Shown here one piece after another: positions 1-64,000 of a stretch of 64,000 nucleotides of DNA; the first letter of the stretch is position 1; the number at the start of each line of letters is the position of its first letter. The stretch lies in the NCBI GenBank assembly GCA_030525245.1, contig JAUNFB010000003.1:8424-72423 (forward strand). Direction: 5' to 3'. The translations under genes and the position numbers were made by a program. The notes beneath the pieces are model-generated. The model had not been told where the DNA came from. It did no database searches and saw only the letters and a list, made by a program, of their open reading frames with translations. Source of the stretch: Erysipelotrichia bacterium (GTDB taxonomy: Bacteria; Bacillota_I; Bacilli_A; Erysipelotrichales; Erysipelotrichaceae).

Positions 1-611
1 ATACAGAGTCTCATGGGGCAATTTGTGCACCATATCATTACGAAGGCTTTCCTAAGCATGTTTGCACTTCTATTGATGATGTGGTCTGTCATGGTATACC
101 GAGCAAAAAAGTAATTCTTAAAGAAGGAATGATTATAAATGTTGATGTGTCTACGATATTAAACGGTTATTTTTCTGATGCCAGTAGAATGTTTGTGATC
201 GGGGAAACAACTGCCGAGAAGCAAAAGCTGGTCGATGTTTGTAAAGAATGCTTGGATTTGGGATTAAAACAGGTAAAACCTTATGGTCGTTTGGGGGATG
301 TCGGTTACGCGATTGAGCAACATGCGATTGACAATGGTTATAAAGTAGTTCGTGATTTCGGTGGACATGGAGTCGGTTTGGAATTCCATGAAGAACCTTT
401 TGTTTATCATTACGGAAAGAAAAACAGCGGTTGTTTATTGGTTCCGGGAATGGTATTTACCATTGAACCGATGTTAAATATGCACAAGAGCGGTGTACGT
501 ATCTCGGCTGTGGACGGCTGGACAGCTTATACAAAAGATAAGATGCCGAGTGCTCAGTGGGAGTACTCCGTATTGGTAACCGAAAACGGTTATGAGGTTC
601 TGACATATTAG
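1..611 (+). CDS. map: Methionine aminopeptidase type I (5' end lies outside the window)
   Basis: The reading frame of ORF 81..611 stays open to the window edge. VCHGIP, FGGHGVGLEFHEEP and TIEPM blocks are M24A MetAP metal-ligand regions. Confidence 0.9.
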   Translation, partial: TESHGAICAPYHYEGFPKHVCTSIDDVVCHGIPSKKVILKEGMIINVDVSTILNGYFSDASRMFVIGETTAEKQKLVDVCKECLDLGLKQVKPYGRLGDVGYAIEQHAIDNGYKVVRDFGGHGVGLEFHEEPFVYHYGKKNSGCLLVPGMVFTIEPMLNMHKSGVRISAVDGWTAYTKDKMPSAQWEYSVLVTENGYEVLTY

Positions 612-625
612 AAAGAAGGAATAAA

Positions 626-2047
626 ATGCTTTTAAAACAATCTGAATATTTGCTTAAAAATAAATCGAAGTTAAAAGAATTGATTGAAATTTTAAGTGCT
701 AAATATCAATATGTATCGGTTCTGGCAACCGATGTCGGAGGGACAAATTATTTGTATTCTCAAAAAAGAAGTATGATCAATCCTTATCGCTTTGCGGAAA
801 GAGGATTTGTCGTACGGGTATATTTAGATGGTACTTATCAAGAATATTCGTTCAATGAAATTGGTGATGTAAAAAAAGTTGCGGAGGAAATTATAACTCA
901 GTTGCAACAGCAAAATGAAATGTTGAAAGATTTGCGGATTCAAAAATATCCGACGGCGCTGATTGAAGAGGAGGAAATAAAAAAAGAATTTGCCTCTGAA
1001 ATAAGCGATACGGCGGTCAGTGCTTCTAAGGAAGAGATCATGGCCAAATTAAAAAAAGTATCCGATAAATATGCAAGTAAGGAAAATATCATTGATGCTC
1101 AAATAACTTATACCAATGTGATAATCAGCAAAATGTTTTTGTCTTTAAAGAAGGAATTGATCCAAAGTTTTGGCTACTCTTTATCTTCCGGTGCCTTAAT
1201 TGCTTATAAAGACGGAAAAACCAATTTTTTGGCTAACAGTGCCTCGGGATTTAAAGGCGTGGAAATTATTGATGAGATGGCTGAAAAACTGGATGAAACA
1301 TATGTCAACTTAATTAAATTGTTTGATGCTGAACATATAACTCCTGGTGAATATGAAGTTATTTGTACTCCCGAAGCTTCGGGACTTATTGCACATGAAG
1401 CATTCGGACATGGTTTGGAAATGGATATGTTTGTCAAAAACAGAGCGGTAGCTAAAGAACATATGCAGGAAAAAATTGCCAGTGATATCACCGATATGTA
1501 TGACGGTACGGATGGCATACAAGATACGGCATCTTATTATTTTGATGATGAAGGTGTCATTTCCGGAACCACCCAAATTCTTAAGAACGGTTATTTGGTA
1601 AATGGTATGAATGATTTATTGTCGGCATTGCGTTTAAATGTTACGCCGACAGGAAACGGTCGCAGAGAATCTTTTGAAAGAAAGGCTTATACGCGAATGA
1701 CCAACACCTATTTCGGTGAAGGTAAAGCAACATTGGATGAAATGATTGCTTCGGTTAAATATGGTTTCTTGATCAGTAACGGCCAGTCGGGTATGGAAGA
1801 TCCGAAACATTGGGGTATTCAATGCGTTTTATCCAGAGCTTCGGAGATAAAAGATGGCAAATTGACCGGTAAAGTATTTACTCCGGTTATTTTGACCGGT
1901 TATGTTCCGGATTTATTGGCGAATATTTCGATGGTCGGTACCGATGTGATTACTAACGGCAATGGCATGTGCGGTAAAGGCTATAAAGAATGGGTTGTTG
2001 TCAGTGACGGCGGTCCTTATATTAAAACGAAAGTGAGATTGGGATAA
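626..2047 (+). CDS. tldD: TldD-family metalloprotease (peptidase U62)
   Basis: 473-aa ORF with the HEAFGHGLE zinc motif and a GGxxxGxG-rich C-terminal half. Starts 14 nt after map. Confidence 0.85.
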   Translation: MLLKQSEYLLKNKSKLKELIEILSAKYQYVSVLATDVGGTNYLYSQKRSMINPYRFAERGFVVRVYLDGTYQEYSFNEIGDVKKVAEEIITQLQQQNEMLKDLRIQKYPTALIEEEEIKKEFASEISDTAVSASKEEIMAKLKKVSDKYASKENIIDAQITYTNVIISKMFLSLKKELIQSFGYSLSSGALIAYKDGKTNFLANSASGFKGVEIIDEMAEKLDETYVNLIKLFDAEHITPGEYEVICTPEASGLIAHEAFGHGLEMDMFVKNRAVAKEHMQEKIASDITDMYDGTDGIQDTASYYFDDEGVISGTTQILKNGYLVNGMNDLLSALRLNVTPTGNGRRESFERKAYTRMTNTYFGEGKATLDEMIASVKYGFLISNGQSGMEDPKHWGIQCVLSRASEIKDGKLTGKVFTPVILTGYVPDLLANISMVGTDVITNGNGMCGKGYKEWVVVSDGGPYIKTKVRLG

Positions 2048-3324
2048 TGGAAGATCTAATTAGAATTTTACAGAGTTGCCATTTGGATGATTATCAAATT
2101 GTTCAGAAAGAGACTGTATCGCATCAAGCATTCTTCATTAAGCAACAGTTAGATCAGCATCGAATCAATACGGTTACGCATACGAAATTGACCGTTTATG
2201 TTGATAATGAAGATAAGAGCAAAAGGGGAAGTTCAACTAAGGAAATTTATCCGCAAGAAACTGAGGAAGAAATCCGTCAGGATATAGAAAACATGAAATT
2301 CAATGCTTTATTGGCTATGAACCCTTATTATCCTTTAGTGGCAAAACAGACCTATCACGAAGAAAAAGAAGAATTCGACTTGGTTGATGCTTTGCGCAAT
2401 GTTATAAGTGCTGTGCAATCGATTGAAGATACTGCTACAGAAAAAATTAATTCTTATGAGATTTTTGTCAATCGTGATTATATTAAAGTAGTAAATTCTC
2501 AGGGTGTGGATATTGCCTATAACAAGACCGATGAAATGGTGGAAATTGTCATCAATTCGTTGAATAAAGATCATGAAGTTGAAGTATATCATATGATTGA
2601 AGCCGGCGCCGATCAAAAGGCAGAAGCAATTCGTCAAGACATTATGGAGGTTTTCAAAAAAGCTAATGACCGAAGTAAGGCGATTCCGGTTAAGAAAATG
2701 CATAAGATGCATGTGTTATTATCCGGAAGTGATTTAAAGGAATTCTTCAACTACTTTGCGGACAGAATCAATACTCAACTTATTTATACGGGAATGAGTC
2801 AAAACAAGGTTCACGAGCAAATTCAAAAGGGTAATGAAACAGATAAAATAACATTGAAAGCTGTAACTAAGTTACCTTGTTCAAGCATGAATATGCCTTA
2901 TAACGGTGAAGGTGTTAAAGCAGAAGATTTCACTGTATTGGACAATGGTGAATATGTTAATTATTTGGGCAATCAGATGTATTCTTACTACTTGCATTTG
3001 CCAAGTGTGAATTTTGCCGGGAACTTTATTGTTGAAGGCGGAAGCAAAACTATTGCGCAAATGAAACAAGAACCTTATTTGGACATTGTGCAGTTTTCTT
3101 CCTTCCAAGTAGATGTCATAACCGGAGATTTGGGCGGTGAATTCCGTTTGGCTTATTACTATGATGGTGAAAAAGTCATCCCGGTAACGGCCGGTTCGAT
3201 AACTGTCAATATGAATGATATTCTTGAACATATGTATTTATCCAAGGAAACGAAACAATATAACAATTGGGTCGTTCCGCAAACGGTAGAATTATTTGGC
3301 ATTGATGTTGCCGGACAAGAATAA
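2047..3324 (+). CDS. pmbA: PmbA/TldE-family partner of TldD
   Basis: 425-aa ORF whose ATG overlaps the tldD stop (ATAATG). The C-terminal half (GDLGGEFRLAYYY..GSITVNM) resembles the PmbA_TldD fold, and there is no HExxH, as expected for the partner subunit. Confidence 0.75.
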   Translation: MEDLIRILQSCHLDDYQIVQKETVSHQAFFIKQQLDQHRINTVTHTKLTVYVDNEDKSKRGSSTKEIYPQETEEEIRQDIENMKFNALLAMNPYYPLVAKQTYHEEKEEFDLVDALRNVISAVQSIEDTATEKINSYEIFVNRDYIKVVNSQGVDIAYNKTDEMVEIVINSLNKDHEVEVYHMIEAGADQKAEAIRQDIMEVFKKANDRSKAIPVKKMHKMHVLLSGSDLKEFFNYFADRINTQLIYTGMSQNKVHEQIQKGNETDKITLKAVTKLPCSSMNMPYNGEGVKAEDFTVLDNGEYVNYLGNQMYSYYLHLPSVNFAGNFIVEGGSKTIAQMKQEPYLDIVQFSSFQVDVITGDLGGEFRLAYYYDGEKVIPVTAGSITVNMNDILEHMYLSKETKQYNNWVVPQTVELFGIDVAGQE

Positions 3325-3381
3325 TAAATGAAGACTGTATTCCGAATGAATGCAGTCTTTTTCGAAAGAAAGTTGTATAAG

Positions 3382-3912
3382 ATGAGTATAAAAAAAGTTA
3401 ATCAAACAAGAAAAAATATTTTGACCGCAATTTTTGTTGCTTTGTGTGTGGTTTTGCCGTTAGCATTTCATTTGATACCTAATGCCGGTACAGTCTTCTT
3501 GCCAATGCATATTCCGATATTATTGTGTGGAATGCTTTGTGGTTGGCAATATGGGGCTGTTTGTGGGCTTTTGGGACCGTTTCTGTCATGTTTGTTGACA
3601 AGTATGCCGGCTATTGCATATTTACCGGTAATGATGATTGAATGCTGTATGTATGGCTTGATTTCCGGAGTGATGCTAAGATATTTGCATACAGGAAAAA
3701 CCTATTTGAATTTATATTTAACCTTGATTGTTGCGATGATTTGCGGAAGGGTTGCTTCCGGTATAGTTAAGTATGTGCTTTTTTCCGGTGGTTTAACGTT
3801 GAATGGTTGGATTGTTTCCGGTTTTGTTACTTGTTTTCCGGGAATACTGATTCAGTTGGCATTGATTCCAAGCATAGTTTATTTTTTAAATAAAAGTGGT
3901 ATTGTTAAATAA
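3382..3912 (+). CDS. Polytopic membrane protein, ECF-transporter S-component-like
   Basis: About 5 hydrophobic helices. The internal ATG at 3382 (MSIKKVNQTRKN..) is a more plausible start than 3328. The family assignment comes from overall appearance only. Confidence 0.5.
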   Translation: MSIKKVNQTRKNILTAIFVALCVVLPLAFHLIPNAGTVFLPMHIPILLCGMLCGWQYGAVCGLLGPFLSCLLTSMPAIAYLPVMMIECCMYGLISGVMLRYLHTGKTYLNLYLTLIVAMICGRVASGIVKYVLFSGGLTLNGWIVSGFVTCFPGILIQLALIPSIVYFLNKSGIVK

Positions 3913-3928
3913 AAAAGTTCCCAAAACT

Positions 3929-4486
3929 TTATAATGACGTTTTGGGAATTTTTTTAACGATTAATTCCGGTTTGATTTGGGATAATTGTTCAATCGTGTA
4001 TTGGTTATTCAAGTATGCCGCAGCTTCCATTCGGCTAAAAACAAGAGGAATGCGTTGGTGAATATTGTAAGTTTGTTCAGCTCGGGTTGTAATGATCGAA
4101 AAGTGATTGAATGGTTGATTGTTTTGATATATTCCGGCTAAATAAAAAGGTGTATTCTTTAATGTCATATAATAGCATTGCTTGTCATTGCTCCATTCAT
4201 AAAATCCGGAAACCGCAATTAAACATTTGTTATGTCGATAATCTTGATCGTAATAGTTTAGTTCCTTAATTGATTCGATTCGTGTATTGATTATTTTTTT
4301 AGTAAAAAGATTATATCCCCAATTCATTAATGCCGGTCCGAATTCAGTTATGGTCAGGACAATATCACCGGGAAATACTTCTCCGGTTTTTAATTCGCAT
4401 AATTGATCTTGAGTGTAATGAGTACTTAATTTCCTTTTCAGATCGGTTAAATCAATTTGAGGGTCAAAATAATAGCGTCCGCACAT
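3929..4486 (-). CDS. SOS-response-associated peptidase (SRAP/YedK/HMCES family)
   Basis: The N-terminus MCGRYY carries the invariant Cys2 nucleophile, and the WGY..../FYEW blocks are typical of SRAP. Confidence 0.85.
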   Translation of the reverse strand: MCGRYYFDPQIDLTDLKRKLSTHYTQDQLCELKTGEVFPGDIVLTITEFGPALMNWGYNLFTKKIINTRIESIKELNYYDQDYRHNKCLIAVSGFYEWSNDKQCYYMTLKNTPFYLAGIYQNNQPFNHFSIITTRAEQTYNIHQRIPLVFSRMEAAAYLNNQYTIEQLSQIKPELIVKKIPKTSL

Positions 4487-4531
4487 TTTATTATTTCCTT
4501 TTGAATAAATAAAAAGGGATTTCTTCCCTGA

Positions 4532-5410
4532 TTATTCTATGACCTCTAATATTTCCAATATCCGATTGAGTTCATCGGTATTGTGATAAGAAATATTAAT
4601 GGAATTTGCGGTTATTTTAACTTTGGTGGAAAATTTTTCCGCTAAAGTTTTTTGTACATCTTTAATGTATGGGTCTTTGCTCTTTTCATTTATTGGCTTA
4701 TTTGTGTCTTTCTTTTCGGCAGCCAATTGTTCTACTTGGCGTACACTGAGACCTTCTTTGACAGCCTTGAGAGCTATTTCACTGATCTTTTCCGGTTTTA
4801 AGGTGATTAACGGTCGAACATGACCCATTGTTAATTGATTGTCTTCCACCATTTTTAAAACATCCTGCGGTAATTTCAAAAGGCGTAAGACGTTGGTTAC
4901 ATAGGTTCGACTTTTGCCCAAACGATCGGCTAATTGTTCTTGCGTATAACCGAGATTTTGGATGAGTTTGTTATAGCCGTTAGCTTCTTCGACAATATTC
5001 AAATCTTCCCTTTGAATATTTTCCAAAAGGGATATTTCCATCATTTGTTTATCATCGAAATCCATAACAATGGCTGGGATTTCTTCTTTTCCGGCAATAA
5101 TTGATGCTTTCAGTCTTCTTTCTCCGGCAATCAATTCGTATCCGCCGATACTTTTCCTGACTAATATCGGGGTGAATACGCCGTTTTCTTTAATTGATTG
5201 AGCCAATTCTTGGAGAGCAGTTTCATCAAATGTTTTCCTTGGTTGATAGGGATTTGAACGAATGTCATGGACATTTAAAACAGTTTTACTGCCGTATTCG
5301 TCATTTTTCGCATTGTTTTGAATTTCATCAAGAACCGAGTTGACATCATCACCGAAAATAGCGGCTAAGCCTGAACCTAGGCGTTCATTGTTTTTTGTCT
5401 TTTTTGCCAT
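4532..5410 (-). CDS. parB: Chromosome partitioning protein ParB/Spo0J
   Basis: ParB box LIAGERRLKAS, an HTH (TQEQLADRLGKSRTYVTN), and a position directly downstream of parA. Confidence 0.9.
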   Translation of the reverse strand: MAKKTKNNERLGSGLAAIFGDDVNSVLDEIQNNAKNDEYGSKTVLNVHDIRSNPYQPRKTFDETALQELAQSIKENGVFTPILVRKSIGGYELIAGERRLKASIIAGKEEIPAIVMDFDDKQMMEISLLENIQREDLNIVEEANGYNKLIQNLGYTQEQLADRLGKSRTYVTNVLRLLKLPQDVLKMVEDNQLTMGHVRPLITLKPEKISEIALKAVKEGLSVRQVEQLAAEKKDTNKPINEKSKDPYIKDVQKTLAEKFSTKVKITANSINISYHNTDELNRILEILEVIE

Positions 5411-5420
5411 ATAATCTCCT

Positions 5421-6185
5421 TTAATTGTTCTTGCTGATTACTTCTTTAGCTAAGGAAGCATAGGCTTTGGCACCATCGGATTTAAGATCGTGTTCAAAAA
5501 TAGATTTTCCGTATGACGGAGCTTCCGATAAGCGAACATTACGGGGAATGTAGGATTTATATACTCTTTCTTTGAAATATTTTCTTACTTCTTGTTGGAC
5601 TTCGATGGACAGTTTGGTTCTGCCGTCGTACATGGTTAAAACTACTCCTTCGATGTATAAGTGAGGATTATACATCTTTTGTACAAGTCGAATTGTCGAA
5701 AGCAATTGTGTTAATCCTTCCAAAGCATAGTATTCACACTGAACAGGAATGATTACTGAATCGGCAGCCGTTAAAGCATTTGTGTTCAATAAACCTAATG
5801 ATGGCGGGCAATCGATGATGATGTAATCATATTCACTTTTAATTTTATCCAATTTGTTTTTCAGCAGTCTTTCGCGACCTTCTTGGTAATTAGCCATTTC
5901 CAAATCACTGCCAGCTAAGTCGATTGTTGCACCGATTAAGTGCATCGGCGGTATTTTTAAGTCGATAATGCAGTCAGTAGCTTCGCATTTTGTTAACAAG
6001 AGATCATATGTACTGTGTTTGACATCATTGCGGGCGCCTATTCCTTGGGTGCTGTTTGATTGAGGATCCAAATCCACCAATAATACTTTCTTTTTCAAAT
6101 AAGCCAATCCGGCAGCTAAATTAATGCTGGTCGTTGTTTTACCGACGCCGCCCTTTTGATTAGCCATTGCGATAATTTTACCCAT
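5421..6185 (-). CDS. soj: Chromosome partitioning ATPase ParA/Soj
   Basis: Deviant Walker A NQKGGVGKTT. The ATG at 6185 has a GAGG Shine-Dalgarno about 8 nt upstream, so it is preferred over the track start at 6200. Confidence 0.9.
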   Translation of the reverse strand: MGKIIAMANQKGGVGKTTTSINLAAGLAYLKKKVLLVDLDPQSNSTQGIGARNDVKHSTYDLLLTKCEATDCIIDLKIPPMHLIGATIDLAGSDLEMANYQEGRERLLKNKLDKIKSEYDYIIIDCPPSLGLLNTNALTAADSVIIPVQCEYYALEGLTQLLSTIRLVQKMYNPHLYIEGVVLTMYDGRTKLSIEVQQEVRKYFKERVYKSYIPRNVRLSEAPSYGKSIFEHDLKSDGAKAYASLAKEVISKNN

Positions 6186-6223
6186 ATATGTGTACCTCAC
6201 TATCTATTTTAACATAATTACAT

Positions 6224-6985
6224 TTACTTTTTGATGGTAAATGTGATGATATAATTTTTGTCGTCTTCCTCTTCTTTCATGGTTACATCGGAAGACATTT
6301 CTTTTACTTTCCTATAGGTCTCTTTAAAAGTGTTGATGATTAATTTGCTGGCAACACCGAAACATTTCAAACTGTTTTTCTTTTTTGCGGGTTGTTGGAA
6401 ATGAGATTGGACATATTCTTCGGTTTGAGAAACATTCATTTGTTTGTCCTTGATTTTATTTAAAACTTCCACTTGCTTCTTTTCGTCTAAAGAAAGTAAA
6501 GCTCGACCGTGTCTTTCGGTTATTTCTTTATTGCTGATGGCTTGTTGAACTTCTTGATTAAGATTTAATAAGCGGATTTTATTGGCGACAGTTGATTGAG
6601 TTTTACCGATTTTTTTTGCCAGTTCGCTTTGGGTTAAACCGGTTAAACGAATCATTTGCAGGTAACCATTGGCTTCTTCGATTGCCGATAAATCTTCGCG
6701 CTGAATGTTTTCGATAAGAGCTAAAGTCGCGCTTTGGACTTCACCGGCTTCGATAACGATTGCGTCGATATATTGTTTATTTAACAATTTGCAGGCTCTG
6801 TATCTTCTCTCACCGGCAATCAATTCATAACCGGTAAAAGTTTCTCTGACAGTTATCGGTTGTAATAAACCGTTTTCCTGAATTGATTCGGCCAGTTCTT
6901 GCAGAGACTCATCCTCAAAGGTATTTCGCGGTTGATATTGGTTAGGCTTGATTTGATTGATATCGATTTGTTGAAATTTTGACAT
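6224..6985 (-). CDS. noc: Nucleoid occlusion protein Noc (ParB paralogue)
   Basis: A second ParB-family protein (LIAGERRYRAC plus HTH) placed between rsmG and soj, as in Bacillus. Confidence 0.8.
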   Translation of the reverse strand: MSKFQQIDINQIKPNQYQPRNTFEDESLQELAESIQENGLLQPITVRETFTGYELIAGERRYRACKLLNKQYIDAIVIEAGEVQSATLALIENIQREDLSAIEEANGYLQMIRLTGLTQSELAKKIGKTQSTVANKIRLLNLNQEVQQAISNKEITERHGRALLSLDEKKQVEVLNKIKDKQMNVSQTEEYVQSHFQQPAKKKNSLKCFGVASKLIINTFKETYRKVKEMSSDVTMKEEEDDKNYIITFTIKK

Positions 6986-6999
6986 ATCGTCCTCCTGAT

Positions 7000-7686
7000 T
7001 TATAACGGTCTCTTTTTGATCTGCCCATAGTTACGGGGATATTTTTTTAGTGTGTTGTTTATCTTTGTGATTTTTAAAATGATTCTGGTGCTGTCTTGTA
7101 ATTCGAATTGTTCTTTGCCGCTGTATTGGCAAGATAATTCTTTAATTGCCTTGTCAGCGGATTGTAATTCTTCCAAGGCTTTCGGGCCTTTCATGGCATA
7201 AAAAATTCCGCCAACCTTGATAAGTGGCAGGCATAGCTCACATAGAATGTTTAAGGAAGCTACTGCTCTGGCGGTCACATAATCAAATTGTTGATAATGT
7301 TGACGGCAATAGTCTTCACTGCGCTGATTGCTGATGAAAATATTCTGTAAGTTTAATTGGGTAACAACTTCCTCTAAGAAACTGACTTTTTTGTTGTTAG
7401 GTTCTAAAAGAACAACTCGGATATTCGGCTTATAGATCTTGATAACGATACCGGGGAATCCGGCTCCGGTTCCGACATCGATTAAGGAAGTATTATCTTG
7501 TAATTTATCGGCTAACAGTAAGCAATCTAAAAAATGTTTAAGATAAATATCATCTTTATCGGTAATAGCGGTTAAATTAAATTTTTTATTCCATTCGATC
7601 AGTAAATCGGCATACACTTCCAGCATTTGTAATTGTTGGTCAGAAATACTGATACCATATTGTTTAAACATTTGTTGATAATCCAT
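7000..7686 (-). CDS. rsmG: 16S rRNA (guanine527-N7)-methyltransferase
   Basis: GidB-family length, the SAM motif DVGTGAGFPGI, and synteny with noc-soj-parB. Confidence 0.9.
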   Translation of the reverse strand: MDYQQMFKQYGISISDQQLQMLEVYADLLIEWNKKFNLTAITDKDDIYLKHFLDCLLLADKLQDNTSLIDVGTGAGFPGIVIKIYKPNIRVVLLEPNNKKVSFLEEVVTQLNLQNIFISNQRSEDYCRQHYQQFDYVTARAVASLNILCELCLPLIKVGGIFYAMKGPKALEELQSADKAIKELSCQYSGKEQFELQDSTRIILKITKINNTLKKYPRNYGQIKKRPL

Positions 7687-7698
7687 TTTTCACCTGTA

Positions 7699-8502
7699 TT
7701 AGAGAATGTTCTTTTCAACAAAATCCGCAAAACCTTCATGATTTACATCATAATCGGTTATATATTTGCTGGCTGCTTTAGCATCATCGCTGCCGTTTAG
7801 TAAACATACCGACATGCCGACAATTTCTAACATGCTGATATCGTTGGTCATATCGCCAAAAGCGGCGACATCATTAAGATCTATTTGATGGTCTTGACAG
7901 AATTTTTGTAATAAACTGCCTTTGCTGGCATTCTTGTTACAAAATTCTAACATTGTATATTCGGTGCGGAAAGCTGTATATCCTTCCATTTTGAATTGTT
8001 GCAGTCTCTTTTGGATTGCCGGCCAATCTTCTTCTTTAATTCTAAAACCGATTTTAGGAGCCGGAGCTTGATAAAATTCTTCTTCATTTTGGACTAAAAT
8101 GCTGTCGTGATTTTTTTTCAGATATTTTTGTGATGCTAAGGTTTTTTGATCCATTTTTCCGACATAATAAATACCGTTTCTTTCCAAATTGGGATTGCAG
8201 TCAAACGGACGCATAATATCCAAGGCTTGTTTGATCCATTGCGGTTGCATTGTGTAATACATTTTAGTGTAATTACTTATTCCGTCATATAGCTGTGAAC
8301 CGTTTAAGCCGATTAAAACGTCACATTTAATATCCCATTGTTTTTCTAAAGTATGTAATTGATCGACCGAGCGACCGGAAGCCAAACCGAACAAAATGCC
8401 TTCTTTCTGCATTTGCTTGATGTCGTTTCTGGTTCTGACGGAAACATCTTGGTGTTTCGGTACTAAAGTATTATCAATATCTGCCACAACTAATCTTATC
8501 AT
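7699..8502 (-). CDS. Cof-type HAD-IIB phosphatase
   Basis: Motif I VVADIDNTL, motif IV FGDMTNDISM, and a cap of the size expected for Cof/YidA. Confidence 0.8.
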   Translation of the reverse strand: MIRLVVADIDNTLVPKHQDVSVRTRNDIKQMQKEGILFGLASGRSVDQLHTLEKQWDIKCDVLIGLNGSQLYDGISNYTKMYYTMQPQWIKQALDIMRPFDCNPNLERNGIYYVGKMDQKTLASQKYLKKNHDSILVQNEEEFYQAPAPKIGFRIKEEDWPAIQKRLQQFKMEGYTAFRTEYTMLEFCNKNASKGSLLQKFCQDHQIDLNDVAAFGDMTNDISMLEIVGMSVCLLNGSDDAKAASKYITDYDVNHEGFADFVEKNIL

Positions 8503-8671
8503 ATCTTACCTCTCACTCTCAGCCTTATTATTATATCATAATCCGAATTATTGATAAGACATTTGTTGGTTAAATGTTACTTGTGAAAAAATATATGTTT
8601 TGAACACTGGTAAGCGTTTGCATTTTTTAATATAAATAGTATAATAAAATGCGTGTAGGGGTTGTTTTTAA

Positions 8672-9460
8672 ATGGCAATTTATGATTTATTAAGTAATTA
8701 TGTTTCTTTAAGAAGTGAAAAAACATTCAATGGATATTTAAAAGATTATCTCAATCGATATCCCAACGACAAAAATGTGCAAAAATTTAATAACTTGTTG
8801 AATATAAATGATGAAATCTGTTTGTACAGAGATTTTCCCATTAATATTGATTTAAGCAGTGCAGCCAATAAGCGAATAGATTATCGGGATATTTCGAAGA
8901 TCGGTAATGATTTTGCTTGTGCTGATTATATTATTTATTGGCAAAACGAGGAAATACAAAGAGCAATTATTTTGAGTGAGGGAAATATTATCGAAGCTCG
9001 AGGAATGTTTTATTGTTTAACCGGCAAAGAGGCTCCGTTAGAGAAAGCAGCCGATGAGTTATTGTCTTTGACAGTTGATTCTCCGGAGTTAACGGATTTC
9101 TTTATTCAGTTACAGAATAAGAATTGTAAGATTAATTCTTTACAGAGAAAGATTGACACGCTTTATCTGAATGATCCGGAACATTTGAAAGACCAATGCA
9201 TTGATTTAGCCGAAAACATTTTGCAGGAAACAAAAAAGAATTTGCCTGATCTGCCGGAAGAGGGCAAGGCTGAATTGATTAAGAGAACAATATTGCGAAT
9301 TTTTTTGATAAAAAAGACTTTGTATGTTAAATATATGGCTAATCAGAGTATTTTGAATAATCGTCACAGCGGTAACAGCAAGGAACAGAGAATATTTGCG
9401 AAAAGCTATATAGATGAAATACCTTTTATATCATTTCATGATTTATGGAATATTAAGTAA
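8672..9460 (+). CDS. Hypothetical protein
   Basis: 262-aa ORF with non-repetitive composition, followed by two hairpin/T-run terminators. No family was recognised. Confidence 0.5.
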   Translation: MAIYDLLSNYVSLRSEKTFNGYLKDYLNRYPNDKNVQKFNNLLNINDEICLYRDFPINIDLSSAANKRIDYRDISKIGNDFACADYIIYWQNEEIQRAIILSEGNIIEARGMFYCLTGKEAPLEKAADELLSLTVDSPELTDFFIQLQNKNCKINSLQRKIDTLYLNDPEHLKDQCIDLAENILQETKKNLPDLPEEGKAELIKRTILRIFLIKKTLYVKYMANQSILNNRHSGNSKEQRIFAKSYIDEIPFISFHDLWNIK

Positions 9461-9506
9461 AATTTTGCAGGGAAAAGCACCGATGAGGTGTTTTTTTCTA
9501 AAAAGA

Positions 9507-9532
9507 AAACAGGCAATGCCTGTTTCACTTTT
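9507..9532 (+). terminator. Intrinsic terminator-like hairpin
   Basis: AAACAGGC-aat-GCCTGTTT (8-bp stem) followed by a T-rich tail. Confidence 0.6.
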
Positions 9533-9660
9533 GGGGGGATAAAATATAATTTGAAATAGAAAGGATATATGAGCAAGCATTATTAACTGCTTGCGAGTAT
9601 ATGATAACAATTAATTGTCATATAATTATCAAACATGCGTGTGAAAATGTGTGAAATAAG
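9531..9660. repeat. Copy 1 of a ~130-bp tandem cassette (candidate sRNA or mini-ORF unit)
   Basis: About 96% identical to 9693..9822. Contains TATAAT (9545-9550), the hairpin GCAAGCA-n8-TGCTTGC, the palindrome ACAATTAATTGT and the direct repeat GTGTGAAAATGTGTGAAAT. Confidence 0.7.
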
Positions 9661-9692
9661 AAAAAGGAATGCGTTTGTTACATTCCTTTTTC
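9661..9692. terminator. Bidirectional terminator-like hairpin between the two cassette copies
   Basis: AAAAAGGAATG-n9-CATTCCTTTTT, with an A-run on one side and a T-run on the other. Confidence 0.65.
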
Positions 9693-9822
9693 TTTGGGGA
9701 TAAAATATAATTTGAAATAGAAAGGATATATATGAACAAGCATTACTAACTGCTTGCGAGTATATGATAACAACTAATTGTCACATAATTATCAAACATG
9801 CGTGTGAAAATGTGTGAAATAA
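9693..9822. repeat. Copy 2 of the ~130-bp tandem cassette
   Basis: Differs from copy 1 by two 2-nt indels and 5 transitions. Confidence 0.7.
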
Positions 9823-9846
9823 AAAAAGGACAACAGGTGTCCTTGA
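9823..9846 (-). terminator. Intrinsic terminator of the nucleotidyltransferase gene (also closes cassette copy 2)
   Basis: AAGGACA-n5-TGTCCTT. On the minus strand a T7 run follows it, and it starts 1 nt after the stop of 9847..10755. Confidence 0.7.
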
Positions 9847-10755
9847 TTATTCGATACTCCATAAGTCAAACGGATAGATATCATCTTCTTTATATTGAGT
9901 TATTCTGGCAGTTACAGCTTCTTTGTCTTGCGGATAAGTAACACCGAACCATTGGGCATCGGTTGACATCACTTTGACTTTAATCGGTTTGTGAGCAAGA
10001 ATATTCATCATGCTTACCGGAATGACTAATTCTGCTTTCGGCACTGTTAAATTGTCTTTAAGGAAGCGACAAAAGTCTTCCTGCAAATATGGATAGATAG
10101 CCGGAGTGAAACCCCAAAAATTCATTGAACATAGACCGTCTTCCAAAACTGATTCAGTGCCGTCATCATTTATGGCGACAGGTTGACCGTTTCGACGAAT
10201 TATTTTCGGTATTTCGGTTATTTTTACTAAATTTCCTTCTTTATCTTTTTGACAAATTGCTCTGGTTACCGAACCGTTGTCGGTTAAAGTTTTGGTTAAT
10301 TGGTAAGAAACCATGCCGAATAAGTGATCGTTGGCTTCGCTTTTTAAAAAGTCATACATGATTTTATACGGTTGTTTGCCATAGAAATCATCGGCATTAA
10401 TGACCATAAACGGTCCGTCAATATATGGTTGAGTAGCTAATAATGCTTGAACCGTTCCCCAAGGCTTGCTTCTTTTCGGTGGGCAAGTAAATTCATCCGG
10501 TAAATCTTTAACATCTTGATAGGCGTAAATAACTTCCATAAAAGGTCGAACTTTATTGGCAATATGCTGATCAAATAATTGCTCGTGTTCTTTACGAATT
10601 ATAAGAACTAATTTTCTGAATCCGGCTTGATAGGCATCGTAAATTGAAAAATCTATAATGCTTTCACCGTTGTTTCCTACGGTATCTATTTGTTTTAAAC
10701 CGCCGTATCTGCTTCCCAGTCCGGCCGCTAATATAACTAATATTGGTTCTGCCAT
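9847..10755 (-). CDS. Sugar-phosphate nucleotidyltransferase family protein
   Basis: N-terminal LAAGLGSRYGGLKQ (G-rich NTP-transferase loop), 302 aa. Confidence 0.75.
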   Translation of the reverse strand: MAEPILVILAAGLGSRYGGLKQIDTVGNNGESIIDFSIYDAYQAGFRKLVLIIRKEHEQLFDQHIANKVRPFMEVIYAYQDVKDLPDEFTCPPKRSKPWGTVQALLATQPYIDGPFMVINADDFYGKQPYKIMYDFLKSEANDHLFGMVSYQLTKTLTDNGSVTRAICQKDKEGNLVKITEIPKIIRRNGQPVAINDDGTESVLEDGLCSMNFWGFTPAIYPYLQEDFCRFLKDNLTVPKAELVIPVSMMNILAHKPIKVKVMSTDAQWFGVTYPQDKEAVTARITQYKEDDIYPFDLWSIE

Positions 10756-10844
10756 TTTTTTATCTCCTTCTTTTTGATTAATTATATTTTACTAATATTT
10801 ACTTTTAATCGCAATAAAAAACAGCAGTATTTTTTCTCAGCATC

Positions 10845-10873
10845 TTGCAATGAAAAGACTTTCACTATAAAAT
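10845..10873 (+). promoter_or_regulatory. Candidate sigma-A promoter
   Basis: TTGCAA (10845-10850), 17 nt, TAAAAT (10868-10873), upstream of the leader ORF. Confidence 0.45.
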
Positions 10874-10906
10874 AGTAGTAACAGATTTTGAAGGAGAACA
10901 GCAGAT

Positions 10907-11002
10907 ATGAGAAAATGCGAATATGCTGTAAATGGTAACATTCCCGGCGGGGAAACCTGCCACCTGATGGGTGGTTCCTTTAAAAATGTTAATGAGATTT
11001 AA
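10907..11002 (+). CDS. 31-codon leader-type small ORF (MRKCEYAVNGNIPGGETCHLMGGSFKNVNEI)
   Basis: GAAGGAG Shine-Dalgarno 10 nt upstream of the ATG. The TAA stop overlaps the 5' arm of the following terminator. Too short for the ORF track. Confidence 0.35.
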   Translation: MRKCEYAVNGNIPGGETCHLMGGSFKNVNEI

Positions 11003-11030
11003 GATGCTTTTTTAGTGGGCATCTTTTTTA
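11001..11030 (+). terminator. Intrinsic terminator or attenuator in front of the ankyrin/EF-G-like operon
   Basis: AAGATGC-n11-GCATCTT followed by TTTTT. Only about 10 nt separate it from the Shine-Dalgarno of the next gene. Confidence 0.55.
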
Positions 11031-11054
11031 TAAGCTAATAAGGAGATTAAGGCT

Positions 11055-11726
11055 ATGGACAATTTAGAAAAACAGTTTTTCGAGGCAGCATTTAATAACG
11101 ATATTAATGCTGTTAAAGAAACAATCGAGAAAGGTGTCAATGTGAATGTTGTTAACGAACAGCAGCGCAGTGCTCTGATGCGTGTTGCTAAACGCGGAAG
11201 AATACAGATGACAAGATTATTGTTGGATAATGGAGCAGAAGTTGATTTAAGAGATTATCATGAAAAAACAGCTTTAATGGGTGCCAGCAAAAAAGGATAT
11301 TATGAAGTAGTACAGATGCTTTTGGAAGCCGGAAGCGATGTAAATGCTTATGACTATAACAAAAACAATTCACTTATGCGTGCCAGCTTTTACGGTTTCG
11401 ATGATGTAGTAAGATTATTGTTACAATACAATGCTGATATCAATGCTCAAGATACCAAAGGAAGGACAGCATTAATGGAAGCTTGTTCGGCAGGGAATAT
11501 TGCGGTAATTGATGTGTTGCTTTCAAGAGGAGCAGATGTTAATTTACAGGACAATATGGGTTGTACAGCATTGATGCGCGTTGCTTATGCCGGATTTGAT
11601 GAATTGGTAAAACTATTAATTAACAACGGTGCAGATAAAACAATGAAAGATAATGACGGAAAAACAGCCGGTGATTATTATGCCGACAGAAATAAAAATG
11701 AAGAAATATATTGTATATTAAAGTAG
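11055..11726 (+). CDS. Ankyrin-repeat protein (about 6 repeats)
   Basis: 33-aa periodicity with TALM.A...G....V..LL..GADVN repeated six times. Confidence 0.9.
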   Translation: MDNLEKQFFEAAFNNDINAVKETIEKGVNVNVVNEQQRSALMRVAKRGRIQMTRLLLDNGAEVDLRDYHEKTALMGASKKGYYEVVQMLLEAGSDVNAYDYNKNNSLMRASFYGFDDVVRLLLQYNADINAQDTKGRTALMEACSAGNIAVIDVLLSRGADVNLQDNMGCTALMRVAYAGFDELVKLLINNGADKTMKDNDGKTAGDYYADRNKNEEIYCILK

Positions 11727-11740
11727 GAGGATAAATTTAA

Positions 11741-13795
11741 ATGAAAGAATATACGGGAAAATTTATTAAAAATGTAGCTGTTTTAGGCCATACTGGTGCC
11801 GGTAAAAGCGAAGTTTTGGAGTCAATGTTATTTAATACTAAAGTAACAGACCGTTTCGGTAAAGCCGTTGACGGCACAAGCATTATTGATTATGACCAGG
11901 AAGAAATAAAAAGAGGAATGTCGGTTTATTCTTCAATTGTTCCTATTGAATGGAAGGATTATAAAATTAATTTCATCGATACTCCGGGTTATTTAGACTT
12001 TGCCGGAGAGCAAGTTGCCGCATTGGCTGTTGCCGATTCGGTTATGATTGTTGTTAATGCCAAAGACGGTGTGCAATCGGGAACAATGAAAGCTTATCGT
12101 CAAGCTGTAAGCAAAAATTTACCTGTTTTCTTCTTTGTTACCAGAGTTGACGAAGAAAATGCCGATTATGAAAAAACTGTTAAGGAATTGGAAAAACGCT
12201 GCAAAGCATCACCGTTAGTATTGCCTATTATTGAAGGCGGTAAGGCTGTTGGAACAGTTAATGTTATTAGTGAAAAAGCTCATATCAACGGTGCCGAAGT
12301 GGAAATTCCTGATCAATTTAAGTTAGAAGTTGAAACCGGTCACCATGAGTTATGTGAAGCTATCGCTATGACTGATGATGAATTGACTGAAAAATTCTTG
12401 ATGGAAGAGCCGTTTACCGATGAAGAAATGATTAAGGGTGTTTCCAACGGTTTAAGAAATGGAGAAATTCGTCCTATTTTATGCGGTAGTGCTACTAAAT
12501 ATATCGGTATTGATGTTTTATTGGATGCTATTATTAAATATTGCCCGTCATATGTTGAAAAGGGAACTGTTACCGATGCTAACGGCAAGGTTGTTAGAAC
12601 CAGTGATGATGAATCGTTCAGTGCCTTTATCTTTAAAGTAGTTACCGATAATTTCGCTCAGGCATCTTATGTTAAAGTTATGAGCGGTGTGTTGACTATG
12701 GATACTCCTTTGTACAATACAACTGAAGAAGAAAATGAAAAATGCGGTTCTATCGTTTTGGTAAGAGGTAAGAATCAGGAAAAAGTCAGCAAATTGGAAA
12801 CAGGCGATATTGGTGCTATTTTGAAATTGAATAACACTTCAGTTAATGATACTTTAGCTACTAAAGCAAATCCAATTAAATATCAACCTATCGAATTCCC
12901 TAAGGGAATGTTAGGAAAGGCTTTATGGCCAAAGACAAGAAATGATGAAGACAAACTTTCAACCGGCTTGGCAAAATTATCAGCTGAAGATAAATCAATG
13001 AAAGTTGTCAATAATACTGAAACCAGAGAACAGGTTTTATACGGTATCGGAGATCAACATATCGATGTCATCGTTAACAAGTTAAAATCAAGATATAAAG
13101 TTGAAGTTAATTTGACTGAACCGACAGTTCAATATCGTGAAACCATTTTGGGTAAAGCGGAAGTTCAAGGTAAACATAAGAAACAATCAGGAGGTGCCGG
13201 TCAATACGGTGATGTTTGGATCAGATTCGAATCTAATCCGGAACAGGATGAAATGGTATTTGCTGAAGAGGTTGTCGGCGGTGCTGTAAGTAAGAACTTC
13301 TTCCCGGCTGTTGAAGCAGGATTAAGAGAATCAATGAATAAAGGTGTTCTTGCCGGATTTAAAGTTGTGCAAGTAAAAGCTACATTATATGATGGAAGTA
13401 TGCACCCGGTTGATTCTAAGGAAGTTGCTTTCAAGGCAGCTGCAAGATTGGCTTATAAGAAGGGTATGCCTTTAGCTAAACCGGCATTGTTGGAACCGAT
13501 TATCCGTGCGGAAGTAACTATTCCGGCTGAATATGTAGGTACGATCTATGGAGACTTCTCTAAACGCAGAGGAATGATCATGGAAAACAATGCGATTGAC
13601 GATGAAACAACAGTTATCATTGCCGAAGTACCGCAAGCGGAAATGATTAATTATGCTACCGAATTGAGAAGTATGACACAAGGTAACGGTTCATATACGT
13701 CTGAATTTATTCGCTATGAAAAGGCTCCTAAAGAAGTGGCTGATAAAGTTATTGCTGCTGCAAAGAGCAAGATGGAAGAGGACGACGAAGACTAA
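11741..13795 (+). CDS. EF-G-family translational GTPase paralogue
   Basis: 684 aa with G1 GHTGAGKS, G3 DTPGY and G4-like TRVD. Domains II-V are collinear with EF-G (HKKQSGGAGQYG, AFKAAARLAYKKG). Confidence 0.85.
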   Translation: MKEYTGKFIKNVAVLGHTGAGKSEVLESMLFNTKVTDRFGKAVDGTSIIDYDQEEIKRGMSVYSSIVPIEWKDYKINFIDTPGYLDFAGEQVAALAVADSVMIVVNAKDGVQSGTMKAYRQAVSKNLPVFFFVTRVDEENADYEKTVKELEKRCKASPLVLPIIEGGKAVGTVNVISEKAHINGAEVEIPDQFKLEVETGHHELCEAIAMTDDELTEKFLMEEPFTDEEMIKGVSNGLRNGEIRPILCGSATKYIGIDVLLDAIIKYCPSYVEKGTVTDANGKVVRTSDDESFSAFIFKVVTDNFAQASYVKVMSGVLTMDTPLYNTTEEENEKCGSIVLVRGKNQEKVSKLETGDIGAILKLNNTSVNDTLATKANPIKYQPIEFPKGMLGKALWPKTRNDEDKLSTGLAKLSAEDKSMKVVNNTETREQVLYGIGDQHIDVIVNKLKSRYKVEVNLTEPTVQYRETILGKAEVQGKHKKQSGGAGQYGDVWIRFESNPEQDEMVFAEEVVGGAVSKNFFPAVEAGLRESMNKGVLAGFKVVQVKATLYDGSMHPVDSKEVAFKAAARLAYKKGMPLAKPALLEPIIRAEVTIPAEYVGTIYGDFSKRRGMIMENNAIDDETTVIIAEVPQAEMINYATELRSMTQGNGSYTSEFIRYEKAPKEVADKVIAAAKSKMEEDDED

Positions 13796-13805
13796 TTGTA
13801 TATTT

Positions 13806-13835
13806 AAAGGCGCATCTTTACGATGGGCCTTTTTT
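13806..13835 (+). terminator. Intrinsic terminator after the EF-G paralogue
   Basis: AAAGGC..GCCTTT stem with inner pairs, followed by TTTTT. It ends 13 nt before the cutC ATG. Confidence 0.55.
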
Positions 13836-13848
13836 CGAAAGGGAAGTT

Positions 13849-14547
13849 ATGATTAACGATATTAAGATAGAAATATGTTGCGGAAGTTATGAAGATTGCT
13901 TAACGGCTTTGGAATTTCCTGTTGATCGGATTGAATTGAACAGTGCTTTGGAATTGGGTGGATTAACTCCGATGCTGGCGACTTTACAGAAAATAAAATC
14001 GCAATCGGATATACCGATATGCTGTATGGTCAGAAATCGCGGAGGTGATTTCTGCTATAGCGAACAGGAATTCGAACTGATGCTGAAAGAGGGTCAACTT
14101 TTATTGGAAAATGGTGCGGATGGTTTGGTTTTTGGCTGTTTAAAGGAAGATGAAACTATTAATTGTGTTCAATGTAGTGAAATGGTTGAATTAGCCAAAC
14201 ATTATCGTAAACAAATTGTATTTCATAAAGCTTTTGATCAAACGGATATGAACAGAAGCATTGAACAGTTGGTTTCTTTAGGTATTGATCGCATCTTGAC
14301 TTCCGGTGGGGAAAATTATCCGAATATTTTACAGGGAGCAAAGATGTTAGAAAAGCTTAATGCCGATTACGGTCACAGTATCGAAATATTGCCCGGAGGA
14401 GGAGTCAGAAAAGATAATATTTGTGATTTGTTGAAGGAAACGAATATCAAACAGGTACACATGAGTGCTTCGGTGATTAAAAAGGGATTTAAACAGGTTG
14501 ATAAGGAAAAATTAAAGGGAATATTGGATTGTCTTTACAAATTATGA
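13849..14547 (+). CDS. cutC: Copper homeostasis protein CutC family
   Basis: IEICCGSYEDCL..DRIELNSALELGGLTP is the characteristic CutC N-terminus. Length fits a TIM barrel. Confidence 0.85.
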   Translation: MINDIKIEICCGSYEDCLTALEFPVDRIELNSALELGGLTPMLATLQKIKSQSDIPICCMVRNRGGDFCYSEQEFELMLKEGQLLLENGADGLVFGCLKEDETINCVQCSEMVELAKHYRKQIVFHKAFDQTDMNRSIEQLVSLGIDRILTSGGENYPNILQGAKMLEKLNADYGHSIEILPGGGVRKDNICDLLKETNIKQVHMSASVIKKGFKQVDKEKLKGILDCLYKL

Positions 14548-14572
14548 TAATTTTGTATGTTAAAATAATTAC

Positions 14573-15121
14573 ATGAAGAAATTTTGTTTAATATTGGTAC
14601 TTTTGTTATTGTTGTTGGGGTGTCAAGAAAAGATTGTTTATGATTCACCTCAAACATCGGTCAGTGATATGAGCGGATATGGTTTGCAGAGTGAACAATT
14701 TTATACCTTGACCATTGAGGAATTTTTAGATTTAATTGCTCAAAAGAAAACGATTATTGTTTATTTCGGTTATGAAGGATGCCCTTGGTGTACTGATTTA
14801 TTGCCAATTCTTAATGAAGTGTCTATAGAAAAAGGTCTGTTGCTTTATTATATTGATTTTCATGACGAAAAAAATATGAATGATATCGAAGGCTTGGAAA
14901 AAATAGAAGAGTTGGCTGCCGATTTAATGGAAGAGGATGAACAAGGTCAGCTCAAGTTATATTTTCCGACAGTATATTATGTTCAAAAGGGTACGATTAT
15001 TCAATTGCATCAAGGTACTGTTTCCGGTCATGATGCGTCTTTGAATGATTTGACGGAAAAGCAAAAAGCGCGATTAAAATATAATTTGGAAAAAGAATTT
15101 GATAATTTGTTTAAGGAATGA
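14573..15121 (+). CDS. Thioredoxin-fold lipoprotein (CPWC)
   Basis: Lipobox LLLLGC and the CxxC motif GCPWC in a Trx-like context. Confidence 0.7.
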   Translation: MKKFCLILVLLLLLLGCQEKIVYDSPQTSVSDMSGYGLQSEQFYTLTIEEFLDLIAQKKTIIVYFGYEGCPWCTDLLPILNEVSIEKGLLLYYIDFHDEKNMNDIEGLEKIEELAADLMEEDEQGQLKLYFPTVYYVQKGTIIQLHQGTVSGHDASLNDLTEKQKARLKYNLEKEFDNLFKE

Positions 15122-15540
15122 TTATGCGAAAAAAAATTTTGATTATTACGATCTTATTGTTGCTTTTGGTGGGCTGTAAGAAGTTTACTAAAGGGGAAAT
15201 AATAACGGCCAATGCAGCCGAAATTTTGAAAAAATTGGAGAACAAAGAAAGTTTCATTGTATATATAGGATATGATGATTGCCCTTCCTGCAAAGAGTAT
15301 CGACCGGTTTTACAGCAGCTGATTGAAAATTATGCTGTTACAATTTATTATTTACCGACAGATGATGAAAAATATCAATCTGAGTTGGATGAGATTCAAT
15401 ATGATTATTTTTATCGAATGTTGTGGACTCCAAGCACTTATATCGTTGATAACGGAGAAGTAACCGATATGCGCGAAAAGGTTTTGGAATATCAGGATTT
15501 GGAAAGTTGGCTTGATGAATATGGAAAATTATCAGAGTGA
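15118..15540 (+). CDS. Thioredoxin-fold lipoprotein (CPSC), paralogue of the preceding gene
   Basis: Lipobox LLLVGC and the CxxC motif DCPSC. The start overlaps the upstream stop by 4 nt. Confidence 0.7.
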   Translation: MIMRKKILIITILLLLLVGCKKFTKGEIITANAAEILKKLENKESFIVYIGYDDCPSCKEYRPVLQQLIENYAVTIYYLPTDDEKYQSELDEIQYDYFYRMLWTPSTYIVDNGEVTDMREKVLEYQDLESWLDEYGKLSE

Positions 15541-16327
15541 AGAGATTAAATATATTATAACGGAAGACGAATTATTAAGTCAGTTGCGTCATTTGGGTAT
15601 CAGAGAAGGTATGACTTTGGAGGTTCATTGCGCATTCAGTAAGTTGGGACCGGTTATCGGCGGACCGACAGCATTGAACAATGCTTTGATCAGAGCGGTC
15701 GGAGAAGATGGCAATATTGTGATGGCTAATCAAGATTACAATAATACCGAGCCGCTTTTTTGGGAAAATCCGCCAATTGATTTTCGCTTAATGAAAAAAG
15801 TTAGAGAAAATTCTCTGGGTTTTGATGTTCGCAGCAGTGCATTGCATTTAATGGGGATATTGGTCGATGAGATGCGTTCACGTAAAGATACAAGCCGTTC
15901 ATACCACCCTAATTGTGCTTTTATTGCCTATGGAAAAGATGCGAAATATTTGATGAGCAATCAACCTTTGTCTTTTCCGTTAGGGATGAAATCTCCTTTG
16001 GGCAAAATGTATGCGATGGACAATGTTTATACATTATTGATCGGTTGTGATTATGACAATTGCACTTCTTGGCATTTGGCTCAGTACTTATCCGGTTGTT
16101 ATGGGATCATAATGCAAGGCGGATGTGTGAAAAAAGATGGTGAAAATCAATGGAAGAAGTATTTAGACTATGATATTGATTCTCATGATTTTTGTTCTAT
16201 CGGCAAATTACTGGAAAAAAATGAAATGATTAAAACAGGAAAATTGCAAGATGCGGTTTGTAAATTATTTAAGATGAGAGAAACGGTGGATTTTGCCTGT
16301 GATTTTTTAAGGAGTAAGTATGAATGA
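15515..16327 (+). CDS. AAC(3)-family (Antibiotic_NAT) N-acetyltransferase-like protein
   Basis: LRHLGIREGMTLEVHCAFSKLGPVIGGPTALNNAL and the later CTSWHLA resemble aminoglycoside 3-N-acetyltransferases. The start is ambiguous (TTG 15512, ATG 15515 or 15521) and overlaps the upstream gene. Confidence 0.7.
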   Translation: MNMENYQSEEIKYIITEDELLSQLRHLGIREGMTLEVHCAFSKLGPVIGGPTALNNALIRAVGEDGNIVMANQDYNNTEPLFWENPPIDFRLMKKVRENSLGFDVRSSALHLMGILVDEMRSRKDTSRSYHPNCAFIAYGKDAKYLMSNQPLSFPLGMKSPLGKMYAMDNVYTLLIGCDYDNCTSWHLAQYLSGCYGIIMQGGCVKKDGENQWKKYLDYDIDSHDFCSIGKLLEKNEMIKTGKLQDAVCKLFKMRETVDFACDFLRSKYE

Positions 16328-17000
16328 TTTAAAATGTTTTAAGGGTGTCATCTTTGATATGGATGGTTTGCTGGTAGACTCGGAAAGGTTCAGCAAGCAT
16401 CTATATAGGGAAATCTTTAATGATTTAAATGTGCATTTTGATAATAATATTTTCAAAAATGTATTGGGTTTGAGTCGTCAAGCCGAAAGTCAATATTTGG
16501 AGGAACTCTTTGGAAGTGCGACTAAAGTGGAACAATTCTATGATCTTTATTCGAAAAAATTATATGATTCTTATAAGGAAAGTAAAATACCTCTGAAGCA
16601 AGGAGCGGAACAGTTATTATTCTGGTTAAAGGAAAAAGAAATCCCATTTGCTTTGGCTACATCTTCACCTTTAGGAGCAGTGAAGTTGGCTTTTTGTAAT
16701 CGAAATATTTCTTTGTCTGATTTTACTTCTGTTATTACTGCTGACGATATCACTAAAAGCAAACCCGATCCGCAAATATTTTTAAAGGCTGCCGATAAAA
16801 TACATTGTTCAATCGAAGACTGTGTCATTCTGGAAGATTCTTATAATGGGATAATGGCAGCGATTGCTTCCGGAGGAATTCCTATGCTGGTTATTGACTT
16901 ATATAATCCTGATGAAGAAGTAACGAAAAAAGTTAAATACATTAAAAATAATTTGTCGGAAGTATTGAATCTGTTGCAGGAGACCTATGCGACAAATTAA
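16320..17000 (+). CDS. HAD-IA phosphatase (beta-phosphoglucomutase-like)
   Basis: Motif I IFDMDGLLVDSE and motif IV-like LEDSYNG. The start overlaps the upstream stop. Confidence 0.8.
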   Translation: MNDLKCFKGVIFDMDGLLVDSERFSKHLYREIFNDLNVHFDNNIFKNVLGLSRQAESQYLEELFGSATKVEQFYDLYSKKLYDSYKESKIPLKQGAEQLLFWLKEKEIPFALATSSPLGAVKLAFCNRNISLSDFTSVITADDITKSKPDPQIFLKAADKIHCSIEDCVILEDSYNGIMAAIASGGIPMLVIDLYNPDEEVTKKVKYIKNNLSEVLNLLQETYATN

Positions 17001-19461
17001 TTTAGGAATATTGGCTCATGTTGATGCCGGGAAAACAACACTTAATGAGTGTTGCCTTTATCATGGGGGAGTCATTCGCAAAATCGGTAGGGTGGATAAT
17101 CGAAATTCTTATTTTGACAGTAATCCTTTGGAAAAAAACAGAGGAATTACAATATTTACAAAAACAGCCGGTTTTACTTGGCATGGCAGTAATATTACCT
17201 TGGTGGACACACCGGGGCATAAAGATTTTGTCGGTGAAATGGAAAGAACTTTACAGGTGCTAGATGAAATTGTGTTGGTTATCAGCGGTTTAGATGGGGT
17301 ACAATCACAAAGTGAAATAATATTTAAGTTGTCCGAGCAGTATAATTTACCGCTATTTGTTTTTATCAATAAGATGGATTTAACCAATTTTACTCAGCAA
17401 CAACTTTTAGCTGATTTGAATAACAAATTGAAAGGACATTTCATTCCTTTTAATGATTTTGATACGGAAGCGGTAGCTTTAAGCGATGAAAAACTTTTGG
17501 AAGAATATTTAAATACAAAGGCATTATCTGTTCCGTCAGTTGCTCAAGCGATAAAAGAGCGGAGGATTTTTCCGGTATATTTCGGCAGTGCTCTAAAGGA
17601 TAAGGGGATTGTGGAATTACTGAACGGCATTGAAAAATTCAGCGCAGAGAAGAAGTATCCGCAACAGTTCGGTTTACGGATTTTTAAGGTTGCTTACGAG
17701 GATAATACGCGTTGGTGCTATGGAAAAGTTACCGGTGGGACACTGGCCGCTAAACAGAAATTGACCGAAGATGAGAAAGTTGACCAATTGTTTATCCCTT
17801 CTTCCGATAAATTTATTCCGGTAAACAGAGTAGAAGCCGGGCAGATCGTTGCGATAAAGGGATTGAAGGTATTGAGTGCCGGAAGCGGTGTAGGTATCGA
17901 GGAAAATGAGAACTTTTCCCGTATTAAAGCTTATATGCAGTATAGTGTAGAAACATCGGGAAATGTTGATCAAAAAGAATTATTGAAGCAGTTAGAAATG
18001 TTGCGTCAGGAAGATCCGTCAATTGAAATTATTTATCAACCGCAATTGAAACAATATTGTTTGTTTTTGATGGGAGAAATTCAAATTGAAGTCATTGAGG
18101 CTTTGATTAAACAGCGTAGCGGCATTGATATTCGTTTGGTTTGTCCAAAGGTAGTATATAAAGAGACTTTAACGGAAGGCATCATCGGATATGGTCATTT
18201 TGAACCGCTTAGGCATTATGCCGAAGTGCATGTATTGTTGGAACCGTTAGAAAGAAATAGTGGTATTGAGATTGTCAATGGTTTGAATAACGATGAGCTG
18301 AGCCAAGGATGGCAAACTGCGATTATGAACAGTCTGCAACAAAAAAAATTTAAGGGTGTATTGACCGGCAGTGAAATTACAGATATGAGAATAACAGTAA
18401 TTCGGGCAAAAGGAAGTTTGAAGCATACCGAAAGCGGTGATTTCCGGCAAGCGGTTTATCGGGCAATCAGGAATGGTTTGAAAAGGGGCAAAAGCATTCT
18501 TTTAGAGCCTTATTATGAATTTATGATCAGGGTTAAAAGAGAATATGTCAGTAAGGTTCTTTTTGATTTGGAAATGATGAAGGCACAAGTTCAATTGAGT
18601 CAACAGTTCGATGACACCATAATTACAGGTAAAGCCCCGGTAAGATTAATGAATGAATATATTAATTCATTTTCTTCCCAATGTTCCGGCACCGGTAAGA
18701 TTGATTATAAATTGAGCGGTTATGAGCAATGTTGTGACAGTGAAGAAATTATTAAGGAAATAAATTATGACAGTGAAGCGGATTTAGATTGTCCGACCGG
18801 TTCGGTTTTTTGCTCTCATGGCAGTGGTTTTTATGTTCCTTATGATTATGTGGCGGATTATATCCATATCAAAGAAGACAATTATCGTATTTCATCGGAA
18901 ATAACGGAAAGAAACCATACAGTCAGTGATTCGGAGTTAAAGAAAGTATTTGCGGATATAAACGGCAGAAATCGTAAAGATAAAAAAATGACAGAGAAAA
19001 AGGTGTATAAAGAATCTTATACACCTAAGAAAGTAGTAATTAAACCGAAATTATTAATAGTTGACGGCTATAATATTATTTATAATTATGAAAAGACTAA
19101 GGAATTGATGCGAGACAGTTTGGATAGTGCTCGTGATGTTTTGATTAATGATGTAGCCTCTTATACCGGTTATCTTGGCTATAAGACTATTATTGTTTTT
19201 GATGCTTATAAGAGGGAAGAAAATACCGGCAAGAGCTTTGTGAATGGCAGTGTAACGGTGGTTTATACCAAACAGGGACAAAGTGCAGATTCATATATTG
19301 AAAAGTTGGTTCACGATCATATCGACGACTATCGTATCACTGTTGCTACTTCCGATAGAGCTGTGCAGGATATGGTTCTCGGTTGCGGTGCCATCCGAAT
19401 GAGCGCTCGGGAATTGCAGTTGAATTTAGAATATATGCATAACCAGGCCGACAGTAAGTAA
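16987..19461 (+). CDS. Tet(M)/EF-G-type ribosomal GTPase fused to a C-terminal YacP/Rae1-type NYN ribonuclease domain
   Basis: N-terminus GILAHVDAGKTTL, RGITI, DTPGH, NKMD. C-terminus (nt 19042..19461) LLIVDGYNIIY, ARDVLI, IIVFDAY, SADSYIEKL, VATSD, GAIRMSAREL. It is one uninterrupted ORF. Confidence 0.85.
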   Translation: MRQINLGILAHVDAGKTTLNECCLYHGGVIRKIGRVDNRNSYFDSNPLEKNRGITIFTKTAGFTWHGSNITLVDTPGHKDFVGEMERTLQVLDEIVLVISGLDGVQSQSEIIFKLSEQYNLPLFVFINKMDLTNFTQQQLLADLNNKLKGHFIPFNDFDTEAVALSDEKLLEEYLNTKALSVPSVAQAIKERRIFPVYFGSALKDKGIVELLNGIEKFSAEKKYPQQFGLRIFKVAYEDNTRWCYGKVTGGTLAAKQKLTEDEKVDQLFIPSSDKFIPVNRVEAGQIVAIKGLKVLSAGSGVGIEENENFSRIKAYMQYSVETSGNVDQKELLKQLEMLRQEDPSIEIIYQPQLKQYCLFLMGEIQIEVIEALIKQRSGIDIRLVCPKVVYKETLTEGIIGYGHFEPLRHYAEVHVLLEPLERNSGIEIVNGLNNDELSQGWQTAIMNSLQQKKFKGVLTGSEITDMRITVIRAKGSLKHTESGDFRQAVYRAIRNGLKRGKSILLEPYYEFMIRVKREYVSKVLFDLEMMKAQVQLSQQFDDTIITGKAPVRLMNEYINSFSSQCSGTGKIDYKLSGYEQCCDSEEIIKEINYDSEADLDCPTGSVFCSHGSGFYVPYDYVADYIHIKEDNYRISSEITERNHTVSDSELKKVFADINGRNRKDKKMTEKKVYKESYTPKKVVIKPKLLIVDGYNIIYNYEKTKELMRDSLDSARDVLINDVASYTGYLGYKTIIVFDAYKREENTGKSFVNGSVTVVYTKQGQSADSYIEKLVHDHIDDYRITVATSDRAVQDMVLGCGAIRMSARELQLNLEYMHNQADSK

Positions 19462-19463
19462 AA

Positions 19464-20684
19464 TTATTTTTCTTTGATTTCTTTTAAATTAAGATTTCGA
19501 TTATGTTCAATAGGTGTCCATTTTACTTTGGTAAACAGAGCCACTAATGAAATCGGAATATAAGTCAACATAAAAAACGGGAAAGTGAACATATAAAATA
19601 TTTTCTTAATGTCAGAACAGTAAATTTGTTTCCATTGAGTTATGGTGGTTGTTAATCCGATAATAAATAATGTTAAATAACCGCTGCAACAGAGCTGTAT
19701 CAGAGAATTTTTATCCGAATTGCCATAAACAAAAGCCAATATATTAGCGATAACACTGATAAAAGAAAGAATAGCTGCCGGAGCGATGTTCATCAACATA
19801 TCGTAGCAAGAGAAACTTCCTCTAAACATCCCCGAAATTAAGTCAATTCCGTATTTTTGCAGAACCTGCAAATAGCCTTTAGACCAGCGCAATCGTTGAT
19901 GAAATGATTGCTTAAATTCCGTCGGTTGTTCATCAAAAAGTATGGCTTTTTTAGCATATCCGATTTTTTCGCCTCTGGTTATATTGTAAACGGAAAATTC
20001 AATGTCTTCGGTCAATAAGAAGAATTTCCAATTGCCGCATTTATCCAAAATTTCTTGTGAGAACATAAACCCTGTTCCATTTACTGAGCAGCTGCTTTTT
20101 ATACGCATTCTGGCGGCACTTAACTGTCCGGATTCATGCAAATACCATAAACCATAACCGGCAGAAATCCAGTTATCGCCGTAGTTTTTAGAATTACGAT
20201 AGGAAGTGATGATTTTGTAGCCTCGATTGTATACGCGGTTGATTTCTTTCAGAAAATTTGTATCCAAAATGTTATCTGCATCAAAAACAATGTATGCTGA
20301 GTATTTTTTGTTTTGTTCTTTTATTTTTTGAAGGATATAGTTTAAGACATATCCTTTTCCTATTTGCTGCTTGTTGTTCCTTTCATAAACAATTGCTCCG
20401 TATTTTTGGGCAATTGCGGCTGTATTATCGGTGCAGTTGTCTGCACAAACATAGATGTCGTAAGAATCATGGGGGTAATTTTGATTTTGAATACTGTTGA
20501 GTAAATTGCCGATTACTTTTTCTTCATTGCGCGCAGCGATCAAAATGGCATATTTGTTGAGCTTGTCGTTATATTCTTCCTTTTTACTTGGAAGCAAAGA
20601 AATGATAAGGTATATAAATTGGTAGAAGTAACAAACTGAAAATATTATTATCAGTGATTTATTTATTATTTCAATAGCTGTCAT
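19464..20684 (-). CDS. Membrane-integrated processive family-2 glycosyltransferase
   Basis: VFDADN, the TED motif LTEDIEF and QxxRW (QRLRWSKG), with an N-terminal helix and 3-4 C-terminal TM helices. Confidence 0.8.
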   Translation of the reverse strand: MTAIEIINKSLIIIFSVCYFYQFIYLIISLLPSKKEEYNDKLNKYAILIAARNEEKVIGNLLNSIQNQNYPHDSYDIYVCADNCTDNTAAIAQKYGAIVYERNNKQQIGKGYVLNYILQKIKEQNKKYSAYIVFDADNILDTNFLKEINRVYNRGYKIITSYRNSKNYGDNWISAGYGLWYLHESGQLSAARMRIKSSCSVNGTGFMFSQEILDKCGNWKFFLLTEDIEFSVYNITRGEKIGYAKKAILFDEQPTEFKQSFHQRLRWSKGYLQVLQKYGIDLISGMFRGSFSCYDMLMNIAPAAILSFISVIANILAFVYGNSDKNSLIQLCCSGYLTLFIIGLTTTITQWKQIYCSDIKKIFYMFTFPFFMLTYIPISLVALFTKVKWTPIEHNRNLNLKEIKEK

Positions 20685-20877
20685 ACTTTTTCTCCTTGCA
20701 GATATGGGAACATTTGTACAAAATGTTTCCGCGATTTATTTTAATATGAAAGAAATTTGTTTTACAAGAGAGTTGATAAAATATTAAAGTATACTTAATA
20801 AATTATGTTGTAAGGAGTAAAAATCTGAAATGCTTTTAAAAAGGTGATATAATAACAATTGATAAGGAGGTAATTTT

Positions 20878-21435
20878 ATGAGAAAAAATATAAAGCAAAC
20901 TGAAGGAATATTTCCAATGCCTGTTTTAATGATTGCTACATATAACGAGGATAACAGTGTCGATGTGATGAATGCCGCTTGGGGCACAATGTTTGAAAGG
21001 AATCAGGTGGTTTTGAATTTAACAGAAACACATAAAACAGTAAAAAATATCAAGGAAAGAAAAGCATTTACTGTTTCAATAGCAAATAGTAAACATGTCA
21101 CGGAAGCTGATTATTTTGGCGTAGCATCCGGAAACAATACGGCGAATAAATTTGAAAAAAGCAAATTAACCGCAACAAAATCGGAAATAATTGATGCACC
21201 GATCATAAATGACTTTCCGATTTGTATGGAATGCGAATTTATAAAATTCACAGATGCCGGAGTTGTTGGCAAAATAGTTAATATAAGTGTAGATGAAAAT
21301 GTAATGAATGGAGAAAAAGTTGATATTGAAAAAGTATCAGCAATAGCATTTGACCCGTATACTCATGGATATTACAAGGTATCTGAAAGAGTAGGAGAAG
21401 CATTCCATGATGGATTTAAGATAAAAAATATTTAG
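20878..21435 (+). CDS. Flavin reductase-like (FMN-binding split-barrel) protein
   Basis: PMPVLMIATYNEDNSVDVMNAAWG is a flavoredoxin-type N-terminus. Paralogue of 35936..36484. Confidence 0.75.
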   Translation: MRKNIKQTEGIFPMPVLMIATYNEDNSVDVMNAAWGTMFERNQVVLNLTETHKTVKNIKERKAFTVSIANSKHVTEADYFGVASGNNTANKFEKSKLTATKSEIIDAPIINDFPICMECEFIKFTDAGVVGKIVNISVDENVMNGEKVDIEKVSAIAFDPYTHGYYKVSERVGEAFHDGFKIKNI

Positions 21436-21461
21436 TTTAATTAAATGCTCCCAATGGATTC

Positions 21462-21501
21462 AAAAAGATGATTTCGGTATTGAAAAGAAGTCATCTTTTT
21501 T
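21462..21501 (+). terminator. Intrinsic terminator
   Basis: AAAAGATGA...TCATCTTTT with a T-run. Confidence 0.6.
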
Positions 21502-21644
21502 ATATCCGGAACAATTCTTCTTCCTGTAACATTGAACAACATGTTAAGTCTTTTATTTTCAAGAAAAATCGTACTAAAAACATACAAATAAATTTTTATA
21601 TTGAAACATAAAAAAATTAAGGTTTCCCTTAATTAATTTACAGA

Positions 21645-21720
21645 TGGTGCCACTTGTCGGAATCGAACCAACGACCTACTCATTACGAATGAGTTGCTCT
21701 GCCGACTGAGCTAAAGTGGC
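21645..21720 (-). tRNA. tRNA-Thr (anticodon CGU)
   Basis: The reverse complement GCCACTTTAGCTCAGTCGGCAGAGCAACTCATTCGTAATGAGTAGGTCGTTGGTTCGATTCCGACAAGTGGCACCA folds as a cloverleaf. The anticodon loop is TTCGTAA and CCA is encoded. Confidence 0.9.
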
Positions 21721-21760
21721 AATTCCATAATAATATAGCATATTATTGGAAATTGTGGAG

Positions 21761-22252
21761 TTATTTTTTCTTGGAATTATTTTGAAAGTCAAATAATCTG
21801 CCGATAGTTTTTCCTTCCAAGTAATTGATTTCTTTCTTTTCGATATATTTATTTAATGTTCGCAATGCTTTTCCGCTTTGGAAAGTAGGAACATATATTT
21901 CAGCATTTTCTAATTGGAAATATATGCAGTCGACTTTATTACTGTCTTTCTTGGCAGTCCAACGTATAATGTTTTCAAACGGTAAAAAGTAGCCTTGATT
22001 TGTATTCTTAACATTATAGATTAATACTCCGTCATCATAGATTGCCATTGTCGGATAATCTTTAATAAAAACAAAACTGGCCATATTCAAGGTTAATAAA
22101 AATGTTCCTAAGATGATGGCTAATTTGTTCATGGTGGCAACTAATAAAACAGTTGCCAAAAGACTGATTAGATTTGATAAATACGGTTTATAGCCTACTT
22201 TTTTTATAAAGTTACCTTTTAAAGTCAATTCTGATATATTTCGATAATTCAT
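21761..22252 (-). CDS. Hypothetical membrane protein (2 TM helices plus a soluble C-terminal domain)
   Basis: 163-aa ORF with two adjacent hydrophobic helices. No family was recognised. Confidence 0.5.
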   Translation of the reverse strand: MNYRNISELTLKGNFIKKVGYKPYLSNLISLLATVLLVATMNKLAIILGTFLLTLNMASFVFIKDYPTMAIYDDGVLIYNVKNTNQGYFLPFENIIRWTAKKDSNKVDCIYFQLENAEIYVPTFQSGKALRTLNKYIEKKEINYLEGKTIGRLFDFQNNSKKK

Positions 22253-22345
22253 TGATAACCTCCGTTTAAGACAGCTTTCTGTAATTAATTATATCATTTT
22301 ATGAAGAATTTGCTATAATAAAAGACAAAAAGGAGCAATAAGAAG

Positions 22346-22939
22346 ATGAATACATTGATAGAAAAGATAAAAGCAGAGGCCTTATCGCAAAAAGTTCCGA
22401 TTATGGAGGATGAGGGATTGCAATATGTTATTAACTTTCTGCGAGAGAAGAATATCGGCAGTTTATTGGAAATAGGGACAGCTGTCGGTTACAGCAGTAT
22501 TTGCTTCGCTTCAGCGAAAGAAGATCTTCAAATTGTTACTTTGGAAAAGGATGAGCAGAGATATCAACAGGCATTAAAAAATATTCAAATGGTCGGTTTG
22601 GATCAGCGAATCAAAGCTGTTTTAACAGATGCCAGAGAGTTTTGTTTAGATGAACAATTTGATTGTTTGTTTTTGGACGGACCGAAGGCACATAATCAAC
22701 AATTGTTGGAAATGTACAGTCATAATTTGAAAAAGGGCGGTTATATTATTGTTGATGATGTCTATTTTCACGGCTTTGTTGATCATCCGGAAATGCTTAA
22801 AACTGCCAGACTAAAACCATTGGTAAAAAAACTGACCAAATTCAGAAATGATATGTTGGAAAGTTCGAAGTACGAATGCCGATATTTGCAGGTCGGCGAT
22901 GGTTTGTTGATATGTAAAAGGAGAGATGAAAATGAGTAA
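22346..22939 (+). CDS. Class I SAM-dependent O-methyltransferase (YrrM/TrmR-like)
   Basis: The SAM motif LLEIGTAVGYSS and the FLDGPK acidic loop, typical of the Methyltransf_3 family. Confidence 0.7.
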   Translation: MNTLIEKIKAEALSQKVPIMEDEGLQYVINFLREKNIGSLLEIGTAVGYSSICFASAKEDLQIVTLEKDEQRYQQALKNIQMVGLDQRIKAVLTDAREFCLDEQFDCLFLDGPKAHNQQLLEMYSHNLKKGGYIIVDDVYFHGFVDHPEMLKTARLKPLVKKLTKFRNDMLESSKYECRYLQVGDGLLICKRRDENE

Positions 22940-24236
22940 TCAGGAAAAATTTATTGAATTTTTAAATAACAGTCATTGCGCTTTTTGGGCGGTTAACGAA
23001 ATTGAAAAACAATTGATTGCTGCGGGATTTATTAAACTGAAAGAAAACAGTACTTGGAATTTGGAAAACAATCGTTATTATTATGTGGTTAGAAATCAAA
23101 GCAGCATAATTGCTTTTAAAATCCCGGAAATAAATGAAGTACACTCGGTTAATGTCATTGCTTCCCACAGCGATTCTCCGGCTTTGAAAATTAAACCTGT
23201 TGCCGATATGAAAGATAAAAAATATAATCGCTTGAATGTGGAAGTATATGGCGGAGCGATATTGGCTACTTGGTTGGATCGACCTCTTTCTTTGACCGGA
23301 AGAGTAACGCTAATGGAAAACGGCAATTTAGTCAGTAAATTGGTTGATTTTGATGAGGATATGGCCATTATTCCGAATGTAGCAATTCATCAAAATCGGC
23401 AGATCAATGACGGCTATAAATGGAATCCGCAGGTGGATTTAATACCGATTAGCGGTTTGCAGGGTAGCGATGATTATTTTAACAGTTTGTTGGCAGAGAA
23501 GTTGCATGTGGATAAAGAAAATATTTATGCGCATGATTTATTTTTATACAATCGTCAAAGGGCATGCATTTGGGGTCAAAAACAAGAATTTATTTCTTCG
23601 GGAAGAATTGATAATTTGGCAAGCGCCTTTACATCTTTGCAGGCTTTCTTAAAGTCTTACAGTAAGCATTCGATTAATATATTGGCGGTATTTGACAATG
23701 AGGAAGTCGGCGCAATTACTAAGCAAGGTATGGCCTCTAAGTTCTTAAGTGATGTAATTGAAAGAATTTTTACTTCTTTCTATTATGTCGGCAGTGATAT
23801 TAAAGCAATTTTGGCTAATTCATTTTTAGTCAGTTCGGATAATGCTCATGCCGTTCATCCGAATCATCCGGAGTTGTATGACAGCACAAATCAAACTTAT
23901 TTAAATGAGGGAGTGGTTATTAAAACAGCTGCCAGTCAAAGTTATGTTACCGATGCTGTCTCGTTAGCTGTTACTAAGTTGTTGTGCCAACGGGTTGAGG
24001 TTCCTTATCAAATTTTTGCTAATAAGAGCGATAATAGAGGCGGCTCGACACAGGCAGCGATCTCAACAATCAATTTACCTTTGAATATGGTTGATATTGG
24101 TTTGCCTCAATTGGCTATGCATTCGTCTTATGAAACTTGCGGTAGCGATGATATCGATTATATGATTGATTTTATGAGCGAATTTTATAACAGTACGATT
24201 ACTGTAGATGACAATAAATTTATTATCAATAATTAA
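22926..24236 (+). CDS. M18-family aminopeptidase
   Basis: ASHSDSPALKIKP, FDNEEVG and the MHS.YE blocks of aspartyl/M18 aminopeptidases. Confidence 0.85.
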   Translation: MKMSNQEKFIEFLNNSHCAFWAVNEIEKQLIAAGFIKLKENSTWNLENNRYYYVVRNQSSIIAFKIPEINEVHSVNVIASHSDSPALKIKPVADMKDKKYNRLNVEVYGGAILATWLDRPLSLTGRVTLMENGNLVSKLVDFDEDMAIIPNVAIHQNRQINDGYKWNPQVDLIPISGLQGSDDYFNSLLAEKLHVDKENIYAHDLFLYNRQRACIWGQKQEFISSGRIDNLASAFTSLQAFLKSYSKHSINILAVFDNEEVGAITKQGMASKFLSDVIERIFTSFYYVGSDIKAILANSFLVSSDNAHAVHPNHPELYDSTNQTYLNEGVVIKTAASQSYVTDAVSLAVTKLLCQRVEVPYQIFANKSDNRGGSTQAAISTINLPLNMVDIGLPQLAMHSSYETCGSDDIDYMIDFMSEFYNSTITVDDNKFIINN

Positions 24237-24240
24237 AAAA

Positions 24241-24297
24241 GGCTGTCGTTGACAGCCCTGCTGAAGTGAGCTCTCGGTAAAACGGGCTCACTTTTTT
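24241..24297. terminator. Pair of terminators between convergent genes
   Basis: GGCTGTC-gtt-GACAGCC (T-run on the minus strand) and AGTGAGC-n14-GCTCACT with TTTTTT (plus strand). Confidence 0.65.
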
Positions 24298-25819
24298 ATC
24301 GATGGATTGTGATGGTAATTGTCTGACCGCAAGCAGAAGTGAAATAAATATAGCCGTTCTCTTCTGTTTGTTCGGATAAAGTAAATTCAATTGTCTGACC
24401 GCTTATATTATCAAGATCAATATTTTCACTGATGTTGAATGATCCCGAACAATTTACGGTCAGGGATGCTTTACCGTTTTCACCTACTTTGATGTCATTT
24501 TGCGAATATTCTAAAGCACTTTGAACGGTAATTACTTTTAAGGTTGGTTCTAAGCGGAAAATGGTAATGTCCGATTTAAGTTGTTCGAAAGAGAAGTAAG
24601 CATTTAATGTTACCGTAGTAGTTAATTCATTAACGGCGCTTAAAGGTGTAACAGTGCAATTGGAAGTTGTAAAGGAGATGTCTAAGCAATTGTTATAATT
24701 GTCTAAAATTAGCTTTAGTCCGCTTTCGGCAGTGATATTTCTTTCGCTTCTTTGACCATTTTCGAACTTAACATAGTGAATTGTAGCCTCATTATGGTGT
24801 ACATTGCCTTCACTATCGATATAGAAATTTAATATTTCCTGTGTAGGAGCATTCCAACTGGCAAATATGTATTCATCATTGACATAAACGATGGCCGTTG
24901 CCGATTTACCGTTTTCGCTTGTTACGGTAATTTTAGCCTTTCCGCCGCTGATTGCTTTGATAGTACCGTATTTATCGATAGTTGCGACCTGCTCATTATC
25001 CGATGAATAAGTGAGGCCAATCTTGCTATTGGCATCGCTAGGGGTAAATATGGTATTGGTAGAAATTGTATCGCCTTTGTTTATCTTATAAACTGCTTGG
25101 TTGAAGGCAACCGATGTCGGTTCAATTGGAATTAATTGAAAATCTGCTTTTAACTCTATGTTTTCGGTAATCGGTTTGTTGAAGTCAAAAGGTGCGTTGT
25201 TTAAAAGCCAGCCTCTGAATTCATAGCCTTTTTTACTTGGTTCGATTGTCGGCTGCTTTACTTTTTCTCCTTCGATTACTTCTGCTTTTTGGATTTGTTG
25301 ACCATCACTGATAAAGATAACCGTATATATGTTTTTATAAACTGCTGTTAAAGTGATATCTTCGTTAAGCGGTTCTGTTAGATCGAAATTTTGTTTTTTA
25401 TCGGTTTGCCAGCCAAAGAATTTGCAACCTTTTTTTGTCGGTTCTTTTACTTTTAATAAGTCTCCTTGTTTGACGGTAATCGTTTCATTCGGATCACCGT
25501 TGTTATAGATTAAGGTGACATGAATTTCTTTTTTCCATTCGGCTTTTAAGGTGATATTGCTTTTTATCGGAGTGGAAAAATTGAATTCATTGCCATCTAA
25601 GGACCAATTGATAAAGATGTATCCCTCTTTTGTCGGATTTGCCGGTTGTTGAACAGTTTTTCCTTTTTTTACCGTAACACTTTCGATAGGGGTACCTCCA
25701 TCAGTGTTGAATTCGATGGTATATGATTTATTGTTGAAAACAAATATAAATAATAATGCTGCTGTAAGCAGAATGGTGATGCTAATTGCGGTTATTATTA
25801 AGACTTGTTTCTTTTTCAT
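24296..25819 (-). CDS. Membrane-anchored surface protein with Listeria-Bacteroides (Flg_new) repeats and a Big_2 domain
   Basis: The ATG at 25819 follows AGGAGG. There is a TM anchor and 4 repeats of Y.V.F..DG...KP..P.K.GY.F.GW, then ATIDKYGTIKAISGGKAKITVTS (Big_2-like). Confidence 0.75.
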   Translation of the reverse strand: MKKKQVLIITAISITILLTAALLFIFVFNNKSYTIEFNTDGGTPIESVTVKKGKTVQQPANPTKEGYIFINWSLDGNEFNFSTPIKSNITLKAEWKKEIHVTLIYNNGDPNETITVKQGDLLKVKEPTKKGCKFFGWQTDKKQNFDLTEPLNEDITLTAVYKNIYTVIFISDGQQIQKAEVIEGEKVKQPTIEPSKKGYEFRGWLLNNAPFDFNKPITENIELKADFQLIPIEPTSVAFNQAVYKINKGDTISTNTIFTPSDANSKIGLTYSSDNEQVATIDKYGTIKAISGGKAKITVTSENGKSATAIVYVNDEYIFASWNAPTQEILNFYIDSEGNVHHNEATIHYVKFENGQRSERNITAESGLKLILDNYNNCLDISFTTSNCTVTPLSAVNELTTTVTLNAYFSFEQLKSDITIFRLEPTLKVITVQSALEYSQNDIKVGENGKASLTVNCSGSFNISENIDLDNISGQTIEFTLSEQTEENGYIYFTSACGQTITITIHR

Positions 25820-25949
25820 AATGCTTGCCCTCCTTGCATCATTTACTATATTATACAAATATTTAATTGGTTAGCGCAACAATCTGCCTGTAAGCGTTAT
25901 ATAAATTGTAGTTATAGACAAATAAAAGTGATTCATCTATAATAATTTA

Positions 25950-26040
25950 CGGACAGGGGTGCCGAAAGGCTGAGATAGACCCTTAGACCTGATCCGGTTA
26001 GTACCGGCGTAGGAAGATCTAAGTTGGGATACCTGTAGAA
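25950..26040 (+). promoter_or_regulatory. TPP (THI-box) riboswitch
   Basis: GGGGTGCC..GGCTGAGA..ACCCTT.GACCTGATCCGGTTAGTACCGGCGTAGGAA matches the conserved TPP aptamer core. It lies directly upstream of thiT. Confidence 0.85.
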
Positions 26041-26053
26041 AGGTGTTTTTTTT

Positions 26054-26563
26054 ATGAAAAGAAATGTTAAAGATTTAGTTTATGTTGCATTGTATGCTGC
26101 CCTATTTGTCGCTTTAGACTATGTTACCAATGTTTTGAATTTGTTCAGAATGCCGGATGGAGGAAGTTTATCTTTCGCAACAGTCGCTTTGTTATTGGCA
26201 AGCTACCATTTAGGAGTGAAGAAGGGCTTGGCTGTTTGCGCTCTTTCGGTTGTTTTGATGTTTATAATCGGTTCAATTAAATTTTATGGTATTGTCAGTT
26301 TATTGTTGGATTACATTGTTGCTTATTGCGCTTACGGTTTGGCAGGTGCGTTTAAAAATTATAAATGGTTTTATCCGGGAATTGTGATTACCAGTTTAAT
26401 TCGCTTGGCAAGTTCTACTTTAGCCGGAATGTTGGTTTGGGAAACTCCTTTTTGGGGTTCATTAAGTTATAATGCTTCTTATATCATTCCGACAATGATT
26501 GTTGATTTAATTTTTGTACCTTTGTTGTATAATATTCTTAAACCGACATTTGAAAAGAAGTAA
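26054..26563 (+). CDS. thiT: Thiamine ECF-transporter S component
   Basis: 169-aa protein with 6 TM helices behind a TPP riboswitch. The ThiT-like N-terminus is LVYVALYAALFVALDY. Confidence 0.8.
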   Translation: MKRNVKDLVYVALYAALFVALDYVTNVLNLFRMPDGGSLSFATVALLLASYHLGVKKGLAVCALSVVLMFIIGSIKFYGIVSLLLDYIVAYCAYGLAGAFKNYKWFYPGIVITSLIRLASSTLAGMLVWETPFWGSLSYNASYIIPTMIVDLIFVPLLYNILKPTFEKK

Positions 26564-26571
26564 GGAGATTT

Positions 26572-27102
26572 ATGATACCGCAAGTCCATTCCGAAGTATA
26601 TATTCAGTCTTATAAGCACGACAAAAGTTTACATCGAACTTGGGATCGCGGTTATGTGTTGGAAAGCGATGAAAATCATTATGTCATTGTTACCAATAAG
26701 GCTTGGGTGATTGAACGGGATGGTCGGCGTTGGTACACTCGGGAACCGGCGATATGCTATTTTTATACCGATCGCTGGTACAATGTCATTGCGATGATTC
26801 GTACCGATGGTATTTATTACTATTGTAATCTGGCTTCTCCGGTCTTATATGATGGTGAAGCAGTAAAATATATTGATTATGATATCGACTATAAGATTTA
26901 TGAAGATGATACCATAATAACTATGGATTTGGATGAATATAATTTACATAAGAAAATTATGCACTATCCCGATGAAATTGATCGGATTATCAAAAAAGAA
27001 ATGATTAATATTTTGCAGCAAGTAAAAAAGCAAGAGAAACCGTTCAACAAGGAATATGTGGAAAATCACTTTCAACAATACCTCAGAGAGTTAACACTCT
27101 GA
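26572..27102 (+). CDS. DUF402 nucleoside tri/diphosphatase (YgaC/Ntdp family)
   Basis: SYKHDKSLHRTW....WYNVIAMIR..GIYYYCNLASP is typical of DUF402. Confidence 0.75.
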   Translation: MIPQVHSEVYIQSYKHDKSLHRTWDRGYVLESDENHYVIVTNKAWVIERDGRRWYTREPAICYFYTDRWYNVIAMIRTDGIYYYCNLASPVLYDGEAVKYIDYDIDYKIYEDDTIITMDLDEYNLHKKIMHYPDEIDRIIKKEMINILQQVKKQEKPFNKEYVENHFQQYLRELTL

Positions 27103-27147
27103 GGTTTTTGTGATAGAATAAAAATGTGAACGAAGTAGGTGTTGCCA

Positions 27148-27801
27148 ATGAAAAAAATAATTGCAGTTGTTGACGATGAAAAAGATTTGAATGAATTAAT
27201 GAAGCGGTATTTGGAAAATGCCGGTTATACAGTTTACAGCTATTATACTTATGATCAAGCTGCCGCAAAAGTTGATGATGAGACGATTGATTTGTGGCTT
27301 TTAGACATTATGTTGGATGAAAAAAGCGGATTTGATCTGTTTGAACAGATTAAAGAAAAATATCCGGATAAACCGGTAGTATTCATCAGTGCTCGCGATC
27401 AAGAGTTTGACCGGATTATCGGATTGGAGAAGGGCAGCGATGATTATATTACAAAACCTTTTAACATGAAAGAGGTTGTGTTGCGGGTAAATAACATTAT
27501 TAAGAGATTCTATCGCGATGACAAATTGATTGTAGATGGCTATGAAATTGATGAACAGCAGAGAAAAGTATTTGATGGGGAAAGCATTATTGATTTAACC
27601 AACAAAGAATATGAAATATTAATGCTTTTTGTTCGCAAAAAAGGAACAGCTTTTTCTCGGGATGATATTTTAAGAGTTGTTTGGGGCGATGATTATTTTG
27701 GCAGTGACCGTGTTGTTGATGATACATTGCGCAGATTGAGAAAGAAGATGCCGAATTTAAGTCTCAATACAATATATGGTTTCGGTTATAGGTTAGGATA
27801 A
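27148..27801 (+). CDS. OmpR-family response regulator
   Basis: Receiver domain (DLWLLDIMLD) plus a winged-helix C-terminus (..IYGFGYRLG). AGGTG Shine-Dalgarno lies before the ATG at 27148. Confidence 0.9.
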   Translation: MKKIIAVVDDEKDLNELMKRYLENAGYTVYSYYTYDQAAAKVDDETIDLWLLDIMLDEKSGFDLFEQIKEKYPDKPVVFISARDQEFDRIIGLEKGSDDYITKPFNMKEVVLRVNNIIKRFYRDDKLIVDGYEIDEQQRKVFDGESIIDLTNKEYEILMLFVRKKGTAFSRDDILRVVWGDDYFGSDRVVDDTLRRLRKKMPNLSLNTIYGFGYRLG

Positions 27802-29195
27802 TGCGTCGATTACTTAAATCTTTGATGGATTTGTCTCTGTTTCAACAGATGAGCGTTATCGTTGTTACTCTGGGAGTTATCTTGGTACTTTTTTTCACGG
27901 TTTATCAAAAAGGAAATATTGACGATTTTGTCAATTCGCAAGTTGTTTCCCTTTTACATCGTTCGCAGGAAACGATCGTTCAAAATATCGGTAAAAGTGA
28001 ATCCGGCGGTTCAAATTTGAATTACGATGATGATGTGATGCACTTTGTTTATGTTAATAACAAATGTGTTCAGTATCATTCTAATAAAATAGTTGATGAG
28101 GATTTTATCAATACGGTTAATTCTTTGGTCATTGATTCTGAACAGGGGAAAGACAGTTTGTTTTTTTATCATAATGTAAAATATTTTTACTATCTGTCTC
28201 TGAAAGAAAATAATGTTAAAATCATTTCCATTATTGATGATTCATACGGTAAAGCGATTGAAACAACTTTGCTCAGTTCGGTATCCAATAACAGTGCTGT
28301 CGTATTCGGCTTTATCTTCATATTATTAACTTTATGGGTAACGACGATTATCACTCCGCTTTTACAGATGCAGAACTATGTGGAAAAAGTAAAAAACGGT
28401 GACGATAAGGCTACATTGACGATTGATCGTAAGGACGAAATCGGAGAATTGGCCGATGCTTTGGTTTCAATGCGCAATGAAATAAAACGGCAAGAAGCGA
28501 TTAAAGAAGAGATGATACACAATATATCTCATGATTTGAAGACACCTATAGCGACAATCAAATCTTATGCCGAAAGTATTAAGGATGGCATTTATCCTTA
28601 TGACACTTTGGAAAAAAGCGTTGATGTAATCATAGAAAATGCCGACAGATTAGAAAAAAAGGTATATAGTTTATTGCTTTTGAATAGATTGGATTACTTG
28701 ATCGGACAGGAAAAAGAAATTAATAAGACAACGGATATGTACTCATTGGTGGAAAATGTTTTATTGTCAATGAAGATGATTCGGCCGGAAGTGGAAATAA
28801 TCAAGGATTTACAGCCGGCAGTGTTCAAGGGTGAACAGGAGAGTTGGCGAATAGTTGTGTCGAATATTTTGGATAATGCATTCCGTTATGCCGAAACCAA
28901 TATCACAATTACTTTGCGAGAAAATGAAATTAACATTTCCAATGACGGTCCTTGCTTGTCTAAAGAAAGAGTCGCAAAATTATTCCGACCGTTTGAAAAA
29001 GGTGACAAAGGTAAATTTGGTTTGGGTTTGAGCATTTGTTATAAGATTTGTAATAATTATGGATATTCAATTGTTGCGGAGAATTTGGAAAAAGGAGTTA
29101 TCTTTCGGATAGAGAATAAGGAACCGGTTAAAAAAGAAAAGAAAAGTTCCGGAAAAAAGAAACGTAACAGTGAGAATGAAACACTAAAAGATTAA
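27801..29195 (+). CDS. Sensor histidine kinase
   Basis: 2 TM helices, HAMP, the H-box HNISHDLKTPIA and the G-box GLGLSIC. The start overlaps the regulator stop. Confidence 0.9.
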   Translation: MRRLLKSLMDLSLFQQMSVIVVTLGVILVLFFTVYQKGNIDDFVNSQVVSLLHRSQETIVQNIGKSESGGSNLNYDDDVMHFVYVNNKCVQYHSNKIVDEDFINTVNSLVIDSEQGKDSLFFYHNVKYFYYLSLKENNVKIISIIDDSYGKAIETTLLSSVSNNSAVVFGFIFILLTLWVTTIITPLLQMQNYVEKVKNGDDKATLTIDRKDEIGELADALVSMRNEIKRQEAIKEEMIHNISHDLKTPIATIKSYAESIKDGIYPYDTLEKSVDVIIENADRLEKKVYSLLLLNRLDYLIGQEKEINKTTDMYSLVENVLLSMKMIRPEVEIIKDLQPAVFKGEQESWRIVVSNILDNAFRYAETNITITLRENEINISNDGPCLSKERVAKLFRPFEKGDKGKFGLGLSICYKICNNYGYSIVAENLEKGVIFRIENKEPVKKEKKSSGKKKRNSENETLKD

Positions 29196-29791
29196 TGAGG
29201 TATATTATGTTAATATTGAAAAATTGGATAAAAGAAATATTGGCTGTATTTGTTTTCTTTCGTTTTAAAAATTTATTGGATTTATATGATTATTTGTACG
29301 AAAATAAGATTGAAAAAGGTATTTATGCCACTGTTTTTGCTTATATGTGTGAAAAGAAAGGATGCTTTATCGGCTATTTTGCCCAGTTTAAAAACAGACC
29401 GTATTTTCCGCACGGTTTGCATGGAGTCTTTATTTCCGGAGATTCTAAAATTGGCAAGAATTGCGTTATCTTTCAGCATGTGACTATCGGTGCTGTCAGG
29501 ACTAGGGGAAGTAAGAATATCGGCAATCCCACAATCGGAGATAATTGCTATATTGGAGCCGGGGCAAAAATTGTCGGCAATATCAAAATAGGCAATAATG
29601 TACGCATCGGTACCAATGCCTGTGTATACAGGGATGTTCCGGATAATGCGGTTGTTGTTTGTGCCCCAACCAGAGTCATTGAGCAGTCGCAACCTTTGGA
29701 TAATAAATTCTATGTGATGCAGGATGATGGAACAGTAGAATATTATTATGATGGGAAGTTTTATAAAACAAACGATAAAGAAGTCTATTGA
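29195..29791 (+). CDS. Hexapeptide-repeat (serine acetyltransferase-like) O-acetyltransferase
   Basis: Left-handed beta-helix repeats IGKNCVIFQHVTIG..IGDNCYIGAGAKIVGNIKIGNNVRIGTNA. Confidence 0.7.
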   Translation: MRYIMLILKNWIKEILAVFVFFRFKNLLDLYDYLYENKIEKGIYATVFAYMCEKKGCFIGYFAQFKNRPYFPHGLHGVFISGDSKIGKNCVIFQHVTIGAVRTRGSKNIGNPTIGDNCYIGAGAKIVGNIKIGNNVRIGTNACVYRDVPDNAVVVCAPTRVIEQSQPLDNKFYVMQDDGTVEYYYDGKFYKTNDKEVY

Positions 29792-29871
29792 TCAGGTTTA
29801 TGAAAACGGTTGTAAAAATATGTAAAGATTGTTAAAATATTGTTACTTATTTATAGGGAGGAAATTATTAT

Positions 29872-30597
29872 ATGAGTACACCGCATAATAGCGCCAATAA
29901 AGGTGATATTGCAAAATTAGTATTAATGCCGGGCGATCCTTTGAGAGCAAAGTTTGTCGCTGAGACATATTTGGAGAATCCTGTATGTTTCAATAATGTT
30001 CGTGGTATGTTAGGTTATACCGGAACTTATAAAGGACATAGAGTGTCGGTAATGGGATCAGGTATGGGTATGCCGTCTATCGGTATTTATTCATATGAAT
30101 TGTTCAATTTCTATGGCGTTGAGGCGATCATTCGTATCGGTTCAACAGGAGCTATGAGAGCCGATATTGATTTGTATGAAGTGATTCTTGCCGATTCGGC
30201 ATATTCGGAATCTTCATATGCTGAACAATTCTGTGGTTATACAGATAAGGTGATGTTGCCTAACGCTCAGCTTAATGCACAATTAAAAGAAAGTGCTGAA
30301 AAATTAAATTATAAGTTGATCGGTGGTTGTGTTAATTCCAGTGATGTTTTCTATTATGATGAAAGTGTTATGGCAGCTAATGTCTCTAAAGCATTGAATG
30401 AATATCATTGTGTATGTGCAGAGATGGAATCTTTTGCTTTGTTTGCCAATGCTCGCAAGTTGGGTAAAAAAGCGGCTTGCTTGTTGACTGTTTCTGACAA
30501 TATTGTTACTCATGCTGAGACAACGCCGGAAGAAAGACAACAATCTTTTACCAGAATGATGGAAGTTGCTTTACAGGTAAGCGAATTATACGATTAG
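29872..30597 (+). CDS. deoD: Purine nucleoside phosphorylase, DeoD type
   Basis: MSTPH..PGDPLRAK..GMGMPS..EMES blocks, 241 aa. Confidence 0.9.
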   Translation: MSTPHNSANKGDIAKLVLMPGDPLRAKFVAETYLENPVCFNNVRGMLGYTGTYKGHRVSVMGSGMGMPSIGIYSYELFNFYGVEAIIRIGSTGAMRADIDLYEVILADSAYSESSYAEQFCGYTDKVMLPNAQLNAQLKESAEKLNYKLIGGCVNSSDVFYYDESVMAANVSKALNEYHCVCAEMESFALFANARKLGKKAACLLTVSDNIVTHAETTPEERQQSFTRMMEVALQVSELYD

Positions 30598-30750
30598 GAT
30601 AAATAATGTGAGGGCGAATTCAATTCGCCTTTTTTTTGTACAAAAGGTTATCGATTCTTGAACAAAAGAAAAAAGTATTGAGTTAAGAGTATAACAGAAA
30701 TGCACTATGTTGGATTATAATACTTATAAACAATTGAAGGAGAGGTTTAA

Positions 30751-31584
30751 ATGTTAGCTGATTATCACGTGCATACATATTACAGCGATGATTCCGAATA
30801 TATGATGGAAGAAGTTGTTAAAGATGCGATTAAATTGGGAATTGATGAAATATGTTTTACCGATCATGTTGACTATGGTGTCAAAAGAGATTGGGATGAT
30901 GTTCGGGGCTTCTTAACTCGCGATGACGGAACTTTATTGACCAATGTACATTATCCTCGTTATTTTGCGGAAATAGCCAAATATAAGGAAAAATATCAAG
31001 ATCAAATATCAATTAAAAAGGGCTTGGAGTTCGGCATTCAAACTCACACTATTAAAGATTTTCAAAAATTATTTGCTGCTTATCCTTTGGATTTTGTCAT
31101 TATGTCGGTTCATCAGGTAAATGATATGGAAGTTTGGCCTCAATGGTTTCAACAGGGAAAAAACCAAAAGGAATATAATCGCTTATATTACCAAGAAATA
31201 CTGAATGTAATTAAAGAGTATAAAGATTATTGTGTTTTAGGTCATTTGGATTCGATAGTTCGCTATGATTTACAGGGAAGATGTCCTTTTGAATATATTG
31301 AGGATTTGGTTGTGGAGATATTGAGACAAGCCATTAAAGATAATAAGGGCATTGAAGTCAATACTTCTTGTTATCGTTATGGATTGTCTGATTTAACACC
31401 GGCAAGAAATATTATTGAATTATATCGTGATTTAGGCGGTAAAATCATCACTTTGGGAAGTGACAGTCACAAAAAAGAGCATCTGGGATATCGGTTAAAA
31501 GAAACAAAAGCGGAATTGTTGTCTATGGGCTTTGAATATTTTTGTACATTTGATAATATGGTACCCCAATTTCATGAACTTTAA
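30751..31584 (+). CDS. PHP-domain histidinol-phosphatase family (HisJ-like)
   Basis: N-terminal DYHVHT plus downstream His/Asp motifs (TDHVDY, GHLD, GSDSH). Confidence 0.8.
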   Translation: MLADYHVHTYYSDDSEYMMEEVVKDAIKLGIDEICFTDHVDYGVKRDWDDVRGFLTRDDGTLLTNVHYPRYFAEIAKYKEKYQDQISIKKGLEFGIQTHTIKDFQKLFAAYPLDFVIMSVHQVNDMEVWPQWFQQGKNQKEYNRLYYQEILNVIKEYKDYCVLGHLDSIVRYDLQGRCPFEYIEDLVVEILRQAIKDNKGIEVNTSCYRYGLSDLTPARNIIELYRDLGGKIITLGSDSHKKEHLGYRLKETKAELLSMGFEYFCTFDNMVPQFHEL

Positions 31585-31610
31585 AAACAGGCAATTTTGC
31601 CTGTTTGATT
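31585..31610. terminator. Bidirectional terminator
   Basis: AAACAGGCA-attt-TGCCTGTTT, flanked by an A-run and a T-rich tail, between the PHP gene and tRNA-Arg. Confidence 0.65.
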
Positions 31611-31615
31611 TGAAA

Positions 31616-31692
31616 TGGCGTCCTTATCCGAATTCGAATCGGAGACCTTTCGCTTAGGAGGCGAACGCTCTATCCAGCTGAGCTATAAGGAC
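31616..31692 (-). tRNA. tRNA-Arg (anticodon CCU)
   Basis: The reverse complement GTCCTTATAGCTCAGCTGGATAGAGCGTTCGCCTCCTAAGCGAAAGGTCTCCGATTCGAATTCGGATAAGGACGCCA folds as a cloverleaf. The anticodon loop is CTCCTAA and CCA is encoded. Confidence 0.9.
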
Positions 31693-31759
31693 ATTTATAG
31701 AAATATTATACTATAATTTATAAAAAATGTGCTAAAATATTGCGTAGGTGAGAAGACAG

Positions 31760-32356
31760 ATGGAAGATATTTATTTAAATAAAATTGTGGATATTACCGA
31801 TCCGTATTGCGAATTTATTAAACAGTTTGATAAGGAAGTTTATAAATACGGTGCTGTTGTTTACAACCATGAAACAAACAGTTACCAATTCATTCGTAAA
31901 TTTACCGATATTGATTATAAAAAAGAACTGTTGCCGGATTTTATTAAGATTGAAAATTCGGATGCCTTGCTGAATGGATTAAATATTACGATTCATTATC
32001 AATTTGATCCGGAAACAGAAGAAGATGAAGAAAATTTAGATATTTGGCAAAAAGAATTGTCACAGATCGAATTGCCTGTTTATGCTTATGATGATGAAGG
32101 ACAAGTATACGCGAAAGAATATATTAGTTTAAATCCGCAGGAAACTAAGCACACTGTTTGGTTTTTAAATACCCAAAGTATGGAATATATTTATTCGCTG
32201 GATCTTTTGTTGTTCACGCCGATCATTAAAGATATGGAAATTATTCGTAAGTTGATCAAAGATTACGGAGTACATCCTTTTAAAAATATTTATTCGGAAG
32301 ATAAGGATTATAAAGTTCCGGAATTAAAGGGAGTATATAAAAATAATAACGATTAA
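31760..32356 (+). CDS. Hypothetical acidic protein
   Basis: ORF with an ATG at 31760 (MEDIYLNK..). No family was recognised. Confidence 0.5.
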   Translation: MEDIYLNKIVDITDPYCEFIKQFDKEVYKYGAVVYNHETNSYQFIRKFTDIDYKKELLPDFIKIENSDALLNGLNITIHYQFDPETEEDEENLDIWQKELSQIELPVYAYDDEGQVYAKEYISLNPQETKHTVWFLNTQSMEYIYSLDLLLFTPIIKDMEIIRKLIKDYGVHPFKNIYSEDKDYKVPELKGVYKNNND

Positions 32357-32424
32357 TATAGAATGTGCCATTGACGGCACATTTTCTAATAAAAAAGCCC
32401 AACACTATGTTTGGGCAAGATAAA

Positions 32425-32610
32425 CTATTCTTCTGTGTTATATCCGAGGATACTGATAAAAATTCCGATTACCATTACCACAAAAGAGACGATTTCCATT
32501 TTCAAACCCTTTTTGGAAGTCCAAAACAGAGATAAAACTGAAACGATGATAATGGCAAAACCTATTAATATAATAAGCATATCTTTACTGAGAAATTTTT
32601 TCTTTGTCAT
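32425..32610 (-). CDS. Small membrane protein (61 aa, 2 TM helices)
   Basis: GGAGGTACTTCATG Shine-Dalgarno/start and two clear hydrophobic helices. Preferred over the overlapping plus-strand ORF. Confidence 0.6.
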   Translation of the reverse strand: MTKKKFLSKDMLIILIGFAIIIVSVLSLFWTSKKGLKMEIVSFVVMVIGIFISILGYNTEE

Positions 32611-32666
32611 GAAGTACCTCCGTTTAATATAAATTTATTTTACAATCATTTGCCGGCATATACAAG

Positions 32667-33389
32667 TCAGCGAACCTTAATATTGCTTAAAACTTTTGCG
32701 ACCTTATCATTGATGACTAAATCACAGTTGTTATCATAAGCGATGGAAGTTAAGTTAATAACGACCAGATATTTGCCATGAAAGTAATTAACTAATCCGG
32801 CAGCCGGATAAACGACTAAGGAAGTTCCGCAAATTACCAGGCAATCTGCTTCTTTTATTGTTTTGCAGGCTTGATATACGGTTTGATCGTCTAAGGCTTC
32901 TTCGTATAATACGACCTCCGGTTTAATTATTCCGCCGCATTGACAATAAGGTACATCTTTGCTTTTTAGTATGTAGCTAAGATCATAAAATTTATGACAT
33001 TTTTGACAATGATTTTTTTCGATTGTTCCATGCAGTTCATAAACATTTTTACTTCCGGCTTTTTGATGCAGACCGTCAATATTTTGGGTGATAATACCGA
33101 GTGATTTGCCTTTTTGTTCAAATTCAGCCATTTTGTAATGAGCATCATTTGGTTGGGCTTGCGTATAAATCATTCTTTCTTTATAGAAACGATAGAATTC
33201 TTGAGGATTTTTTTCAAAAAAACTGTGCGAAATAATTTGTTCCGGCGGATAGGAATATTGTTGATTATATAATCCGTTGGTACTGCGAAAATCCGGGATA
33301 CCGCTTTCTGTGGAGACACCGGCTCCGGTGAAAAAAACAATTTTGTTGCTGTTGTCAAATATATTTTGCAGTTGTTCGATTTTGTTCAT
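32667..33389 (-). CDS. cobB: NAD-dependent protein deacylase (Sir2 family)
   Basis: FFTGAGVSTESGIPDFRS, QNIDGLH, a Zn ribbon CQKC...CQCGG, and LHG catalytic His. Confidence 0.9.
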   Translation of the reverse strand: MNKIEQLQNIFDNSNKIVFFTGAGVSTESGIPDFRSTNGLYNQQYSYPPEQIISHSFFEKNPQEFYRFYKERMIYTQAQPNDAHYKMAEFEQKGKSLGIITQNIDGLHQKAGSKNVYELHGTIEKNHCQKCHKFYDLSYILKSKDVPYCQCGGIIKPEVVLYEEALDDQTVYQACKTIKEADCLVICGTSLVVYPAAGLVNYFHGKYLVVINLTSIAYDNNCDLVINDKVAKVLSNIKVR

Positions 33390-33390
33390 T

Positions 33391-34461
33391 TTATTTTAGG
33401 ATAATTGCATCAAGGACATTTCTTTCTCCTGTTCCTTGATAAGATACCGGATGATTGATTAAACGGTTGTTTTCAATTAAGACCGTTGATCCGCCACCAT
33501 CTAAATTGCAGGCGTTATATACTCCATACTTCAACAGCAGTTCGGCTAATTGTACCATGCTTGCTCCGTTGGATCCATTTCCGCCTCTTCCGTCGATTGT
33601 CAATAGGAGTACTACGCCGTCTTTTCTTTGACCGATAACTGTACGCGGTTGATAGCCGTATCCACCGTTACCGGTAAATTGTGCCGATTTTCCGTTGACA
33701 ATAATAAATGGTCCGAATTCCAAGCCCCAATTCATTCCGGCATCGGCGGCTTGTTGGGCAGTGGTATTCATTAACATCAAAACACCGTCATCATTCATGC
33801 CGACTATTTCTCCGGTTGAACCGGTGTCGTAATAGACAGCATGATCTTTGATCATGATGCTGCAAGGATATTTCCGGTATTCATCGTCAACATAGTATCC
33901 GCCGCCGTTAATGGCAACTATGGCATCATTCATCCGGGCTAATTCGGATACTTCGTTTCCGTATGTTGCTGTTGATATAACCATATCTAAGCGTTTAGGA
34001 TCGTAAACAACGGTTATATAGCCGTTATATGAGCCTTCATCGATTGCGAAGATTTTATATAAGTCGTTGCCGTCTTCCCTTTTTAATATTTGTTCTTCGT
34101 AAACATTGGCATAATGTGTTACTTTGCCGGGATCGACAAACTCGATGTCATTAATGTTGGAGAATTTTTCCCCTTGAGTTGTTGTGTTTTGAGATACGAT
34201 ATAGCGGACATAATCTTCTGAATAGAGTACATAGGCAAAGTATTGATGCTGACCGGTACTCAGTGCGGTAGTTACCAGCCAGTCTCTGAATCCGCTGTAA
34301 GGACCGTAAGCGACGAAAAAGCAAATAACGGCACACAAATCAATGACAAATAATACATATGTAAACCAATTTAATTTTTTGACTTTTTTTTCTACTCCGG
34401 CATTAACTTGAATTTCGTTGAATAATTTTTTAATTTTGTAAGGTGAATGTTTTTTATTCAT
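33391..34461 (-). CDS. Phosphodiester glycosidase family protein (NAGPA/DUF2233-like), membrane-anchored
   Basis: N-terminal TM helix. The C-terminal blocks INGGGY, PRTVIGQRKDGVVLLLTIDGR and NLDGGGS are typical of this family. Confidence 0.7.
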   Translation of the reverse strand: MNKKHSPYKIKKLFNEIQVNAGVEKKVKKLNWFTYVLFVIDLCAVICFFVAYGPYSGFRDWLVTTALSTGQHQYFAYVLYSEDYVRYIVSQNTTTQGEKFSNINDIEFVDPGKVTHYANVYEEQILKREDGNDLYKIFAIDEGSYNGYITVVYDPKRLDMVISTATYGNEVSELARMNDAIVAINGGGYYVDDEYRKYPCSIMIKDHAVYYDTGSTGEIVGMNDDGVLMLMNTTAQQAADAGMNWGLEFGPFIIVNGKSAQFTGNGGYGYQPRTVIGQRKDGVVLLLTIDGRGGNGSNGASMVQLAELLLKYGVYNACNLDGGGSTVLIENNRLINHPVSYQGTGERNVLDAIILK

Positions 34462-35821
34462 TGCTTAATACCTCCAGTTGGTAAGGAGAATCGATTGTTC
34501 CGCTGCCGGAAATTATTTTTATTGAATTGTTCATGCAAATTAAAGGTCTTATTGCTGCTTCATCGGATATCAAATTGGCATAAAGCATGTCTTCGCTGAC
34601 TACAAATATGAGATCATTTGATTGAATGGAATTGTTTCCTAAGAAATAATCCAGATATTCATTTAGGAAGAAATTGCCGACTGTCGGAACGGAAACATAG
34701 GCATCAAATGTCGAATTGTAACTGAAAGAGTAGTCGTAATTGTCGATCTGTTGGAATGTTCCGGCATTCCATGATTTATAAACCAAGTATTTTTGGTAAT
34801 TTGTTAAAGTGCTTAAGAAATTTTCGTTGAGATACTTACCGATACCGCCATTGCTGCGTAAATAATTTACACTGCCGAAATAGCGTTTATAAATTTGACC
34901 ATCTTCTTCGATAAGTCCCTCCAGTATCAAATCGGCATTATTGTCATCATCGAAGGAAGAAACTCTCCAGGTTAGATTGCTGTAAGAGATGTAGTCCCCT
35001 ACTTTGCACTGTCCGATATTCTCACTGTGATGTTCGGTTAAAATATAAGGGTCATCGATTGTGCCCTGTCCGCTGAGAGCGGTTATCGAAGAAGTTAAGG
35101 TGATAACCGGTCTTACACCGACAAACATGTTATTTGAATAAGAGGTTCCGATTGCTCCTTGATTATCAATATAATAATATTGGAAGTTGCTGTTGCAATT
35201 GCTCAGCCAATAGGACTGACCGTTGGCTAAGAAAGACTCGTTACTTCCGGCATTGATATAATCTTCCAAAGATAAAATGGTTACATCCGCAAGATTTTGT
35301 TCGGAAGAAAGGTAATCCTTGATGTCATCGACGATTTTGTAATTGGTTGTTGTCTTTTTCAAATAATTTTTGTTGGTAATGGTGTTGTAAAATATACCGC
35401 TGTAGCTGTCTTCTTCAGTAGGATTTAACCATCTGTAGAGAGAAGATGATGAGAAAGAATTTGATTCGCTCATGGTGAAATTCGTTAGATTATTTTCACT
35501 GACCAAACGAATATTTTCATCTTTATCTATCGATATAATTCGATAGAGATTGTTCTCAAACAGACAGTAATTATTGTCTATTTTACCTTTATATGTATAA
35601 GAACCATCTTCATTTTCATACAACCGGTTTTCATTCATTACATCGTTGCGGGCAATAACAACTTGAGCAAGCGTGCTGTATCCGGAATCGGTGTGGACTA
35701 TATTTAATTTATATTTGTATAGAAATAATCTTGTGACATAAAAGGACAATATTCCGATAACAATAACGGAATTAATTATTTGAAATATCTTTTCTTTGTT
35801 TATGTCAATCTTTTTTTTCAT
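34454..35821 (-). CDS. Hypothetical membrane-anchored extracellular protein
   Basis: 455-aa ORF with an N-terminal TM helix. Its stop overlaps the start of the downstream gene by 8 nt. Repeated ..YWLSN..GVRPVITL / AAIRPLI motifs. Confidence 0.5.
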   Translation of the reverse strand: MKKKIDINKEKIFQIINSVIVIGILSFYVTRLFLYKYKLNIVHTDSGYSTLAQVVIARNDVMNENRLYENEDGSYTYKGKIDNNYCLFENNLYRIISIDKDENIRLVSENNLTNFTMSESNSFSSSSLYRWLNPTEEDSYSGIFYNTITNKNYLKKTTTNYKIVDDIKDYLSSEQNLADVTILSLEDYINAGSNESFLANGQSYWLSNCNSNFQYYYIDNQGAIGTSYSNNMFVGVRPVITLTSSITALSGQGTIDDPYILTEHHSENIGQCKVGDYISYSNLTWRVSSFDDDNNADLILEGLIEEDGQIYKRYFGSVNYLRSNGGIGKYLNENFLSTLTNYQKYLVYKSWNAGTFQQIDNYDYSFSYNSTFDAYVSVPTVGNFFLNEYLDYFLGNNSIQSNDLIFVVSEDMLYANLISDEAAIRPLICMNNSIKIISGSGTIDSPYQLEVLSNE

Positions 35822-35935
35822 AATAAATAACGCACCTCTTTTGTCATTTTAGCACATTTATTAGCTATTTAACAATAAAGAGTGTATTGCTTGCTCGCTC
35901 AGAAAGTGTGGTAAAATAGAAACGGAGGAATGATT

Positions 35936-36484
35936 ATGCGTAAAAATTTTGCCGGTAAACCGTATTTATATCCCATGCCTGTTTTGATAGTAGCTACATA
36001 TGATGAAGATGGTAACCCTGATGCTATGAATGCTGCTTGGGGAATGATCACAGACTTTAATGAAATATGTATCAGTATGTCAGAACACCAAACAACAGAG
36101 AATTTACGGTTGCGTAAGGCTTTTACCGTCAGCATTGGAACAGAGGAAACAGTTGTTTCTTGCGATTATGTCGGTCTTGTTTCGGCTAAAAAAGAAAAAG
36201 ACAAGTTTTTTAAAGCCGGATTTGAGATTATTAAGAGTGAATATGTTGATGCACCTTTAATTGCTCAATTGCCGATGGCTTTGGAATGTAAGGTGAAAAG
36301 TTTTGAAAACGGCATTTTGATCGGGGAAATAGTTAATGTCAATGCCGAAGAAAGAATATTAACCGATGGTAAGATTGACCCGGAAAAATTAAAACCGATA
36401 AGTTATGATCCGGTAAACAATCGTTACTATTCTTTGAGTGAAAAAGTCGGAGAGGCCTTCAAGTCGGGATTGAAAATTAAATAA
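35936..36484 (+). CDS. Flavin reductase-like (FMN-binding split-barrel) protein, paralogue of 20878..21435
   Basis: MRKNFAGKPYLYPMPVLIVATYDEDGNPDAMNAAWG. The ATG at 35936 lies 7 nt after GGAGG. Confidence 0.75.
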   Translation: MRKNFAGKPYLYPMPVLIVATYDEDGNPDAMNAAWGMITDFNEICISMSEHQTTENLRLRKAFTVSIGTEETVVSCDYVGLVSAKKEKDKFFKAGFEIIKSEYVDAPLIAQLPMALECKVKSFENGILIGEIVNVNAEERILTDGKIDPEKLKPISYDPVNNRYYSLSEKVGEAFKSGLKIK

Positions 36485-36505
36485 AGGTTTATTTATAGTA
36501 GGATT

Positions 36506-36778
36506 ATGGTTAGATATTACATTATTTTCTCCGGACAAGTTCAAGGAGTCGGCTTTCGCTTTACTTTGTATCAATTATCCAGACAAAGAGATATAACCGG
36601 TTGGGTTAGAAATCGTTATGACGGCAAAGTGGAGGCTCAAATGCAGGGTGCTCTAAATGATATTCTTGAAGTTATAAATGAATTGAAAAATCACAGTCAT
36701 TATATTGAAATTGATGATTATTCAATGAAGGAAATAGCACCGATTCCGCAAGAAAAGGGCTTCGCAATTAAGTATTAA
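36506..36778 (+). CDS. acyP: Acylphosphatase
   Basis: 90 aa with the signature GQVQGVGFR and a later GWVRN. Confidence 0.85.
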   Translation: MVRYYIIFSGQVQGVGFRFTLYQLSRQRDITGWVRNRYDGKVEAQMQGALNDILEVINELKNHSHYIEIDDYSMKEIAPIPQEKGFAIKY

Positions 36779-36839
36779 GGGCATTATTTTACAAAAATTG
36801 TACTTGATTTGTTAAAATTCAACTAAAGGAGTAAGACTT

Positions 36840-37694
36840 ATGGAAAAAACAGATATTGCGATTATCGGTAATGGACCTGCAGGCATATCGGCAGCATTAA
36901 CGGCTAAAGTTCGTAATTGTGATTTTAAGATTTTCGGTAATAAGGATGTCAGCCGAAAGTTAGATTTAGCAAAAAAAATAGAGAATTATCCGGGCGAATA
37001 TAACATTTCCGGTCATCAATTGATAGAAAAATATCAAAAGCAATTGGATTTGATGGGTATTGTTGTCAATGAGGAAAGAATAAACAATGTTTACTGCTCG
37101 AATGATTATTTTTTGTTGTTGACCGATAAAAATGAGTATCAAGCTAAAGCAGTTATTTTAGCCGGTGGTGCACCGAATGGTAAACTTATTGAGGGCGAAA
37201 AAGATTATTTGGGCAAGGGGGTCAGCTATTGTGCGACTTGTGACGGTAATTTATACAAAAATAAAATTATTGCGGTAATATGTGATGATAAATCATTGGA
37301 GGAAGAAGTGGAATATTTAGCCGGTTTGGCTCAAAAAGTCTATTATTATTCGGCATATAAGACCGATTTACATCTGCCTAATGTGAATATTTCTACTAAA
37401 AAGATTCAAAGGATAGTCGGTGAAAAGTTTGTTGACGGAATAATATCTGATGATGGCAGCATGTTGAAGGTGGATGGGGTTTTTATCTTGCGCAGTGTTG
37501 TCAATGCGGACAGTCTGGTTTACGGTTTAAAAACAGTTAATGGCAATGTTGTTGTAGATCGAAACATGGCAACCGATATTGCCGGGTTATTTGCCTGCGG
37601 TGATATAACCGGTCGACCTTATCAAATAGTAAAAGCTTTAGGTGAGGGAAATGTGGCAATCCACAGTGCGATCAGCTACTTGAATAAAAAATAA
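36840..37694 (+). CDS. Thioredoxin-reductase-like flavoprotein lacking the NADPH-binding motifs
   Basis: FAD motif IIGNGPAGISAA and the redox CATCDG. GGGNxA and HRRxxxR are replaced by CDDKSL and SAYKTD. Confidence 0.75.
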   Translation: MEKTDIAIIGNGPAGISAALTAKVRNCDFKIFGNKDVSRKLDLAKKIENYPGEYNISGHQLIEKYQKQLDLMGIVVNEERINNVYCSNDYFLLLTDKNEYQAKAVILAGGAPNGKLIEGEKDYLGKGVSYCATCDGNLYKNKIIAVICDDKSLEEEVEYLAGLAQKVYYYSAYKTDLHLPNVNISTKKIQRIVGEKFVDGIISDDGSMLKVDGVFILRSVVNADSLVYGLKTVNGNVVVDRNMATDIAGLFACGDITGRPYQIVKALGEGNVAIHSAISYLNKK

Positions 37695-37806
37695 GATGAA
37701 TGACTTCTGCCCGGCAGGAGTCATTTTTGCGTTCATATTGATGTATGATATAATTAATACTGTAAGAAAGAAAAACAAGTTATTGTCTTGTTGAAGGGTT
37801 ATTAAT

Positions 37807-39465
37807 ATGAAAATTTTAATTAAATTACCGTCGGCAGAAGCTATGACAATGGAATTTGATCACAATATGAAAGCTGAGGAAATATTGAATTTAGTTAAGG
37901 ATAAATTGGTTTATCCGGTGTATGGTTGCAAAGTTGATAATTCTTATCGCGGTTTATTGCATAATGTGCATCGTGATTGTACTGTTGAATTTTTAGATAT
38001 TCGTAATCAAGCGATTTGGTTGGTATACCAAAACAGTTTGGTATTGCTTTATTTAAAAGCGGTACATGATATTTTGGGTAAAGATGTTTTGGTATCGATT
38101 AATAACTCGCTGAATAAAGGATTATTTACGGTTATCAAAACAAAAATAGATCAGCAAACAGTTACAGCTATCGAACAGCATATGCGTGAATTGGTTCGAC
38201 AGAATATTCCTATTCAAAAAATGCACATGAAAAAATCCGAGGCTATTAAGTTGGCTGCTTCTTATAAACAAGCAGAAACCTGTGCTTTATTGCGCAGTAT
38301 CGAATACAATGACGATGTGGAAATTTATTCGTTAGATGATGAAGTGGAAATTTTCTATAACTTTTTGGTTCCTTCTACCGGATATTTGGATAAATTTGAA
38401 TTGCGCTTATATCGCAACGGAGTTTTATTGCGTTATCCTCATCCGACTAATCCGGATGTTATTCCTTATTTTGAAGATCAGAAAAAACTTTATGATGCTT
38501 TTTCCGAAGCTACCAAATGGGGACAACTCATGCAAGTCAATTATGTTACCGACTTAAATGAGAAGATAAGCAAAGGGGAAACAAAAGAATTATATTTGTT
38601 GCAGGAAGCATTGCATGAAAAAAAGATTGCGGATATTGCTGACAGCATTTGTCAGAGAAAGAGTAGGGTTGTTTTAATATGCGGTCCTTCCAGTAGTGGA
38701 AAGACTACTTTTGCGAAAAGATTGTGTATTCAGTTAGGTGTTAATGGCTTAAAAACATTATATTTAGGGACAGATGATTATTTCGTTAATCGGGAAGAAA
38801 CACCTTTAGATATAAATGGGGAAAAGGATTATGAAAGTATCAGAGCTGTGGATACAGAATTATTCATTCATGACTTGCAGAAATTGCTCAATGGTGAAGA
38901 AGCCGATCTGCCTAAATATGATTTTATTAACGGCAAAAAAATTTTTGGCGAAAGAAGAGTAAAACTGGAGAAAAACCAAATCATCGTTATTGAAGGCATT
39001 CATGCACTAAATAGTCTTTTAACGGAAGGGATAGAAGAAAGAGAAAAATTTAAGATTTATATTTCACCTTTTACACCGATCAGTATTGATCATCACAATC
39101 GCATTCCGACTACCGATTGTCGTTTATTAAGAAGAATGGTTAGGGATTATCAATTCCGCGGTTGGGATGTTAAGAAAACTTTGAGTGGTTGGAGCAAGGT
39201 CAGAAGCAGTGAAGATGTTAATATTTTCCCGTTTAACAGTGAAGCCGATGTTTTCTTTAATTCCAATTGTATTTATGAATTGGCGGTATTGAAAAAGTAT
39301 GCCGAACCGTTATTGAAACAGGTTTTGCCTGTCGATGCCGAATATGCCGAAGCTCAGAGAATGCTGTCGTTCTTGCGCTTCTTCGATGAAGTGAAGGACG
39401 AAAATATTATTGTCAATAACTCGATTATTCGAGAATTTATCGGAGGATCTATTTTGGTAGATTAA
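37807..39465 (+). CDS. Uridine kinase/PRK-family P-loop kinase with a long N-terminal extension
   Basis: P-loop ICGPSSSGKTTFAKRL in the C-terminal half and a ~280-aa N-terminal extension of ThrRS/TGS-like appearance. Confidence 0.65.
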   Translation: MKILIKLPSAEAMTMEFDHNMKAEEILNLVKDKLVYPVYGCKVDNSYRGLLHNVHRDCTVEFLDIRNQAIWLVYQNSLVLLYLKAVHDILGKDVLVSINNSLNKGLFTVIKTKIDQQTVTAIEQHMRELVRQNIPIQKMHMKKSEAIKLAASYKQAETCALLRSIEYNDDVEIYSLDDEVEIFYNFLVPSTGYLDKFELRLYRNGVLLRYPHPTNPDVIPYFEDQKKLYDAFSEATKWGQLMQVNYVTDLNEKISKGETKELYLLQEALHEKKIADIADSICQRKSRVVLICGPSSSGKTTFAKRLCIQLGVNGLKTLYLGTDDYFVNREETPLDINGEKDYESIRAVDTELFIHDLQKLLNGEEADLPKYDFINGKKIFGERRVKLEKNQIIVIEGIHALNSLLTEGIEEREKFKIYISPFTPISIDHHNRIPTTDCRLLRRMVRDYQFRGWDVKKTLSGWSKVRSSEDVNIFPFNSEADVFFNSNCIYELAVLKKYAEPLLKQVLPVDAEYAEAQRMLSFLRFFDEVKDENIIVNNSIIREFIGGSILVD

Positions 39466-39479
39466 TGGAAGGAAAATGT

Positions 39480-41123
39480 ATGAAAAAAATTATAAGTTTA
39501 TTATTGATATTGACACTTCTGGTAACTTTTACCGGTTGTAAGAAAAATGATACATCGGAGAGTGAGAAATTTGCTCAATTGACAAAGCAGTGGTTTGTAG
39601 AGGATATGAGCCAAGATTATCTTACGACTCATTTTGCATTGGTTGATATGAGCAAATACGGTATTGAAAAGCCGGAAGTTACTTTGGGTGAAATCGAAAA
39701 TGATGAGGAAGACACCACTTATAAAGACCGCTTGGCGCAATTGGAAAAGATCAAGGCTTCCAAATTATCTGCCCAAGATCAACTGACTTATGAAACGCTG
39801 ACGGATTATTATCAATTACAACAGGAAATGTTGGATTTCGAATATGATTACGGTTTTTTATTCACTCCTAACAGCGGAGTCAATAATAATTTGATCACTA
39901 ATTTTACCGAATTTGCACTCAGAAATGAAGAAGATGCCCGGGATTTTATCACTTTGGTTCGGGACAGCGGTCGTTACATGGATTTGTGTATCGATTATAC
40001 AAAGCAGCAAGCACAACAGGAAATTATCCAGAGCGATGCTACCATTGACGGTATTCTCGAACAATGTCGCCGTTTTATTGCCAATGTTGAAGACAATGAA
40101 GTTATTAAAGCTTACAATACTTCGATCAATAAATTGAATTTAACCAATTCTCAAGATTATAAGGAAGAATTGGCACAAGCTGTAAAGGAAATTTTAATTC
40201 CGGCTTATGAAAGAGTCATTGCTATGTATGAGGAATTAAAAGGTAAATCTGTAAACCAAGACGGATTATATTATTACGATGGCGGTAAGGAATATTATGC
40301 CGAAATGTTTAAATATCGGGCAAGCAGTTCACAATCTGTGGAAAAAGCGGAAAAGGCATTGGAAAAAGAAATTGACAGGTTGGTCAGAAAAATTGTTCGT
40401 CAGCAGGTAAAACTTAACGACGAGGAGCAAAATGCTTTCGAGAATGCCGATTATGGATATTCCGATCCTTATGAGATGTTGGATTATTTGAAAAAAGCGA
40501 TGCAGCAGGATTTCCCGCAGATACCGCAAGTCAATTATACAGTTGATTATTTGGATCCGTCGGTAACCAGTGACAATGTTGTGGCTTATTATTTAATTGC
40601 TTCTATTGATAATTTAACGGATAACATCATTAAGTGTAATCAAAGTTATTGTAAGGATGACCCGTCTTATCTATGCATTACTTTAAGTCATGAAGGATAT
40701 CCGGGACATTTGTACCAACATACTTATTATTTCACCAATAATCCGGATCAATTAATCAGATATAATTTGGATTACAGCGGTTTTACCGAAGGTTGGGCAA
40801 TGTATGTTGAAGATTATGCTTACGGATATTTTGAGAAGTCCGCTGAAGTCAGAGAATTGAATATATATTACAATCGCTTCAATTATTATTTGGAGGCATA
40901 TTGCGATATTTTGATTAATTATGAGGGTTATCGCCAAGATGATATTTCCAATTATTTGCAGAATTTCTTCACAAGAGAATATGCCGATGAATTGGCAGAA
41001 AGCCTGTATTCGACATTGGTATCCGATCCGTTGATGTTTGTCCCTTATGCTTTGGGTTACTATCATATGACGGAATTATATGATAAAGCTGAAAATAAAT
41101 TGGGTGAAAAATTCAATGTGTAA
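39480..41123 (+). CDS. DUF885-family lipoprotein, C-terminally truncated by an in-frame TAA
   Basis: Lipobox LVTFTGC and HEGYPGHLYQH (DUF885 HExxPGHxxQ). The conserved C-terminus continues in frame after the stop. Confidence 0.75.
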   Translation: MKKIISLLLILTLLVTFTGCKKNDTSESEKFAQLTKQWFVEDMSQDYLTTHFALVDMSKYGIEKPEVTLGEIENDEEDTTYKDRLAQLEKIKASKLSAQDQLTYETLTDYYQLQQEMLDFEYDYGFLFTPNSGVNNNLITNFTEFALRNEEDARDFITLVRDSGRYMDLCIDYTKQQAQQEIIQSDATIDGILEQCRRFIANVEDNEVIKAYNTSINKLNLTNSQDYKEELAQAVKEILIPAYERVIAMYEELKGKSVNQDGLYYYDGGKEYYAEMFKYRASSSQSVEKAEKALEKEIDRLVRKIVRQQVKLNDEEQNAFENADYGYSDPYEMLDYLKKAMQQDFPQIPQVNYTVDYLDPSVTSDNVVAYYLIASIDNLTDNIIKCNQSYCKDDPSYLCITLSHEGYPGHLYQHTYYFTNNPDQLIRYNLDYSGFTEGWAMYVEDYAYGYFEKSAEVRELNIYYNRFNYYLEAYCDILINYEGYRQDDISNYLQNFFTREYADELAESLYSTLVSDPLMFVPYALGYYHMTELYDKAENKLGEKFNV

Positions 41124-41224
41124 GAATTCAATACACTTATTTTGGATTGTGGAACAACTTCTTTCGATATTTTGTTAGAACAAGTGAATAATTATATTGA
41201 AAGTAAGAAATAAATAAGATTTAA

Positions 41225-41260
41225 AAAACTTGTTGTCATGTGTTGACAGCAAGTTTTTTT
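41225..41260 (+). terminator. Intrinsic terminator
   Basis: AAAACTTGTTGTCA-n5-TGACAGCAAGTTTT with a T7 run. It lies just after the extended DUF885 frame. Confidence 0.7.
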
Positions 41261-41320
41261 AATGCGATTAGAAGGTTGATGACATTATAAAATAGAATTG
41301 CGATTGACTCAGCAATTCTA

Positions 41321-41929
41321 TTATATCTTTTCTTCTATGATTACATCTTTTATGTATTGTGGCTGATATTGTCCGGAAGTTGCTTCGGTGATTAGATTAT
41401 TTATATCTTTTTTACAGGTGTAAATGTATTTTGCTTCTTCATTAAAATAACGGGTAAAGTTGTAAGCGTTATTGCGCAAAATAAATTCTATTTTGTTGGT
41501 TAAACTGTAATCGACAGTTAATTGATATTCTTTTAAAGAAAGTGGTTGGGTTAAGACAGCTTTTTCAATAGCTGATTGGCAGGCAGTACTATAGGCTTTG
41601 ACTAAACCTGCTGTTCCCAATAAAGTGCCGCCGAAATAACGAACAACTACAGCCAAAACATTGTCTAATTGATGGTTTTTTAAGGTTTCCGCGATTGGTT
41701 TTCCGGCCGTTGAAGCCGGTTCGCCGTCATCGTTGCTTCTTTGTGTATTGTTAATGATGCTGCCGTAACAATAGTGGGTGGCTTTCGGATAGTCTTTTTT
41801 TACTTCTTTGATGATTTCCTTGATCTTTTTATCATCGTTTATTGGAAATAACAAACAAATAAATTGAGATTTTTTCATTTCGAATTGAGCTGTTGTTTTT
41901 TCTTGAATATGGTACATATCAATCACCAT
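41321..41929 (-). CDS. IMPACT/YigZ family protein (UPF0029)
   Basis: RSNDDGEPASTAGKPI and VVRYFGGTLLG blocks. An alternative start exists at 41917. Confidence 0.8.
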   Translation of the reverse strand: MVIDMYHIQEKTTAQFEMKKSQFICLLFPINDDKKIKEIIKEVKKDYPKATHYCYGSIINNTQRSNDDGEPASTAGKPIAETLKNHQLDNVLAVVVRYFGGTLLGTAGLVKAYSTACQSAIEKAVLTQPLSLKEYQLTVDYSLTNKIEFILRNNAYNFTRYFNEEAKYIYTCKKDINNLITEATSGQYQPQYIKDVIIEEKI

Positions 41930-41970
41930 TAATATTATACTATAGTTTTGTGTGCTATAATTAGAAAGAA

Positions 41971-43527
41971 ATGAGGCTGTTTGTAATGAAGAACGTGCAG
42001 AAGAAAAACAAAAAGAAGAGAAAAATCAGGAAAATATCTTTATATACTTATTTAATTTATGCGATAGCGACAATGATTCTTTTTTTTGTGATAAAAGCTA
42101 CCGGAATTTTTCCTAATAAGTATCTTTTTGTAGTTTTCTTTCTTTTTTTAATCGGTATAATTGTTTTCGGTATCAGTGCTTTTATTCCGCAAATTAAATC
42201 CAAAATTAAAATTGCACAGTCATTGATTTGTATTGTTTTGAGCTTTTTGACGATTGTTTCTTGTGTCTTGTTGCCTCATTACAGTGGAAAAATCGCGCGG
42301 GCTTTTACTAGAATACCTGCGGAAGGAACAATGAACATTAATGTTTATGTATTGCAGAGTTCCGCTTATGATAATATCGGTGATTTGCAGGGTAAAAATG
42401 TCGGATTGCAGAAGAAGGTTGATTTGGATTATCAAAACTATGCGATCAAAGTGATTAATAAAGAATTAAATGGACAAAATATTGATGTTGTGCAATATGA
42501 AGATATATATGAATTGACCGATAAATTGTATAACGGTGAAGTTCAAGCCATATTATTGAATGAGGACTATGCTAAAATATTGGCAGAAAATCCAAATTAC
42601 AAAGATTTTGATACTAAAACTAAAGTTTTATATGTTTGTCCGCAAAAAATTTATTTAACATCTGCTACCAATGCGGTAAATGCGATTACTTCACAACCGT
42701 TTTTAATTGCCGTATCCGGAAATGATGAATGGGACTACAGTTCAATAAAAGCGAATGGACATTCCCGTACCGATGTGAATATGTTGGTGGCGGTTAACCC
42801 GGTCAGCAAGCAGATTTTGGTATTGACGATCCCGCGCGACAGCTATGTGTATTTAGAAGGTAAAGGTTATGATAAATTAACGCATGCATCGCTATATGGT
42901 ATGAATGTCTGGACACAAGCGTTGAAAAATATTTTTAATTTGGATGAGATTAATTATTATTTTCGGGTTAATTTTCAATCGGTAGTCAGCATTGTCGATG
43001 CGATGGGAGGAATCGATGTGGATAATCCTTATCGCTTCGAAAGTGATTATTGCTTGTATTGGGATGATAATCAGAATAAAGTCGTTCAATATAATGCGGT
43101 TTATGATGAAGGAATGATCCATTTAAATGGTTCCCAGTCTTTGGGATATGTTCGGGAAAGATACAGTTTACCTGATGGCGATATAGGCAGAAACAAGCAT
43201 CAAGCAATTTTCCTGAAAGCTTGTATTAATAAATTATGCAGCGTACAAACCATAACCAACATATCTAAATTGCTGGATTCTTTGGAAGGTACTTTTATAA
43301 CCGATTTGGATTACAATAAGGAAATTATTCCTTTAGCTCAGATGCAATTAAACGATATGGCTAATTGGGACATCAAAACTTATTCATTGAACGGTTATGG
43401 TGATGAAAAAATATGTTATTCTCTGGATGATGAGTTGTACAGTGTAGAAATGTTGAATGATGACAGTATTGCTGTGGCGAAAGAATACATTCGCCAAGTT
43501 TTAATCGGTGAGAGTTGGAATAATTAG
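41971..43527 (+). CDS. LytR-CpsA-Psr (LCP) family cell-wall polymer ligase
   Basis: 3 N-terminal TM helices, RTDVNMLVAVNP, IPRDSYV, and GYVRERYSLPDGDIGRNKHQ. Confidence 0.8.
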   Translation: MRLFVMKNVQKKNKKKRKIRKISLYTYLIYAIATMILFFVIKATGIFPNKYLFVVFFLFLIGIIVFGISAFIPQIKSKIKIAQSLICIVLSFLTIVSCVLLPHYSGKIARAFTRIPAEGTMNINVYVLQSSAYDNIGDLQGKNVGLQKKVDLDYQNYAIKVINKELNGQNIDVVQYEDIYELTDKLYNGEVQAILLNEDYAKILAENPNYKDFDTKTKVLYVCPQKIYLTSATNAVNAITSQPFLIAVSGNDEWDYSSIKANGHSRTDVNMLVAVNPVSKQILVLTIPRDSYVYLEGKGYDKLTHASLYGMNVWTQALKNIFNLDEINYYFRVNFQSVVSIVDAMGGIDVDNPYRFESDYCLYWDDNQNKVVQYNAVYDEGMIHLNGSQSLGYVRERYSLPDGDIGRNKHQAIFLKACINKLCSVQTITNISKLLDSLEGTFITDLDYNKEIIPLAQMQLNDMANWDIKTYSLNGYGDEKICYSLDDELYSVEMLNDDSIAVAKEYIRQVLIGESWNN

Positions 43528-43553
43528 GATAAAGTATAAATCGCTTCTATTAT

Positions 43554-44693
43554 TTGATAGAGGTGATTTTTATTAGGTGTAAAAGATGCAATAATGAAAT
43601 ATCATCCTTTTTTTATAATGGACAGCGGGGATGGTATTGTCGTAAGTGCGTGCGATTTTTATGTCGCAGTTTGCCTGTTGAAGAAATAAAAGAGGTGGAT
43701 AGTGAATATCATTTGAGTTTTTCCTTAACGGAACGACAAAAGGAAATAGCGGACAAATTGGATGATTTGATAAAGAAACAAGAAAGTGTTCTTTTGGAGG
43801 CAGTGTGCGGTGCCGGTAAAACTGAAATAGTTTACCAAACAATCAGTTCAGCTTTAAAGCAACATAAAAGAGTCGGTTTTGCGATCAGCCGTCGACAGGT
43901 TGTGCTGGAAATTGCTCAAAGATTGCAAAGTGTGTTTACTTCATTAAAAGTAACGGCAGTCTGTCAAGGTTATACTCAACAATTACACGGAGATTTAATT
44001 GTTTGCACAACGCATCAATTATATCGTTACTATCAATATTTTGATCTGCTGATAATTGATGAGCCTGATGCGTTTCCGTTTAAGGGAAATGATGTGTTAC
44101 AGGGCATTGCTTATAATGCTTGTCGAGGTCAATTTATTTATTTGACGGCGACACCGGATAAGTATTTAACGGATGAAGTGAGAAAGGGCAGATTGAAATA
44201 TTTGTATTTGTCCAAGCGTCCTAGCGGTCGGAACTTACCGGTTCCTCAAGTTATTTATCAAAACAAGTTAGTTTTGATAATGTGTTTGATTTATTGGTTA
44301 AAAAGGATAAAGGATAAACCCATATTGGTATTTGTGCCGACAATCAAATGGGGGAATGTTTTATATTTGCTTTTCTGCCGTTTTTTTAATTGTGTAAGTA
44401 TTAATTCGACAAGTGCTGATAAGGAAGAGAAAATAGAAGGATTCAGGAATGGTGATTATCATATCTGTTTTTCTACGACCGTTTTGGAAAGAGGAATTAC
44501 AATAAAAAATGTAAATGTTATTGTTTTTTTAGCTAATCATGCCGTCTTTGATGAGGCATCGCTTGTTCAGAGTAGCGGCAGAGTCGGAAGGAGCATTACT
44601 GATCCTGACGGTAAATGTATTTTTTTGGCGGAAGCAAAAACCGCAGAGATTGACAATTGTATAAAGAGGATAAGGTTGGCCAATGAGAACTGA
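43554..44693 (+). CDS. comFA: ComFA-like DEAD-box helicase (competence)
   Basis: N-terminal Cys4 (CKRC..CRKC), Walker A AVCGAGKTE, IIDEPD and SGRVGR. The start codon is uncertain (TTG 43554). Confidence 0.75.
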   Translation: MIEVIFIRCKRCNNEISSFFYNGQRGWYCRKCVRFLCRSLPVEEIKEVDSEYHLSFSLTERQKEIADKLDDLIKKQESVLLEAVCGAGKTEIVYQTISSALKQHKRVGFAISRRQVVLEIAQRLQSVFTSLKVTAVCQGYTQQLHGDLIVCTTHQLYRYYQYFDLLIIDEPDAFPFKGNDVLQGIAYNACRGQFIYLTATPDKYLTDEVRKGRLKYLYLSKRPSGRNLPVPQVIYQNKLVLIMCLIYWLKRIKDKPILVFVPTIKWGNVLYLLFCRFFNCVSINSTSADKEEKIEGFRNGDYHICFSTTVLERGITIKNVNVIVFLANHAVFDEASLVQSSGRVGRSITDPDGKCIFLAEAKTAEIDNCIKRIRLANEN

Positions 44694-45339
44694 ATGTTAT
44701 TGCTTGAATTGTATGAAAAGTATTCGTGATGAGGGTTGCATGGGGGAAATGTTGCTTGTCGATGATGTCTTGTGCGCAAAATGCCGTTATGAGCTGAAAT
44801 ATTATCCGCATAAAATTAAGATAGGTAAAATGAAGGTATTCGGGATGTATCGCTATTGTGATTTATGCCGCGAATTATTGATTCAATATAAGGAATATAA
44901 GGATGAAGCTCTGGGTGTTGTATTTCTTTATCCTCATATTGATATGTTGCGAAGGCGTTATAAAGATTATTATTTAGTCGCAATTCCTTCAAATTTCAAA
45001 TCTTTTTTGGAAAGAGGTTTCCGCCATGTAGAAACTCTTTTTTCACCGCTCGGATTACCGTTTTTGGATATTTTGCAAAACAGCAGCGACAGACAACAAA
45101 AGAATTTGCCTTTAGCGGAAAGAAAAAATATTTTTCAATATTTGCACTTGCAGAACAATGTCGATTTGACAGATAAGAAATTGTTACTGGTAGATGATAT
45201 TTTAACTACCGGTTCAACATTGAACGCTGCTTACAGTCTGCTGGAGAATAAGTGTAAAAAAGTAGAATGCTTGGTTGTTGCTTATAATGAAAGGTACTTA
45301 AGCGACTTTCAAAAGAAATTATATGGTCTAACACATTAA
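44683..45339 (+). CDS. comFC: ComF-family phosphoribosyltransferase-like protein
   Basis: N-terminal Cys-rich region and the PRTase loop LLLVDDILTTGST. The start overlaps the comFA stop. Confidence 0.8.
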   Translation: MRTECYCLNCMKSIRDEGCMGEMLLVDDVLCAKCRYELKYYPHKIKIGKMKVFGMYRYCDLCRELLIQYKEYKDEALGVVFLYPHIDMLRRRYKDYYLVAIPSNFKSFLERGFRHVETLFSPLGLPFLDILQNSSDRQQKNLPLAERKNIFQYLHLQNNVDLTDKKLLLVDDILTTGSTLNAAYSLLENKCKKVECLVVAYNERYLSDFQKKLYGLTH

Positions 45340-45390
45340 TGTGTAATAATTGTGAAAAAAGCACATAAAATAACTTAACTTGATAAAATG

Positions 45391-45418
45391 TTGACAATCA
45401 AAAAAATATTAGTAGAAT
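45391..45418 (+). promoter_or_regulatory. Candidate sigma-A promoter of the lipoprotein-apbE-rnf operon
   Basis: TTGACA (45391-45396), 16 nt, TAGAAT (45413-45418). Confidence 0.55.
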
Positions 45419-45480
45419 AAGTAATGGTATCTTTAAAAGTACCGGCAAAATTTAATTTTATTCTAAGAAAGGGAAAAGTC

Positions 45481-46530
45481 ATGAAAAAGTTATTTACATT
45501 GTTATTAGTAGTTTGCATGATGCTTTCTTTTACAGGATGCCAAAAGGAATCTGATAAAGAAGCTGAATACAAATTAGGTATGGGCGTTGTAACATCTTTG
45601 GAATCAAGCAAAGACGGACAAGCTCAAGTTGATGCTACAGTTGCTGCTGTTGTTGTTGACGCAGAAGGCAAGATTGTTGCATGTAAGATTGATGTTGCTC
45701 AAAATAAAGTTCCTACAACTGATGGTGTTATTGATTTAACACAAGAATTCAAAACTAAGATGGAATTGGGCGATGATTACAACATGGTAAAATACAGCGA
45801 AGCTACTAAAGAGTGGTATGAACAAGCTAACAACTTCGCTAATTATTGTGTAGGTAAGACTGCTGAAGAAGTTAAAAATACTGAAACAAAATCAAGAGAT
45901 GACGGATTACATGAAGGCTATATCGTTGCCGCAGATCCTGAATTATTTGCTCAATGCTCTATGCAAATCACTGACTTTATCGAAGCAGTAGTTAAGGCTT
46001 GCAATGATGAACAGGCTTCTTCATTCAAAACTGCTGGTGAATTTAAGTTAGGTGTTGCTGCTAATTCTGAAATCAATGAAGGCAATACAAAAGACGCTAC
46101 TGAAGAAGAAGACGGCGTTGTTGCTATTTACTCTGAATTTGCTGCTACAGTAGTTGATGCTGACGGCAAGATTTTAGCTGCAGTTATTGATGAAATTCAA
46201 CCTAAGGTTCACTTTGATGTTGACGGTGCTATTACTGAAAAAGAATTCAAAGCAACTAAGAGAGAATTAAAAGAAGACTACAACATGGTTAAATACAGTG
46301 AGGCTACTAAAGAATGGTATGAACAAGCTAAGAACTTTGCTGATTACTGTGTAGGTAAGACTGCTGATGAAGTATTGGCAATTGAAACAAAGGTTAGAGC
46401 TGATGGATTACATGATGGCTATGTTGTTGCTGCTGATGAAACATTATTTGCTTCTTGCTCAATCCAAATTACAGGTATGATGGCTGTTGTAGCTGAAGCA
46501 GCTAACTATGCTGTTAAACCTCTTCATTAA
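45481..46530 (+). CDS. Lipoprotein built from two tandem ~165-aa homologous domains
   Basis: MKKLFTLLLVVCMMLSFTGC lipobox. An internal duplication includes a near-identical block DYNMVKYSEATKEWYEQA.NFA.YCVGKTA.EV. Confidence 0.7.
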   Translation: MKKLFTLLLVVCMMLSFTGCQKESDKEAEYKLGMGVVTSLESSKDGQAQVDATVAAVVVDAEGKIVACKIDVAQNKVPTTDGVIDLTQEFKTKMELGDDYNMVKYSEATKEWYEQANNFANYCVGKTAEEVKNTETKSRDDGLHEGYIVAADPELFAQCSMQITDFIEAVVKACNDEQASSFKTAGEFKLGVAANSEINEGNTKDATEEEDGVVAIYSEFAATVVDADGKILAAVIDEIQPKVHFDVDGAITEKEFKATKRELKEDYNMVKYSEATKEWYEQAKNFADYCVGKTADEVLAIETKVRADGLHDGYVVAADETLFASCSIQITGMMAVVAEAANYAVKPLH

Positions 46531-46566
46531 TTTTAATTAAATAAGAGCTGAATAGGAGATTGTGTT

Positions 46567-47628
46567 GTGAATAAGATTATGATTTTCCTGAAAAGGTATT
46601 TGTGCGTATTGTTAATCGGATGCTTGGTTTTGGCAGGCTGTCAGAAAGAAACAAAACGTGATAAACCGATTGGGAAAGTCAGCTATGCTTATTTCGATAC
46701 AGTCTCCTATATTTATGATTATGCCAACGACACTGATGAAGAATTTGATAAATTCTCTTCCGAAGTCTTTGGCATTTTAGACTATTATCACCAATTGTTT
46801 GATATTTACAATTACTATGAGAATGTTAATAATCTTTATGTTATCAATTCTAAGGCTGGTATTGAACCGGTAAAGGTTGATAGAGAGCTTATTGATTTCT
46901 TGCTTTATTGTAAAGAGTTATATAATTTGACTGCCGGTAAAATGAATGTGATGATGGGGGCTGTTTTGTCAATTTGGCACGACCATAGGCAAACAGCAAT
47001 GGATAATCCTTCGTTGGCTACTGTTCCCGATATGGAACAATTACAGCAAGCGGCTCAACACATTTCAATAGACTCTTTGGTTATTGATGAAGCTGCCGGT
47101 ACTGTTTATATTGCGGACTGTCTTGCCCGTATTGATGTCGGAGCAATCGGCAAAGGCTATGCGACGGAAAAAGCGGCACAATATTTAAAAGAAAACAAGA
47201 AAGACGGTTATGTATTAAACATTGGCGGTAATATAAGAATTATAGGCAATAAACCGGATGGCAGTAAATGGACAACAGGAATCAAAAACCCTAATGATCC
47301 GGATGAAAATTTTCCGATAAAAATATCCATAGCGAATACATCTTGTGTAACATCGGGAATTTATGAAAGATATTATACTGTTAATAAAGTACGCTATCAT
47401 CATATTATAGATGAAGATACCCTGATGCCGGCAAATTATTTTTCATCAGTTTCTGTCATAACCGAAAACAGTGCTTTGGCTGATGCTTTGTCAACTGCTT
47501 TGTTTTGCATGAGCAAAGAAGACGGAGAGAAGGTTATCGCCAAGATCGGTAATGTTGATGTTATATGGATATATGCCGACGGTACGGTTGAGTATACCGA
47601 AAATGTAAAAAATTTTATAGTTTATTGA
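46567..47628 (+). CDS. apbE: ApbE-family FAD:protein FMN transferase (lipoprotein)
   Basis: Lipobox VLAGC and DVGAIGKGYATEKA. ApbE length. Confidence 0.85.
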   Translation: MNKIMIFLKRYLCVLLIGCLVLAGCQKETKRDKPIGKVSYAYFDTVSYIYDYANDTDEEFDKFSSEVFGILDYYHQLFDIYNYYENVNNLYVINSKAGIEPVKVDRELIDFLLYCKELYNLTAGKMNVMMGAVLSIWHDHRQTAMDNPSLATVPDMEQLQQAAQHISIDSLVIDEAAGTVYIADCLARIDVGAIGKGYATEKAAQYLKENKKDGYVLNIGGNIRIIGNKPDGSKWTTGIKNPNDPDENFPIKISIANTSCVTSGIYERYYTVNKVRYHHIIDEDTLMPANYFSSVSVITENSALADALSTALFCMSKEDGEKVIAKIGNVDVIWIYADGTVEYTENVKNFIVY

Positions 47629-47650
47629 TAGATTTAGGGAGGACTAATTA

Positions 47651-48970
47651 ATGTCAATTAGAAAAAATGTTTCTAAGTTAAAATTGCCTCACAACAAGCA
47701 TACGGCTGAAATGCATTCTACCGTAGCTCTTCCACCAAAGGAAGTATGGCTGCCGATGAGTATGCATTCCGGAAAAGATGCTGTTCCTGTTGTTGAGGTA
47801 GGAGACTATGTGCGTGTAGGGCAATTGATTGCTAGAGAAGAGGGCAACATTTCATCACCTGTGCATGCGACAGTTTCCGGAACGGTCAGTGCTATTGAAC
47901 CGATTAAGTCAATGGGCAAAGAAGTATTGGCAATTAAGATTGTCAGCGATGGCAAGATGGAGAAAGACCCAAATTTGAAAGCACCGGAAGTAAATGATGT
48001 TGACCAATTTTTACAGGCTGTTCGTGACAGCGGTATAGTCGGTTTGGGTGGCGCTGCTTTCCCTACTTGGGCAAAGTTAGCTGCATGTAAGAAGAGTAAG
48101 ATTCATACTTTCTTGATCAATGGTGCGGAATGTGAACCTTATTTAACCAGTGATACCAGAACAATGGTTGAAGACGGTGAATATATCGCTAAAGGTATTG
48201 AATACTTGAGAAAGTATGTTGGTTCTGAGAAGTTTGTTATCGGTATTGAAAAAAATAAGCAGGAAGCCATCAAATTGTTAGAAGAACGTTTCCAAAACGA
48301 TAACACGGTAAAAGTAGAAGAGTTGGACAGTATTTACCCACAAGGTGCGAAACAAGTCCTTTTATATAATGTTACCGGAATGGTTCAAAAACCGGGAACC
48401 AGACTTGCCGATTTGGGAGTATTGATTATAAATGTTACTTCTTTGGCTAAGTTAGCAAAATATATGGAAGACGGTATGCCGTTGGTTGACAGATGCGTAA
48501 CTGTAGACGGTTCGGCTGTTAAAGAGCCAAACAACTTCGTTGTTCCTATCGGAACTCCGATCAGTTATTTGTTTGAACTTGCCGGCGGTTTCAAAGAGGA
48601 ACCAGGAAAAGTTATTATCGGCGGTCCGATGATGGGACATGCTGTAGAAGATTTAAATGAACCGGTTGTTAAAGCAACAGGCGGTGTTTTGGCATTTAAT
48701 GTTAAAGAGGCAAAGGTTTATGAGCCGACGGCTTGCATTCATTGCGGACGCTGTGTTGATAATTGCCCGTTGTCTTTAAATCCGACAGAATATGCCAGAG
48801 CAATGGAAATGAGTGATGATCAAGAAAAATTAGCTCTGTTGAAAAAAGAACAAGTAACATTGTGTATGCAATGCGGATGTTGCTCTTATGTATGTCCTGC
48901 TCATCGTCCATTGGTTCAAACCAATGTTGAGGCCATTGCTTTTGTTAAAAAGAACAGAGCTCCGAGATAG
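47651..48970 (+). CDS. rnfC: Rnf complex subunit C
   Basis: GLGGAAFPT, INGAECEPYLTSD and two ferredoxin motifs, CIHCGRCVDNCP and CMQCGCCSYVCP. Confidence 0.9.
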   Translation: MSIRKNVSKLKLPHNKHTAEMHSTVALPPKEVWLPMSMHSGKDAVPVVEVGDYVRVGQLIAREEGNISSPVHATVSGTVSAIEPIKSMGKEVLAIKIVSDGKMEKDPNLKAPEVNDVDQFLQAVRDSGIVGLGGAAFPTWAKLAACKKSKIHTFLINGAECEPYLTSDTRTMVEDGEYIAKGIEYLRKYVGSEKFVIGIEKNKQEAIKLLEERFQNDNTVKVEELDSIYPQGAKQVLLYNVTGMVQKPGTRLADLGVLIINVTSLAKLAKYMEDGMPLVDRCVTVDGSAVKEPNNFVVPIGTPISYLFELAGGFKEEPGKVIIGGPMMGHAVEDLNEPVVKATGGVLAFNVKEAKVYEPTACIHCGRCVDNCPLSLNPTEYARAMEMSDDQEKLALLKKEQVTLCMQCGCCSYVCPAHRPLVQTNVEAIAFVKKNRAPR

Positions 48971-48988
48971 AAAGGATGAAACAGAAAT

Positions 48989-49924
48989 ATGTCTAAATTA
49001 ACTGTATCTGCTGCTCCGCATATTCATGATGGTGCCAGCAGTAAAAATATCATGCTTGACGTAGTTATTGCTTTATTGCCTGTTTCGGTTGCCGCTGTTG
49101 TGATTTTCGGAATGAAGGCTTTAGCAATCATCTTGACTTGTATTATCAGCAGTGTATTGTCTGAATATTTATTTAACAGTATTACTAAACAAAAACAGAC
49201 AATCGGTGATTTCAGTGCTGTTGTTACAGGTCTGCTATTGGCTTTGAATTTATCTACCAATGTTGCTTTGTGGCAATGCGTAGTTGGTTCGGTATTTGCG
49301 ATTGTTGTCGTTAAATGTTTCTTTGGCGGTTTGGGTAAAAACTTTGCTAATCCGGCAATCACCGCTCGTGTATTTATGCTTTTGGCGTTTTCATCGGTAG
49401 CCGGTGGAGCAAATCCGGTTATCGGTGCCGAATTGACCTCTTCAGCAACACCATTGGAGTTGATTAAAAACGGTCAAGAATTGCCTTCAATGATGAATAT
49501 GCTTTTAGGTGTTCACGGCGGAGCAATCGGTGAAACTTGCATTATTGCTTTAGTTGTCGGATATATCTATTTGGTTGTCAGAAAAGTCATCAAATGGTAT
49601 GTGCCTTTCAGCTTTATCGCTACTGTATTTGTTTTAAGTTTTGTAAGCAAGTTTGACTTGTCTTATGCTTTATATGAGATTTTATCAGGCGGTTTATTTA
49701 TCGGAGCAATCTTTATGGCTACCGACTATGTAACTACACCGATAACCAATAAGGGCAAAGTAGTATTTGCGATTGGTTGTGGTTTGATAACTTTCGCTGT
49801 TCGCGTGTTCTTCTCATATCCGGAAGGCGTATCGTTCTCAATTTTATGTATGAACTTATTAACTCCTTATATCGAAGAATTAACGCACAAACATCCGTTA
49901 GGAGGTGTGGAAAATGTCAAATAA
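48989..49924 (+). CDS. rnfD: Rnf complex subunit D
   Basis: SAAPHIH N-terminus, polytopic, with the flavinylation-type motif TSSATPLE. Confidence 0.9.
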   Translation: MSKLTVSAAPHIHDGASSKNIMLDVVIALLPVSVAAVVIFGMKALAIILTCIISSVLSEYLFNSITKQKQTIGDFSAVVTGLLLALNLSTNVALWQCVVGSVFAIVVVKCFFGGLGKNFANPAITARVFMLLAFSSVAGGANPVIGAELTSSATPLELIKNGQELPSMMNMLLGVHGGAIGETCIIALVVGYIYLVVRKVIKWYVPFSFIATVFVLSFVSKFDLSYALYEILSGGLFIGAIFMATDYVTTPITNKGKVVFAIGCGLITFAVRVFFSYPEGVSFSILCMNLLTPYIEELTHKHPLGGVENVK

Positions 49925-51167
49925 ATTAAAAGTTTCCGCAATTTTGGTAGTTACGATTGCTATTCTGTTTGCCAGCAATTTAATTACCAAACCATTAATT
50001 GAAAAAAATAATGCTTCTGCAAAATTTGAACCGTTGCTGGAGGTTATGAGCGATGCTAAAGACTTTGAAGTACTTTATGATGTAAATGATAAAGAAAACA
50101 GTCAATTAACTGATGTTGCCGATACTGTTGTCGGTGTATATAAGGAAACTTCCGGATTGGGTTATGTTGTGCTGTTGTCAACAACTCAAGGATATACGCA
50201 TGAACCTATTAATTTCACCGTTGCATTCAGTTCTGAAGGAATTATCACCAATATTGCTTTGACGAATTATCCGGAATCAAAAGATTTCGGAAAGAATACA
50301 TATCCTCAAACTTATATCGGCCAGGATTCAACTCTTGCCGGTGTAAGCATTGTTGCCGGAGTTACTTTCTCATCAAGCGCATTTAAGAATGCTACATTGG
50401 ATGCTTTTAATGTATTAACAGCTAACAATTTGGTTGAAGCCGGTAAGATGAGTGATGATCAAGCACTTACACAATTGTTGGTTACAGTCTTTACTTCTAT
50501 GGCTAATCCGCAAGGTGTTGCTCAATATGAAGAAAGCGAAATAAGTGAAGGTACATTGTTTAAAGCCTTTAAAGCATTAAATGATGGTGGATATGCATTC
50601 TTGGCAAAAGAGGATGATACAACGACAATGGCGTTGGTTAATAATGACGGATGCGTTAAAGTTGTTGATATCGAGGGCAATGATGTTACCGAAGCCCACA
50701 GTCAAGTTGTAGCCGATGCTTTGAGTTATGTTAATGATAAGCTTGCCGGAGCAGCAAAGAAAGAAGTTAAGAAATTAAGTAAACTTGCCGATAATGCTGA
50801 ATTAACTGAAATAGTTATGAACGGTGTTTATAATTCGGTAGTAAAGGCTTATTCGACTTCTGCCGGAGATTACGGATTTATTGTTAAGACATATGGTTAC
50901 AGCAATCAAGTAATGACTTCATATTATTTAATAGATGCTAGCGGAAATATTAAAGCGATGACTGTTGATGAAATTATTTTACAAAAAGAATATTTTGACA
51001 GTTACACATTGGATGAAGATTCTTATAAGAGCGGATTTGTTGGACAGAACAGTTCTACTTATACTTCTGATGTCGCTTTGATTTCCGGAGCTACAATGAG
51101 TACGAATGCTATCGATATGGCAACAAAAGATGCCTTGGCAGCATTTGCGATTATTAAAGGAGAATAG
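49914..51167 (+). CDS. rnfG: RnfG-like subunit, double length (two FMN_bind-like modules)
   Basis: TM anchor. Module 1 ends ..VAGVTFSSSAF and module 2 ends ..ISGATMSTNAI. The ATG at 49914 lies 8 nt after GGAGG. Confidence 0.8.
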   Translation: MSNKLKVSAILVVTIAILFASNLITKPLIEKNNASAKFEPLLEVMSDAKDFEVLYDVNDKENSQLTDVADTVVGVYKETSGLGYVVLLSTTQGYTHEPINFTVAFSSEGIITNIALTNYPESKDFGKNTYPQTYIGQDSTLAGVSIVAGVTFSSSAFKNATLDAFNVLTANNLVEAGKMSDDQALTQLLVTVFTSMANPQGVAQYEESEISEGTLFKAFKALNDGGYAFLAKEDDTTTMALVNNDGCVKVVDIEGNDVTEAHSQVVADALSYVNDKLAGAAKKEVKKLSKLADNAELTEIVMNGVYNSVVKAYSTSAGDYGFIVKTYGYSNQVMTSYYLIDASGNIKAMTVDEIILQKEYFDSYTLDEDSYKSGFVGQNSSTYTSDVALISGATMSTNAIDMATKDALAAFAIIKGE

Positions 51168-51169
51168 TT

Positions 51170-51814
51170 ATGGATAGTAAATTAGAAAAATCAATAATGA
51201 ATAATCCTGTATTTATCCTGTTTTTAGCCACAGCAGTAGTAGTCGGATCAACAGCTACTGTAAAAGGCGCATTGACAATGTCAATAAGTGTCTTGGCAGT
51301 ATTAGTTTTATCTGCATTGTTGTTGACATTATTAAATAAGGTGATAACCGATGACATCAGATTCATTTCCACGGTTATTATTGTTGCCGGAACAGCATCG
51401 TTGGTACAAATGTTAATGAATGCTTTCTTGCCTGCAGGATATAAAATGGTTAGTTTATATTTAGCTGTCTTGGCAGTTGACTTATCTGTTTTCGCTAATT
51501 GTAAGGATGTTAAAAACGATTCGACAGCTGTTGCTTTGAAGAAGAGTTTTAAAACCGGATTGTACTATGCTGTTGTTATCTTAGTATTGGCATTATTTAG
51601 AGAAGCATTCGGTATGGGCAGTATTTATGGACATGCTTTACCTTGGTTGAGCGAAAATACTATTGCGGTTTTATCGACTGCTCCGGGCGGATATATGCTG
51701 TTGGCGTTTGTGATGGCTTTCTGCAATAAAGGCGAAAAGTCGACAGAAAAATTATCAACAGTATTAACTGATGAATGTACATGTAAATGTGCATGTGAAA
51801 AAGAAGGAGAATAA
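51170..51814 (+). CDS. rnfE: RnfE-like subunit (divergent, Cys-rich C-terminal tail)
   Basis: Collinear by eye with RnfE/NqrD (NNP....GSTAT.., SLVQMLMNAF, APGGYMLLAF). The tail is TDECTCKCACEKEGE. Confidence 0.75.
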   Translation: MDSKLEKSIMNNPVFILFLATAVVVGSTATVKGALTMSISVLAVLVLSALLLTLLNKVITDDIRFISTVIIVAGTASLVQMLMNAFLPAGYKMVSLYLAVLAVDLSVFANCKDVKNDSTAVALKKSFKTGLYYAVVILVLALFREAFGMGSIYGHALPWLSENTIAVLSTAPGGYMLLAFVMAFCNKGEKSTEKLSTVLTDECTCKCACEKEGE

Positions 51815-51816
51815 CT

Positions 51817-52350
51817 ATGAAAGAATTATTTACTCTTTTAATCGGTTCGGCTTTAGTAAATAATGTAGTGCTGACCAAAGCATGTGGTTTAACTAATGCA
51901 ATTGACAGTTCAAACAACAAAAAAATCTTGAATGACGGCATTTATACCGGAATTGTAATGCTGTTATCGGCAGTTATTTGCTGGGCTTTACAATTATATG
52001 TTATAGATAAACTTTCTATCGGTTATTTACAGACATTGATATATGTTTTGATTAATGTAGCTGTTGCTTATCTGTTTAAGGGATTGTTAAAGAAAAATTG
52101 TGTCGAATTTATGTTGGCAGCATTAAACAGTGCAGTATTATTGGTTTGTTTGAATAATGTAAGTTACACTTTTGGACAGATGGTGTTTGCTACTGTCGGC
52201 AGTGCGTTAGGCTTATTAGTCGCAATGTATCTTTATGCCGGTGCTGTTCATAAAATCAATAACAATCATATTTTGAAGTCATTTAGAGGATTGCCTATTC
52301 AAATCTTGGCTATGGCAATTGTTACATTAGCTGTATTTGCTTTTAAATAA
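51817..52350 (+). CDS. rnfA: RnfA-like subunit (divergent)
   Basis: Collinear by eye with RnfA/NqrE (ALVNNVVLTK.., ..LNSAVLLV.., FRGLPIQILAMAI). Confidence 0.75.
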   Translation: MKELFTLLIGSALVNNVVLTKACGLTNAIDSSNNKKILNDGIYTGIVMLLSAVICWALQLYVIDKLSIGYLQTLIYVLINVAVAYLFKGLLKKNCVEFMLAALNSAVLLVCLNNVSYTFGQMVFATVGSALGLLVAMYLYAGAVHKINNNHILKSFRGLPIQILAMAIVTLAVFAFK

Positions 52351-52706
52351 TGTTTAAGAAAAAAGCTGATTTTATTCTGATAATAACTTTGATTTTACTG
52401 GCTTTAGGCAGTTATTTGATATGCACTATACCTAATGGTGAACCTGATAAGGTAGTCGTAAGGGTTGATGGTGAAATAACCGATGTCTTCCTTTTGGAAG
52501 AAGACGGTACATACTCATTGAGTAACGGAACTAATATATTGGTTATTGAAGACGGTAAAGCTTGGTTAGAAGATGCGGATTGTCCCGATAAGTTGTGTGT
52601 TAAACAGGGAAAAATAAGTAAGGTAAATCAATGTATTACTTGCTTACCAAATAAGTTGACAGTTACGATTGAGGGAAAAAACAGTGATGTTGATTTGATT
52701 AATTAA
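52350..52706 (+). CDS. NusG-domain-II-like small membrane-anchored protein
   Basis: N-terminal TM helix followed by a beta-rich domain with CPDKLC...C.TCLP. The start overlaps the rnfA stop (TAATG). Confidence 0.6.
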   Translation: MFKKKADFILIITLILLALGSYLICTIPNGEPDKVVVRVDGEITDVFLLEEDGTYSLSNGTNILVIEDGKAWLEDADCPDKLCVKQGKISKVNQCITCLPNKLTVTIEGKNSDVDLIN

Positions 52707-52728
52707 ATTTGAAAGGAAGGTTTTGACT

Positions 52729-53214
52729 ATGAAAAATAAGAACTTTGCCACATTATCTTTGCTGATTGCTTTGGCAATGATCTTATCTTTTGTGGAAAGT
52801 CAAATTCCTTCCTTTTTTCCTATTCCGGGAATCAAAATGGGTTTGGCCAATATAGCCGTCGTATTTGCTTTATATAAATTATCCATAAAAGATGCCATAA
52901 TTGTTTCTGTTACCAGAGTCATTATTGTTTCGTTTTTATTCGGTACAAGCGTAACCTTAATTTATTCGATTAGCGGTGCCGTTTTGAGTATGATTGTGAT
53001 GGCTTTGATGCAGAAAAGCGAACGTTTTTCTTTAGTATCGGTAAGTATAGCCGGAGGGGTTACGCATAATATAGCTCAAGTGATCGTAGCCTGTATACTT
53101 TTGAAGAGTGCGGTTATTCGCTATTATTTGCCTTTTTTGATAATTAGCGGAATGTTGACCGGAGTAGTGATCGGTTTGATCAGTGCCAAATTAATTGAAA
53201 GAATAAAAAAATAA
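52729..53214 (+). CDS. Gx transporter family (Hpre_diP_synt_I-like) membrane protein
   Basis: FVESQIPSFFPIPGIKMGLANIAV.. is the characteristic N-terminal motif. 5 TM helices. Confidence 0.7.
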   Translation: MKNKNFATLSLLIALAMILSFVESQIPSFFPIPGIKMGLANIAVVFALYKLSIKDAIIVSVTRVIIVSFLFGTSVTLIYSISGAVLSMIVMALMQKSERFSLVSVSIAGGVTHNIAQVIVACILLKSAVIRYYLPFLIISGMLTGVVIGLISAKLIERIKK

Positions 53215-53229
53215 TAAATCGGAGTCGAT

Positions 53230-54309
53230 ATGTCAATTATAAAGATGAAAAAGATGACCGTTCAATGTCCCGAGGTCATCGAAAGAATAAAAGATATAAA
53301 GGGAGTCTATACGCAAAAAGGTGTTGAAAACACTGTTTTTTTTGTAGCTAAGTTGCAGAAACAACTGACAGATCTATTGGATAAAGAGAATTGTCAATAT
53401 ACAATAACCGATATAGAAGAAGTTGATCATCCCACAGTTATGTTAAATAATTGTCAGTTCATTCGACCTTTTGGTTCACTTTTAACAAATCATGCTTTAC
53501 CTTTGTACGGTGATTTGGATCCGACAGGCTTTTATGCGATTTGTTTCTGTATTTTGTTCGGAGTAATGTTCGGAGATATCGGGCAAGGATTCATATTAAT
53601 CTTGATCGGTTTAATCTTTCGTAAAAAGGATAATTTTGCGGTGTTCAGCAGAGTAGGTATATTTTCGATGATTTTTGGTTGGCTTTACGGTTCGATATTC
53701 GGCAATGAAGAAATCATCGGCGAATGGATGCAAGAACATAGATTAGCCTATTGGCGTTTCGGTTTGTTGGAAAGAAAGAACACGGAAATATTATTATTGG
53801 TTGTTGCTGCAATCGGAATAGCGATGATTATGGCTGCGGTTGTAATTAATATTATTGATAAGGCTCATCATCATAAACAGAAAGAAATCTTAACCGCTAA
53901 TAATTGTTTACCGGCATTGATGTTTTATATGATGTTATTGCTTTTGAGCGGACAGGTTTTAGGTAAGGCAAAGGGGAAATTCACTTTAGTTTTAGCGTTT
54001 TTATTGGCTTTGGCTAATGCTGCCTTATTGTTGAAACAAGGAAAGTGGAAATATTTAACCGGTTCGATAATAAAATATTTCAGTGCCATCATGGCCTTTT
54101 TGCAAGTTGGCTGTTTTGCTTTGGCGCATGCCTTTTTGATGTATATTGTTTATTATATTGCGGGTCTGATTCCTGATATTTCCGTTATTATAATAATCGC
54201 AGGAAATGCTATTGTGATGGCGATTGAGGCAACAGAGGTATGGCATCAATGCAGTCATTTGATTTTGTCTACTTTACACGGTTTCATTACCGATAAAGAG
54301 GAACACTAA
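53230..54309 (+). CDS. Orphan, half-size V-type ATPase subunit-I/a-like membrane protein
   Basis: IRPFGSLLTNHALPLYGDLDPTGFYAICFCILFGVMFGDIGQGF matches the hallmark subunit-I block. Only 359 aa, and no other V-ATPase genes are nearby. Confidence 0.55.
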   Translation: MSIIKMKKMTVQCPEVIERIKDIKGVYTQKGVENTVFFVAKLQKQLTDLLDKENCQYTITDIEEVDHPTVMLNNCQFIRPFGSLLTNHALPLYGDLDPTGFYAICFCILFGVMFGDIGQGFILILIGLIFRKKDNFAVFSRVGIFSMIFGWLYGSIFGNEEIIGEWMQEHRLAYWRFGLLERKNTEILLLVVAAIGIAMIMAAVVINIIDKAHHHKQKEILTANNCLPALMFYMMLLLLSGQVLGKAKGKFTLVLAFLLALANAALLLKQGKWKYLTGSIIKYFSAIMAFLQVGCFALAHAFLMYIVYYIAGLIPDISVIIIIAGNAIVMAIEATEVWHQCSHLILSTLHGFITDKEEH

Positions 54310-54420
54310 AATACTGTTTTTGCTGAATTATCTATCAAGATTTGCTGAAAATAGTATATAATATAAAAGATAAGAAGTGTGCACAGTTGTGCTTGTGTAT
54401 GAAAAAAGAAAAACAGGAGG

Positions 54421-55323
54421 ATGTTGTTGGACATGTACAAGATAGTTGAAGTTGAACATTTGTCTGAAAAGAACTGGTTGATGAAAATCGAAGCGCCTTT
54501 TATTACACGCAGTTGTCAACCGGGTCAATTTTTAATTGTCAAAACTGGTGAATTGGGAGAAAGAATTCCGTTGACAATTTGTGATTATGACAGAGAAAAA
54601 GGATTGGTAACAATCGTGTTCCAGACAGTAGGAGCATCTACAACTAAAATGAGCGAATTAAAAGCCGGTGATAGTTTTACGGATGTTGTCGGACCATTAG
54701 GTAAACCGTCAGAATTCGTTCATGAAGATTTGGAAGAATTAAAGAAGAAGAGTTATCTGTTTGTTTGCGGCGGTGTCGGAATTGCACCTGTTTATCCGCA
54801 GGTTAAGTGGCTTTCTGAACATGGCGTAAAAGCTGATGTCATTATGGCAGCAAGAAGCAAAGATTTGATTTTCTATGAAAAAGAAATGCGTTCAGTTGCC
54901 GACAATGTTTATATCACTACCGATGACGGTTCATATGGTATGAAAGGTGTCGGTACCGATATGGTTAAACATTTAGTAAATGAAGAAGGCAAGCATTATG
55001 ATCAATGTGTTGCAATCGGACCAATCATTATGATGAAGTTTACTTCTTTATGCACTAAAGAATTAGGTATTCCGACAATCGTATCAATGAATCCGATTAT
55101 GATTGATGGTACAGGTATGTGTGGGGCTTGCCGTTTAATTGTTGACGGTCAGGTTAAGTTTGCTTGTGTTGACGGTCCTGAATTTGATGGACATAAAGTT
55201 GATTACGATTTAGCAATGAAGCGTGCCAGATTGTATAAAGATGAAGAAACAAGAGCAATGTTAAAACTTGAAGAAGGCGAAACTCATCACGGTGGATGCG
55301 GTTTCTGTTCAAGCGAAAAGTAG
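54421..55323 (+). CDS. nfnA: NfnA-type (PyrK-like) FAD/[2Fe-2S] subunit of ferredoxin:NADP oxidoreductase
   Basis: FNR-like fold (RIPLTICD, VCGGVGIAP) and the C-terminal cluster motif GTGMCGACRL..C. The start is ambiguous (54421 to 54433). Confidence 0.8.
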   Translation: MLLDMYKIVEVEHLSEKNWLMKIEAPFITRSCQPGQFLIVKTGELGERIPLTICDYDREKGLVTIVFQTVGASTTKMSELKAGDSFTDVVGPLGKPSEFVHEDLEELKKKSYLFVCGGVGIAPVYPQVKWLSEHGVKADVIMAARSKDLIFYEKEMRSVADNVYITTDDGSYGMKGVGTDMVKHLVNEEGKHYDQCVAIGPIIMMKFTSLCTKELGIPTIVSMNPIMIDGTGMCGACRLIVDGQVKFACVDGPEFDGHKVDYDLAMKRARLYKDEETRAMLKLEEGETHHGGCGFCSSEK

Positions 55324-55334
55324 GAGGCTGTATT

Positions 55335-56717
55335 ATGGATGTAACTAAAAAAGTACCGGTAAGAGAACAAGATCCTAAAGTAAGAGCAACTAATTTTGAA
55401 GAAGTTTGTTTGGGATATAATGAAGAGGAAGCAACTGCTGAAGCAAGCCGTTGTTTAAATTGTCGTAATCCTTTATGTCAAAAGGGTTGTCCAGTATCAA
55501 TTAATATTCCTGCTTTTATTCATGAATTGAAGAGCGGAAATGTTCAGGCTGCTGCAGATATTATTGCTCAGCAATCGGCATTACCGGCTATTTGCGGACG
55601 TGTTTGTCCTCAAGAAACTCAATGTGAAGGTAAATGTATCAGAGGTATCAAAGGAGAATCTGTTTCTATCGGTAAGTTAGAAAGATATGTTGCTGATTGG
55701 TGTAGAGAACATGGTTATCAAGCTGATAAAGCCGGAACTCCTAACGGTAAGAAAGTTGCTGTTATCGGTTCAGGTCCTGCCGGATTAACATGTGCCGGAG
55801 ACTTGGCTAAGATGGGTTATGATGTAACTATCTTTGAAGCATTCCACGAAGCAGGCGGTGTATTGGTATATGGTATCCCTGAATTCCGTTTACCTAAAGA
55901 TACAGTTGTTAAGTCAACAATTGAAAATGTTAAAAAATTAGGTGTTAAATTGGATACAAATGTTATTGTCGGCCGTTCAATCACCATCGATGAATTGTTA
56001 AACGAACAAGGCTTTGATGCCGTATTCATCGGAACAGGTGCCGGATTACCTAAGTTCATGAACATTCCTGGCGAAATCGCTAACGGAGTATTCTCGGCAA
56101 ATGAATTCTTAACCAGAAATAACTTGATGAAAGCATTCAGAGAAGATGCCGATACGCCTATTAAGTGCGGTAAGAAAGTTGTTGTTGTCGGCGGCGGTAA
56201 CGTAGCAATGGATGCTGCCAGAACTGCATTACGTTTGGGTGCCGAAGTACATGTAGTATATCGTCGTGGTGAGGAAGAATTACCTGCTCGTAAAGAAGAG
56301 GTACATCATGCTAAAGAAGAAGGAATTATTTTCGATTTATTACAAAACCCTGTTGAAATCTTAGCAGATGAAAACGACTGGGTTAAGGGTATCAAAGTCA
56401 TTAAGATGGAATTGGGTGAACCTGATGCTTCAGGCAGAAGAAGACCGGTAGAAATTCCTGGTTCAGAATATGTAATTGACTGCGATACAGTTATTATGTC
56501 GTTAGGAACTTCTCCTAACCCATTAATTTCTTCGACAACTGCCGGATTAGAAACCAACAAACATGGTTGTATCATCGCTAAAGAAGAAGACGGTGAAACT
56601 ACTAAGGTCGGTGTATATGCCGGTGGTGATGCCGTTACAGGTGCAGCAACTGTTATCTTGGCAATGGGTGCCGGAAAGGCAGCTGCCAAGGGTATTGACG
56701 AATACTTAAATAAATAA
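55335..56717 (+). CDS. nfnB: NfnB-type (GltD-like) subunit
   Basis: CLNCRNPLCQKGCP, CGRVCPQETQCEGKC, VAVIGSGPAGL and VVVVGGGNVAMD. The ATG at 55335 lies after GGAGG. Confidence 0.85.
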   Translation: MDVTKKVPVREQDPKVRATNFEEVCLGYNEEEATAEASRCLNCRNPLCQKGCPVSINIPAFIHELKSGNVQAAADIIAQQSALPAICGRVCPQETQCEGKCIRGIKGESVSIGKLERYVADWCREHGYQADKAGTPNGKKVAVIGSGPAGLTCAGDLAKMGYDVTIFEAFHEAGGVLVYGIPEFRLPKDTVVKSTIENVKKLGVKLDTNVIVGRSITIDELLNEQGFDAVFIGTGAGLPKFMNIPGEIANGVFSANEFLTRNNLMKAFREDADTPIKCGKKVVVVGGGNVAMDAARTALRLGAEVHVVYRRGEEELPARKEEVHHAKEEGIIFDLLQNPVEILADENDWVKGIKVIKMELGEPDASGRRRPVEIPGSEYVIDCDTVIMSLGTSPNPLISSTTAGLETNKHGCIIAKEEDGETTKVGVYAGGDAVTGAATVILAMGAGKAAAKGIDEYLNK

Positions 56718-56793
56718 TTTGAAAAGGGTATCCGAAGGATATCCTTTTTCAATGTTTGGAAAAATAGTATAATATAGACGGAGGAAATCACAA

Positions 56794-57126
56794 ATGAATG
56801 GTTTGAAAAATATTGATAAAAAAGAAGTGCTGTGTTTAAAAGAACAGGTAGCTTATCAACAAGGACAAGTGGTAAGTAAGACTTTAGCACAAAACGAACA
56901 TTTAAGCATCACTTTATTCTCTTTTGATAAAGGTGAGGAGATAAGTTCACATAAATCAAGCGGTGATGCTTTTGTTACTTGTCTTGATGGTGAAGGGAAA
57001 ATTACTATTGATTCGACAGAATATTTTCTAAAAGAAGGTCAATCGATAGTTATGCCGGCAGGTCATCCTCATGCGGTGTACGGTCAAGAACAGTTTAAAA
57101 TGTTACTTGTGGTTGTATTTGATTAG
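56794..57126 (+). CDS. Cupin-domain protein
   Basis: 110 aa with cupin motifs (SSHKSSGDAFV... MPAGHPHAV). Confidence 0.7.
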   Translation: MNGLKNIDKKEVLCLKEQVAYQQGQVVSKTLAQNEHLSITLFSFDKGEEISSHKSSGDAFVTCLDGEGKITIDSTEYFLKEGQSIVMPAGHPHAVYGQEQFKMLLVVVFD

Positions 57127-57136
57127 TTATAACAGA

Positions 57137-57167
57137 AGACAGGCATCACTGATGTCTGTTTTATTTT
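57137..57167 (+). terminator. Intrinsic terminator
   Basis: ACAGGCATC-act-GATGTCTGT followed by TTTATTTT. Confidence 0.6.
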
Positions 57168-57440
57168 GAATCGCATATGGCTCAAATTTGAATGTCAGAT
57201 AAAAGAACCGTGGGATATAAAGTCGGAAATTTCCGGGGAAATAAAAGAATGCATCATTTTTATATTATCAAGGATGCATTGTTAATTTTGAGCATAAATA
57301 TTTAGAGGATGCATATAAAGTAGGCGTTTAGTTGAATGAAAGAGGATATAATTAAATTTCATTGTATCAATTTATGCGTATAAGACTGATAGAAAGTAAG
57401 CCGAATATATGGTAAAATAATATAAAATGGAGGTTTGTAT

Positions 57441-59783
57441 ATGGCAAGCTTTTTAAGTAATTTATTTAATTCCAACAAGAAAGATATAAATATGCTGCAA
57501 AAGAAAATTGCTCCTATTGAAGCATTGAGCGAACAGATGGCAGCATTAACAGATGAACAATTACAAGCAAAGACACCTTACTTGAAAGAAAGATTAGCAA
57601 ATGGGGAAACTTTGGATGATATTATGCCGGAGGCTTTTGCGGTTGTCAGGGAAGCGGCAAAAAGAGTTATCGGTGAATATGCTTATCCGGTGCAATTAAT
57701 GGGAGCAGTAGTTCTGCACCAAGGAGATATCGCGGAAATGAAAACCGGTGAAGGTAAAACCTTGACCAGTATATTTCCGGTTTATTTGAATGCTTTAGCC
57801 GGTAAAGGGGTACATGTTATCACTGTCAACGATTATTTGGCAGAAAGAGATTCGCAATGGATGGGTAAAATTCACCGTTTTTTAGGTTTAAGCGTTGGAC
57901 TGAATCGTCACGGTTTAAATGCTCAACAGAAAAGAGCGGCTTATCAATGTGATATTACTTATACAACCAACAGTGAAGCCGGTTTTGATTATTTGCGAGA
58001 TAACATGGTCACCAATGTCAATGAGCGTGTTTTAAGAGGTTTGAATTTTGCTTTGGTGGATGAAGTCGACTCTATTTTAATTGATGAAAGCCGAACACCG
58101 CTAATTATTTCCGGCGGAAAAAAAGATACCGCTAATTTGTATATTAAGGCCGACAAATTTGTCAAAAAGTTGCATGAGGAAGAAGATTACACGATTGATG
58201 TGCAGTCTAAATCGATTATGTTGACCGAGGAAGGAATAAGCCGTGCCGAACAATATTTCGGTGTGGAAAACTTATATCAACCGGAATATACCAGTTTGGT
58301 TCATCATATTAATAATGCTTTAAAGGCCAATTATATTATGTCTAATGAAGTTGAATATATTGTCCGCGACAGACAGGTTTTGATTGTGGATGAATTTACC
58401 GGTCGTGTATTGGAAGGTCGGGCTTTTTCCGATGGATTGCATCAAGCAATTGAGGCTAAAGAGAATGTTCCGATTAAACAAGAGACATCAACATTAGCGA
58501 CAATTACATATCAGAATTTTTTCCGCCTTTATAGTAAACTTGCCGGTATGACCGGTACAGCTAAGACTGAAGAAGAAGAATTTATTGCTATATATAATAT
58601 GCGGGTTTATGAAATTCCGACAAATAGACCAATTATCAGAATCGATTATCCCGACGCAATATACGGAACAAAAAAAGCCAAATATGAAGCTTTAACTCGG
58701 GAAGTTATGGAAAGGCATGCTAACGGTCAACCGGTACTTGTCGGAACCATTTCTGTCGATGTTTCGGAGTTTTTAAGCAAAATGTTCTCGCAAAGAAAAA
58801 TTAAACATGAAGTTTTAAATGCTAAAAACCATAAGCGGGAAGCCGAAATAATTTCTAAGGCCGGATTAAAAGGCGCTGTAACGATTGCGACTAATATGGC
58901 GGGACGTGGTACGGATATTAAATTGGGTCCCGGAGTTAAAGAATTGGGTGGTTTGGCTGTTTTAGGCAGTGAAAGACATGAATCTCGTCGTATCGATAAC
59001 CAATTGCGCGGTCGTTCCGGTCGACAAGGAGATCCGGGATGTTCAAAATTCTTCGTGTCTTTACAAGATGAACTGATGGTTCGTTTCGGTAGTGACAGAA
59101 TCAGCGGCATGTTCAATCAATTAGGGGATATGCCTATTGAATCGAAAATGGTCAGCAAATCTATTGAATCGGCTCAGAAACGTGTTGAAGGCACTAACTT
59201 TGATATTCGTAAAACACTATTGGAATATGATGATGTATTAAGACAGCAGAGAGAAACAATTTATAAGCAACGTGATGAAGTGTTGGAAAATAACGATGTT
59301 CATCCGGTAGTGGAATCAATGTTTGAAAGAGTGGCTCAGGATTTAGTGCAATCATATTTCGATCACAAGAGTAAAACAGTTGATAAAAACGGATTGATCA
59401 ATGCATTGGTAAAGATGAATGTTCATCAAAAAAATGCCGAACAATGCTTGGAAAATGTTGAAAGCCGTTCGGACATCGAAAAGTCTGTTTTCGATTGTAT
59501 GTGGAATGAATATGAAGAAAAAATCAGTGATATCAAGAGAGAAATGATCAAATTGGAAAAAGTAATGGTTTTGAAAATTATTGATGCCAAGTGGATTGAA
59601 CATATCGATATGATGAGCAAGTTGCGTGATGGTATTCATCTGCGCTCATATGCTCAGGATAATCCGCTAAAGGCTTATACTTCGGAAGGTTATGAAATGT
59701 TTGAGACAATGATGAATAATATTTCTACGGAAGTTGTTAATTTCTGTATGCGTTGTCGTATTGAAGTAAAAAGGAGTGTGTAA
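57441..59783 (+). CDS. secA: Preprotein translocase ATPase SecA
   Basis: MKTGEGKTL Walker A, LVDEVDSILIDE, TNMAGRGTDI and GRSGRQGDPG. The ATG at 57441 lies 7 nt after GGAGG. Confidence 0.95.
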   Translation: MASFLSNLFNSNKKDINMLQKKIAPIEALSEQMAALTDEQLQAKTPYLKERLANGETLDDIMPEAFAVVREAAKRVIGEYAYPVQLMGAVVLHQGDIAEMKTGEGKTLTSIFPVYLNALAGKGVHVITVNDYLAERDSQWMGKIHRFLGLSVGLNRHGLNAQQKRAAYQCDITYTTNSEAGFDYLRDNMVTNVNERVLRGLNFALVDEVDSILIDESRTPLIISGGKKDTANLYIKADKFVKKLHEEEDYTIDVQSKSIMLTEEGISRAEQYFGVENLYQPEYTSLVHHINNALKANYIMSNEVEYIVRDRQVLIVDEFTGRVLEGRAFSDGLHQAIEAKENVPIKQETSTLATITYQNFFRLYSKLAGMTGTAKTEEEEFIAIYNMRVYEIPTNRPIIRIDYPDAIYGTKKAKYEALTREVMERHANGQPVLVGTISVDVSEFLSKMFSQRKIKHEVLNAKNHKREAEIISKAGLKGAVTIATNMAGRGTDIKLGPGVKELGGLAVLGSERHESRRIDNQLRGRSGRQGDPGCSKFFVSLQDELMVRFGSDRISGMFNQLGDMPIESKMVSKSIESAQKRVEGTNFDIRKTLLEYDDVLRQQRETIYKQRDEVLENNDVHPVVESMFERVAQDLVQSYFDHKSKTVDKNGLINALVKMNVHQKNAEQCLENVESRSDIEKSVFDCMWNEYEEKISDIKREMIKLEKVMVLKIIDAKWIEHIDMMSKLRDGIHLRSYAQDNPLKAYTSEGYEMFETMMNNISTEVVNFCMRCRIEVKRSV

Positions 59784-59785
59784 TA

Positions 59786-60887
59786 ATGGAACTGTATGAA
59801 ATTCGTCAGGGAATAAATGAATATAATTTAAAATTTCAAAAGATAAAGGAGTCTCTTTGACACCACAGGGAAACAAAAACGAATTGATGAAATTGATCAG
59901 ATGATGTTATCCGATGATTTCTGGTCGGATCGTCATAAAGCACAAAATTTAATAAATGAAGCTAATGCTTTAAAAGAAATTTTGGCTACTCTCAGTAAAT
60001 TGACCGATCAATTTGAACAACTTCAACAGTTGGCTGACAGTTTAAAAGATGATTATGATTCGGAAATGCATCAATTGTTGGAACAGGAATATACCGACAC
60101 GATAAAGGAATACGAGGATTTCGAGATAAGAATCTTATTGTCGCATCCGTATGATCGTAACAATGCCATAATAGAATTGCATCCGGGTGCCGGTGGAACA
60201 GAAAGCCAGGATTGGGCATTAATGTTATATAGAATGTATATGCGTTATTGTGCCTTAAAAGGTTTTAAAACAACGGTTTTGGACATGTTAGATGGTGAAG
60301 AGGCAGGAATAAAATCTTGTAGTATTTTAGTTCAAGGTCCTCTTGCTTACGGATATTTAAAAGGTGAAAAAGGGGTACACAGATTAGTTAGAATTTCGCC
60401 TTTTGATTCCGGCGGAAGAAGACATACTTCCTTTGCTTCTGTGGATGTGATGCCGGAATTTAATGATGACATCAATATTGAAATTAAACCGGAAGATATT
60501 GAAATCGAAACCCACAGAGCCTCTGGTGCCGGCGGACAGCATATTAACAAAACGGATTCCGCTGTCCGAATCATTCATAAGCCGACAGGAATTATTACCA
60601 CTTGTCAATCCGAAAGAAGTCAGATACAAAATAAAGAAAGAGCATTAAACATGTTAAAGAGCAAATTGTATCAAAAATATTTGGAGGAGCAAGAAGAGAA
60701 ATTAAGAAAAATCAAAGGTGAACAGAAGGCTATCGAATGGGGCTCGCAGATTCGCAGCTATATCTTTTGTCCGTATACTTTAGTAAAGGATCATCGAACA
60801 AATTATGAAGAGAATAACATTGAAAAGGTAATGAACGGTGAAATTGATGAATTTATATATGCTTATCTGAAAGCTCAGATTGAATAG
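59786..60887 (+). CDS. prfB: Peptide chain release factor 2, made by a programmed +1 frameshift (join 59786..59857, 59859..60887)
   Basis: Frame 1 reads MELYEIRQGINEYNLKFQKIKESL and then CTT TGA C. The downstream frame carries SPF (RISPFDS) and GGQ (GAGGQHINK). Confidence 0.9.
59846..59861 (+). promoter_or_regulatory. prfB +1 frameshift site
   Basis: An internal Shine-Dalgarno-like AGGAG, 3 nt, then the slippery CTT TGA C (59855-59861). Confidence 0.85.
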
Positions 60888-60927
60888 TCGAAAGCTATTG
60901 ACTATAATTAAAGAAGGAGAATAGGTT

Positions 60928-61539
60928 ATGAGTGAAAAAATTAACAGCAATGATGATTTACAAGACATTTTGAACGATATTGATGAATTAAATGAGGAAA
61001 AAGAACCGGAAGTACCTTTGTTTCAGAATATGAAAATAGAGAAACCGTTCAGTGAAACTACAAATGTGGTAAGCACACCGGTGACAACAGTTAAAAAAGT
61101 TCAGCCAAAATCAAATATGAACAGTGAATATACCGTTATCGGCAATACTACAGTAATTCAATCTAATGTTACTTGCGGCGGTTCTATCAAAATTAACGGA
61201 CAAATAAAAGGAAAGTTGGTTGTCAACGGTTCTGCGGATATCTATGGCAGTGTTGACGGTGATATCGAAGCCGGCGAGGTAATTGTAGAAAACGGTGCTA
61301 AAGTCAACGGTAATATTTTCTGTAAGAGTGAATTGAATGTCGGAACAGGCAGTAATATAGTCGGTAATATAAGTGCTAAAAATGCTTATATCAATTCGAA
61401 TGTATGTGGAAATTTAGAAATTACATCTGAATTGAAACTTACTTCCACAGCTACAGTTAACGGAGACATTGTAGCCGGAAATATTTCGGTAGCATCAGGT
61501 GCGTTACTAAATGGTAGAATCAATATAAAACGTCAATAG
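60928..61539 (+). CDS. Bactofilin-family protein with an acidic N-terminal extension
   Basis: A beta-helical repeat text (G.I.G.L.V.GSADIYGSVDGDIEAGEVIVENGAKVNGNI..) typical of DUF583/bactofilin. Confidence 0.8.
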   Translation: MSEKINSNDDLQDILNDIDELNEEKEPEVPLFQNMKIEKPFSETTNVVSTPVTTVKKVQPKSNMNSEYTVIGNTTVIQSNVTCGGSIKINGQIKGKLVVNGSADIYGSVDGDIEAGEVIVENGAKVNGNIFCKSELNVGTGSNIVGNISAKNAYINSNVCGNLEITSELKLTSTATVNGDIVAGNISVASGALLNGRINIKRQ

Positions 61540-61550
61540 GGAGAAAAAAT

Positions 61551-62030
61551 ATGGCAGATAAATTATTTACAACTGAATTTAATGATGATAATTTAGCGAA
61601 TAACGATATGACGATTATCGGTACCTCAACAATTATTGAAGCTACCGGAGAGAATGCGATTAACTGTGGCGGTGATATTGAAATACGCGGTAAGGTTAAA
61701 GGAACAATAACAATAAGCGGTAATGCCGATGTATACGGTTCTGTTGAAGGGAATATAAATACCAATCAATTAAATTTACAGAGCGGTTCACAAATAAAAG
61801 GCGATATTAATTGTCAGAATAATTTGAAAGTTGAAGAAGGCAGTACGGTTGAAGGCAATGTCAAAGCAAAAAGTGCATATATTAATTCAGCAATTACCGG
61901 TAATATCGAGACTGTCAGTGATGTTAAAATTGACAGTAGTTCAATCATCAGCGGTGATATCACGACATCTTCCATCAATGTGGAAAGCGGCGCTGTAATC
62001 AACGGACAATTAGCAATAAAACGTCAATAA
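61551..62030 (+). CDS. Bactofilin-family protein
   Basis: Same repeat pattern. Both proteins end in ..NG(R/Q)..IKRQ. Confidence 0.8.
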   Translation: MADKLFTTEFNDDNLANNDMTIIGTSTIIEATGENAINCGGDIEIRGKVKGTITISGNADVYGSVEGNINTNQLNLQSGSQIKGDINCQNNLKVEEGSTVEGNVKAKSAYINSAITGNIETVSDVKIDSSSIISGDITTSSINVESGAVINGQLAIKRQ

Positions 62031-62087
62031 TTAATGCACAGAATCTGTCAAGTTATTGACAAACCGACAAATTTTAACACAAACAGA

Positions 62088-62135
62088 AGCATCACAGGAA
62101 AGTCAGAATGAACTGAAATCCTATGATGCTTTTTT
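62088..62135 (+). terminator. Probable terminator of the prfB-bactofilin unit
   Basis: AGCATCACAGGA..(19-nt loop)..TCCTATGATGCT followed by TTTTT. Confidence 0.5.
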
Positions 62136-62705
62136 AAAGTCCTTTAAAAAGAAATGTATTCTATTATAGATATGAGAAAGACAGATAAAATAGAATGGAG
62201 ACAATGGCCTACAACATATCTGTGTTAAATTAATATCAACAAACCAAACCAATAACATTGTTGTCGATATTAAGGTTAAATCTTATCAATTTTGTAGTTC
62301 TTCGACACATCACATTTCTAACCTCACTTTCGACAATTAAACATTATATTGTAGATAAATAATATGTGAATTTCAGAAAAATTATAAGATTTTATTCTGC
62401 TCCTGCCAACGATCGGAGAGAATGATGAGGTTATTTGGTGAACCGGATACATTGTTTATGAAATCACACTTTTTTTGTTTTTTCACTTTTTTATCACATA
62501 TTTGGCACATGTTCATAAAGTGCTTGAATATTCAAGAAAAATATGTTAATAATTAGGTACCGGATATTAGTTTATATTTAAAATTGAAAAGTTTATATAC
62601 AAAAGAATAGGGAGGGAAGTTGCCTATGAGGGTGTGAAGAGTATAATAAATCAGCAACTGCATTTTAATGCTCAAGTGTAATTGTCTAAAAAAGAAAGGA
62701 GAAAT

Positions 62706-63734
62706 ATGGACAAATTATTTAAAAAGATTTTTGTTTTTTGTTTGAGTATAATGATATTTTTATCATATGCTAACATAAAAGCTGCTACTGATGTAAATAC
62801 TCAAGACCTACTTGTTGAAAATAATGAAGTAAGTTATGCCGAAGAATTTGAAATGTCATTTAGCGTAAGTGATCTAACTTATTATCCATTTATATATCAT
62901 GAAAATAATACGTGGTTTAATGAAAATGTTATTGGTCAAGCAGATTGTTCGGAAGGATACTTATATATAAAAAACTTAGATACAGGGATAATAAGAAAAT
63001 TAGTGTCAAAAACAATAAATATATTTGTTGAAGGTGACAATTTATTGTTTTTCATTTACAGAAATGCTATTTATAGTGTAAATTATGATGGAACAGAAAT
63101 TCAAAAGTTATATCAATCTAATGGTATAGTTGATGAAAAAATTTTAGAACTAAGTAATAATAATTTGTATTTCACAGAAAATAATAATATTTGTGTTATT
63201 GATTTGAATTCAATGCATAAAAATATTTTGGTTAACGGCTATTCACCTGATATGATATATATCAAATCGGAAACAAGTATTGTTTTTACTGTAAGTGATG
63301 AATATTATGTTATAGATTCTATTAGCAATATTGTAAGAAAGTTGAAAAATGAATCGGAATTAAGAAATTTACTGAATTCATCAGTTTCAATAGTAGATAC
63401 ATATAGTACTGCTGTACAAATCGATACTAATTTTGATGCTTTACTTAGTGAGTATCCGTTTGGAAGATATTTTACTAAATATGGTGAAAAGTGTACTCAT
63501 CATGGTACGGGATGCAGCTATTATGGTGGATGTAATTGCAAGCCATATCAGGGTTCAATTCAGTGTATGGCATATGCTAGATATGGTTGTGATAAATATG
63601 CTCATTTAAGTGGCTGGACTCCTAAAAGTAGCGATATTTGGGAAGAATATGAAAGGATGAGTAATGGAAATGATGTTAAAGTATTTTTCAGTGCAATATT
63701 ATGCTGGTGCATATGTAAGAATTTCAAAAGTTAA
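62706..63734 (+). CDS. Secreted protein (beta-propeller-like repeats plus the Cys half of a CHAP-like domain), apparently frameshifted at its 3' end
   Basis: The ATG at 62706 follows AAAGGAG, with the signal peptide MDKLFKKIFVFCLSIMIFLSYANIKA. YF/LYF-type repeats are followed by GSIQCMAYARYG. The frame ends in an implausible ILCWCICKNFKS tail. Confidence 0.6.
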   Translation: MDKLFKKIFVFCLSIMIFLSYANIKAATDVNTQDLLVENNEVSYAEEFEMSFSVSDLTYYPFIYHENNTWFNENVIGQADCSEGYLYIKNLDTGIIRKLVSKTINIFVEGDNLLFFIYRNAIYSVNYDGTEIQKLYQSNGIVDEKILELSNNNLYFTENNNICVIDLNSMHKNILVNGYSPDMIYIKSETSIVFTVSDEYYVIDSISNIVRKLKNESELRNLLNSSVSIVDTYSTAVQIDTNFDALLSEYPFGRYFTKYGEKCTHHGTGCSYYGGCNCKPYQGSIQCMAYARYGCDKYAHLSGWTPKSSDIWEEYERMSNGNDVKVFFSAILCWCICKNFKS

Positions 63735-64000
63735 TTATGGAAATGGATATCATTCTGTTTTGTATGTTGGAATGACAGATACAAATATAATTACATATGA
63801 ATGTAATTGGAGTGGTCAATATTGCGAGGTGTCTTATCAAAGTAGAACATTTGATCAATTTGCCAAAATAGCACCGTATGTAATTTATGTCGTTAAGCAT
63901 AATTATACAGGAAGTTGTCTTAGTAACAATCAAAAATATCATAAACAATATTGTTCTACATCGGAGTGCAATGGTTGGAGATATGAAGAGCACTATTCTT
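63691..64000 (+). pseudogene. Continuation of the preceding gene in the +1 frame (His half of the CHAP-like domain), running off the window
   Basis: VQYYAGAYVRISKVNYGNGYHSVLYVGMTDTNIITYECNW... is open to the window end. The frames join if the T5 run at 63684-63688 is read as T4. Confidence 0.5.

Follow-up and report, generated by a model that had tools for sequence, protein, structure and literature searches.

A single open reading frame in the 64,000-nucleotide stretch of Erysipelotrichia bacterium DNA analysed here (the window) encodes a Tet-like translational GTPase fused to a C-terminal Rae1/YacP-type NYN nuclease. Judged by its sequence, the protein is a member of the family with TetM-like plus NYN_YacP architecture that was reported by Atkinson 2015 in BMC Genomics (PMC4342817) and by Matelska et al. 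2017 in NAR (PMC5499597). Both papers recorded only the architecture, in about ten species, with tetracycline resistance offered as a speculation (PMC4342817, PMC5499597). The published fusions have architecture and lineages in common with the window protein, which carries all of the family invariants: the domain-IV tips, a Cys/His module behind domain V and the Asp tetrad of the NYN domain. An earlier note on this DNA had stated that no characterised protein with this architecture was known; the architecture had been published in 2015 and 2017, but a literature search for a functional study of a TetM-like/NYN_YacP fusion found none. The best reading of the protein, held with moderate confidence, is that of a GTP-gated, ribosome-docked Rae1 cutting mRNA on stalled or collided ribosomes; within it we infer the ribosome binding, the mRNA substrate, the trigger and the link to ribosome rescue.

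The gene and its upstream context are as follows.
14573-15121, + strand: PedC/BrcD-like thioredoxin-fold protein (upstream context)
15118-15540, + strand: second PedC/BrcD-like thioredoxin-fold protein (upstream context)
15512-16327, + strand: AAC(3)-like N-acetyltransferase (upstream context)
16320-17000, + strand: HAD phosphatase (upstream context)
16979..16983, + strand: GGAGA Shine-Dalgarno / ribosome-binding site 5' of the fusion ORF
16987..19461, + strand: 824-aa Tet-like translational GTPase with C-terminal Rae1-type NYN nuclease, one open frame, stop codon at 19459-19461

The fusion ORF starts at 16987, still within the HAD gene, whose 3' end it overlaps by 14 nt, and the four tightly packed upstream genes (14573..17000, + strand) are probably co-transcribed with the fusion ORF, as context and not as proven partners. 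No Rfam element and no convincing promoter or terminator was found beside the gene. The earlier note had read 16987-19461 as one 824-codon ORF joining a Tet(M)/EF-G-type GTPase to a Rae1/YacP-type NYN domain, and both parts of that claim were borne out: the frame is uninterrupted, the predicted Pfam models (GTP_EFTU, EFG_III, EFG_IV, EFG_C and NYN_YacP) were all matched, and the fusion was supported by structure-chain alignment and homologues. An internal start at Met669 giving an NYN-only product was rejected because Met669 is not conserved past the closest relatives. The chance that two neighbouring genes were merged by faulty sequencing or assembly, or because a stop codon was missed, is negligible, and no support for such an artefact was found. 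The frame is continuous through the whole ORF, the same Pfam architecture is seen in more than 120 full-length homologues, and 85 of 87 independently assembled loci have both motifs in one unbroken ORF, 822-980 aa long. Identical architecture recurs in hundreds of independent assemblies, isolate genomes among them. Measured against a relative 87.5% identical to the window protein, dN/dS was 0.075 for the whole ORF, 0.050 for the NYN part and 0.086 for the linker, with every segment at 0.05-0.16; strong purifying selection therefore acts along the entire fusion gene, the linker included, which also argues against an artefact.

The GTPase body was resolved into the following segments.
16987..17637, + strand: G domain (aa 1-217) with G1 AHVDAGKTT, G2 RGITI, G3 DTPGH, G4 NKMD and G5 GSAL; Pfam GTP_EFTU over 2-217, 1.8e-48
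17218-17220, + strand: catalytic His78 of the G3 motif, from family conservation
17638..17931, + strand: domain II beta-barrel (aa 218-315); AF2 strands 229-303, PF22042 EF-G_D2 recorded in many homologues
17932..18135, + strand: domain III (aa 316-383); Pfam EFG_III 3.5e-10
18145..18489, + strand: domain IV (aa 387-501); Pfam EFG_IV 7e-12
18187-18231, + strand: domain-IV tip segment 1, GxGH[FY]EPLRHYAEVH (aa 401-415), family-specific and near-invariant
within 18406-18453, + strand: domain-IV tip segment 2, KHTEGGDFRQA (aa 479-489), family-specific and near-invariant
18499..18732, + strand: domain V (aa 505-582); Pfam EFG_C 4.2e-15
18733..18879, + strand: post-domain-V module (aa 583-631; helix, beta-hairpin, helix), pLDDT 84-91, conserved in the family

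The four G motifs named in the earlier note were all present where it had placed them (AHVDAGKTT 10-18, RGITI 52-56, DTPGH 74-78, NKMD 128-131), and the ordered Pfam matches from GTP_EFTU to EFG_C agreed with its description of an N-terminal part collinear with EF-G and Tet(M). Conservation was counted over 115 non-identical relatives from Clostridia and Erysipelotrichales; G1-G5 and His78 were invariant or nearly so, and the Cys and His residues of the post-domain-V module were kept at C582 (110/115), C609 (114/115), H611 (104/115) and H627 (113/115). The model had a mean pLDDT of 83.5 and its best Foldseek matches were ribosome-bound EF-G, EF-G2 and mtEFG2 at E ~1e-52, so that the predicted fold of the body is EF-G-like. 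Identity as elongation factor G was rejected despite this fold, as the protein scored below both EF-G cut-offs (TIGR00484, 253.7 against 659.4; NF009381, 306.7 against 583).

Atkinson 2015 raised the idea behind a second reading, a ribosomal protection protein against tetracycline or another A-site antibiotic that has acquired an accessory RNase, which we consider improbable. Tet(M) and Tet(O) are collinear five-domain EF-G-like GTPases that, like the fusion, have no long G' insertion, and they presumably share with it, by analogy, the docking site and GTP-dependent release. Among solved structures they were the nearest in sequence (TetO/TetM, E 2e-70), the best NCBIfam match was likewise to tetracycline ribosomal protection proteins (tet_protect), and PGAP labels some members TetM/TetW/TetO/TetS family. 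All curated Tet cut-offs were however missed by a wide margin (tet_protect 379.9 against 775; tet_protect_M_W 276.5 against 1100; Otr(A) 263.7 against 900; Tet(M) 225.3 against 1420), and no NCBIfam model covered the C-terminal 242 residues. Pro509 of TetM contacts C1054 in the tetracycline site (PMC8161019). The TetM stretch Y506-Y-S-P509-V aligned to G476-S-L-K479-H of the window protein, with Lys479 in 115/115 relatives; the YYSPV loop is thus replaced in the family by (A/G)HLKH and the proline by an invariant lysine. Alignments to TetO and TetM stopped at query residues 582 and 580, with no similarity to the TetM/TetO C-terminal extension; the next 50 residues form the family-specific post-domain-V module, which has no counterpart at the TetM/TetO C-terminus. 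The fusion further differs from Tet(M)/Tet(O) in adding a tether and a nuclease and in not being on mobile elements: the gene lies on the chromosome and has diverged deeply over two classes (37-90% identity), and true tet genes on IMG/VR contigs were ~29% identical and without the NYN fusion. Drug-related genes do adjoin some members. MATE efflux genes occupied position -1 in 6 of 78 loci against a 0.7% background, in 4 independent lineages and uncorrected for phylogeny, and the operon in the window holds the AAC(3)-like gene; this link is recurrent but weak, and the AAC(3)-like neighbour itself fell far below its resistance-family cut-offs (133.6 against 270). Taken on these sequence features, the fusion is not a tetracycline-resistance protein.

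The nuclease part contains the following features.
19048..19458, + strand: Rae1/YacP-type NYN nuclease domain (aa 688-824); Pfam NYN_YacP 690-823, 1.1e-41
19063-19065, + strand: predicted catalytic Asp693, the D of D-GYN, aligning to Rae1 D7
19201-19203, + strand: predicted catalytic Asp739
19288-19290, + strand: predicted catalytic Asp768, aligning to Rae1 D81
19354-19356, + strand: predicted catalytic Asp790

The match to NYN_YacP (PF05991) reached 143 bits against a gathering score of 24.6, and this part aligned to the crystal-structure chains of B. subtilis YacP/Rae1 (5mq8/5mq9) at E 1.3e-22. The blocks that the earlier note had likened one by one to YacP/Rae1 were found from residue 686 (nt 19042) onwards. 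NYN_YacP proteins are defined by D-GYN behind the first strand and by four or more Asp in the active site (PMC5499597), and D7N D81N is the Rae1 catalytic mutant (PMC10351889). The window protein has both the D-GYN motif and the required number of active-site Asp, counterparts of D7 and D81 among them. The earlier note had named absence of these acidic residues as grounds for refutation; Asp693, Asp739, Asp768 and Asp790 were each found in 115/115 relatives. Both modules are accordingly predicted to be catalytically competent, with active-site residues intact and invariant across the family. The match covered only profile positions 1-136 of 166, the last ~30 being missing, and one C-terminal helix (807-823) was modelled. 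Most NYN_YacP proteins carry a C-terminal basic helix or tail that the window's clade appears to lack: at most 20 residues follow Glu809 in the window protein and 35 others (n=115), as against a tail of ~37 aa in most members. Such a tail may matter to substrate binding, and its apparent loss counts against the best reading.

Rae1 is a translation-dependent mRNA endonuclease that acts on stalled or collided ribosomes and feeds tmRNA (PMC12407103; PMC13622287). B. subtilis Rae1 (PDB 5MQ8/5MQ9) and the fusion have in common the NYN_YacP fold family, DGYN and the four active-site Asp. Rae1 is a stand-alone protein of ~170 aa, encoded in an rlmB-yacP-sigH cluster, that binds the ribosome transiently, whereas the fused NYN domain is covalently tethered to a GTPase (a 687-aa N-terminal part) and has another genomic context: the rlmB-yacP-sigH neighbourhood is absent and the neighbours are HAD, AAC(3)-like and glycosyltransferase genes. 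The fused domain was 40-48% identical to stand-alone Rae1-type proteins with the active site kept, and by analogy it probably shares both the chemistry and the substrate class of Rae1, mRNA on stalled or collided ribosomes.

Less probable is a ribosome-directed RNase that acts on rRNA or tRNA instead of mRNA, in rRNA maturation, quality control or the stress inactivation or dismantling of ribosomes. The C-terminus of the GTPase body in TetM and EF-G complexes emerges near rRNA-rich surfaces, which counts for this reading. NYN_YacP was also first tied to rRNA/tRNA processing through the gltX-cysS-mrnC-rlmB-yacP operon neighbourhood (PMC5499597), the stand-alone homologue P0243 is located between rlmB and sigH, and in E. 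xylanophilum a SpoU-type methyltransferase gene overlaps the fusion and directly follows it. Such SpoU adjacency was however seen in only 1 of 85 loci, the closeness of the fused domain to stand-alone Rae1-type proteins speaks for the mRNA substrate, and all experimental work on Rae1 shows translation-dependent mRNA cleavage (PMC12407103, PMC13622287, PMC10351889).

The two modules are joined by the following segment.
18880..19047, + strand: flexible tether (aa 632-687) with a short conserved helix at 648-658 (Glu650, Gly660) and then a Lys-rich stretch; pLDDT below 50 at 632-647 and 659-683

The Lys-rich linker described in the earlier note was located at residues 661-688. Across the family the tether varied from 65 to 142 aa in length and from -8 to +14 in net charge, and it is predicted to be disordered. 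The earlier note had proposed a GTPase-delivered nuclease reaching the A site, where Rae1 was thought to cut. True fusion and intact catalytic residues in both modules make a ribosome-targeted nuclease reasonable, and this part of the proposal stood. The A-site premise did not, as A-site cleavage by Rae1 has since been withdrawn by the same laboratory in favour of cleavage on collided ribosomes (PMC13622287). Rigid placement of the NYN domain in the A site was not supported either, since the tether is disordered and variable in length and charge and domain IV of such GTPases takes up the A site itself. The variable tether fits a loose leash and is silent on the nuclease target.

The family is widespread in gut Clostridia and their relatives (Lachnospiraceae, Oscillospiraceae, Monoglobus, Erysipelotrichales and others), and the taxonomic survey that the earlier note had called for thus found the architecture to be common in public genomes of Clostridia and Erysipelotrichales. 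The terms 'Clostridiales/Clostridia' in the earlier papers took in present-day Erysipelotrichales. In each locus seen the fusion was chromosomal and single-copy, and no second NYN was found in the window or any of 86 flanks. IMG/VR contained no NYN fusion, its matches being ordinary tet genes or NYN-less relatives; one 'UNVERIFIED' virome contig with the fusion is probably bacterial DNA. PADLOC-DB gave no match at E <= 1e-3, and so no membership in anti-phage defence. In the Monoglobus pectinilyticus fragments in PLSDB the fused gene was the sole NYN match, and the rlmB and sigH loci were both without an adjacent yacP. A profile search with stand-alone proteins, in which few organism names were available, found no contig common to the fusion and a stand-alone rae1. 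For some Clostridia, Monoglobus being one example, the cell's only Rae1 may be the fused protein. Downstream of rlmB, Vescimonas encodes a hypothetical protein of 718 aa, which has no Pfam domain and was set aside as unrelated.

Tet-like GTPases without NYN were found in Bifidobacterium, 37-41% identical over residues 1-628. This sister family has HFEPLRHY, KHTEGGDF, SVFCAHG...FMHL and the post-domain-V module in common with the fusion, and its ORF ends directly past that module, with no tether and no nuclease. These proteins are annotated 'elongation factor G' or 'TetM/TetW/TetO/TetS family'. The existence of the same GTPase body without the nuclease suggests that the ribosome factor came first and that the nuclease was joined to it later. 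Fused and stand-alone forms did not fall into separate groups in a neighbour-joining tree of 265 NYN domains; resolution was poor with a 130-aa domain, allowing no conclusion on one versus several fusion events. Beyond the 2015 and 2017 papers, these data add that Tet-defining residues are absent, that the family is marked by invariant domain-IV tips and a Cys/His module of its own, that the tether is disordered and variable, and that an NYN-less sister family exists. Conservation of the GTPase body alone in Bifidobacterium and of Rae1 alone elsewhere, together with the long, disordered tether, could also indicate two modules without cooperation on the ribosome, in which case the GTPase would be either an independent factor or an appendage with a regulatory or autoinhibitory role, and the NYN domain would be a general cytoplasmic RNase. 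We regard this as unlikely, as the one-ORF fusion was kept in 85/85 loci over deep divergence with both active sites invariant; both parents are ribosome-associated, so cooperation on the ribosome is the simplest reading.

The upstream gene order was repeated in a 50%-identical relative (L001/L002) and a 90%-identical relative (L172); it was not kept across Clostridia, where no conserved operon partner was found. The neighbourhood thus gives no pointer to ribosome rescue, which counts against the best reading.

Under the best reading, that of a GTP-gated, ribosome-docked Rae1, the GTP-bound five-domain body would dock at the ribosomal factor-binding site like EF-G and TetM, and the conserved domain-IV tip would read the state of the ribosome, for example stalled, drug-arrested or collided. 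Docking would concentrate the tethered NYN domain locally, and this domain would cleave the mRNA on the ribosome away from the A site, close to the entry channel or between the stalled and the trailing ribosome. The truncated mRNA would enter trans-translation as in the Rae1/CART pathway, and GTP hydrolysis involving His78 would release the factor. The proposed outcome resembles that of SmrB in E. coli and Cue2/NONU-1 in eukaryotes, which cut mRNA on collided ribosomes and so lead to rescue (PMC13622287). Those nucleases have an SMR fold unrelated to the NYN domain and are recruited through collision-interface contacts or ubiquitin-binding domains, with no translational GTPase.

More tentatively, the fusion may serve as a 'Rosetta stone', marking this Tet-like GTPase subfamily as a GTP-gated licensing or delivery module for Rae1-type cleavage on stalled or collided ribosomes; if so, it would be a bacterial counterpart of GTPase-assisted no-go decay. 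Some members are automatically annotated TetM/TetW/TetO/TetS despite missing the defining Tet features, and they may therefore inflate the counts in resistome surveys of gut Clostridia. Recent work has identified Rae1 as the nuclease that, in Gram-positive bacteria, cleaves the mRNA of stalled or collided ribosomes and passes these ribosomes on to tmRNA. No ribosome-bound structure of Rae1 exists because its binding is transient (PMC13622287). The widespread natural fusion of Rae1 to a GTPase offers a testable hypothesis of GTP-controlled recruitment, and if it is correct, trapping the fusion on ribosomes with a non-hydrolysable GTP analogue such as GDPNP could capture the complex and would give the first structural view of Rae1 engagement.

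The gene at 16987-19461 of the window was read as one open reading frame of 824 codons, and a Pfam search recovered the translational GTPase models followed by a C-terminal NYN_YacP domain, as the earlier note had expected. The B. subtilis YacP/Rae1 crystal chains 5mq8 and 5mq9 aligned with the C-terminal 139 residues of the fusion (E 1.3e-22), and the motifs that had been quoted from the sequence were all found in place.

Features of the fusion gene and its product
16979-16983: GGAGA ribosome-binding site, 5' of the fusion start codon
16987-19461 (+): fusion open reading frame
Residues 2-217: GTP_EFTU (Pfam, E 1.8e-48)
Residues 316-383: EFG_III (Pfam)
Residues 387-501: EFG_IV (Pfam)
Residues 505-582: EFG_C (Pfam)
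Residues 690-823: NYN_YacP (Pfam, E 1.1e-41; 143 bits against a gathering score of 24.6)
Residues 401-415: GxGH[FY]EPLRHYAEVH, near-invariant family-specific segment of domain IV
Residues 479-489: KHTEGGDFRQA, near-invariant family-specific segment of domain IV

The open frame, the Pfam matches and the crystal-chain alignment together bear out the claim that a Tet(M)/EF-G-type GTPase is joined to a YacP/Rae1-type NYN domain in one ORF. The start codon falls inside the upstream HAD gene, the two ORFs overlapping by 14 nt, and the G+C of the fusion gene was ordinary for its region. The fusion is genuine, and an artefact is ruled out. When compared with L172, a relative of 87.5% identity with identical synteny, dN/dS was 0.075 overall, with 0.096 for the G domain, 0.061 for domains II-V, 0.159 for the module after domain V, 0.086 for the linker and 0.050 for the NYN domain.

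TetO and TetM were the closest relatives of solved structure (E ~1e-70) and were collinear with the fusion up to residue 580-582. Identity as a tetracycline-resistance protein was nevertheless rejected, as the best NCBIfam match, tet_protect, reached only 379.9 bits where the cut-off is 775, and the fusion scored far under the cut-offs of all the specific Tet and EF-G models in NCBIfam, so it is not EF-G either. In TetM, Pro509 sits against C1054 in the tetracycline site (PMC8161019); the corresponding residue of the fusion is a family-invariant Lys479, the YYSPV loop of TetM is (A/G)HLKH in the fusion family, and nothing similar to the C-terminal extension of TetM and TetO was present. The gene lies among ordinary chromosomal genes, it matched none of the PADLOC models, and IMG/VR contigs held no NYN fusion, only relatives lacking NYN or true tet genes (~29% identity). 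A role in protecting ribosomes from antibiotics, with the RNase as an accessory, would fit the kinship with TetO and TetM; set beside the low scores and the altered loop, we regard it as very unlikely.

More than 120 full-length proteins in the protein database (820-873 aa, 42-90% identical) shared the precomputed Pfam architecture, their entries being titled 'NYN domain-containing protein' or 'translation factor GTPase family protein' or else mislabelled 'TetM/TetW/TetO/TetS family'. With each GTDB species represented by one genome, a scan gave at least 80 fusion loci matching query residues ~1 to ~815 at 37-43% identity, with Lachnospiraceae, Oscillospiraceae, Ruminococcus, Faecalibacterium, Blautia, Dorea, Anaerovorax, Fusibacter, Intestinimonas, Flavonifractor, Holdemania and Solobacterium among the carriers. 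An uninterrupted ORF of 822-980 aa containing the P-loop as well as the DGYN motif was present at 85 of 87 loci, and a search with the NYN domain alone found it at the C-terminus of 800-990-aa proteins in ~45 of the best 150 50%-identity cluster representatives. The architecture proved widespread by both the full-length relatives and the GTDB-species loci. The claim of novelty was overstated, as the architecture had been recorded by Atkinson 2015 (PMC4342817) and Matelska et al. 2017 (PMC5499597); our full-text searches turned up no functional study of the family. The window protein adds one member to a widespread, uncharacterised family that had already been noted.

Several individual records were also inspected. 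A 933-aa family member from Agathobacter rectalis (NZ_CP143948.1, locus L091, 6102-8903; WP_306784676.1) carries the RefSeq name 'TetM/TetW/TetO/TetS family tetracycline resistance ribosomal protection protein', which is probably an over-annotation of a kind that could inflate resistome counts. Its 251-kb 'plasmid' looks chromosomal because a methionyl aminopeptidase and a PASTA kinase/PP2C pair are on the same record. An 875-aa fusion ORF in high-GC DNA (MT835563.1, locus L090, 5397-8024) came from an 'UNVERIFIED: Bacteriophage sp.' contig of a human faecal virome and is most likely bacterial DNA within the virome and not a phage gene. In Intestinimonas butyriciproducens (locus L052) a 127-aa fragment at 7219-7593 (-), situated on the opposite strand 2.4 kb upstream of the complete fusion gene, shares 37% identity with the N-terminal GTPase portion and may be a pseudogene remnant or partial duplicate.

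Conservation was counted in an alignment of 115 non-identical family members. Motifs G1 to G5 were invariant or nearly so, as was His78, the catalytic residue of DTPGH. The acidic catalytic residues of the NYN fold were present, with aspartates 693, 739, 768 and 790 each kept in 115/115; Asp693 and Asp768 align with Rae1 D7 and D81, the positions altered in a published catalytic mutant (PMC10351889). rRNA or tRNA as the substrate is an alternative that we consider unlikely beside the Rae1 relationship. Domain V is followed by a conserved module of 50 residues (583-631), a helix, a beta-hairpin and another helix in a high-confidence part of the model, and Cys582, Cys609, His611 and His627 (window 18730-18870), kept in 104-114 of the 115, may form a metal-binding site.

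The AlphaFold2 model (mean pLDDT 83.5) was confident for residues 1-631 and 688-823, while pLDDT fell below 50 at 632-647 and 659-683, two stretches separated by a short helix (648-658); Foldseek grouped the GTPase body with ribosome-bound EF-G, EF-G2 and mtEFG2 (E ~1e-52). The segment from His627 to Asp693 spanned 65-142 residues across the family, the window protein having the shortest, and its net charge ranged from -8 to +14, so that Lys-richness is a feature of the window clade and not a family rule. A flexible tether of this kind would suit two halves that act independently; with the fusion intact over deep divergence, that reading is improbable. A C-terminal tail of ~37 residues after the nuclease core, corresponding to the second basic helix of NYN_YacP proteins, is retained by stand-alone Rae1 and most family members but is absent from the window protein and 35 others of the 115; in the window protein and its closest relatives the chain ends 15 residues past Glu809 (window 19408-19458, residues 808-824).

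In the window the fusion ends a run of five closely spaced genes, preceded by two PedC/BrcD-like thioredoxin-fold proteins, an AAC(3)-like acetyltransferase and a HAD phosphatase. The acetyltransferase scored 133.6 bits against a cut-off of 270 and is therefore no recognised resistance enzyme. The same gene order was found in the 50%-identical and 90%-identical relatives, and no conserved partner gene was found across Clostridia. The sole recurrent neighbour was a MATE efflux gene, co-directional and directly upstream (6/78 loci against a 0.7% background), an adjacency seen in 4 independent lineages and an enrichment uncorrected for phylogeny; it occupied position -1 in loci L003-L006, L011 and L012, from Thomasclavelia, Longibaculum, a Lachnospiraceae MAG and a Blautia MAG. 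At one locus in Eubacterium xylanophilum (L080, 7002-13370) the fusion forms part of a compact DUF1385-prmC-prfA-fusion-SpoU methyltransferase cluster located downstream of rho, a translation-termination context that was unique among 85 loci.

Other features of the window
11055-11726: ankyrin-repeat protein gene, preceding the second EF-G-family gene
11741-13795: second EF-G-family gene, 684 aa, 3 kb upstream of the fusion
21648-21720 (-) and 31619-31692 (-): tRNA genes, unrelated to the fusion
25945-26032 (+): TPP riboswitch (63 bits), upstream of genes starting at 26054, unrelated to the fusion

The second EF-G-family gene passed the NF009381 'elongation factor G' subfamily model (801 against 583) and missed the TIGR00484 equivalog cut-off (577 against 659). 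As it lies outside a str-operon context it is probably an EF-G paralogue. The ankyrin-repeat/EF-G-family pair was present in the 90%-identical relative (L172) and absent in the 50%-identical one (L001).

No second NYN domain was found in any locus flank, and among chromosome pieces in PLSDB 0 of 26 records with an NYN match had two. In the Monoglobus pectinilyticus records, 'plasmids' that are evidently chromosome fragments, the sole NYN match was the fused gene. There (NZ_OY725736.1 / NZ_OY725739.1; loci L175, L176 and L178) sigH follows pta-ackA and the gene after rlmB is a TIGR00282 metallophosphoesterase, so that the canonical rlmB-yacP-sigH arrangement is missing, and stand-alone yacP was at neither anchor. 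C. difficile and Acetoanaerobium kept the canonical stand-alone gene, with no fusion seen in their PLSDB records. These observations hint at mutual exclusion of fusion and stand-alone rae1.

Four IMG/VR loci encoded proteins of 647-754 aa (L093, 1-2178; L094, 4686-6845; L096, 1-2262; L170, 407-2347), each stopping directly past the post-domain-V module. L093, L094 and L096 carried the full signature set HFEPLRHY, KHTEGGDF and SVFCAHG...FMHL, and L170 was divergent (HFEPLKHY, KHTSGGDF). The best 120 database relatives of one such protein were 662-753 aa, save one 549-aa fragment, and all were without PF05991; the named ones were Bifidobacterium, labelled 'elongation factor G' or 'TetM/TetW/TetO/TetS family', and the nuclease-free proteins likewise fell below the Tet cut-offs. 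The nuclease-free GTPase appears to be a conserved Bifidobacterium gene. This sister family indicates that the fusion arose when a Tet-like ribosome factor that already existed acquired a tether and a Rae1-type nuclease.

Rae1 makes tmRNA substrates on collided ribosomes, also after erythromycin treatment, and there is no structure of ribosome-bound Rae1 because binding is transient (PMC13622287). The proposal of a ribosome-targeted mRNA nuclease was reasonable in outline, but its A-site premise is outdated, the picture of Rae1 having since been revised. Given ribosomal parents, strictly selected active sites and a fusion intact over deep divergence, the simplest model, to which we give about an even chance, is a GTP-docked body delivering a tethered nuclease to ribosome-bound mRNA. 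In its GTP form the body would engage the factor-binding site when the ribosome is in a given state, presumably read by the invariant domain-IV tip; the NYN nuclease would thereby reach the mRNA, and the factor would leave once GTP is hydrolysed. Since domain IV of Tet-class GTPases itself occupies the A-site region (PMC8161019), and since the nuclease hangs on a long tether that is disordered and variable, cleavage inside the A site is less likely than cleavage elsewhere. The cut could fall on the mRNA entry side, next to the factor site, or in the mRNA stretch that links a stalled ribosome to the trailing one; the latter place would fit the revised Rae1 cleavage position. The family is a source of false 'tet' annotations and a lead on how Rae1-type nucleases reach ribosomes.

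Follow-up and report, generated by a model that had tools for sequence, protein, structure and literature searches.

The 64-kb stretch of DNA analysed here (the window) comes from a gut bacterium and carries an Rnf-derived operon that has no rnfB in its vicinity and in which RnfA and RnfE no longer have their canonical cluster ligands. Based on its gene content, the operon probably encodes a truncated, one-way derivative of Rnf that would act as an NADH-driven transmembrane electron exporter, a reading that we hold with modest confidence. The operon shares with canonical Rnf (RnfABCDGE; 7ZC6, 8AHX, 9ERI) bona fide RnfC and RnfD, homologues of RnfG, RnfE and RnfA, and the rnfC-D-G-E-A order of clostridial operons, and differs from it in lacking RnfB, in the loss of the RnfA/E ligands, in a doubled RnfG and in an extra conserved lipoprotein.

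All ten ORFs that the first-pass annotation had placed on the plus strand between 45481 and 54309 were found there, in the order tandem-domain lipoprotein, ApbE, RnfC, RnfD, double-length RnfG, RnfE-like, RnfA-like, NusG_II, PF07456 and V-ATPase-I-like, separated by 2–36 nt or overlapping (Table 1). The predicted promoter was also well placed, as it falls in the 141-nt leader separating comFC from g1, and it ranked best among 62 promoter-like sites in the 13 kb scanned (44.5–57.5 kb). Sites with 11 or all 12 positions matched were not enriched in the window overall (3 per strand versus 2.4 expected), and the chance expectation for such a site inside the 141-nt leader was about 0.005. The true start of g1 is most likely ATG 45481, from which the protein begins MKKLF and carries a lipobox, with AAGGGA upstream; ATG 45424, which coincides with the predicted transcription start, is the less likely choice. 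The start of g5 is probably ATG 49914.

Table 1. Predicted features of the operon and of the genes immediately downstream.
Feature	Position	Strand	Evidence	Gap to next gene (nt)
Sigma-70-type promoter (predicted)	45391..45418	+	TTGACA-16-TAGAAT, 11 of 12 positions match
g1, lipoprotein, two repeats of an uncharacterised domain	45481..46530	+	lipobox LSFTGC	36
g2, ApbE flavin transferase, lipoprotein	46567..47628	+	PF02424 214 bits, lipobox LAGC	22
g3, RnfC, NADH/FMN site and two [4Fe-4S] motifs	47651..48970	+	TIGR01945 412 bits, cut-off 246	18
g4, RnfD, membrane subunit, flavinylated Thr in SSATPL	48989..49924	+	TIGR01946 278 bits, cut-off 207	overlap
g5, double-length RnfG, N-terminal membrane anchor and two FMN_bind domains	49914..51167	+		2
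g6, RnfE-like, Cys-rich C-terminal tail	51170..51814	+	84 bits, cut-off 213	2
g7, RnfA-like	51817..52350	+	73 bits, cut-off 229	overlap
g8, EetA homologue, NusG_II, single N-terminal TM	52350..52706	+	PF07009 103 bits	16
g9, EetB homologue, ECF-S-like FAD-binding subunit	52723..53214	+	PF07456 146 bits, weak ECF_trnsprt match	15
g10, half-size V-ATPase subunit-I-like membrane protein, degenerate	53230..54309	+
NfnA-like and NfnB-like genes	54421..56717	+	PF10418; PF14691 and Pyr_redox_2

By sequence, RnfC and RnfD are canonical members of their families. The RnfC motifs SGIVGLGGAAFP and 2x CxxCxxCxxxCP were kept across 74 relatives, RnfD aligned with the solved C. tetanomorphum RnfD at 48% identity with its ATPL threonine in register, and the cofactor motifs of both proteins were retained family-wide. 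RnfE' and RnfA' were only 24% and 33% identical to their solved counterparts, and the pattern of divergence among the subunits is thus, as judged from these alignments, the inverse of that in a normal Rnf.

Four [2Fe-2S] ligand positions were taken from solved Rnf and Nqr structures, and none of the four keeps its cysteine in the window, in agreement with the loss of RnfA/E ligands suspected earlier. Alignment of RnfE' to 7zc6_E, 9eri_E and 7xk3_D placed Ala22 and Leu105 at NqrD C29 and C112, and alignment of RnfA' to 9eri_A, 7zc6_A and 8ahx_A placed Thr26 and Ser105 at both cluster cysteines. Across the family, cysteine occupied the Ala22 column in 68/81 members, Leu105 in 0/81, Thr26 in 1/80 and Ser105 in 0/80, and members from the 80 related loci had cysteine in two of these columns at most. 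The cofactors of Rnf are strictly conserved according to a 2025 review, in which the [2Fe-2S] cluster is the sole link between RnfB and RnfG (PMC12174285). Since two of the ligand columns are never cysteine and a third is cysteine in 1/80, the only known electron route between RnfB and RnfG is missing. RnfA'/E' may have a non-canonical metal site, which is conceivable because one of the four ligand cysteines is retained in 84% of the family and because RnfE' proteins can have Cys-rich cytoplasmic tails (at least three cysteines within the last 35 residues in about half of them, the tail being missing from many members).

The absence of RnfB from the window was likewise confirmed. RnfB was not found in the 64 kb by a six-frame search for CxxCxxCxxxC, which returned just two motifs, both belonging to RnfC, or when the remaining large ORFs were scanned with Pfam. 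Similarly, rnfB was within 10 kb of the operon at 0 of 80 related loci; what few Fer4 ORFs these loci have nearby encode flavodoxin/Fer4 proteins that lack the FeS domain of RnfB. With RnfB missing from the locus and the [2Fe-2S] ligands lost, the complex cannot, as currently understood, run the semicircular path from ferredoxin to NAD+. These data bear on the reading that the complex is a ferredoxin- or flavodoxin-linked Rnf that still couples ferredoxin and NAD+, fed by an RnfB from another part of the genome or by a different cytoplasmic partner. The RnfE' tail might bind an Fe-S centre, the retained ligand cysteine is widespread, ferredoxin-linked NfnAB adjoins the operon in the window and at L008, and the rnfB search covered the window and the 10-kb flanks of relatives. 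We nevertheless regard this reading as unlikely, given the near absence of cysteine from three ligand columns, the missing RnfB-RnfG route (PMC12174285) and the many RnfE' proteins without the tail, and given that canonical clostridial operons have rnfB in cis whereas the 80 loci do not.

The modules outside the membrane have expanded, as the first-pass annotation proposed, through both a double RnfG and a conserved lipoprotein accompanied by apbE. The RnfG-like protein is 417–420 aa long with two FMN_bind stretches (Pfam), and it scored only 27 bits against the rnfG model (cut-off 102). Both of its threonine motifs, AGVT at T151 and SGAT at T394, are conserved, and two motifs were present in 71/81 RnfG relatives; full-length relatives formed more than 258 clusters. 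Some relatives carry a tripled RnfG, and at three loci (L061, L069 and L070) it is fused to RnfD. The first motif, AGVT, departs from the published ApbE recognition motif; in the proposed reading the first RnfG domain would also be flavinylated.

The lipoprotein g1 matched no Pfam or NCBIfam family. Its AF2 model (pLDDT 92.9) consists of two equal repeats, and Foldseek gave no significant match. The g1 family profile matched PDB 2kzx, itself an FMN_bind protein (E 1.2e-4, one profile match), and hhalign against FMN_bind gave a weak match (probability 20%). Based on these comparisons, the g1 domain is a candidate distant relative of FMN_bind. A Ser/Thr is conserved in the family at the position under the flavinylated threonine, and the g1 motif, ASCS, departs from the published ApbE recognition motif; g1 would, in the proposed reading, be flavinylated. 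The gene lies directly ahead of apbE, at the head of the operon, in 65/66 related loci, and its product is a candidate for the terminal extracytoplasmic electron carrier.

The three genes after rnfA' had been described as unrelated membrane genes filling the slot of RnfB. This does not apply to the first two: the NusG_II gene is EetA, the PF07456 gene is EetB, and both serve flavinylation. NusG_II is labelled EetA in the supplement of PMC9973259, and Listeria requires the ECF-S-like, FAD-binding EetB to supply FAD to extracytosolic ApbE (PMC9973259). Because EetA/EetB are a known FAD-export pair feeding ApbE, we consider g8 and g9 to be part of the system. Neither gene is a substitute for RnfB, since ApbE and EetA/EetB accompany canonical clostridial rnf operons too, and EetB often adjoins rnfCDGEAB operons still carrying rnfB (PMC9973259 and its supplement). 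Downstream of rnfA', eetA was present in 48/70 loci, and eetA and eetB together in 36/70; an ECF-T gene followed eetB at 9 loci. Four cysteines of g8 are shared by 90% or more of relatives.

Recurrence of the extended gene order in relatives had been set beforehand as a test, and the order recurs widely. The seven-gene core lipoprotein-apbE-rnfCDG'E'A' was present in at least 80 species-level genomes from gut and rumen Erysipelotrichia, Oscillospirales and spirochaetes, all of them uncultured MAGs, and often with eetA/eetB; the V-ATPase-I-like gene is not part of what is conserved. No published description of such a design was found. A decaying or non-functional rnf remnant, which the RnfG, RnfE and RnfA scores far under the family cut-offs and the degenerate V-ATPase fragment as tenth gene could suggest, deserves almost no credence, as the ORFs are intact, every subunit still has its invariant motifs, and the core persists at 35–63% identity in several orders with differing flanks.

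The path proposed by the first-pass annotation, from NADH through RnfC, RnfD and RnfG to the outside, is retained as what we infer to be the most economical reading of these genes. Cytoplasmic RnfC, with its FMN site and two [4Fe-4S] clusters intact, would oxidise NADH and pass electrons to the membrane flavins of RnfD, from there to membrane-anchored RnfG with its two flavin-type domains outside the cell, and on through g1 to an extracytoplasmic acceptor. Candidate acceptors would be free flavins, metals, and secreted or cell-wall reductases; no acceptor gene is encoded in the conserved block. The other half of the canonical loop, from ferredoxin through RnfB and the intramembrane [2Fe-2S] cluster of RnfA/E to RnfG, would have been deleted, with RnfA'/E' probably kept merely as a structural scaffold, a role that leaves their retention without explanation. 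The lipoprotein ApbE would attach FMN outside the cell, using FAD delivered by EetA/EetB. Outward flow from NADH is probable because RnfB and the membrane cluster have been lost while flavin-type modules outside have been gained; direction, loss of ion pumping and the nature of the acceptor are all proposed. If correct, the likely gain would be that fermentative gut anaerobes poor in quinones regenerate NAD+, much as Listeria does by flavin-based extracellular electron transfer.

An Nqr-like oxidoreductase, in which RnfD would reduce quinone or another lipophilic membrane carrier with NADH electrons and the outside modules would be accessory, is quite unlikely. Nqr is thought to descend from an rnf operon after loss of rnfB, and the window operon, having lost rnfB and kept the C-D-G-E-A order, matches the rnfCDGEA intermediate postulated for that origin (Reyes-Prieto et al. 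2014, PMC4014512); in addition, RnfD is homologous to NqrB, whose final flavins pass electrons to ubiquinone (PMC12174285). However, Na+-NQR gained NqrF, turned RnfC into a cofactor-free NqrA and still has the NqrD/E cluster, through which, with NqrC, its electrons pass, whereas the window family did the opposite: NqrF is not present, RnfC retains the cofactors that NqrA does not, and the cluster is missing. Nor would there be a reason for the RnfG duplication, for the RnfD-RnfG fusions or for adding a conserved lipoprotein that comes with an ApbE and a FAD exporter of its own.

The reverse of the exporter, an inward wire carrying electrons from an extracellular donor (reduced flavins or a partner organism) through g1, RnfG and RnfD to NAD+ at RnfC, is very unlikely. 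Its anatomy would be the same and Rnf chemistry is in principle reversible (PMC12174285), but without an ion-coupling site flavin-level donors have no evident drive to reduce NAD+, and characterised Gram-positive flavinylated systems export electrons (PMC9973259, PMC8238504).

For the two-subunit NQR/RNF-like systems (Meheust et al. 2021, PMC8238504; Huang et al. 2024, PMC10979944), most of which occur in Actinobacteria and CPR, electrons had already been proposed to travel one way only, from NAD(P)H to a flavin outside the cytosol. These systems resemble the exporter proposed here in using only the RnfD-RnfG branch of Rnf/Nqr and in their association with ApbE. They differ in that their RnfD-like domain is fused to an NqrF-type NAD-binding PF00175 and RnfC and RnfA/E are absent, whereas the window family has RnfC, cluster-less RnfA/E, the double RnfG and the g1 lipoprotein. 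The flavin-based extracellular electron transfer system of Listeria (Ndh2, DmkA/B, EetA, EetB, FmnA, FmnB, PplA) shares EetA, EetB, an ApbE-type flavin transferase, a two-domain surface lipoprotein and the outward passage of cytosolic NADH electrons in Gram-positive bacteria. Its membrane step is Ndh2 with demethylmenaquinone, in contrast to the proposed quinone-free RnfC/RnfD/RnfG, and PplA, unlike g1, is a recognised FMN_bind protein; by analogy, the window system would be a quinone-free counterpart. Methanosarcina acetivorans also added an extracytoplasmic output module to Rnf for extracellular electron transfer (PMC6703419; PMC12174285), but that module is the multihaem c-type cytochrome MmcA, and this Rnf still has RnfB and the complete pump.

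The remaining neighbours lie outside the conserved block. The first-pass annotation had counted g10 as a member, but it is a facultative neighbour: it comes after eetB at just three loci (the window, L008 and L088), and homologues at L089 and L090 are without any rnf genes. It matches V_ATPase_I over the C-terminal membrane half alone, and throughout its small family of only about 14 clusters the essential TM7 Arg is replaced by Gln or Met and no RLEYYEFF motif is present. The link of NfnAB to the locus, which had been taken as context for it, is weak, as NfnAB directly adjoins the operon in just the window and the nearest relative, L008, and lies 2–4 kb off in a few other lineages. No terminator was predicted within the operon or ahead of nfnA, and nfnAB is possibly co-transcribed with it, since the sole strong predicted terminator is at 57136.

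The ORF listing between 44 and 58 kb, together with Pfam and NCBIfam identities, confirmed the ten-gene Rnf-derived operon proposed in the first-pass annotation. Ten consecutive ORFs on the + strand begin at 45424 or 45481 and end at 54309, with intergenic gaps of 36, 22, 18, 2, 2, 16 and 15 nt and two overlapping junctions. RnfC (g3) and RnfD (g4) score above the cut-offs of their curated families; the proteins from g5, g6 and g7, referred to here as RnfG', RnfE' and RnfA', fall under those for rnfG, rnfE and rnfA. Identity to the solved subunits is 48% for RnfD, 24% for RnfE' and 33% for RnfA'; RnfA and RnfE are normally the best-conserved Rnf subunits (PMC12174285).

Features of the operon and of other parts of the window
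Feature	Position	Strand	Identity	Score or remark
Promoter-like site	45391-45418	+	TTGACA-16-TAGAAT	11/12 positions matched; top site of 13 kb scanned
g1	45481-46530	+	lipoprotein	no Pfam or NCBIfam family
g2		+	ApbE	PF02424, 214 bits
g3		+	RnfC	TIGR01945, 412 bits (cut-off 246); PF01512, PF13375, Fer4 motifs
g4		+	RnfD, 311 aa	TIGR01946, 278 bits (cut-off 207); PF03116 alone
g5		+	RnfG', 417-420 aa, two FMN_bind stretches	rnfG model, 27 bits (cut-off 102)
g6		+	RnfE', RnfE-like	rnfE model, 84 bits (cut-off 213)
Cys-rich C-terminus of g6	51755-51814	+
g7		+	RnfA', RnfA-like	rnfA model, 73 bits (cut-off 229)
g8	52350-52706	+	NusG_II	PF07009, 103 bits
Four Cys of g8	52578-52652	+	CPDKLC ... CITCLP
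g9		+	PF07456	146 bits; weaker ECF-S match
g10		+	V-ATPase subunit I-like	C-terminal membrane half only
nfnAB	54421-56717
Predicted terminator	57136			sole strong one; past a cupin gene
ECF-S gene	3328-3912
ParB-ParA-ParB, GidB/RsmG	4532-7686
Ankyrin-repeat protein	11055-11726		223 aa
EF-G-like GTPase	16987-19461		824 aa	GTP_EFTU, EFG_III, IV, C; YacP-type NYN
Flavin_Reduct paralogues	20878-21435, 35930-36484		~185 aa
TPP riboswitch	25945-26032
Thiamine transporter gene	26054-26563		ThiT/YuaJ-type ECF-S

Promoter-like sites of the quality found ahead of g1 are not enriched across the window (3 per strand vs 2.4 in shuffles), and the chance expectation of such a site within the 141-nt leader is about 0.005. 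The likely start of g1 is ATG 45481 (MKKLF..., lipobox LSFTGC), which is preceded by an AAGGGA ribosome-binding site, rather than ATG 45424, as the latter coincides with the predicted transcription start. No terminator was predicted within the operon or from g10 to nfnA, so that nfnAB may be co-transcribed with the operon as far as the terminator beyond the cupin gene. An Rfam scan of the whole window found no riboswitch on the operon.

Canonical Rnf complexes have RnfB encoded with them, whereas this operon has none, and its reported absence from the entire 64 kb was borne out. All six frames contain just two CxxCxxCxxxC motifs, both within RnfC, and in Pfam scans the remaining large ORFs proved to be ordinary housekeeping genes, with no RnfB-type ORF among them. 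Similarly, no RnfB-like ORF lies within 10 kb of the operon in 80 related loci (numbered here with the prefix L). ORFs with Fer4 motifs near L049 and L021 were rejected as they lack the RnfB FeS domain, that of L021 additionally carrying a flavodoxin domain, and those near L021, L022 and L025 as they are on the strand opposite to the operon.

The intramembrane cluster, held by one cysteine per inner half-helix of RnfA and RnfE, alone connects RnfB to RnfG, and strict conservation has been ascribed to the four core cofactors (PMC12174285). We aligned the ligand columns residue by residue to 7ZC6, 9ERI, 8AHX and 7XK3, with the register verified by numbering. In place of the four cysteines of canonical Rnf, RnfE' has Ala22 (at NqrD Cys29) and Leu105 (at NqrD Cys112), and RnfA' has Thr26 and Ser105 (at A. 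woodii RnfA Cys25 and Cys113), so the suspected loss of the ligands was complete in the window. Across about 80 family members, cysteine occupies the four columns in 68/81, 0/81, 1/80 and 0/80 sequences, and the window lineage is without even the cysteine of the first column (Ala22). On this alignment, no family member is predicted to be able to coordinate the canonical [2Fe-2S] cluster. Relocation of the site to other cysteines was rejected, since C111 of RnfE' and C23 of RnfA' are present in 1-2% of the family and C111 of RnfA' is a cysteine in only 30%. The searches for RnfB covered the window and 10 kb around the related operons, and an RnfB encoded in trans beyond them, or an alternative cytoplasmic Fe-S site, could still feed the complex; with the only known RnfB-RnfG connection missing its ligands throughout the family, we consider this unlikely.

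As in canonical Rnf, RnfC has an NADH/FMN domain and two [4Fe-4S] motifs, and RnfD has the flavinylated threonine position. RnfC and its relatives retain SGIVGLGGAAFP and both Fe-S motifs, and SSATPL of RnfD aligns to TTATPL of 7zc6_D, the ATPL threonine being present in every relative. An rnfB-less rnfCDGEA intermediate was postulated in the origin of Nqr by Reyes-Prieto et al. (PMC4014512), and the operon might thus be imagined to encode an Nqr-like quinone reductase. We regard this as quite improbable: Na+-NQR has NqrF and a cofactor-less NqrA, whereas the operon has no NqrF-type gene and its RnfC keeps the cofactor motifs, scoring as rnfC and reaching just 39-49 bits on nqrA models vs cut-offs of 321-505.

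The extracytoplasmic flavin-type modules are expanded, as had been proposed, through the double RnfG (triple in some relatives) and the conserved g1 lipoprotein. The long RnfG consists of an N-terminal anchor and two domains, each with a conserved threonine motif; the first is AGVT (variants AGCT, SGCT and SGVT) and the second the canonical SGAT, and 71 of 81 RnfG' relatives have two such motifs. Domain 1 may also be flavinylated. There are more than 258 full-length relatives (35-96% identity), of which some are triple-length, such as the 646-aa protein at L006 10001-11941. In three loci (L061, L069 and L070) RnfD and RnfG are fused into one polypeptide of 740-749 aa, an arrangement that speaks for the two working in direct contact.

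The g1 lipoprotein comprises two equal repeats in an AF2 model (pLDDT 92.9). Its domain family, with about 1,570 representatives at 50% identity and no Pfam model (sequences P0277-P0424), is a large uncharacterised lipoprotein family whose function is testable. The best-scoring members listed mostly have 2, 4 or 6 matched repeats, a few having 1 or 3, and one occurrence of the domain sits within a 1,574-aa protein. The family profile matches a single PDB entry, 2kzx (E 1.2e-4), in an FMN_bind domain with DAISGATI. In the alignment, S-G-A-T is matched by A-S-C-S in g1 and by AGCT or TSVT in distant members, indicating that Ser/Thr is kept at the flavinylation position and Cys is not. Set against the profile match and this column are the weak profile-profile match between g1 and the long RnfG (probability 20%) and Foldseek searches, with whole g1 or a single domain, that gave no significant match; there was also no Pfam FMN_bind match in g1. 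Based on these results, we view g1 as a distant, unproven relative of flavin-binding domains that could itself be flavinylated. In Listeria, by comparison, the surface lipoprotein PplA has two FMN_bind domains in which the flavinylation motif is present; the two-repeat g1 has the remote link to 2kzx and the conserved Ser/Thr. An IscU-like Fe-S scaffold fold was rejected despite Foldseek probabilities of 0.9-0.96 (TM 0.37-0.47, rmsd 5-9 A, E >0.02), and is further disfavoured by the conserved Cys being Val in distant members.

Three distant relatives, one in a MAG of the Erysipelotrichaceae, one in a Clostridia MAG and one on a Ruminococcaceae contig, share the order lipoprotein-ApbE-RnfC-RnfD-long RnfG-RnfE-RnfA-NusG_II-PF07456, and RnfB was not found in their neighbourhoods. 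A scan of the RnfG alignment against one genome per GTDB species identified 145 relatives, the closest just 63% identical. The best 80 of these are all uncultured gut or rumen MAGs, including Erysipelotrichaceae, Oscillospiraceae, Limivicinus, Vescimonas, Faecousia, Butyricicoccaceae, Acutalibacteraceae, Sphaerochaeta and other Spirochaetales. We mapped the ten window proteins onto the related loci. The order g1-apbE-rnfC was present in 65 of the 66 loci with sufficient sequence upstream, and rnfD-G'-E'-A' at every locus with room. After rnfA', eetA follows in 48/70 loci, both eetA and eetB in 36/70 and neither in 22/70; g10 was mapped in L008 alone. This mapping shows that the conserved unit is a seven-gene core, with EetA/EetB as a frequent accessory and a variable tenth gene, so the expectation that the extended gene order recurs held for lipoprotein-apbE-rnfCDGEA, and often for eetA/eetB, and failed for g10. 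A survey of the neighbouring genes, made noisy by antisense ORFs in GC-rich MAGs, found no recurrent acceptor enzyme.

The RnfE' proteins also vary at their ends. In the window RnfE' has a Cys-rich tail (DECTCKCACEKEGE), as it does in L008, L035, L036, L059, L081 and others; about half of the relatives have at least three Cys among the last 35 residues, often in CCCC runs, and others have none. The tail is probably cytoplasmic, and possible roles include a metal or Fe-S site, or lipidation.

PF07456, the family of g9, is that of Listeria EetB, an ECF-S-like FAD-binding protein needed, with FmnA and EcfA/A', for FAD export to the ApbE-type FmnB (PMC9973259). The same study reported eetB colocalised with eetA in 3,328 genomes, with apbE in 2,169 genomes and with Rnf genes in 572 Clostridia genomes; its supplement labels NusG_II (PF07009) as EetA and depicts eetB in the vicinity of canonical rnfCDGEAB operons. 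Among the related loci, nine have an ECF-T gene (CbiQ) after eetB (e.g., L076 14652-15533). Based on the EetA/EetB identities, the rnfB-keeping operons with eetB and these ECF-T genes, we assign g8 and g9 to the flavinylation supply line and not to replacement of RnfB, and they cannot be counted among three "unrelated" membrane genes in the RnfB slot. As the window contains neither ECF-T nor ECF-A genes, EetB would rely on a shared module encoded elsewhere. Besides that of the thiamine transporter, the window does have a second ECF-S gene. In ten spirochaete-type loci (L075 7372-7950 and nine others) the slot after eetB is occupied by a membrane protein of about 170 aa that has no annotation, and in L004 (13376-13834) an uncharacterised 152-aa protein. 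The four Cys of g8 are kept in at least 90% of 54 relatives; they are probably on the outward side of the membrane and could form a zinc-ribbon-like or redox site.

The g10 family consists of about 14 clusters of half-size proteins. Alignment of g10 covers the membrane half only, and even the nearest full-length V-ATPase subunit I proteins reach no more than about 33% identity, in partial alignments. The TM7 arginine (SFxRxGAFALAH) is essential in V-ATPase subunit I. All half-size members have Gln or Met at this position and lack RLEYYEFF, and g10 was rejected as a functional V-ATPase stator on these grounds. V/A-type subunit I also has an N-terminal cytoplasmic domain and V-ATPase neighbours, both of which g10 lacks, as Pfam scans found no V-ATPase genes in the window. 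The gene follows eetB in the window, L008 and L088, with different flanks in L088, and the L090 homologue follows an Opp transporter. L089 (8584-13290) keeps comFA-comFC ... nfnAB-cupin-secA-prfB and has, in place of the rnf-like operon, four Pfam-less genes, of which one is a g10 homologue in the same slot, without rnf genes. Either L089 has lost the nine genes, or g10 was there first and they came in beside it by insertion; g10 is a facultative neighbour.

The NfnAB link drawn in the first-pass annotation proved weak. The nfnAB genes are immediately 3' of the operon in the window and L008, and elsewhere the association is loose or absent: in L077, L081 and L082 they are found 1.9 kb upstream, separated from the operon by pyrG, in L061 they lie on the opposite strand, 4 kb upstream, and they are absent from other loci with room. 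NfnAB was rejected as a conserved partner.

Loss of RnfB and of the membrane cluster would leave a single chain with its cofactors intact, from RnfC (NADH, FMN and two [4Fe-4S]) through the RnfD flavins to RnfG. Electrons from NADH would then be exported one-way to an extracytoplasmic acceptor, ion pumping would be lost, and RnfA'/RnfE' would remain as a structural relic. We tentatively propose that the Rnf chassis has become a ferredoxin-, quinone- and cytochrome-independent NADH:extracellular-acceptor oxidoreductase with at least four covalent flavins (on RnfD, two on RnfG and perhaps two more on flavinylated lipoproteins of a new class), and that it is common among uncultured Clostridia, Erysipelotrichia and spirochaetes of the gut and rumen. 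Duplication or tripling of RnfG, the RnfD-RnfG fusions, the lipoprotein and lipoprotein ApbE at the operon head and the frequent FAD exporter all fit one-way export. The same chain could in principle carry electrons inward; we think this very unlikely, as no driving force is evident for reducing NAD+ from flavin-level donors when there is no ion-coupling site, and the characterised flavinylated systems of Gram-positive bacteria are exporters (PMC9973259, PMC8238504). That the low family scores mark a decaying operon is scarcely credible beside the retained motifs and the recurring seven-gene core.

The logic of the proposed export system is that of the two-subunit NQR/RNF-like systems (PMC8238504, PMC10979944) and of Listeria flavin-based transfer, and its composition is unlike both. 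NQR/RNF-like systems consist solely of an RnfG-like subunit and an NqrB/RnfD membrane domain fused at its C-terminus to a PF00175 NAD-binding domain (Meheust et al., 2021, PMC8238504), whereas RnfD of the operon lacks PF00175 and is accompanied by separate RnfC, RnfE' and RnfA'. As in the Listeria-type locus, the operon has EetA, EetB and an ApbE-type flavin transferase; unlike that locus, it has no Ndh2 or DmkA/B, none being found in the operon or in the scanned genes on its flanks.

The literature searched did not contain any account of an Rnf lacking RnfB or the cluster. For Meheust et al. (PMC8238504), RnfB had to be present for a cluster to count as RNF, and their classification would therefore miss this family. 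The family is an extant operon of the postulated rnfCDGEA form, on a different route, and if our reading is true, it would be a living counterpart of that rnfB-less stage in the origin of Na+-NQR. As RnfB and the cluster were dispensed with while RnfC and RnfD were kept and the outside flavin-type modules multiplied, the RnfC-RnfD-RnfG branch appears to be workable as a stand-alone transmembrane wire, and the family offers a natural "deletion mutant" with which to sort the parts that Rnf requires for electron transfer from those it requires for ion pumping. Were this right, a large number of gut and rumen bacteria that live strictly by fermentation and lack quinones and cytochromes could dump NADH electrons outside the cell by a previously unrecognised extracellular electron transfer route in the gut microbiome, with bearing on gut redox ecology and on the reach of such transfer.

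Several features elsewhere in the window were also observed. ParA lies between two ParB paralogues and is followed by GidB/RsmG, which suggests that the window is near the chromosomal origin. The EF-G-like GTPase has a C-terminal YacP-type NYN nuclease domain, a fusion that is, to our knowledge, unusual. The gene of the ankyrin-repeat protein, a class uncommon in bacteria, is immediately 5' of an EF-G gene. The TPP riboswitch precedes the thiamine transporter gene, and two paralogues with a Flavin_Reduct domain are encoded apart from one another.

Follow-up and report, generated by a model that had tools for sequence, protein, structure and literature searches.

Two adjacent genes of an Erysipelotrichia bacterium encode an RnfE-like and an RnfA-like protein (E' and A') that have cysteine in none of the four positions where canonical Rnf binds its intramembrane cluster. 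Judged by their sequences, the two proteins represent an undescribed and widespread branch of Rnf in gut bacteria, a variant of the known Rnf complex. The module that encodes them probably belongs to a clade-wide Rnf derivative that has lost the ferredoxin-side half of the complex (the polyferredoxin input subunit RnfB and the intramembrane [2Fe-2S] cluster) and has kept the NADH-side half together with cofactor-free E' and A'. According to the 2025 review of Rnf and Nqr, the membrane-core cofactors are strictly conserved and RnfA-E is exceptionally well conserved (PMC12174285). The Cys-less, RnfB-less clade, which includes gut and rumen Bacillota and a spirochaete, contradicts this picture of strict conservation. 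No description of an RnfB-less or Cys-less Rnf was found in the searchable literature.

The DNA analyzed, referred to as the window, is a stretch of 64,000 nt (assembly GCA_030525245.1, contig JAUNFB010000003.1, positions 8,424-72,423, forward strand). All coordinates are positions within the window and are collected in Table 1.

Gene content of the module

The module begins with a repeat lipoprotein and continues with ApbE, RnfC, RnfD, a two-domain RnfG, E' and A', usually followed by a NusG_II-domain protein and an EetB-like protein. The same gene order is found in 21 other distinct loci, mostly from gut and rumen Bacillota MAGs (among them loci L001, L003, L007-L023 and L024), and no extra gene was seen in the module order of these related loci. 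One of them, L016, is from a spirochaete (Sphaerochaetaceae). The module is always accompanied by ApbE and usually by a homologue of the FAD-export S-component and by the repeat lipoprotein, which heads the module in 19 of the 21 related loci and is cut off by a contig end in the remaining two. The lipoprotein ORF opens at 45424, but the likely start is the MKK at 45481, and the protein has the lipobox LSFTGC. Its two repeats are homologous to one another (hhalign 100%).

RnfC and RnfD both pass the thresholds of their families. RnfC scores 412 bits (411.7) against TIGR01945 (cutoff 246, or 245.95), matches the Pfam families Complex1_51K, RnfC_N and SLBB, and possesses both 4Fe-4S motifs (CIHCGRCVDNC and CMQCGCCSYVC). 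RnfD scores 278.4 bits against a cutoff of 207 and keeps the context of the flavinylation threonine, TSSATPL, which aligns with VTTATPL of 7zc6_D (279 bits). The RnfG-like subunit reaches only 27 bits against TIGR01947 (cutoff 102). Its first domain has the motif AGVT and its second the canonical SGAT, both of which are conserved in the family; ISGATMS of the second domain aligns with ITGATIT of 7zc6_G, and the subunit was also aligned to 9eri_G. The two domains match each other with an hhalign probability of 97%.

The NusG_II-domain protein downstream of A' has the motif CPDxxC...QxITC, conserved in the family alignment, and is probably extracytosolic; it may be the equivalent of EetA. In locus L024, the EetB-like gene is followed by genes for EcfA, EcfT and EcfA'. 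EetB itself is a FAD-export ECF-S component of family PF07456 (PMC9973259) and, by analogy, the EetB-like S-component may export FAD and thereby feed ApbE.

Table 1. Features of the Rnf-like module, with positions in the 64,000-nt window
Feature	Coordinates	Strand	Remarks
Repeat lipoprotein	45481..46530	+	Two ~150-aa repeats; without Pfam family; first gene of the module
ApbE flavin transferase (lipoprotein)	46567..47628	+	Pfam PF02424, 214 bits; syntenic in all related loci
RnfC, apparently canonical	47651..48970	+	NADH/FMN module; two CxxCxxCxxxC motifs
RnfD, apparently canonical	48989..49924	+	311 aa; TIGR01946
RnfG-like subunit	49905..51167	+	420 aa; membrane anchor and two FMN_bind domains (Pfam, two stretches)
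E' (RnfE-like)	51170..51814	+	214 aa; Ala22 and Leu105 in ligand columns; N-in/C-in topology
E' C-terminal tail TDECTCKCACEKEGE	51767..51811	+	Residues 200-214; cytoplasmic; not in canonical RnfE
Shine-Dalgarno AAGGAG of the A' gene	51804..51809	+	Inside the last E' codons (K-E)
A' (RnfA-like)	51817..52350	+	177 aa; Thr26 and Ser105 in ligand columns; N-out/C-out topology
NusG_II-domain membrane-anchored protein	52350..52706	+	Pfam PF07009, 103 bits; topology prediction
EetB-like ECF S-component	52723..53214	+	PF07456, 146 bits

Ligand columns and fold of E' and A'

The ORFs at 51170-51814 and 51817-52350 exist as the first-pass annotation described them; NCBI names the pair an "Rnf-Nqr domain containing protein" and, for A', a "hypothetical protein". 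Both proteins pass the cutoff of the Pfam family Rnf-Nqr (PF02508; 86.0 bits for E' and 46.9 for A', cutoff 23.8) and fall far short of the NCBIfam families for RnfE (TIGR01948; E' 83.8 bits, cutoff 213.4) and RnfA (TIGR01943; A' 73.4 bits, cutoff 229.3). The six-helix RnfE/NqrD fold and the inverted topologies are retained. The AF2 model of E', with a pLDDT of only 65, gives TM scores of 0.68/0.73 to 9eri_E and 0.62-0.68 to NqrD. E' of the window is 24-25% identical to clostridial RnfE, while RnfE of A. woodii and NqrD of V. cholerae share 39% identity.

In canonical Rnf, four cysteines, two from RnfA and two from RnfE, ligate the intramembrane [2Fe-2S] cluster (PMC12174285). The corresponding columns were set by phmmer alignments to solved Rnf and Nqr structures together with MAFFT alignments, and the numbering was checked on NqrD of V. 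cholerae, whose C29 and C112 occupy the two columns. The first-pass annotation, made by eye, had noted that the four cysteines appear to be missing from the RnfE-like and RnfA-like proteins, and the profile alignment bears this out with cysteine in 0 of the 4 columns. Ala22 of E' (nt 51233-51235) lies under the Cys of LGMCP and Leu105 (nt 51482-51484) under that of VVNC; Thr26 of A' (nt 51892-51894) lies under the Cys of LGICP and Ser105 (nt 52129-52131) under that of TTNC. A homologue with 93% identity, P0001, retains the same features. Since P0001 agrees and the substitutions occur family-wide, they are not due to chance or sequencing error.

Across 20 species, E column 1 is occupied by C12/V4/A2/T2, E column 2 by L17/A3, A column 1 by T12/G3/D2/C1/A1/E1 and A column 2 by S14/G4/T2. 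Among 140 cluster representatives at 90% identity, E column 2 is leucine in 137 and isoleucine, methionine or proline in the others, with no cysteine in any (0/140), while E column 1 is still cysteine in 83% of the family. These alignments support three of the four ligand columns being non-Cys across essentially the entire clade, with 0 of 4 in the window, and they show no cysteine at all in two columns (E column 2 and A column 2). The residue preceding E column 2 is Asp (88) or Asn (51) in 139 of the 140 representatives, and in the 20 species the matching positions of A' are taken by Thr, Asn and Ser/Thr.

At 50% identity, 63 of the 150 best representatives are without the second RnfE cysteine, and 55 of 60 sequences that lack it fall into one pure NJ clade that includes the window. 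The Cys-less clade thus appears to be monophyletic and to comprise at least ~55 clusters at 50% identity, and public data contain hundreds when clustered at 90%. Beyond what the first-pass annotation described, the Cys-less pattern is that of a large monophyletic family and is not peculiar to the window operon.

Displaced cysteines, the E' tail and rival explanations

The first-pass annotation considered that the cluster was either lost, leaving A and E as structural or ion-path remnants, or re-ligated differently. Its loss is supported by the non-Cys ligand columns, by the lack of RnfB in the window and in the 21 other loci, and by the purifying selection on E' and A'. Re-ligation would mean that the cluster persists and is held by displaced cysteines (A' C23, E' C111 and A' C111) or by the CxCxCxC tail of E'. 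In the window proteins, three of the four ligand columns do have a cysteine at a distance of 3-6 residues, and two of these cysteines lie where the annotation had located them: E' C111 is 6 residues past its column and A' C23 is 3 residues ahead. However, not even the nearest relatives have these displaced residues (KAC and ANC): E' C111 is lacking in P0002-4 and A' C23 in P0035, and the LVC of A' is retained only in the three A' sequences of the window clade. The 20-species alignment shows no column of conserved Cys in the family, and leucine prevails at E column 2. By topology prediction, TM4 of E' has C111 at its cytoplasmic end, whereas in A' the C111 residue marks the outer end of TM4, which places the two on opposite membrane faces. 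The tail with four cysteines in seven residues is real (CTCKCAC, Cys at E' residues 203, 205, 207 and 209), but it is cytoplasmic by topology prediction, is predicted to be disordered (pLDDT <50) and lies far from the mid-membrane cluster site. Re-ligation is very unlikely, and ligation by the displaced cysteines was rejected on the alignments of the nearest homologues and the 20 species. An ordinary ferredoxin:NAD+ Rnf with rnfB elsewhere in the genome is more improbable still. The search for RnfB covered contig neighbourhoods, so that rnfB or a second canonical rnf operon could sit beyond them. Against this, no RnfB-like gene was found within 10 kb in the 21 related loci, the four lost ligands leave RnfB electrons without their only known acceptor, and E' and A' score far under the RnfE and RnfA cutoffs. 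Besides RnfC, no ORF with a ferredoxin motif (CxxCxxCxxxC) was found in the 64-kb window or in the flanks of L001-L023, and the window contains no further Rnf-Nqr ORF that could belong to a second canonical RnfA/E pair. Decay of E' and A' into remnants, or an assembly artefact, has a probability close to nil. The two proteins do diverge much faster than RnfC and RnfD (31-42% against 56-69% identity across the family). Nevertheless, their dN/dS, measured in 9 locus pairs, ranges over 0.06-0.36 and resembles that of the adjacent genes, so E' and A' are under purifying selection and are maintained rather than decaying. The ORFs are intact in every related locus examined, frequent frameshifts or stops were not seen, the translational coupling signals are conserved and the public clusters number in the hundreds. 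A pseudogene or artefact was rejected on the dN/dS values and the integrity of the ORFs.

Two further explanations assign E' and A' a new or altered function, and both are unlikely, if considerably less so than the preceding ones. The Cys-rich segments may form a new cytoplasmic metal or Fe-S site on E' and A' that stands in for part of RnfB, as a structural element or a sensor. The candidate segments are the E' tail, E' C185 and A' C95 in the window clade, to which the L001 clade adds NCVCN at the N-terminus of E' and KCPCKC in a loop of A'; every such segment maps to the cytoplasmic side, and in L001 and L011 both subunits have Cys-rich segments together. The pattern C.?C.?C occurs within the last 22 residues of 54 of the 140 representatives, 22 of which also have an N-terminal Cys pair, and E-C-x-C-x-C ahead of the C-terminus is common to the window clade and a second deep clade (L001). 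Because it is shared with that second clade, the motif is probably functional, yet it would not act as a replacement for the membrane cluster. On the other side, the tail has no Cys in 18 of the 140 representatives and a single one in 59, so that the site is not essential to the family; moreover, there is no evident electron path to RnfG without a mid-membrane centre, and model confidence for the tail is very low. Alternatively, E' and A' could be a cofactor-free, alternating-access cation path, a doubtful reading in which a polar set at the old cluster site (the Asp/Asn that precedes E column 2, the Thr in A column 1 and the Asn-Ser pair of A column 2) serves as the binding site. The near-invariant Asp or Asn of E', the Thr, Asn and Ser/Thr of A' and the purifying selection favor such a path. 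In addition, the architecture of RnfA-E is like that of alternating-access symporters, and Na+ passage via RnfA-E has been proposed for A. woodii (PMC12174285). The canonically invariant acidic residues of A and E (the NqrD D133 column and the Glu of RnfA VQxxE) are gone, however, being Lys in the window and variable family-wide. Whether Na+ passes via RnfA-E or via RnfD is disputed (PMC12174285); if the cofactor-free cation path is true, a natural cluster-less A/E pair would directly test one route against the other. Converted A and E subunits, joined in some lineages by a new cytoplasmic Cys-rich metal site, could also constitute an NADH-driven, ferredoxin- and quinone-independent ion-motive route to extracellular acceptors, a tentative scheme that is given little weight.

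The Cys-rich tail of E' appears to be a lineage-variable cytoplasmic appendage that is perhaps metal-binding. A protein-level role for the conserved acidic C-terminus of E' (KEGE, KEA, EVQE) was considered and dropped, as the embedded Shine-Dalgarno AAGGAG explains it. This arrangement, in which AAGGAG lies in the end of the E' gene, is found in 19 of 20 loci and indicates that the need for a ribosome-binding site for A' dictates the terminal KEGE residues of E'.

Proposed electron route and comparison with known systems

In the favored explanation, that of a "half-Rnf" with a retained NADH-side half, the parts kept are RnfC, RnfD and the duplicated RnfG. Electrons would pass from NADH to RnfC (FMN and two 4Fe-4S clusters), then to the flavins of RnfD, the two flavins of RnfG, the lipoprotein and finally extracytosolic acceptors, a way to discard NADH electrons extracellularly that does not depend on quinones. 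E' and A' would no longer conduct electrons and would be kept as a membrane scaffold for RnfD and RnfG, possibly also still as part of an ion path. Gene content is the sole basis for the direction of electron flow and for the terminal acceptor; the neighbourhood of the window module showed neither a reductase gene nor an obvious candidate for the acceptor. Further observations sit uneasily with this explanation. The lipoprotein has no recognizable FMN_bind domain (no Pfam match even at E=10), and its local matches to the RnfG domains by hhalign are weak and not significant (37% and <1% probability). The cysteine retained in E column 1 by most of the family is left unexplained by a pure scaffold model. 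The Cys-rich cytoplasmic segments are conserved in some sub-clades, which hints at a function that the explanation does not capture.

The module resembles canonical Rnf (RnfCDGEAB; for example Acetobacterium woodii 9ERI and Clostridium tetanomorphum 7ZC6) in that RnfC and RnfD pass their thresholds, one RnfG domain has SGAT, the Rnf-Nqr fold and inverted topologies are present, the order is C-D-G-E-A, and ApbE and eetB are associated. Unlike canonical Rnf, the window module lacks RnfB, has 0 of the 4 [2Fe-2S] cysteines, possesses a duplicated RnfG (420 aa) and an E' with a cytoplasmic C-terminal extension, is headed by a repeat lipoprotein, and includes E' and A' proteins well below the family cutoffs (84 vs 213 and 73 vs 229 bits). 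It shares a homologous membrane core (NqrB/C/D/E) with Na+-NQR (NqrA-F), and both are without RnfB. However, all genes of the module have been assigned, none of them to an NqrF-type input subunit, the position of the cofactor-less NqrA is taken by the cofactor-bearing RnfC, and NqrD and NqrE retain all four cysteines.

In the two-subunit NQR/RNF-like systems, electrons are proposed to move in one direction, from NAD(P)H to an RnfD-like protein and on to a flavinylated RnfG-like one outside the cytosol (Méheust et al. 2021, PMC8238504; PMC10979944). Of the two routes across the membrane these systems use only one, as the window module would. In them, RnfD is fused to an NAD-binding domain of NqrF type (PF00175) and RnfC, A and E are missing, whereas the window module has RnfC and retains E' and A', and its RnfD (311 aa) has PF03116 as its sole Pfam match (residues 5-304; E up to 0.01). 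RNF clusters with a multi-flavinylated RnfG, having more than one FMN-binding domain, have likewise been proposed to deliver electrons to extracytosolic acceptors (Méheust et al. 2021, PMC8238504); that study reports no cysteine loss in A or E. It required RnfB in its definition of RNF, and RnfB-less modules therefore lie outside its RNF class. A survey of this kind would have missed the module entirely.

With the flavin-based extracellular electron transfer system of Listeria (EET; Ndh2, DmkA/B, EetA/B, FmnA/B and PplA) the module shares an ApbE-type transferase, an EetB homologue of PF07456, a two-domain surface lipoprotein and NADH as presumed donor. In contrast to EET, the module contains no genes for Ndh2 or for demethylmenaquinone (Dmk), the membrane step would be carried out by RnfC/D/G, and the lipoprotein is without detectable FMN_bind, whereas PplA has FMN_bind domains. 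The 'noncanonical Rnf' of Treponema pallidum (tp0147-tp0153) has recognizable RnfC and RnfD, a ~30%-identical RnfE-like protein and other membrane subunits that could not be assigned (PMC4436053). It is alike by its published description alone; the L016 module also comes from a spirochaete.

For physiology, the module suggests a quinone-free route from NADH to an extracytosolic flavoprotein. Should ion movement persist in the complex, the part that A-E plays relative to RnfD could be separated from electron transfer. An annotation pipeline that takes genes such as RnfC and RnfD as evidence of a ferredoxin:NAD+ pump would overestimate how much energy conservation in these uncultured gut organisms is linked to ferredoxin.

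The gene string and its distribution

The genes for the RnfE-like protein E' (214 aa) and the RnfA-like protein A' (177 aa) are embedded in a tightly packed, co-directional gene string, as judged from the ORF calls of the window. In the Erysipelotrichia MAG, NCBI names E' (MDO4377767.1) an "Rnf-Nqr domain containing protein" and A' a "hypothetical protein".

Features of the Rnf-like module in the window
Feature	Position	Strand	Basis
Lipoprotein, two internal repeats	45424 (ORF opens), 45481 (probable start) to 46530	+	No Pfam family
ApbE	46567-47628	+	Pfam/NCBIfam
RnfC	47651-48970	+	412 bits, passes curated cutoff of 246
RnfD	48989-49924	+	278 bits, passes curated cutoff of 207
RnfG-like protein (RnfG'), 420 aa	49905-51167	+	Pfam/NCBIfam
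RnfE-like protein E'	51170-51814	+	Rnf-Nqr Pfam passed; 84 bits, far below curated RnfE cutoff of 213
Shine-Dalgarno AAGGAG(G) of the A' gene, inside E' end	51804-51809	+	Equivalent site in 19/20 related loci
RnfA-like protein A'	51817-52350	+	Rnf-Nqr Pfam passed; 73 bits, far below curated RnfA cutoff of 229
Membrane-anchored NusG_II-domain protein	52350-52706	+	Pfam/NCBIfam
PF07456 protein	52723-53214	+	Pfam/NCBIfam

The module is a real, widespread and uncharacterised Rnf variant. Homologues of E' are found in the same module, with the same gene order and without rnfB, on 2 metagenome contigs, in 17 GTDB species representatives and at a more distant locus (L024); the GTDB matches belong to Oscillospiraceae, Ruminococcaceae, Lachnospiraceae, Ca. 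Limivicinus, unclassified Clostridia/Clostridiales and Bacillota, and one Sphaerochaetaceae. A profile search of a 5.8-billion-protein collection returned 560 matches at E <= 1e-8, the best 120 of which all score 276-304 bits.

Directly after the module lies a 359-aa ORF (53230-54309) whose matches are confined to the C-terminal membrane half of V-type ATPase subunit I (profile positions 321-437 of Pfam PF01496, ~300 to 600 of the NCBIfam subunit I models); related loci have no homologue of it at the equivalent position. It is followed by a PyrK-like and GltD-like gene pair (54421-56717; DHODB_Fe-S_bind, and Fer4_20 with Pyr_redox_2) that has the architecture of NfnAB (NADH-dependent ferredoxin:NADP+ oxidoreductase). 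Should the pair indeed be NfnAB, ferredoxin is used by this organism. Other loci do not conserve its proximity to the Rnf-like module.

Probable loss of the intramembrane cluster

The intramembrane [2Fe-2S] cluster of Rnf and Nqr is held by one cysteine from each of four inner half-helices (PMC12174285). The first-pass annotation had proposed that all four ligands are missing from E' and A', and alignment bears this out. In phmmer alignments against solved Rnf/Nqr chains and in multiple alignments, Ala22 of E' falls on the Cys of LGMCP, Leu105 of E' on that of VVNC, Thr26 of A' on that of LGICP and Ser105 of A' on that of TTNC, in reference columns that are the true ligands (C29 and C112 in V. 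cholerae NqrD). The substitutions extend across 20 species, which have C12, V4, A2 and T2 in the first E column, L17 and A3 in the second, T12, G3, D2, C1, A1 and E1 in the first A column and S14, G4 and T2 in the second. The second E column is never Cys among 140 representatives at 90% identity (Leu in 137, otherwise Ile, Met or Pro). The Cys-less state is thus a family trait and not an accident.

The annotation left two readings, loss of the cluster or its re-ligation in a different way. The displaced cysteines and the Cys-rich E' tail lie exactly where it had placed them, but re-ligation is not supported because C111 of E' is missing in the homologues P0002-4 and C23 of A' in P0035, no Cys column is conserved family-wide in the multiple alignment and the Leu of the second E column is unable to ligate iron. 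The evidence supports loss. In the 64-kb window and in the flanks of loci L001-L023 (up to 10 kb), RnfC is the sole ORF with CxxCxxCxxxC ferredoxin-type motifs, and the window contains no further Rnf-Nqr ORF; RnfB is absent from these stretches and its acceptor cluster is lost, so that both losses go together. The first E column is still Cys in 116 of the 140 representatives (83%), in which the other three ligands are gone, and the window clade is within the minority lacking this Cys as well. None of the models considered accounts for this lone conserved intramembrane Cys.

Cys at the second E column is missing in 63 of the 150 best matches of an exhaustive HMMER search (1.84 billion representatives at 50% identity). 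When 60 Cys-less sequences were placed in a neighbour-joining tree, 55 of them grouped in one pure clade that includes the window E' and branches beside clostridial RnfE. This topology points to one ancient loss, after which the clade diversified widely.

E' and A' are still functional, as judged from dN/dS, modelled fold and topology. Their dN/dS values (0.06-0.36; 9 pairs of related loci) are within the range of the other module genes. The AF2 model of E', of only moderate confidence (pLDDT 65), finds its best structural matches in A. woodii RnfE (TM 0.68/0.73) and NqrD. Positive-inside counts predict E' as N-in/C-in and A' as N-out/C-out, the same inverted orientation that RnfE and RnfA are known to have (PMC12174285). 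Both proteins diverge more quickly than the other module products, with a family-wide identity of 31-42% whereas RnfC and RnfD have 56-69%. The window E' is 24-25% identical to clostridial RnfE, compared with 39% between A. woodii RnfE and V. cholerae NqrD. The SFxD Asp (NqrD D133 column) and the VQxxE Glu of RnfA, which are reported in the NQR mutagenesis literature to have a role in Na+ uptake, are invariant in canonical references; both columns are Lys in the window and variable across the family.

The E' tail

Canonical RnfE stops just after TM6, whereas E' of this clade extends 10-35 residues further into the cytoplasm. In the window the tail is TDECTCKCACEKEGE (residues 200-214, nt 51767-51811) and is predicted to be disordered in the AF2 model. 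The conservation of the ends (KEGE, NKEA, EKEVQE, QEGE) stems from the nucleotide sequence: the K-E(-G/A/V) residues encode the A' Shine-Dalgarno site, with K-E codons reading AAGGAG, 7-12 nt upstream of A', in 19/20 loci. This is protein-level conservation imposed by a translation signal.

The last 35 residues contain no Cys in 18 of the 140 representatives, one in 59 and 6-8 in 48, and C.?C.?C occurs within the last 22 residues in 54. An E-C-x-C-x-C just before the end is common to the window clade (CTCKCAC, CPC, CCC) and the deep L001 clade (CRCDC, CCCC). All Cys-rich segments of E' and A' are cytoplasmic by topology prediction. The tail cannot substitute for the mid-membrane centre and is dispensable in much of the family; we read it as an appendage that varies between lineages and may bind metal, on the side where RnfB would dock. 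In one deep sub-clade (L001:8001-9208, L011:6290-7479) three cytoplasmic segments are Cys-rich together, namely the E' N-terminus (NCVCN or NNCC), the first cytoplasmic loop of A' (KCPCKC or KCTCKC) and an E' tail with up to 8 Cys, e.g. PCCGNEGCSSVTCKAVGMGECRCDC. Such sequences suggest that, in this lineage, the segments share a metal site on the cytoplasmic side.

Proposed electron route and related systems

The most likely mechanism, we infer, is an NADH-to-outside route via RnfC, RnfD and RnfG'. NADH would be oxidized at RnfC, which keeps both 4Fe-4S motifs in all loci, and electrons would pass to the flavins of RnfD, where the flavinylation threonine context is kept, and then to two RnfG' flavins on the outer face. 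RnfG' is a duplication with two homologous domains (97% in hhalign). The canonical ISGAT is found in domain 2, and domain 1 has, at residues ~150-165, VAGVT[YF]SS instead of [ST]GA[ST] in 20/20 species, its Thr aligning with the Thr that is flavinylated in domain 2; VAGVT may be a variant ApbE target motif. The repeat lipoprotein would then deliver electrons to extracytosolic acceptors. The ferredoxin-RnfB-[2Fe-2S] branch would be gone, and E' and A' would be kept as a scaffold holding RnfD and RnfG' together, possibly also as an ion path. The scaffold model is weakened by the first-column Cys kept in 83% of the family, the acceptor step by the lack of a reductase gene near the module in the window neighbourhood, and the step to the lipoprotein by that protein having no FMN_bind domain detected (Pfam, hhalign).

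The lipoprotein, which matches no Pfam family even at E=10, is made up of repeats of ~150 aa; most species have two, and the 983-aa Sphaerochaetaceae protein (L016:1631-4582) has about six. At the end of every repeat stands a conserved DExL[FY]-A-x-C-[ST]-[MI]-x-I, occupying the place of SGAT in an FMN_bind domain; this may be a non-canonical flavinylation site. The NusG_II protein is anchored in the membrane by its N-terminus. Its four-Cys pattern (CPDxxCV...GQxITCLPN), invariant across the family, resembles an outer-face knuckle of the zinc-ribbon or rubredoxin type.

Listeria EetB, an ECF S-component, belongs to PF07456; it has been shown to export FAD for use by FmnB, an ApbE homologue, and its co-localisation with Rnf genes has been reported from 572 Clostridia genomes (PMC9973259). 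At L024 the PF07456 gene is directly followed by ECF ATPase, T and ATPase genes, and the module thus carries its own flavinylation supply line. Together the L024 genes would form a full ECF flavin exporter alongside the module. In this stretch (L024:10112-13767), EetA-like and EetB-like genes precede a 151-aa ORF, an ABC ATPase, a CbiQ-type ECF-T and a second ABC ATPase.

The closest relative of the module is the clostridial Rnf complex, from which it departs in three defining features: it has no RnfB, lacks the four cysteines and stays below the RnfA/E family thresholds. Having no NqrF, it is not Na+-NQR. It is also distinct from the two-subunit NQR/RNF-like system described by Méheust et al. 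(PMC8238504; PMC10979944), which has a fusion of RnfD with an NAD-binding domain and lacks RnfC, A and E; the proposed one-way electron logic is common to both. RNF clusters whose RnfG is multi-flavinylated were noted by the same authors, who defined RNF by the presence of RnfB (PMC8238504), so the module would fall outside their RNF class. The "noncanonical Rnf" of T. pallidum (PMC4436053) may, from its description, be the same kind of system. The core cofactors of Rnf/Nqr have been called strictly conserved in a 2025 review (PMC12174285), and no report of Cys-less RnfA/E or RnfB-less Rnf was found in the searchable literature. The module bears directly on whether ions cross via RnfA-E or via RnfD, a question described as open (PMC12174285).

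A second kind of Cys-less system, a trio of RnfD-like, E-like and A-like genes, occurs in contigs from the human gut (Hadza) and in one MAG at NCBI (L005:6263-8612; L006, same genes; L025:6868-9150), with no RnfC, RnfG, RnfB or ApbE nearby. Its ligand motifs read ALGVSRL and LNS[CG]VLG in the A-like protein and GLAP and TVEP in the E-like protein, and one A-like cluster of this type (P0073) has 2317 member sequences.
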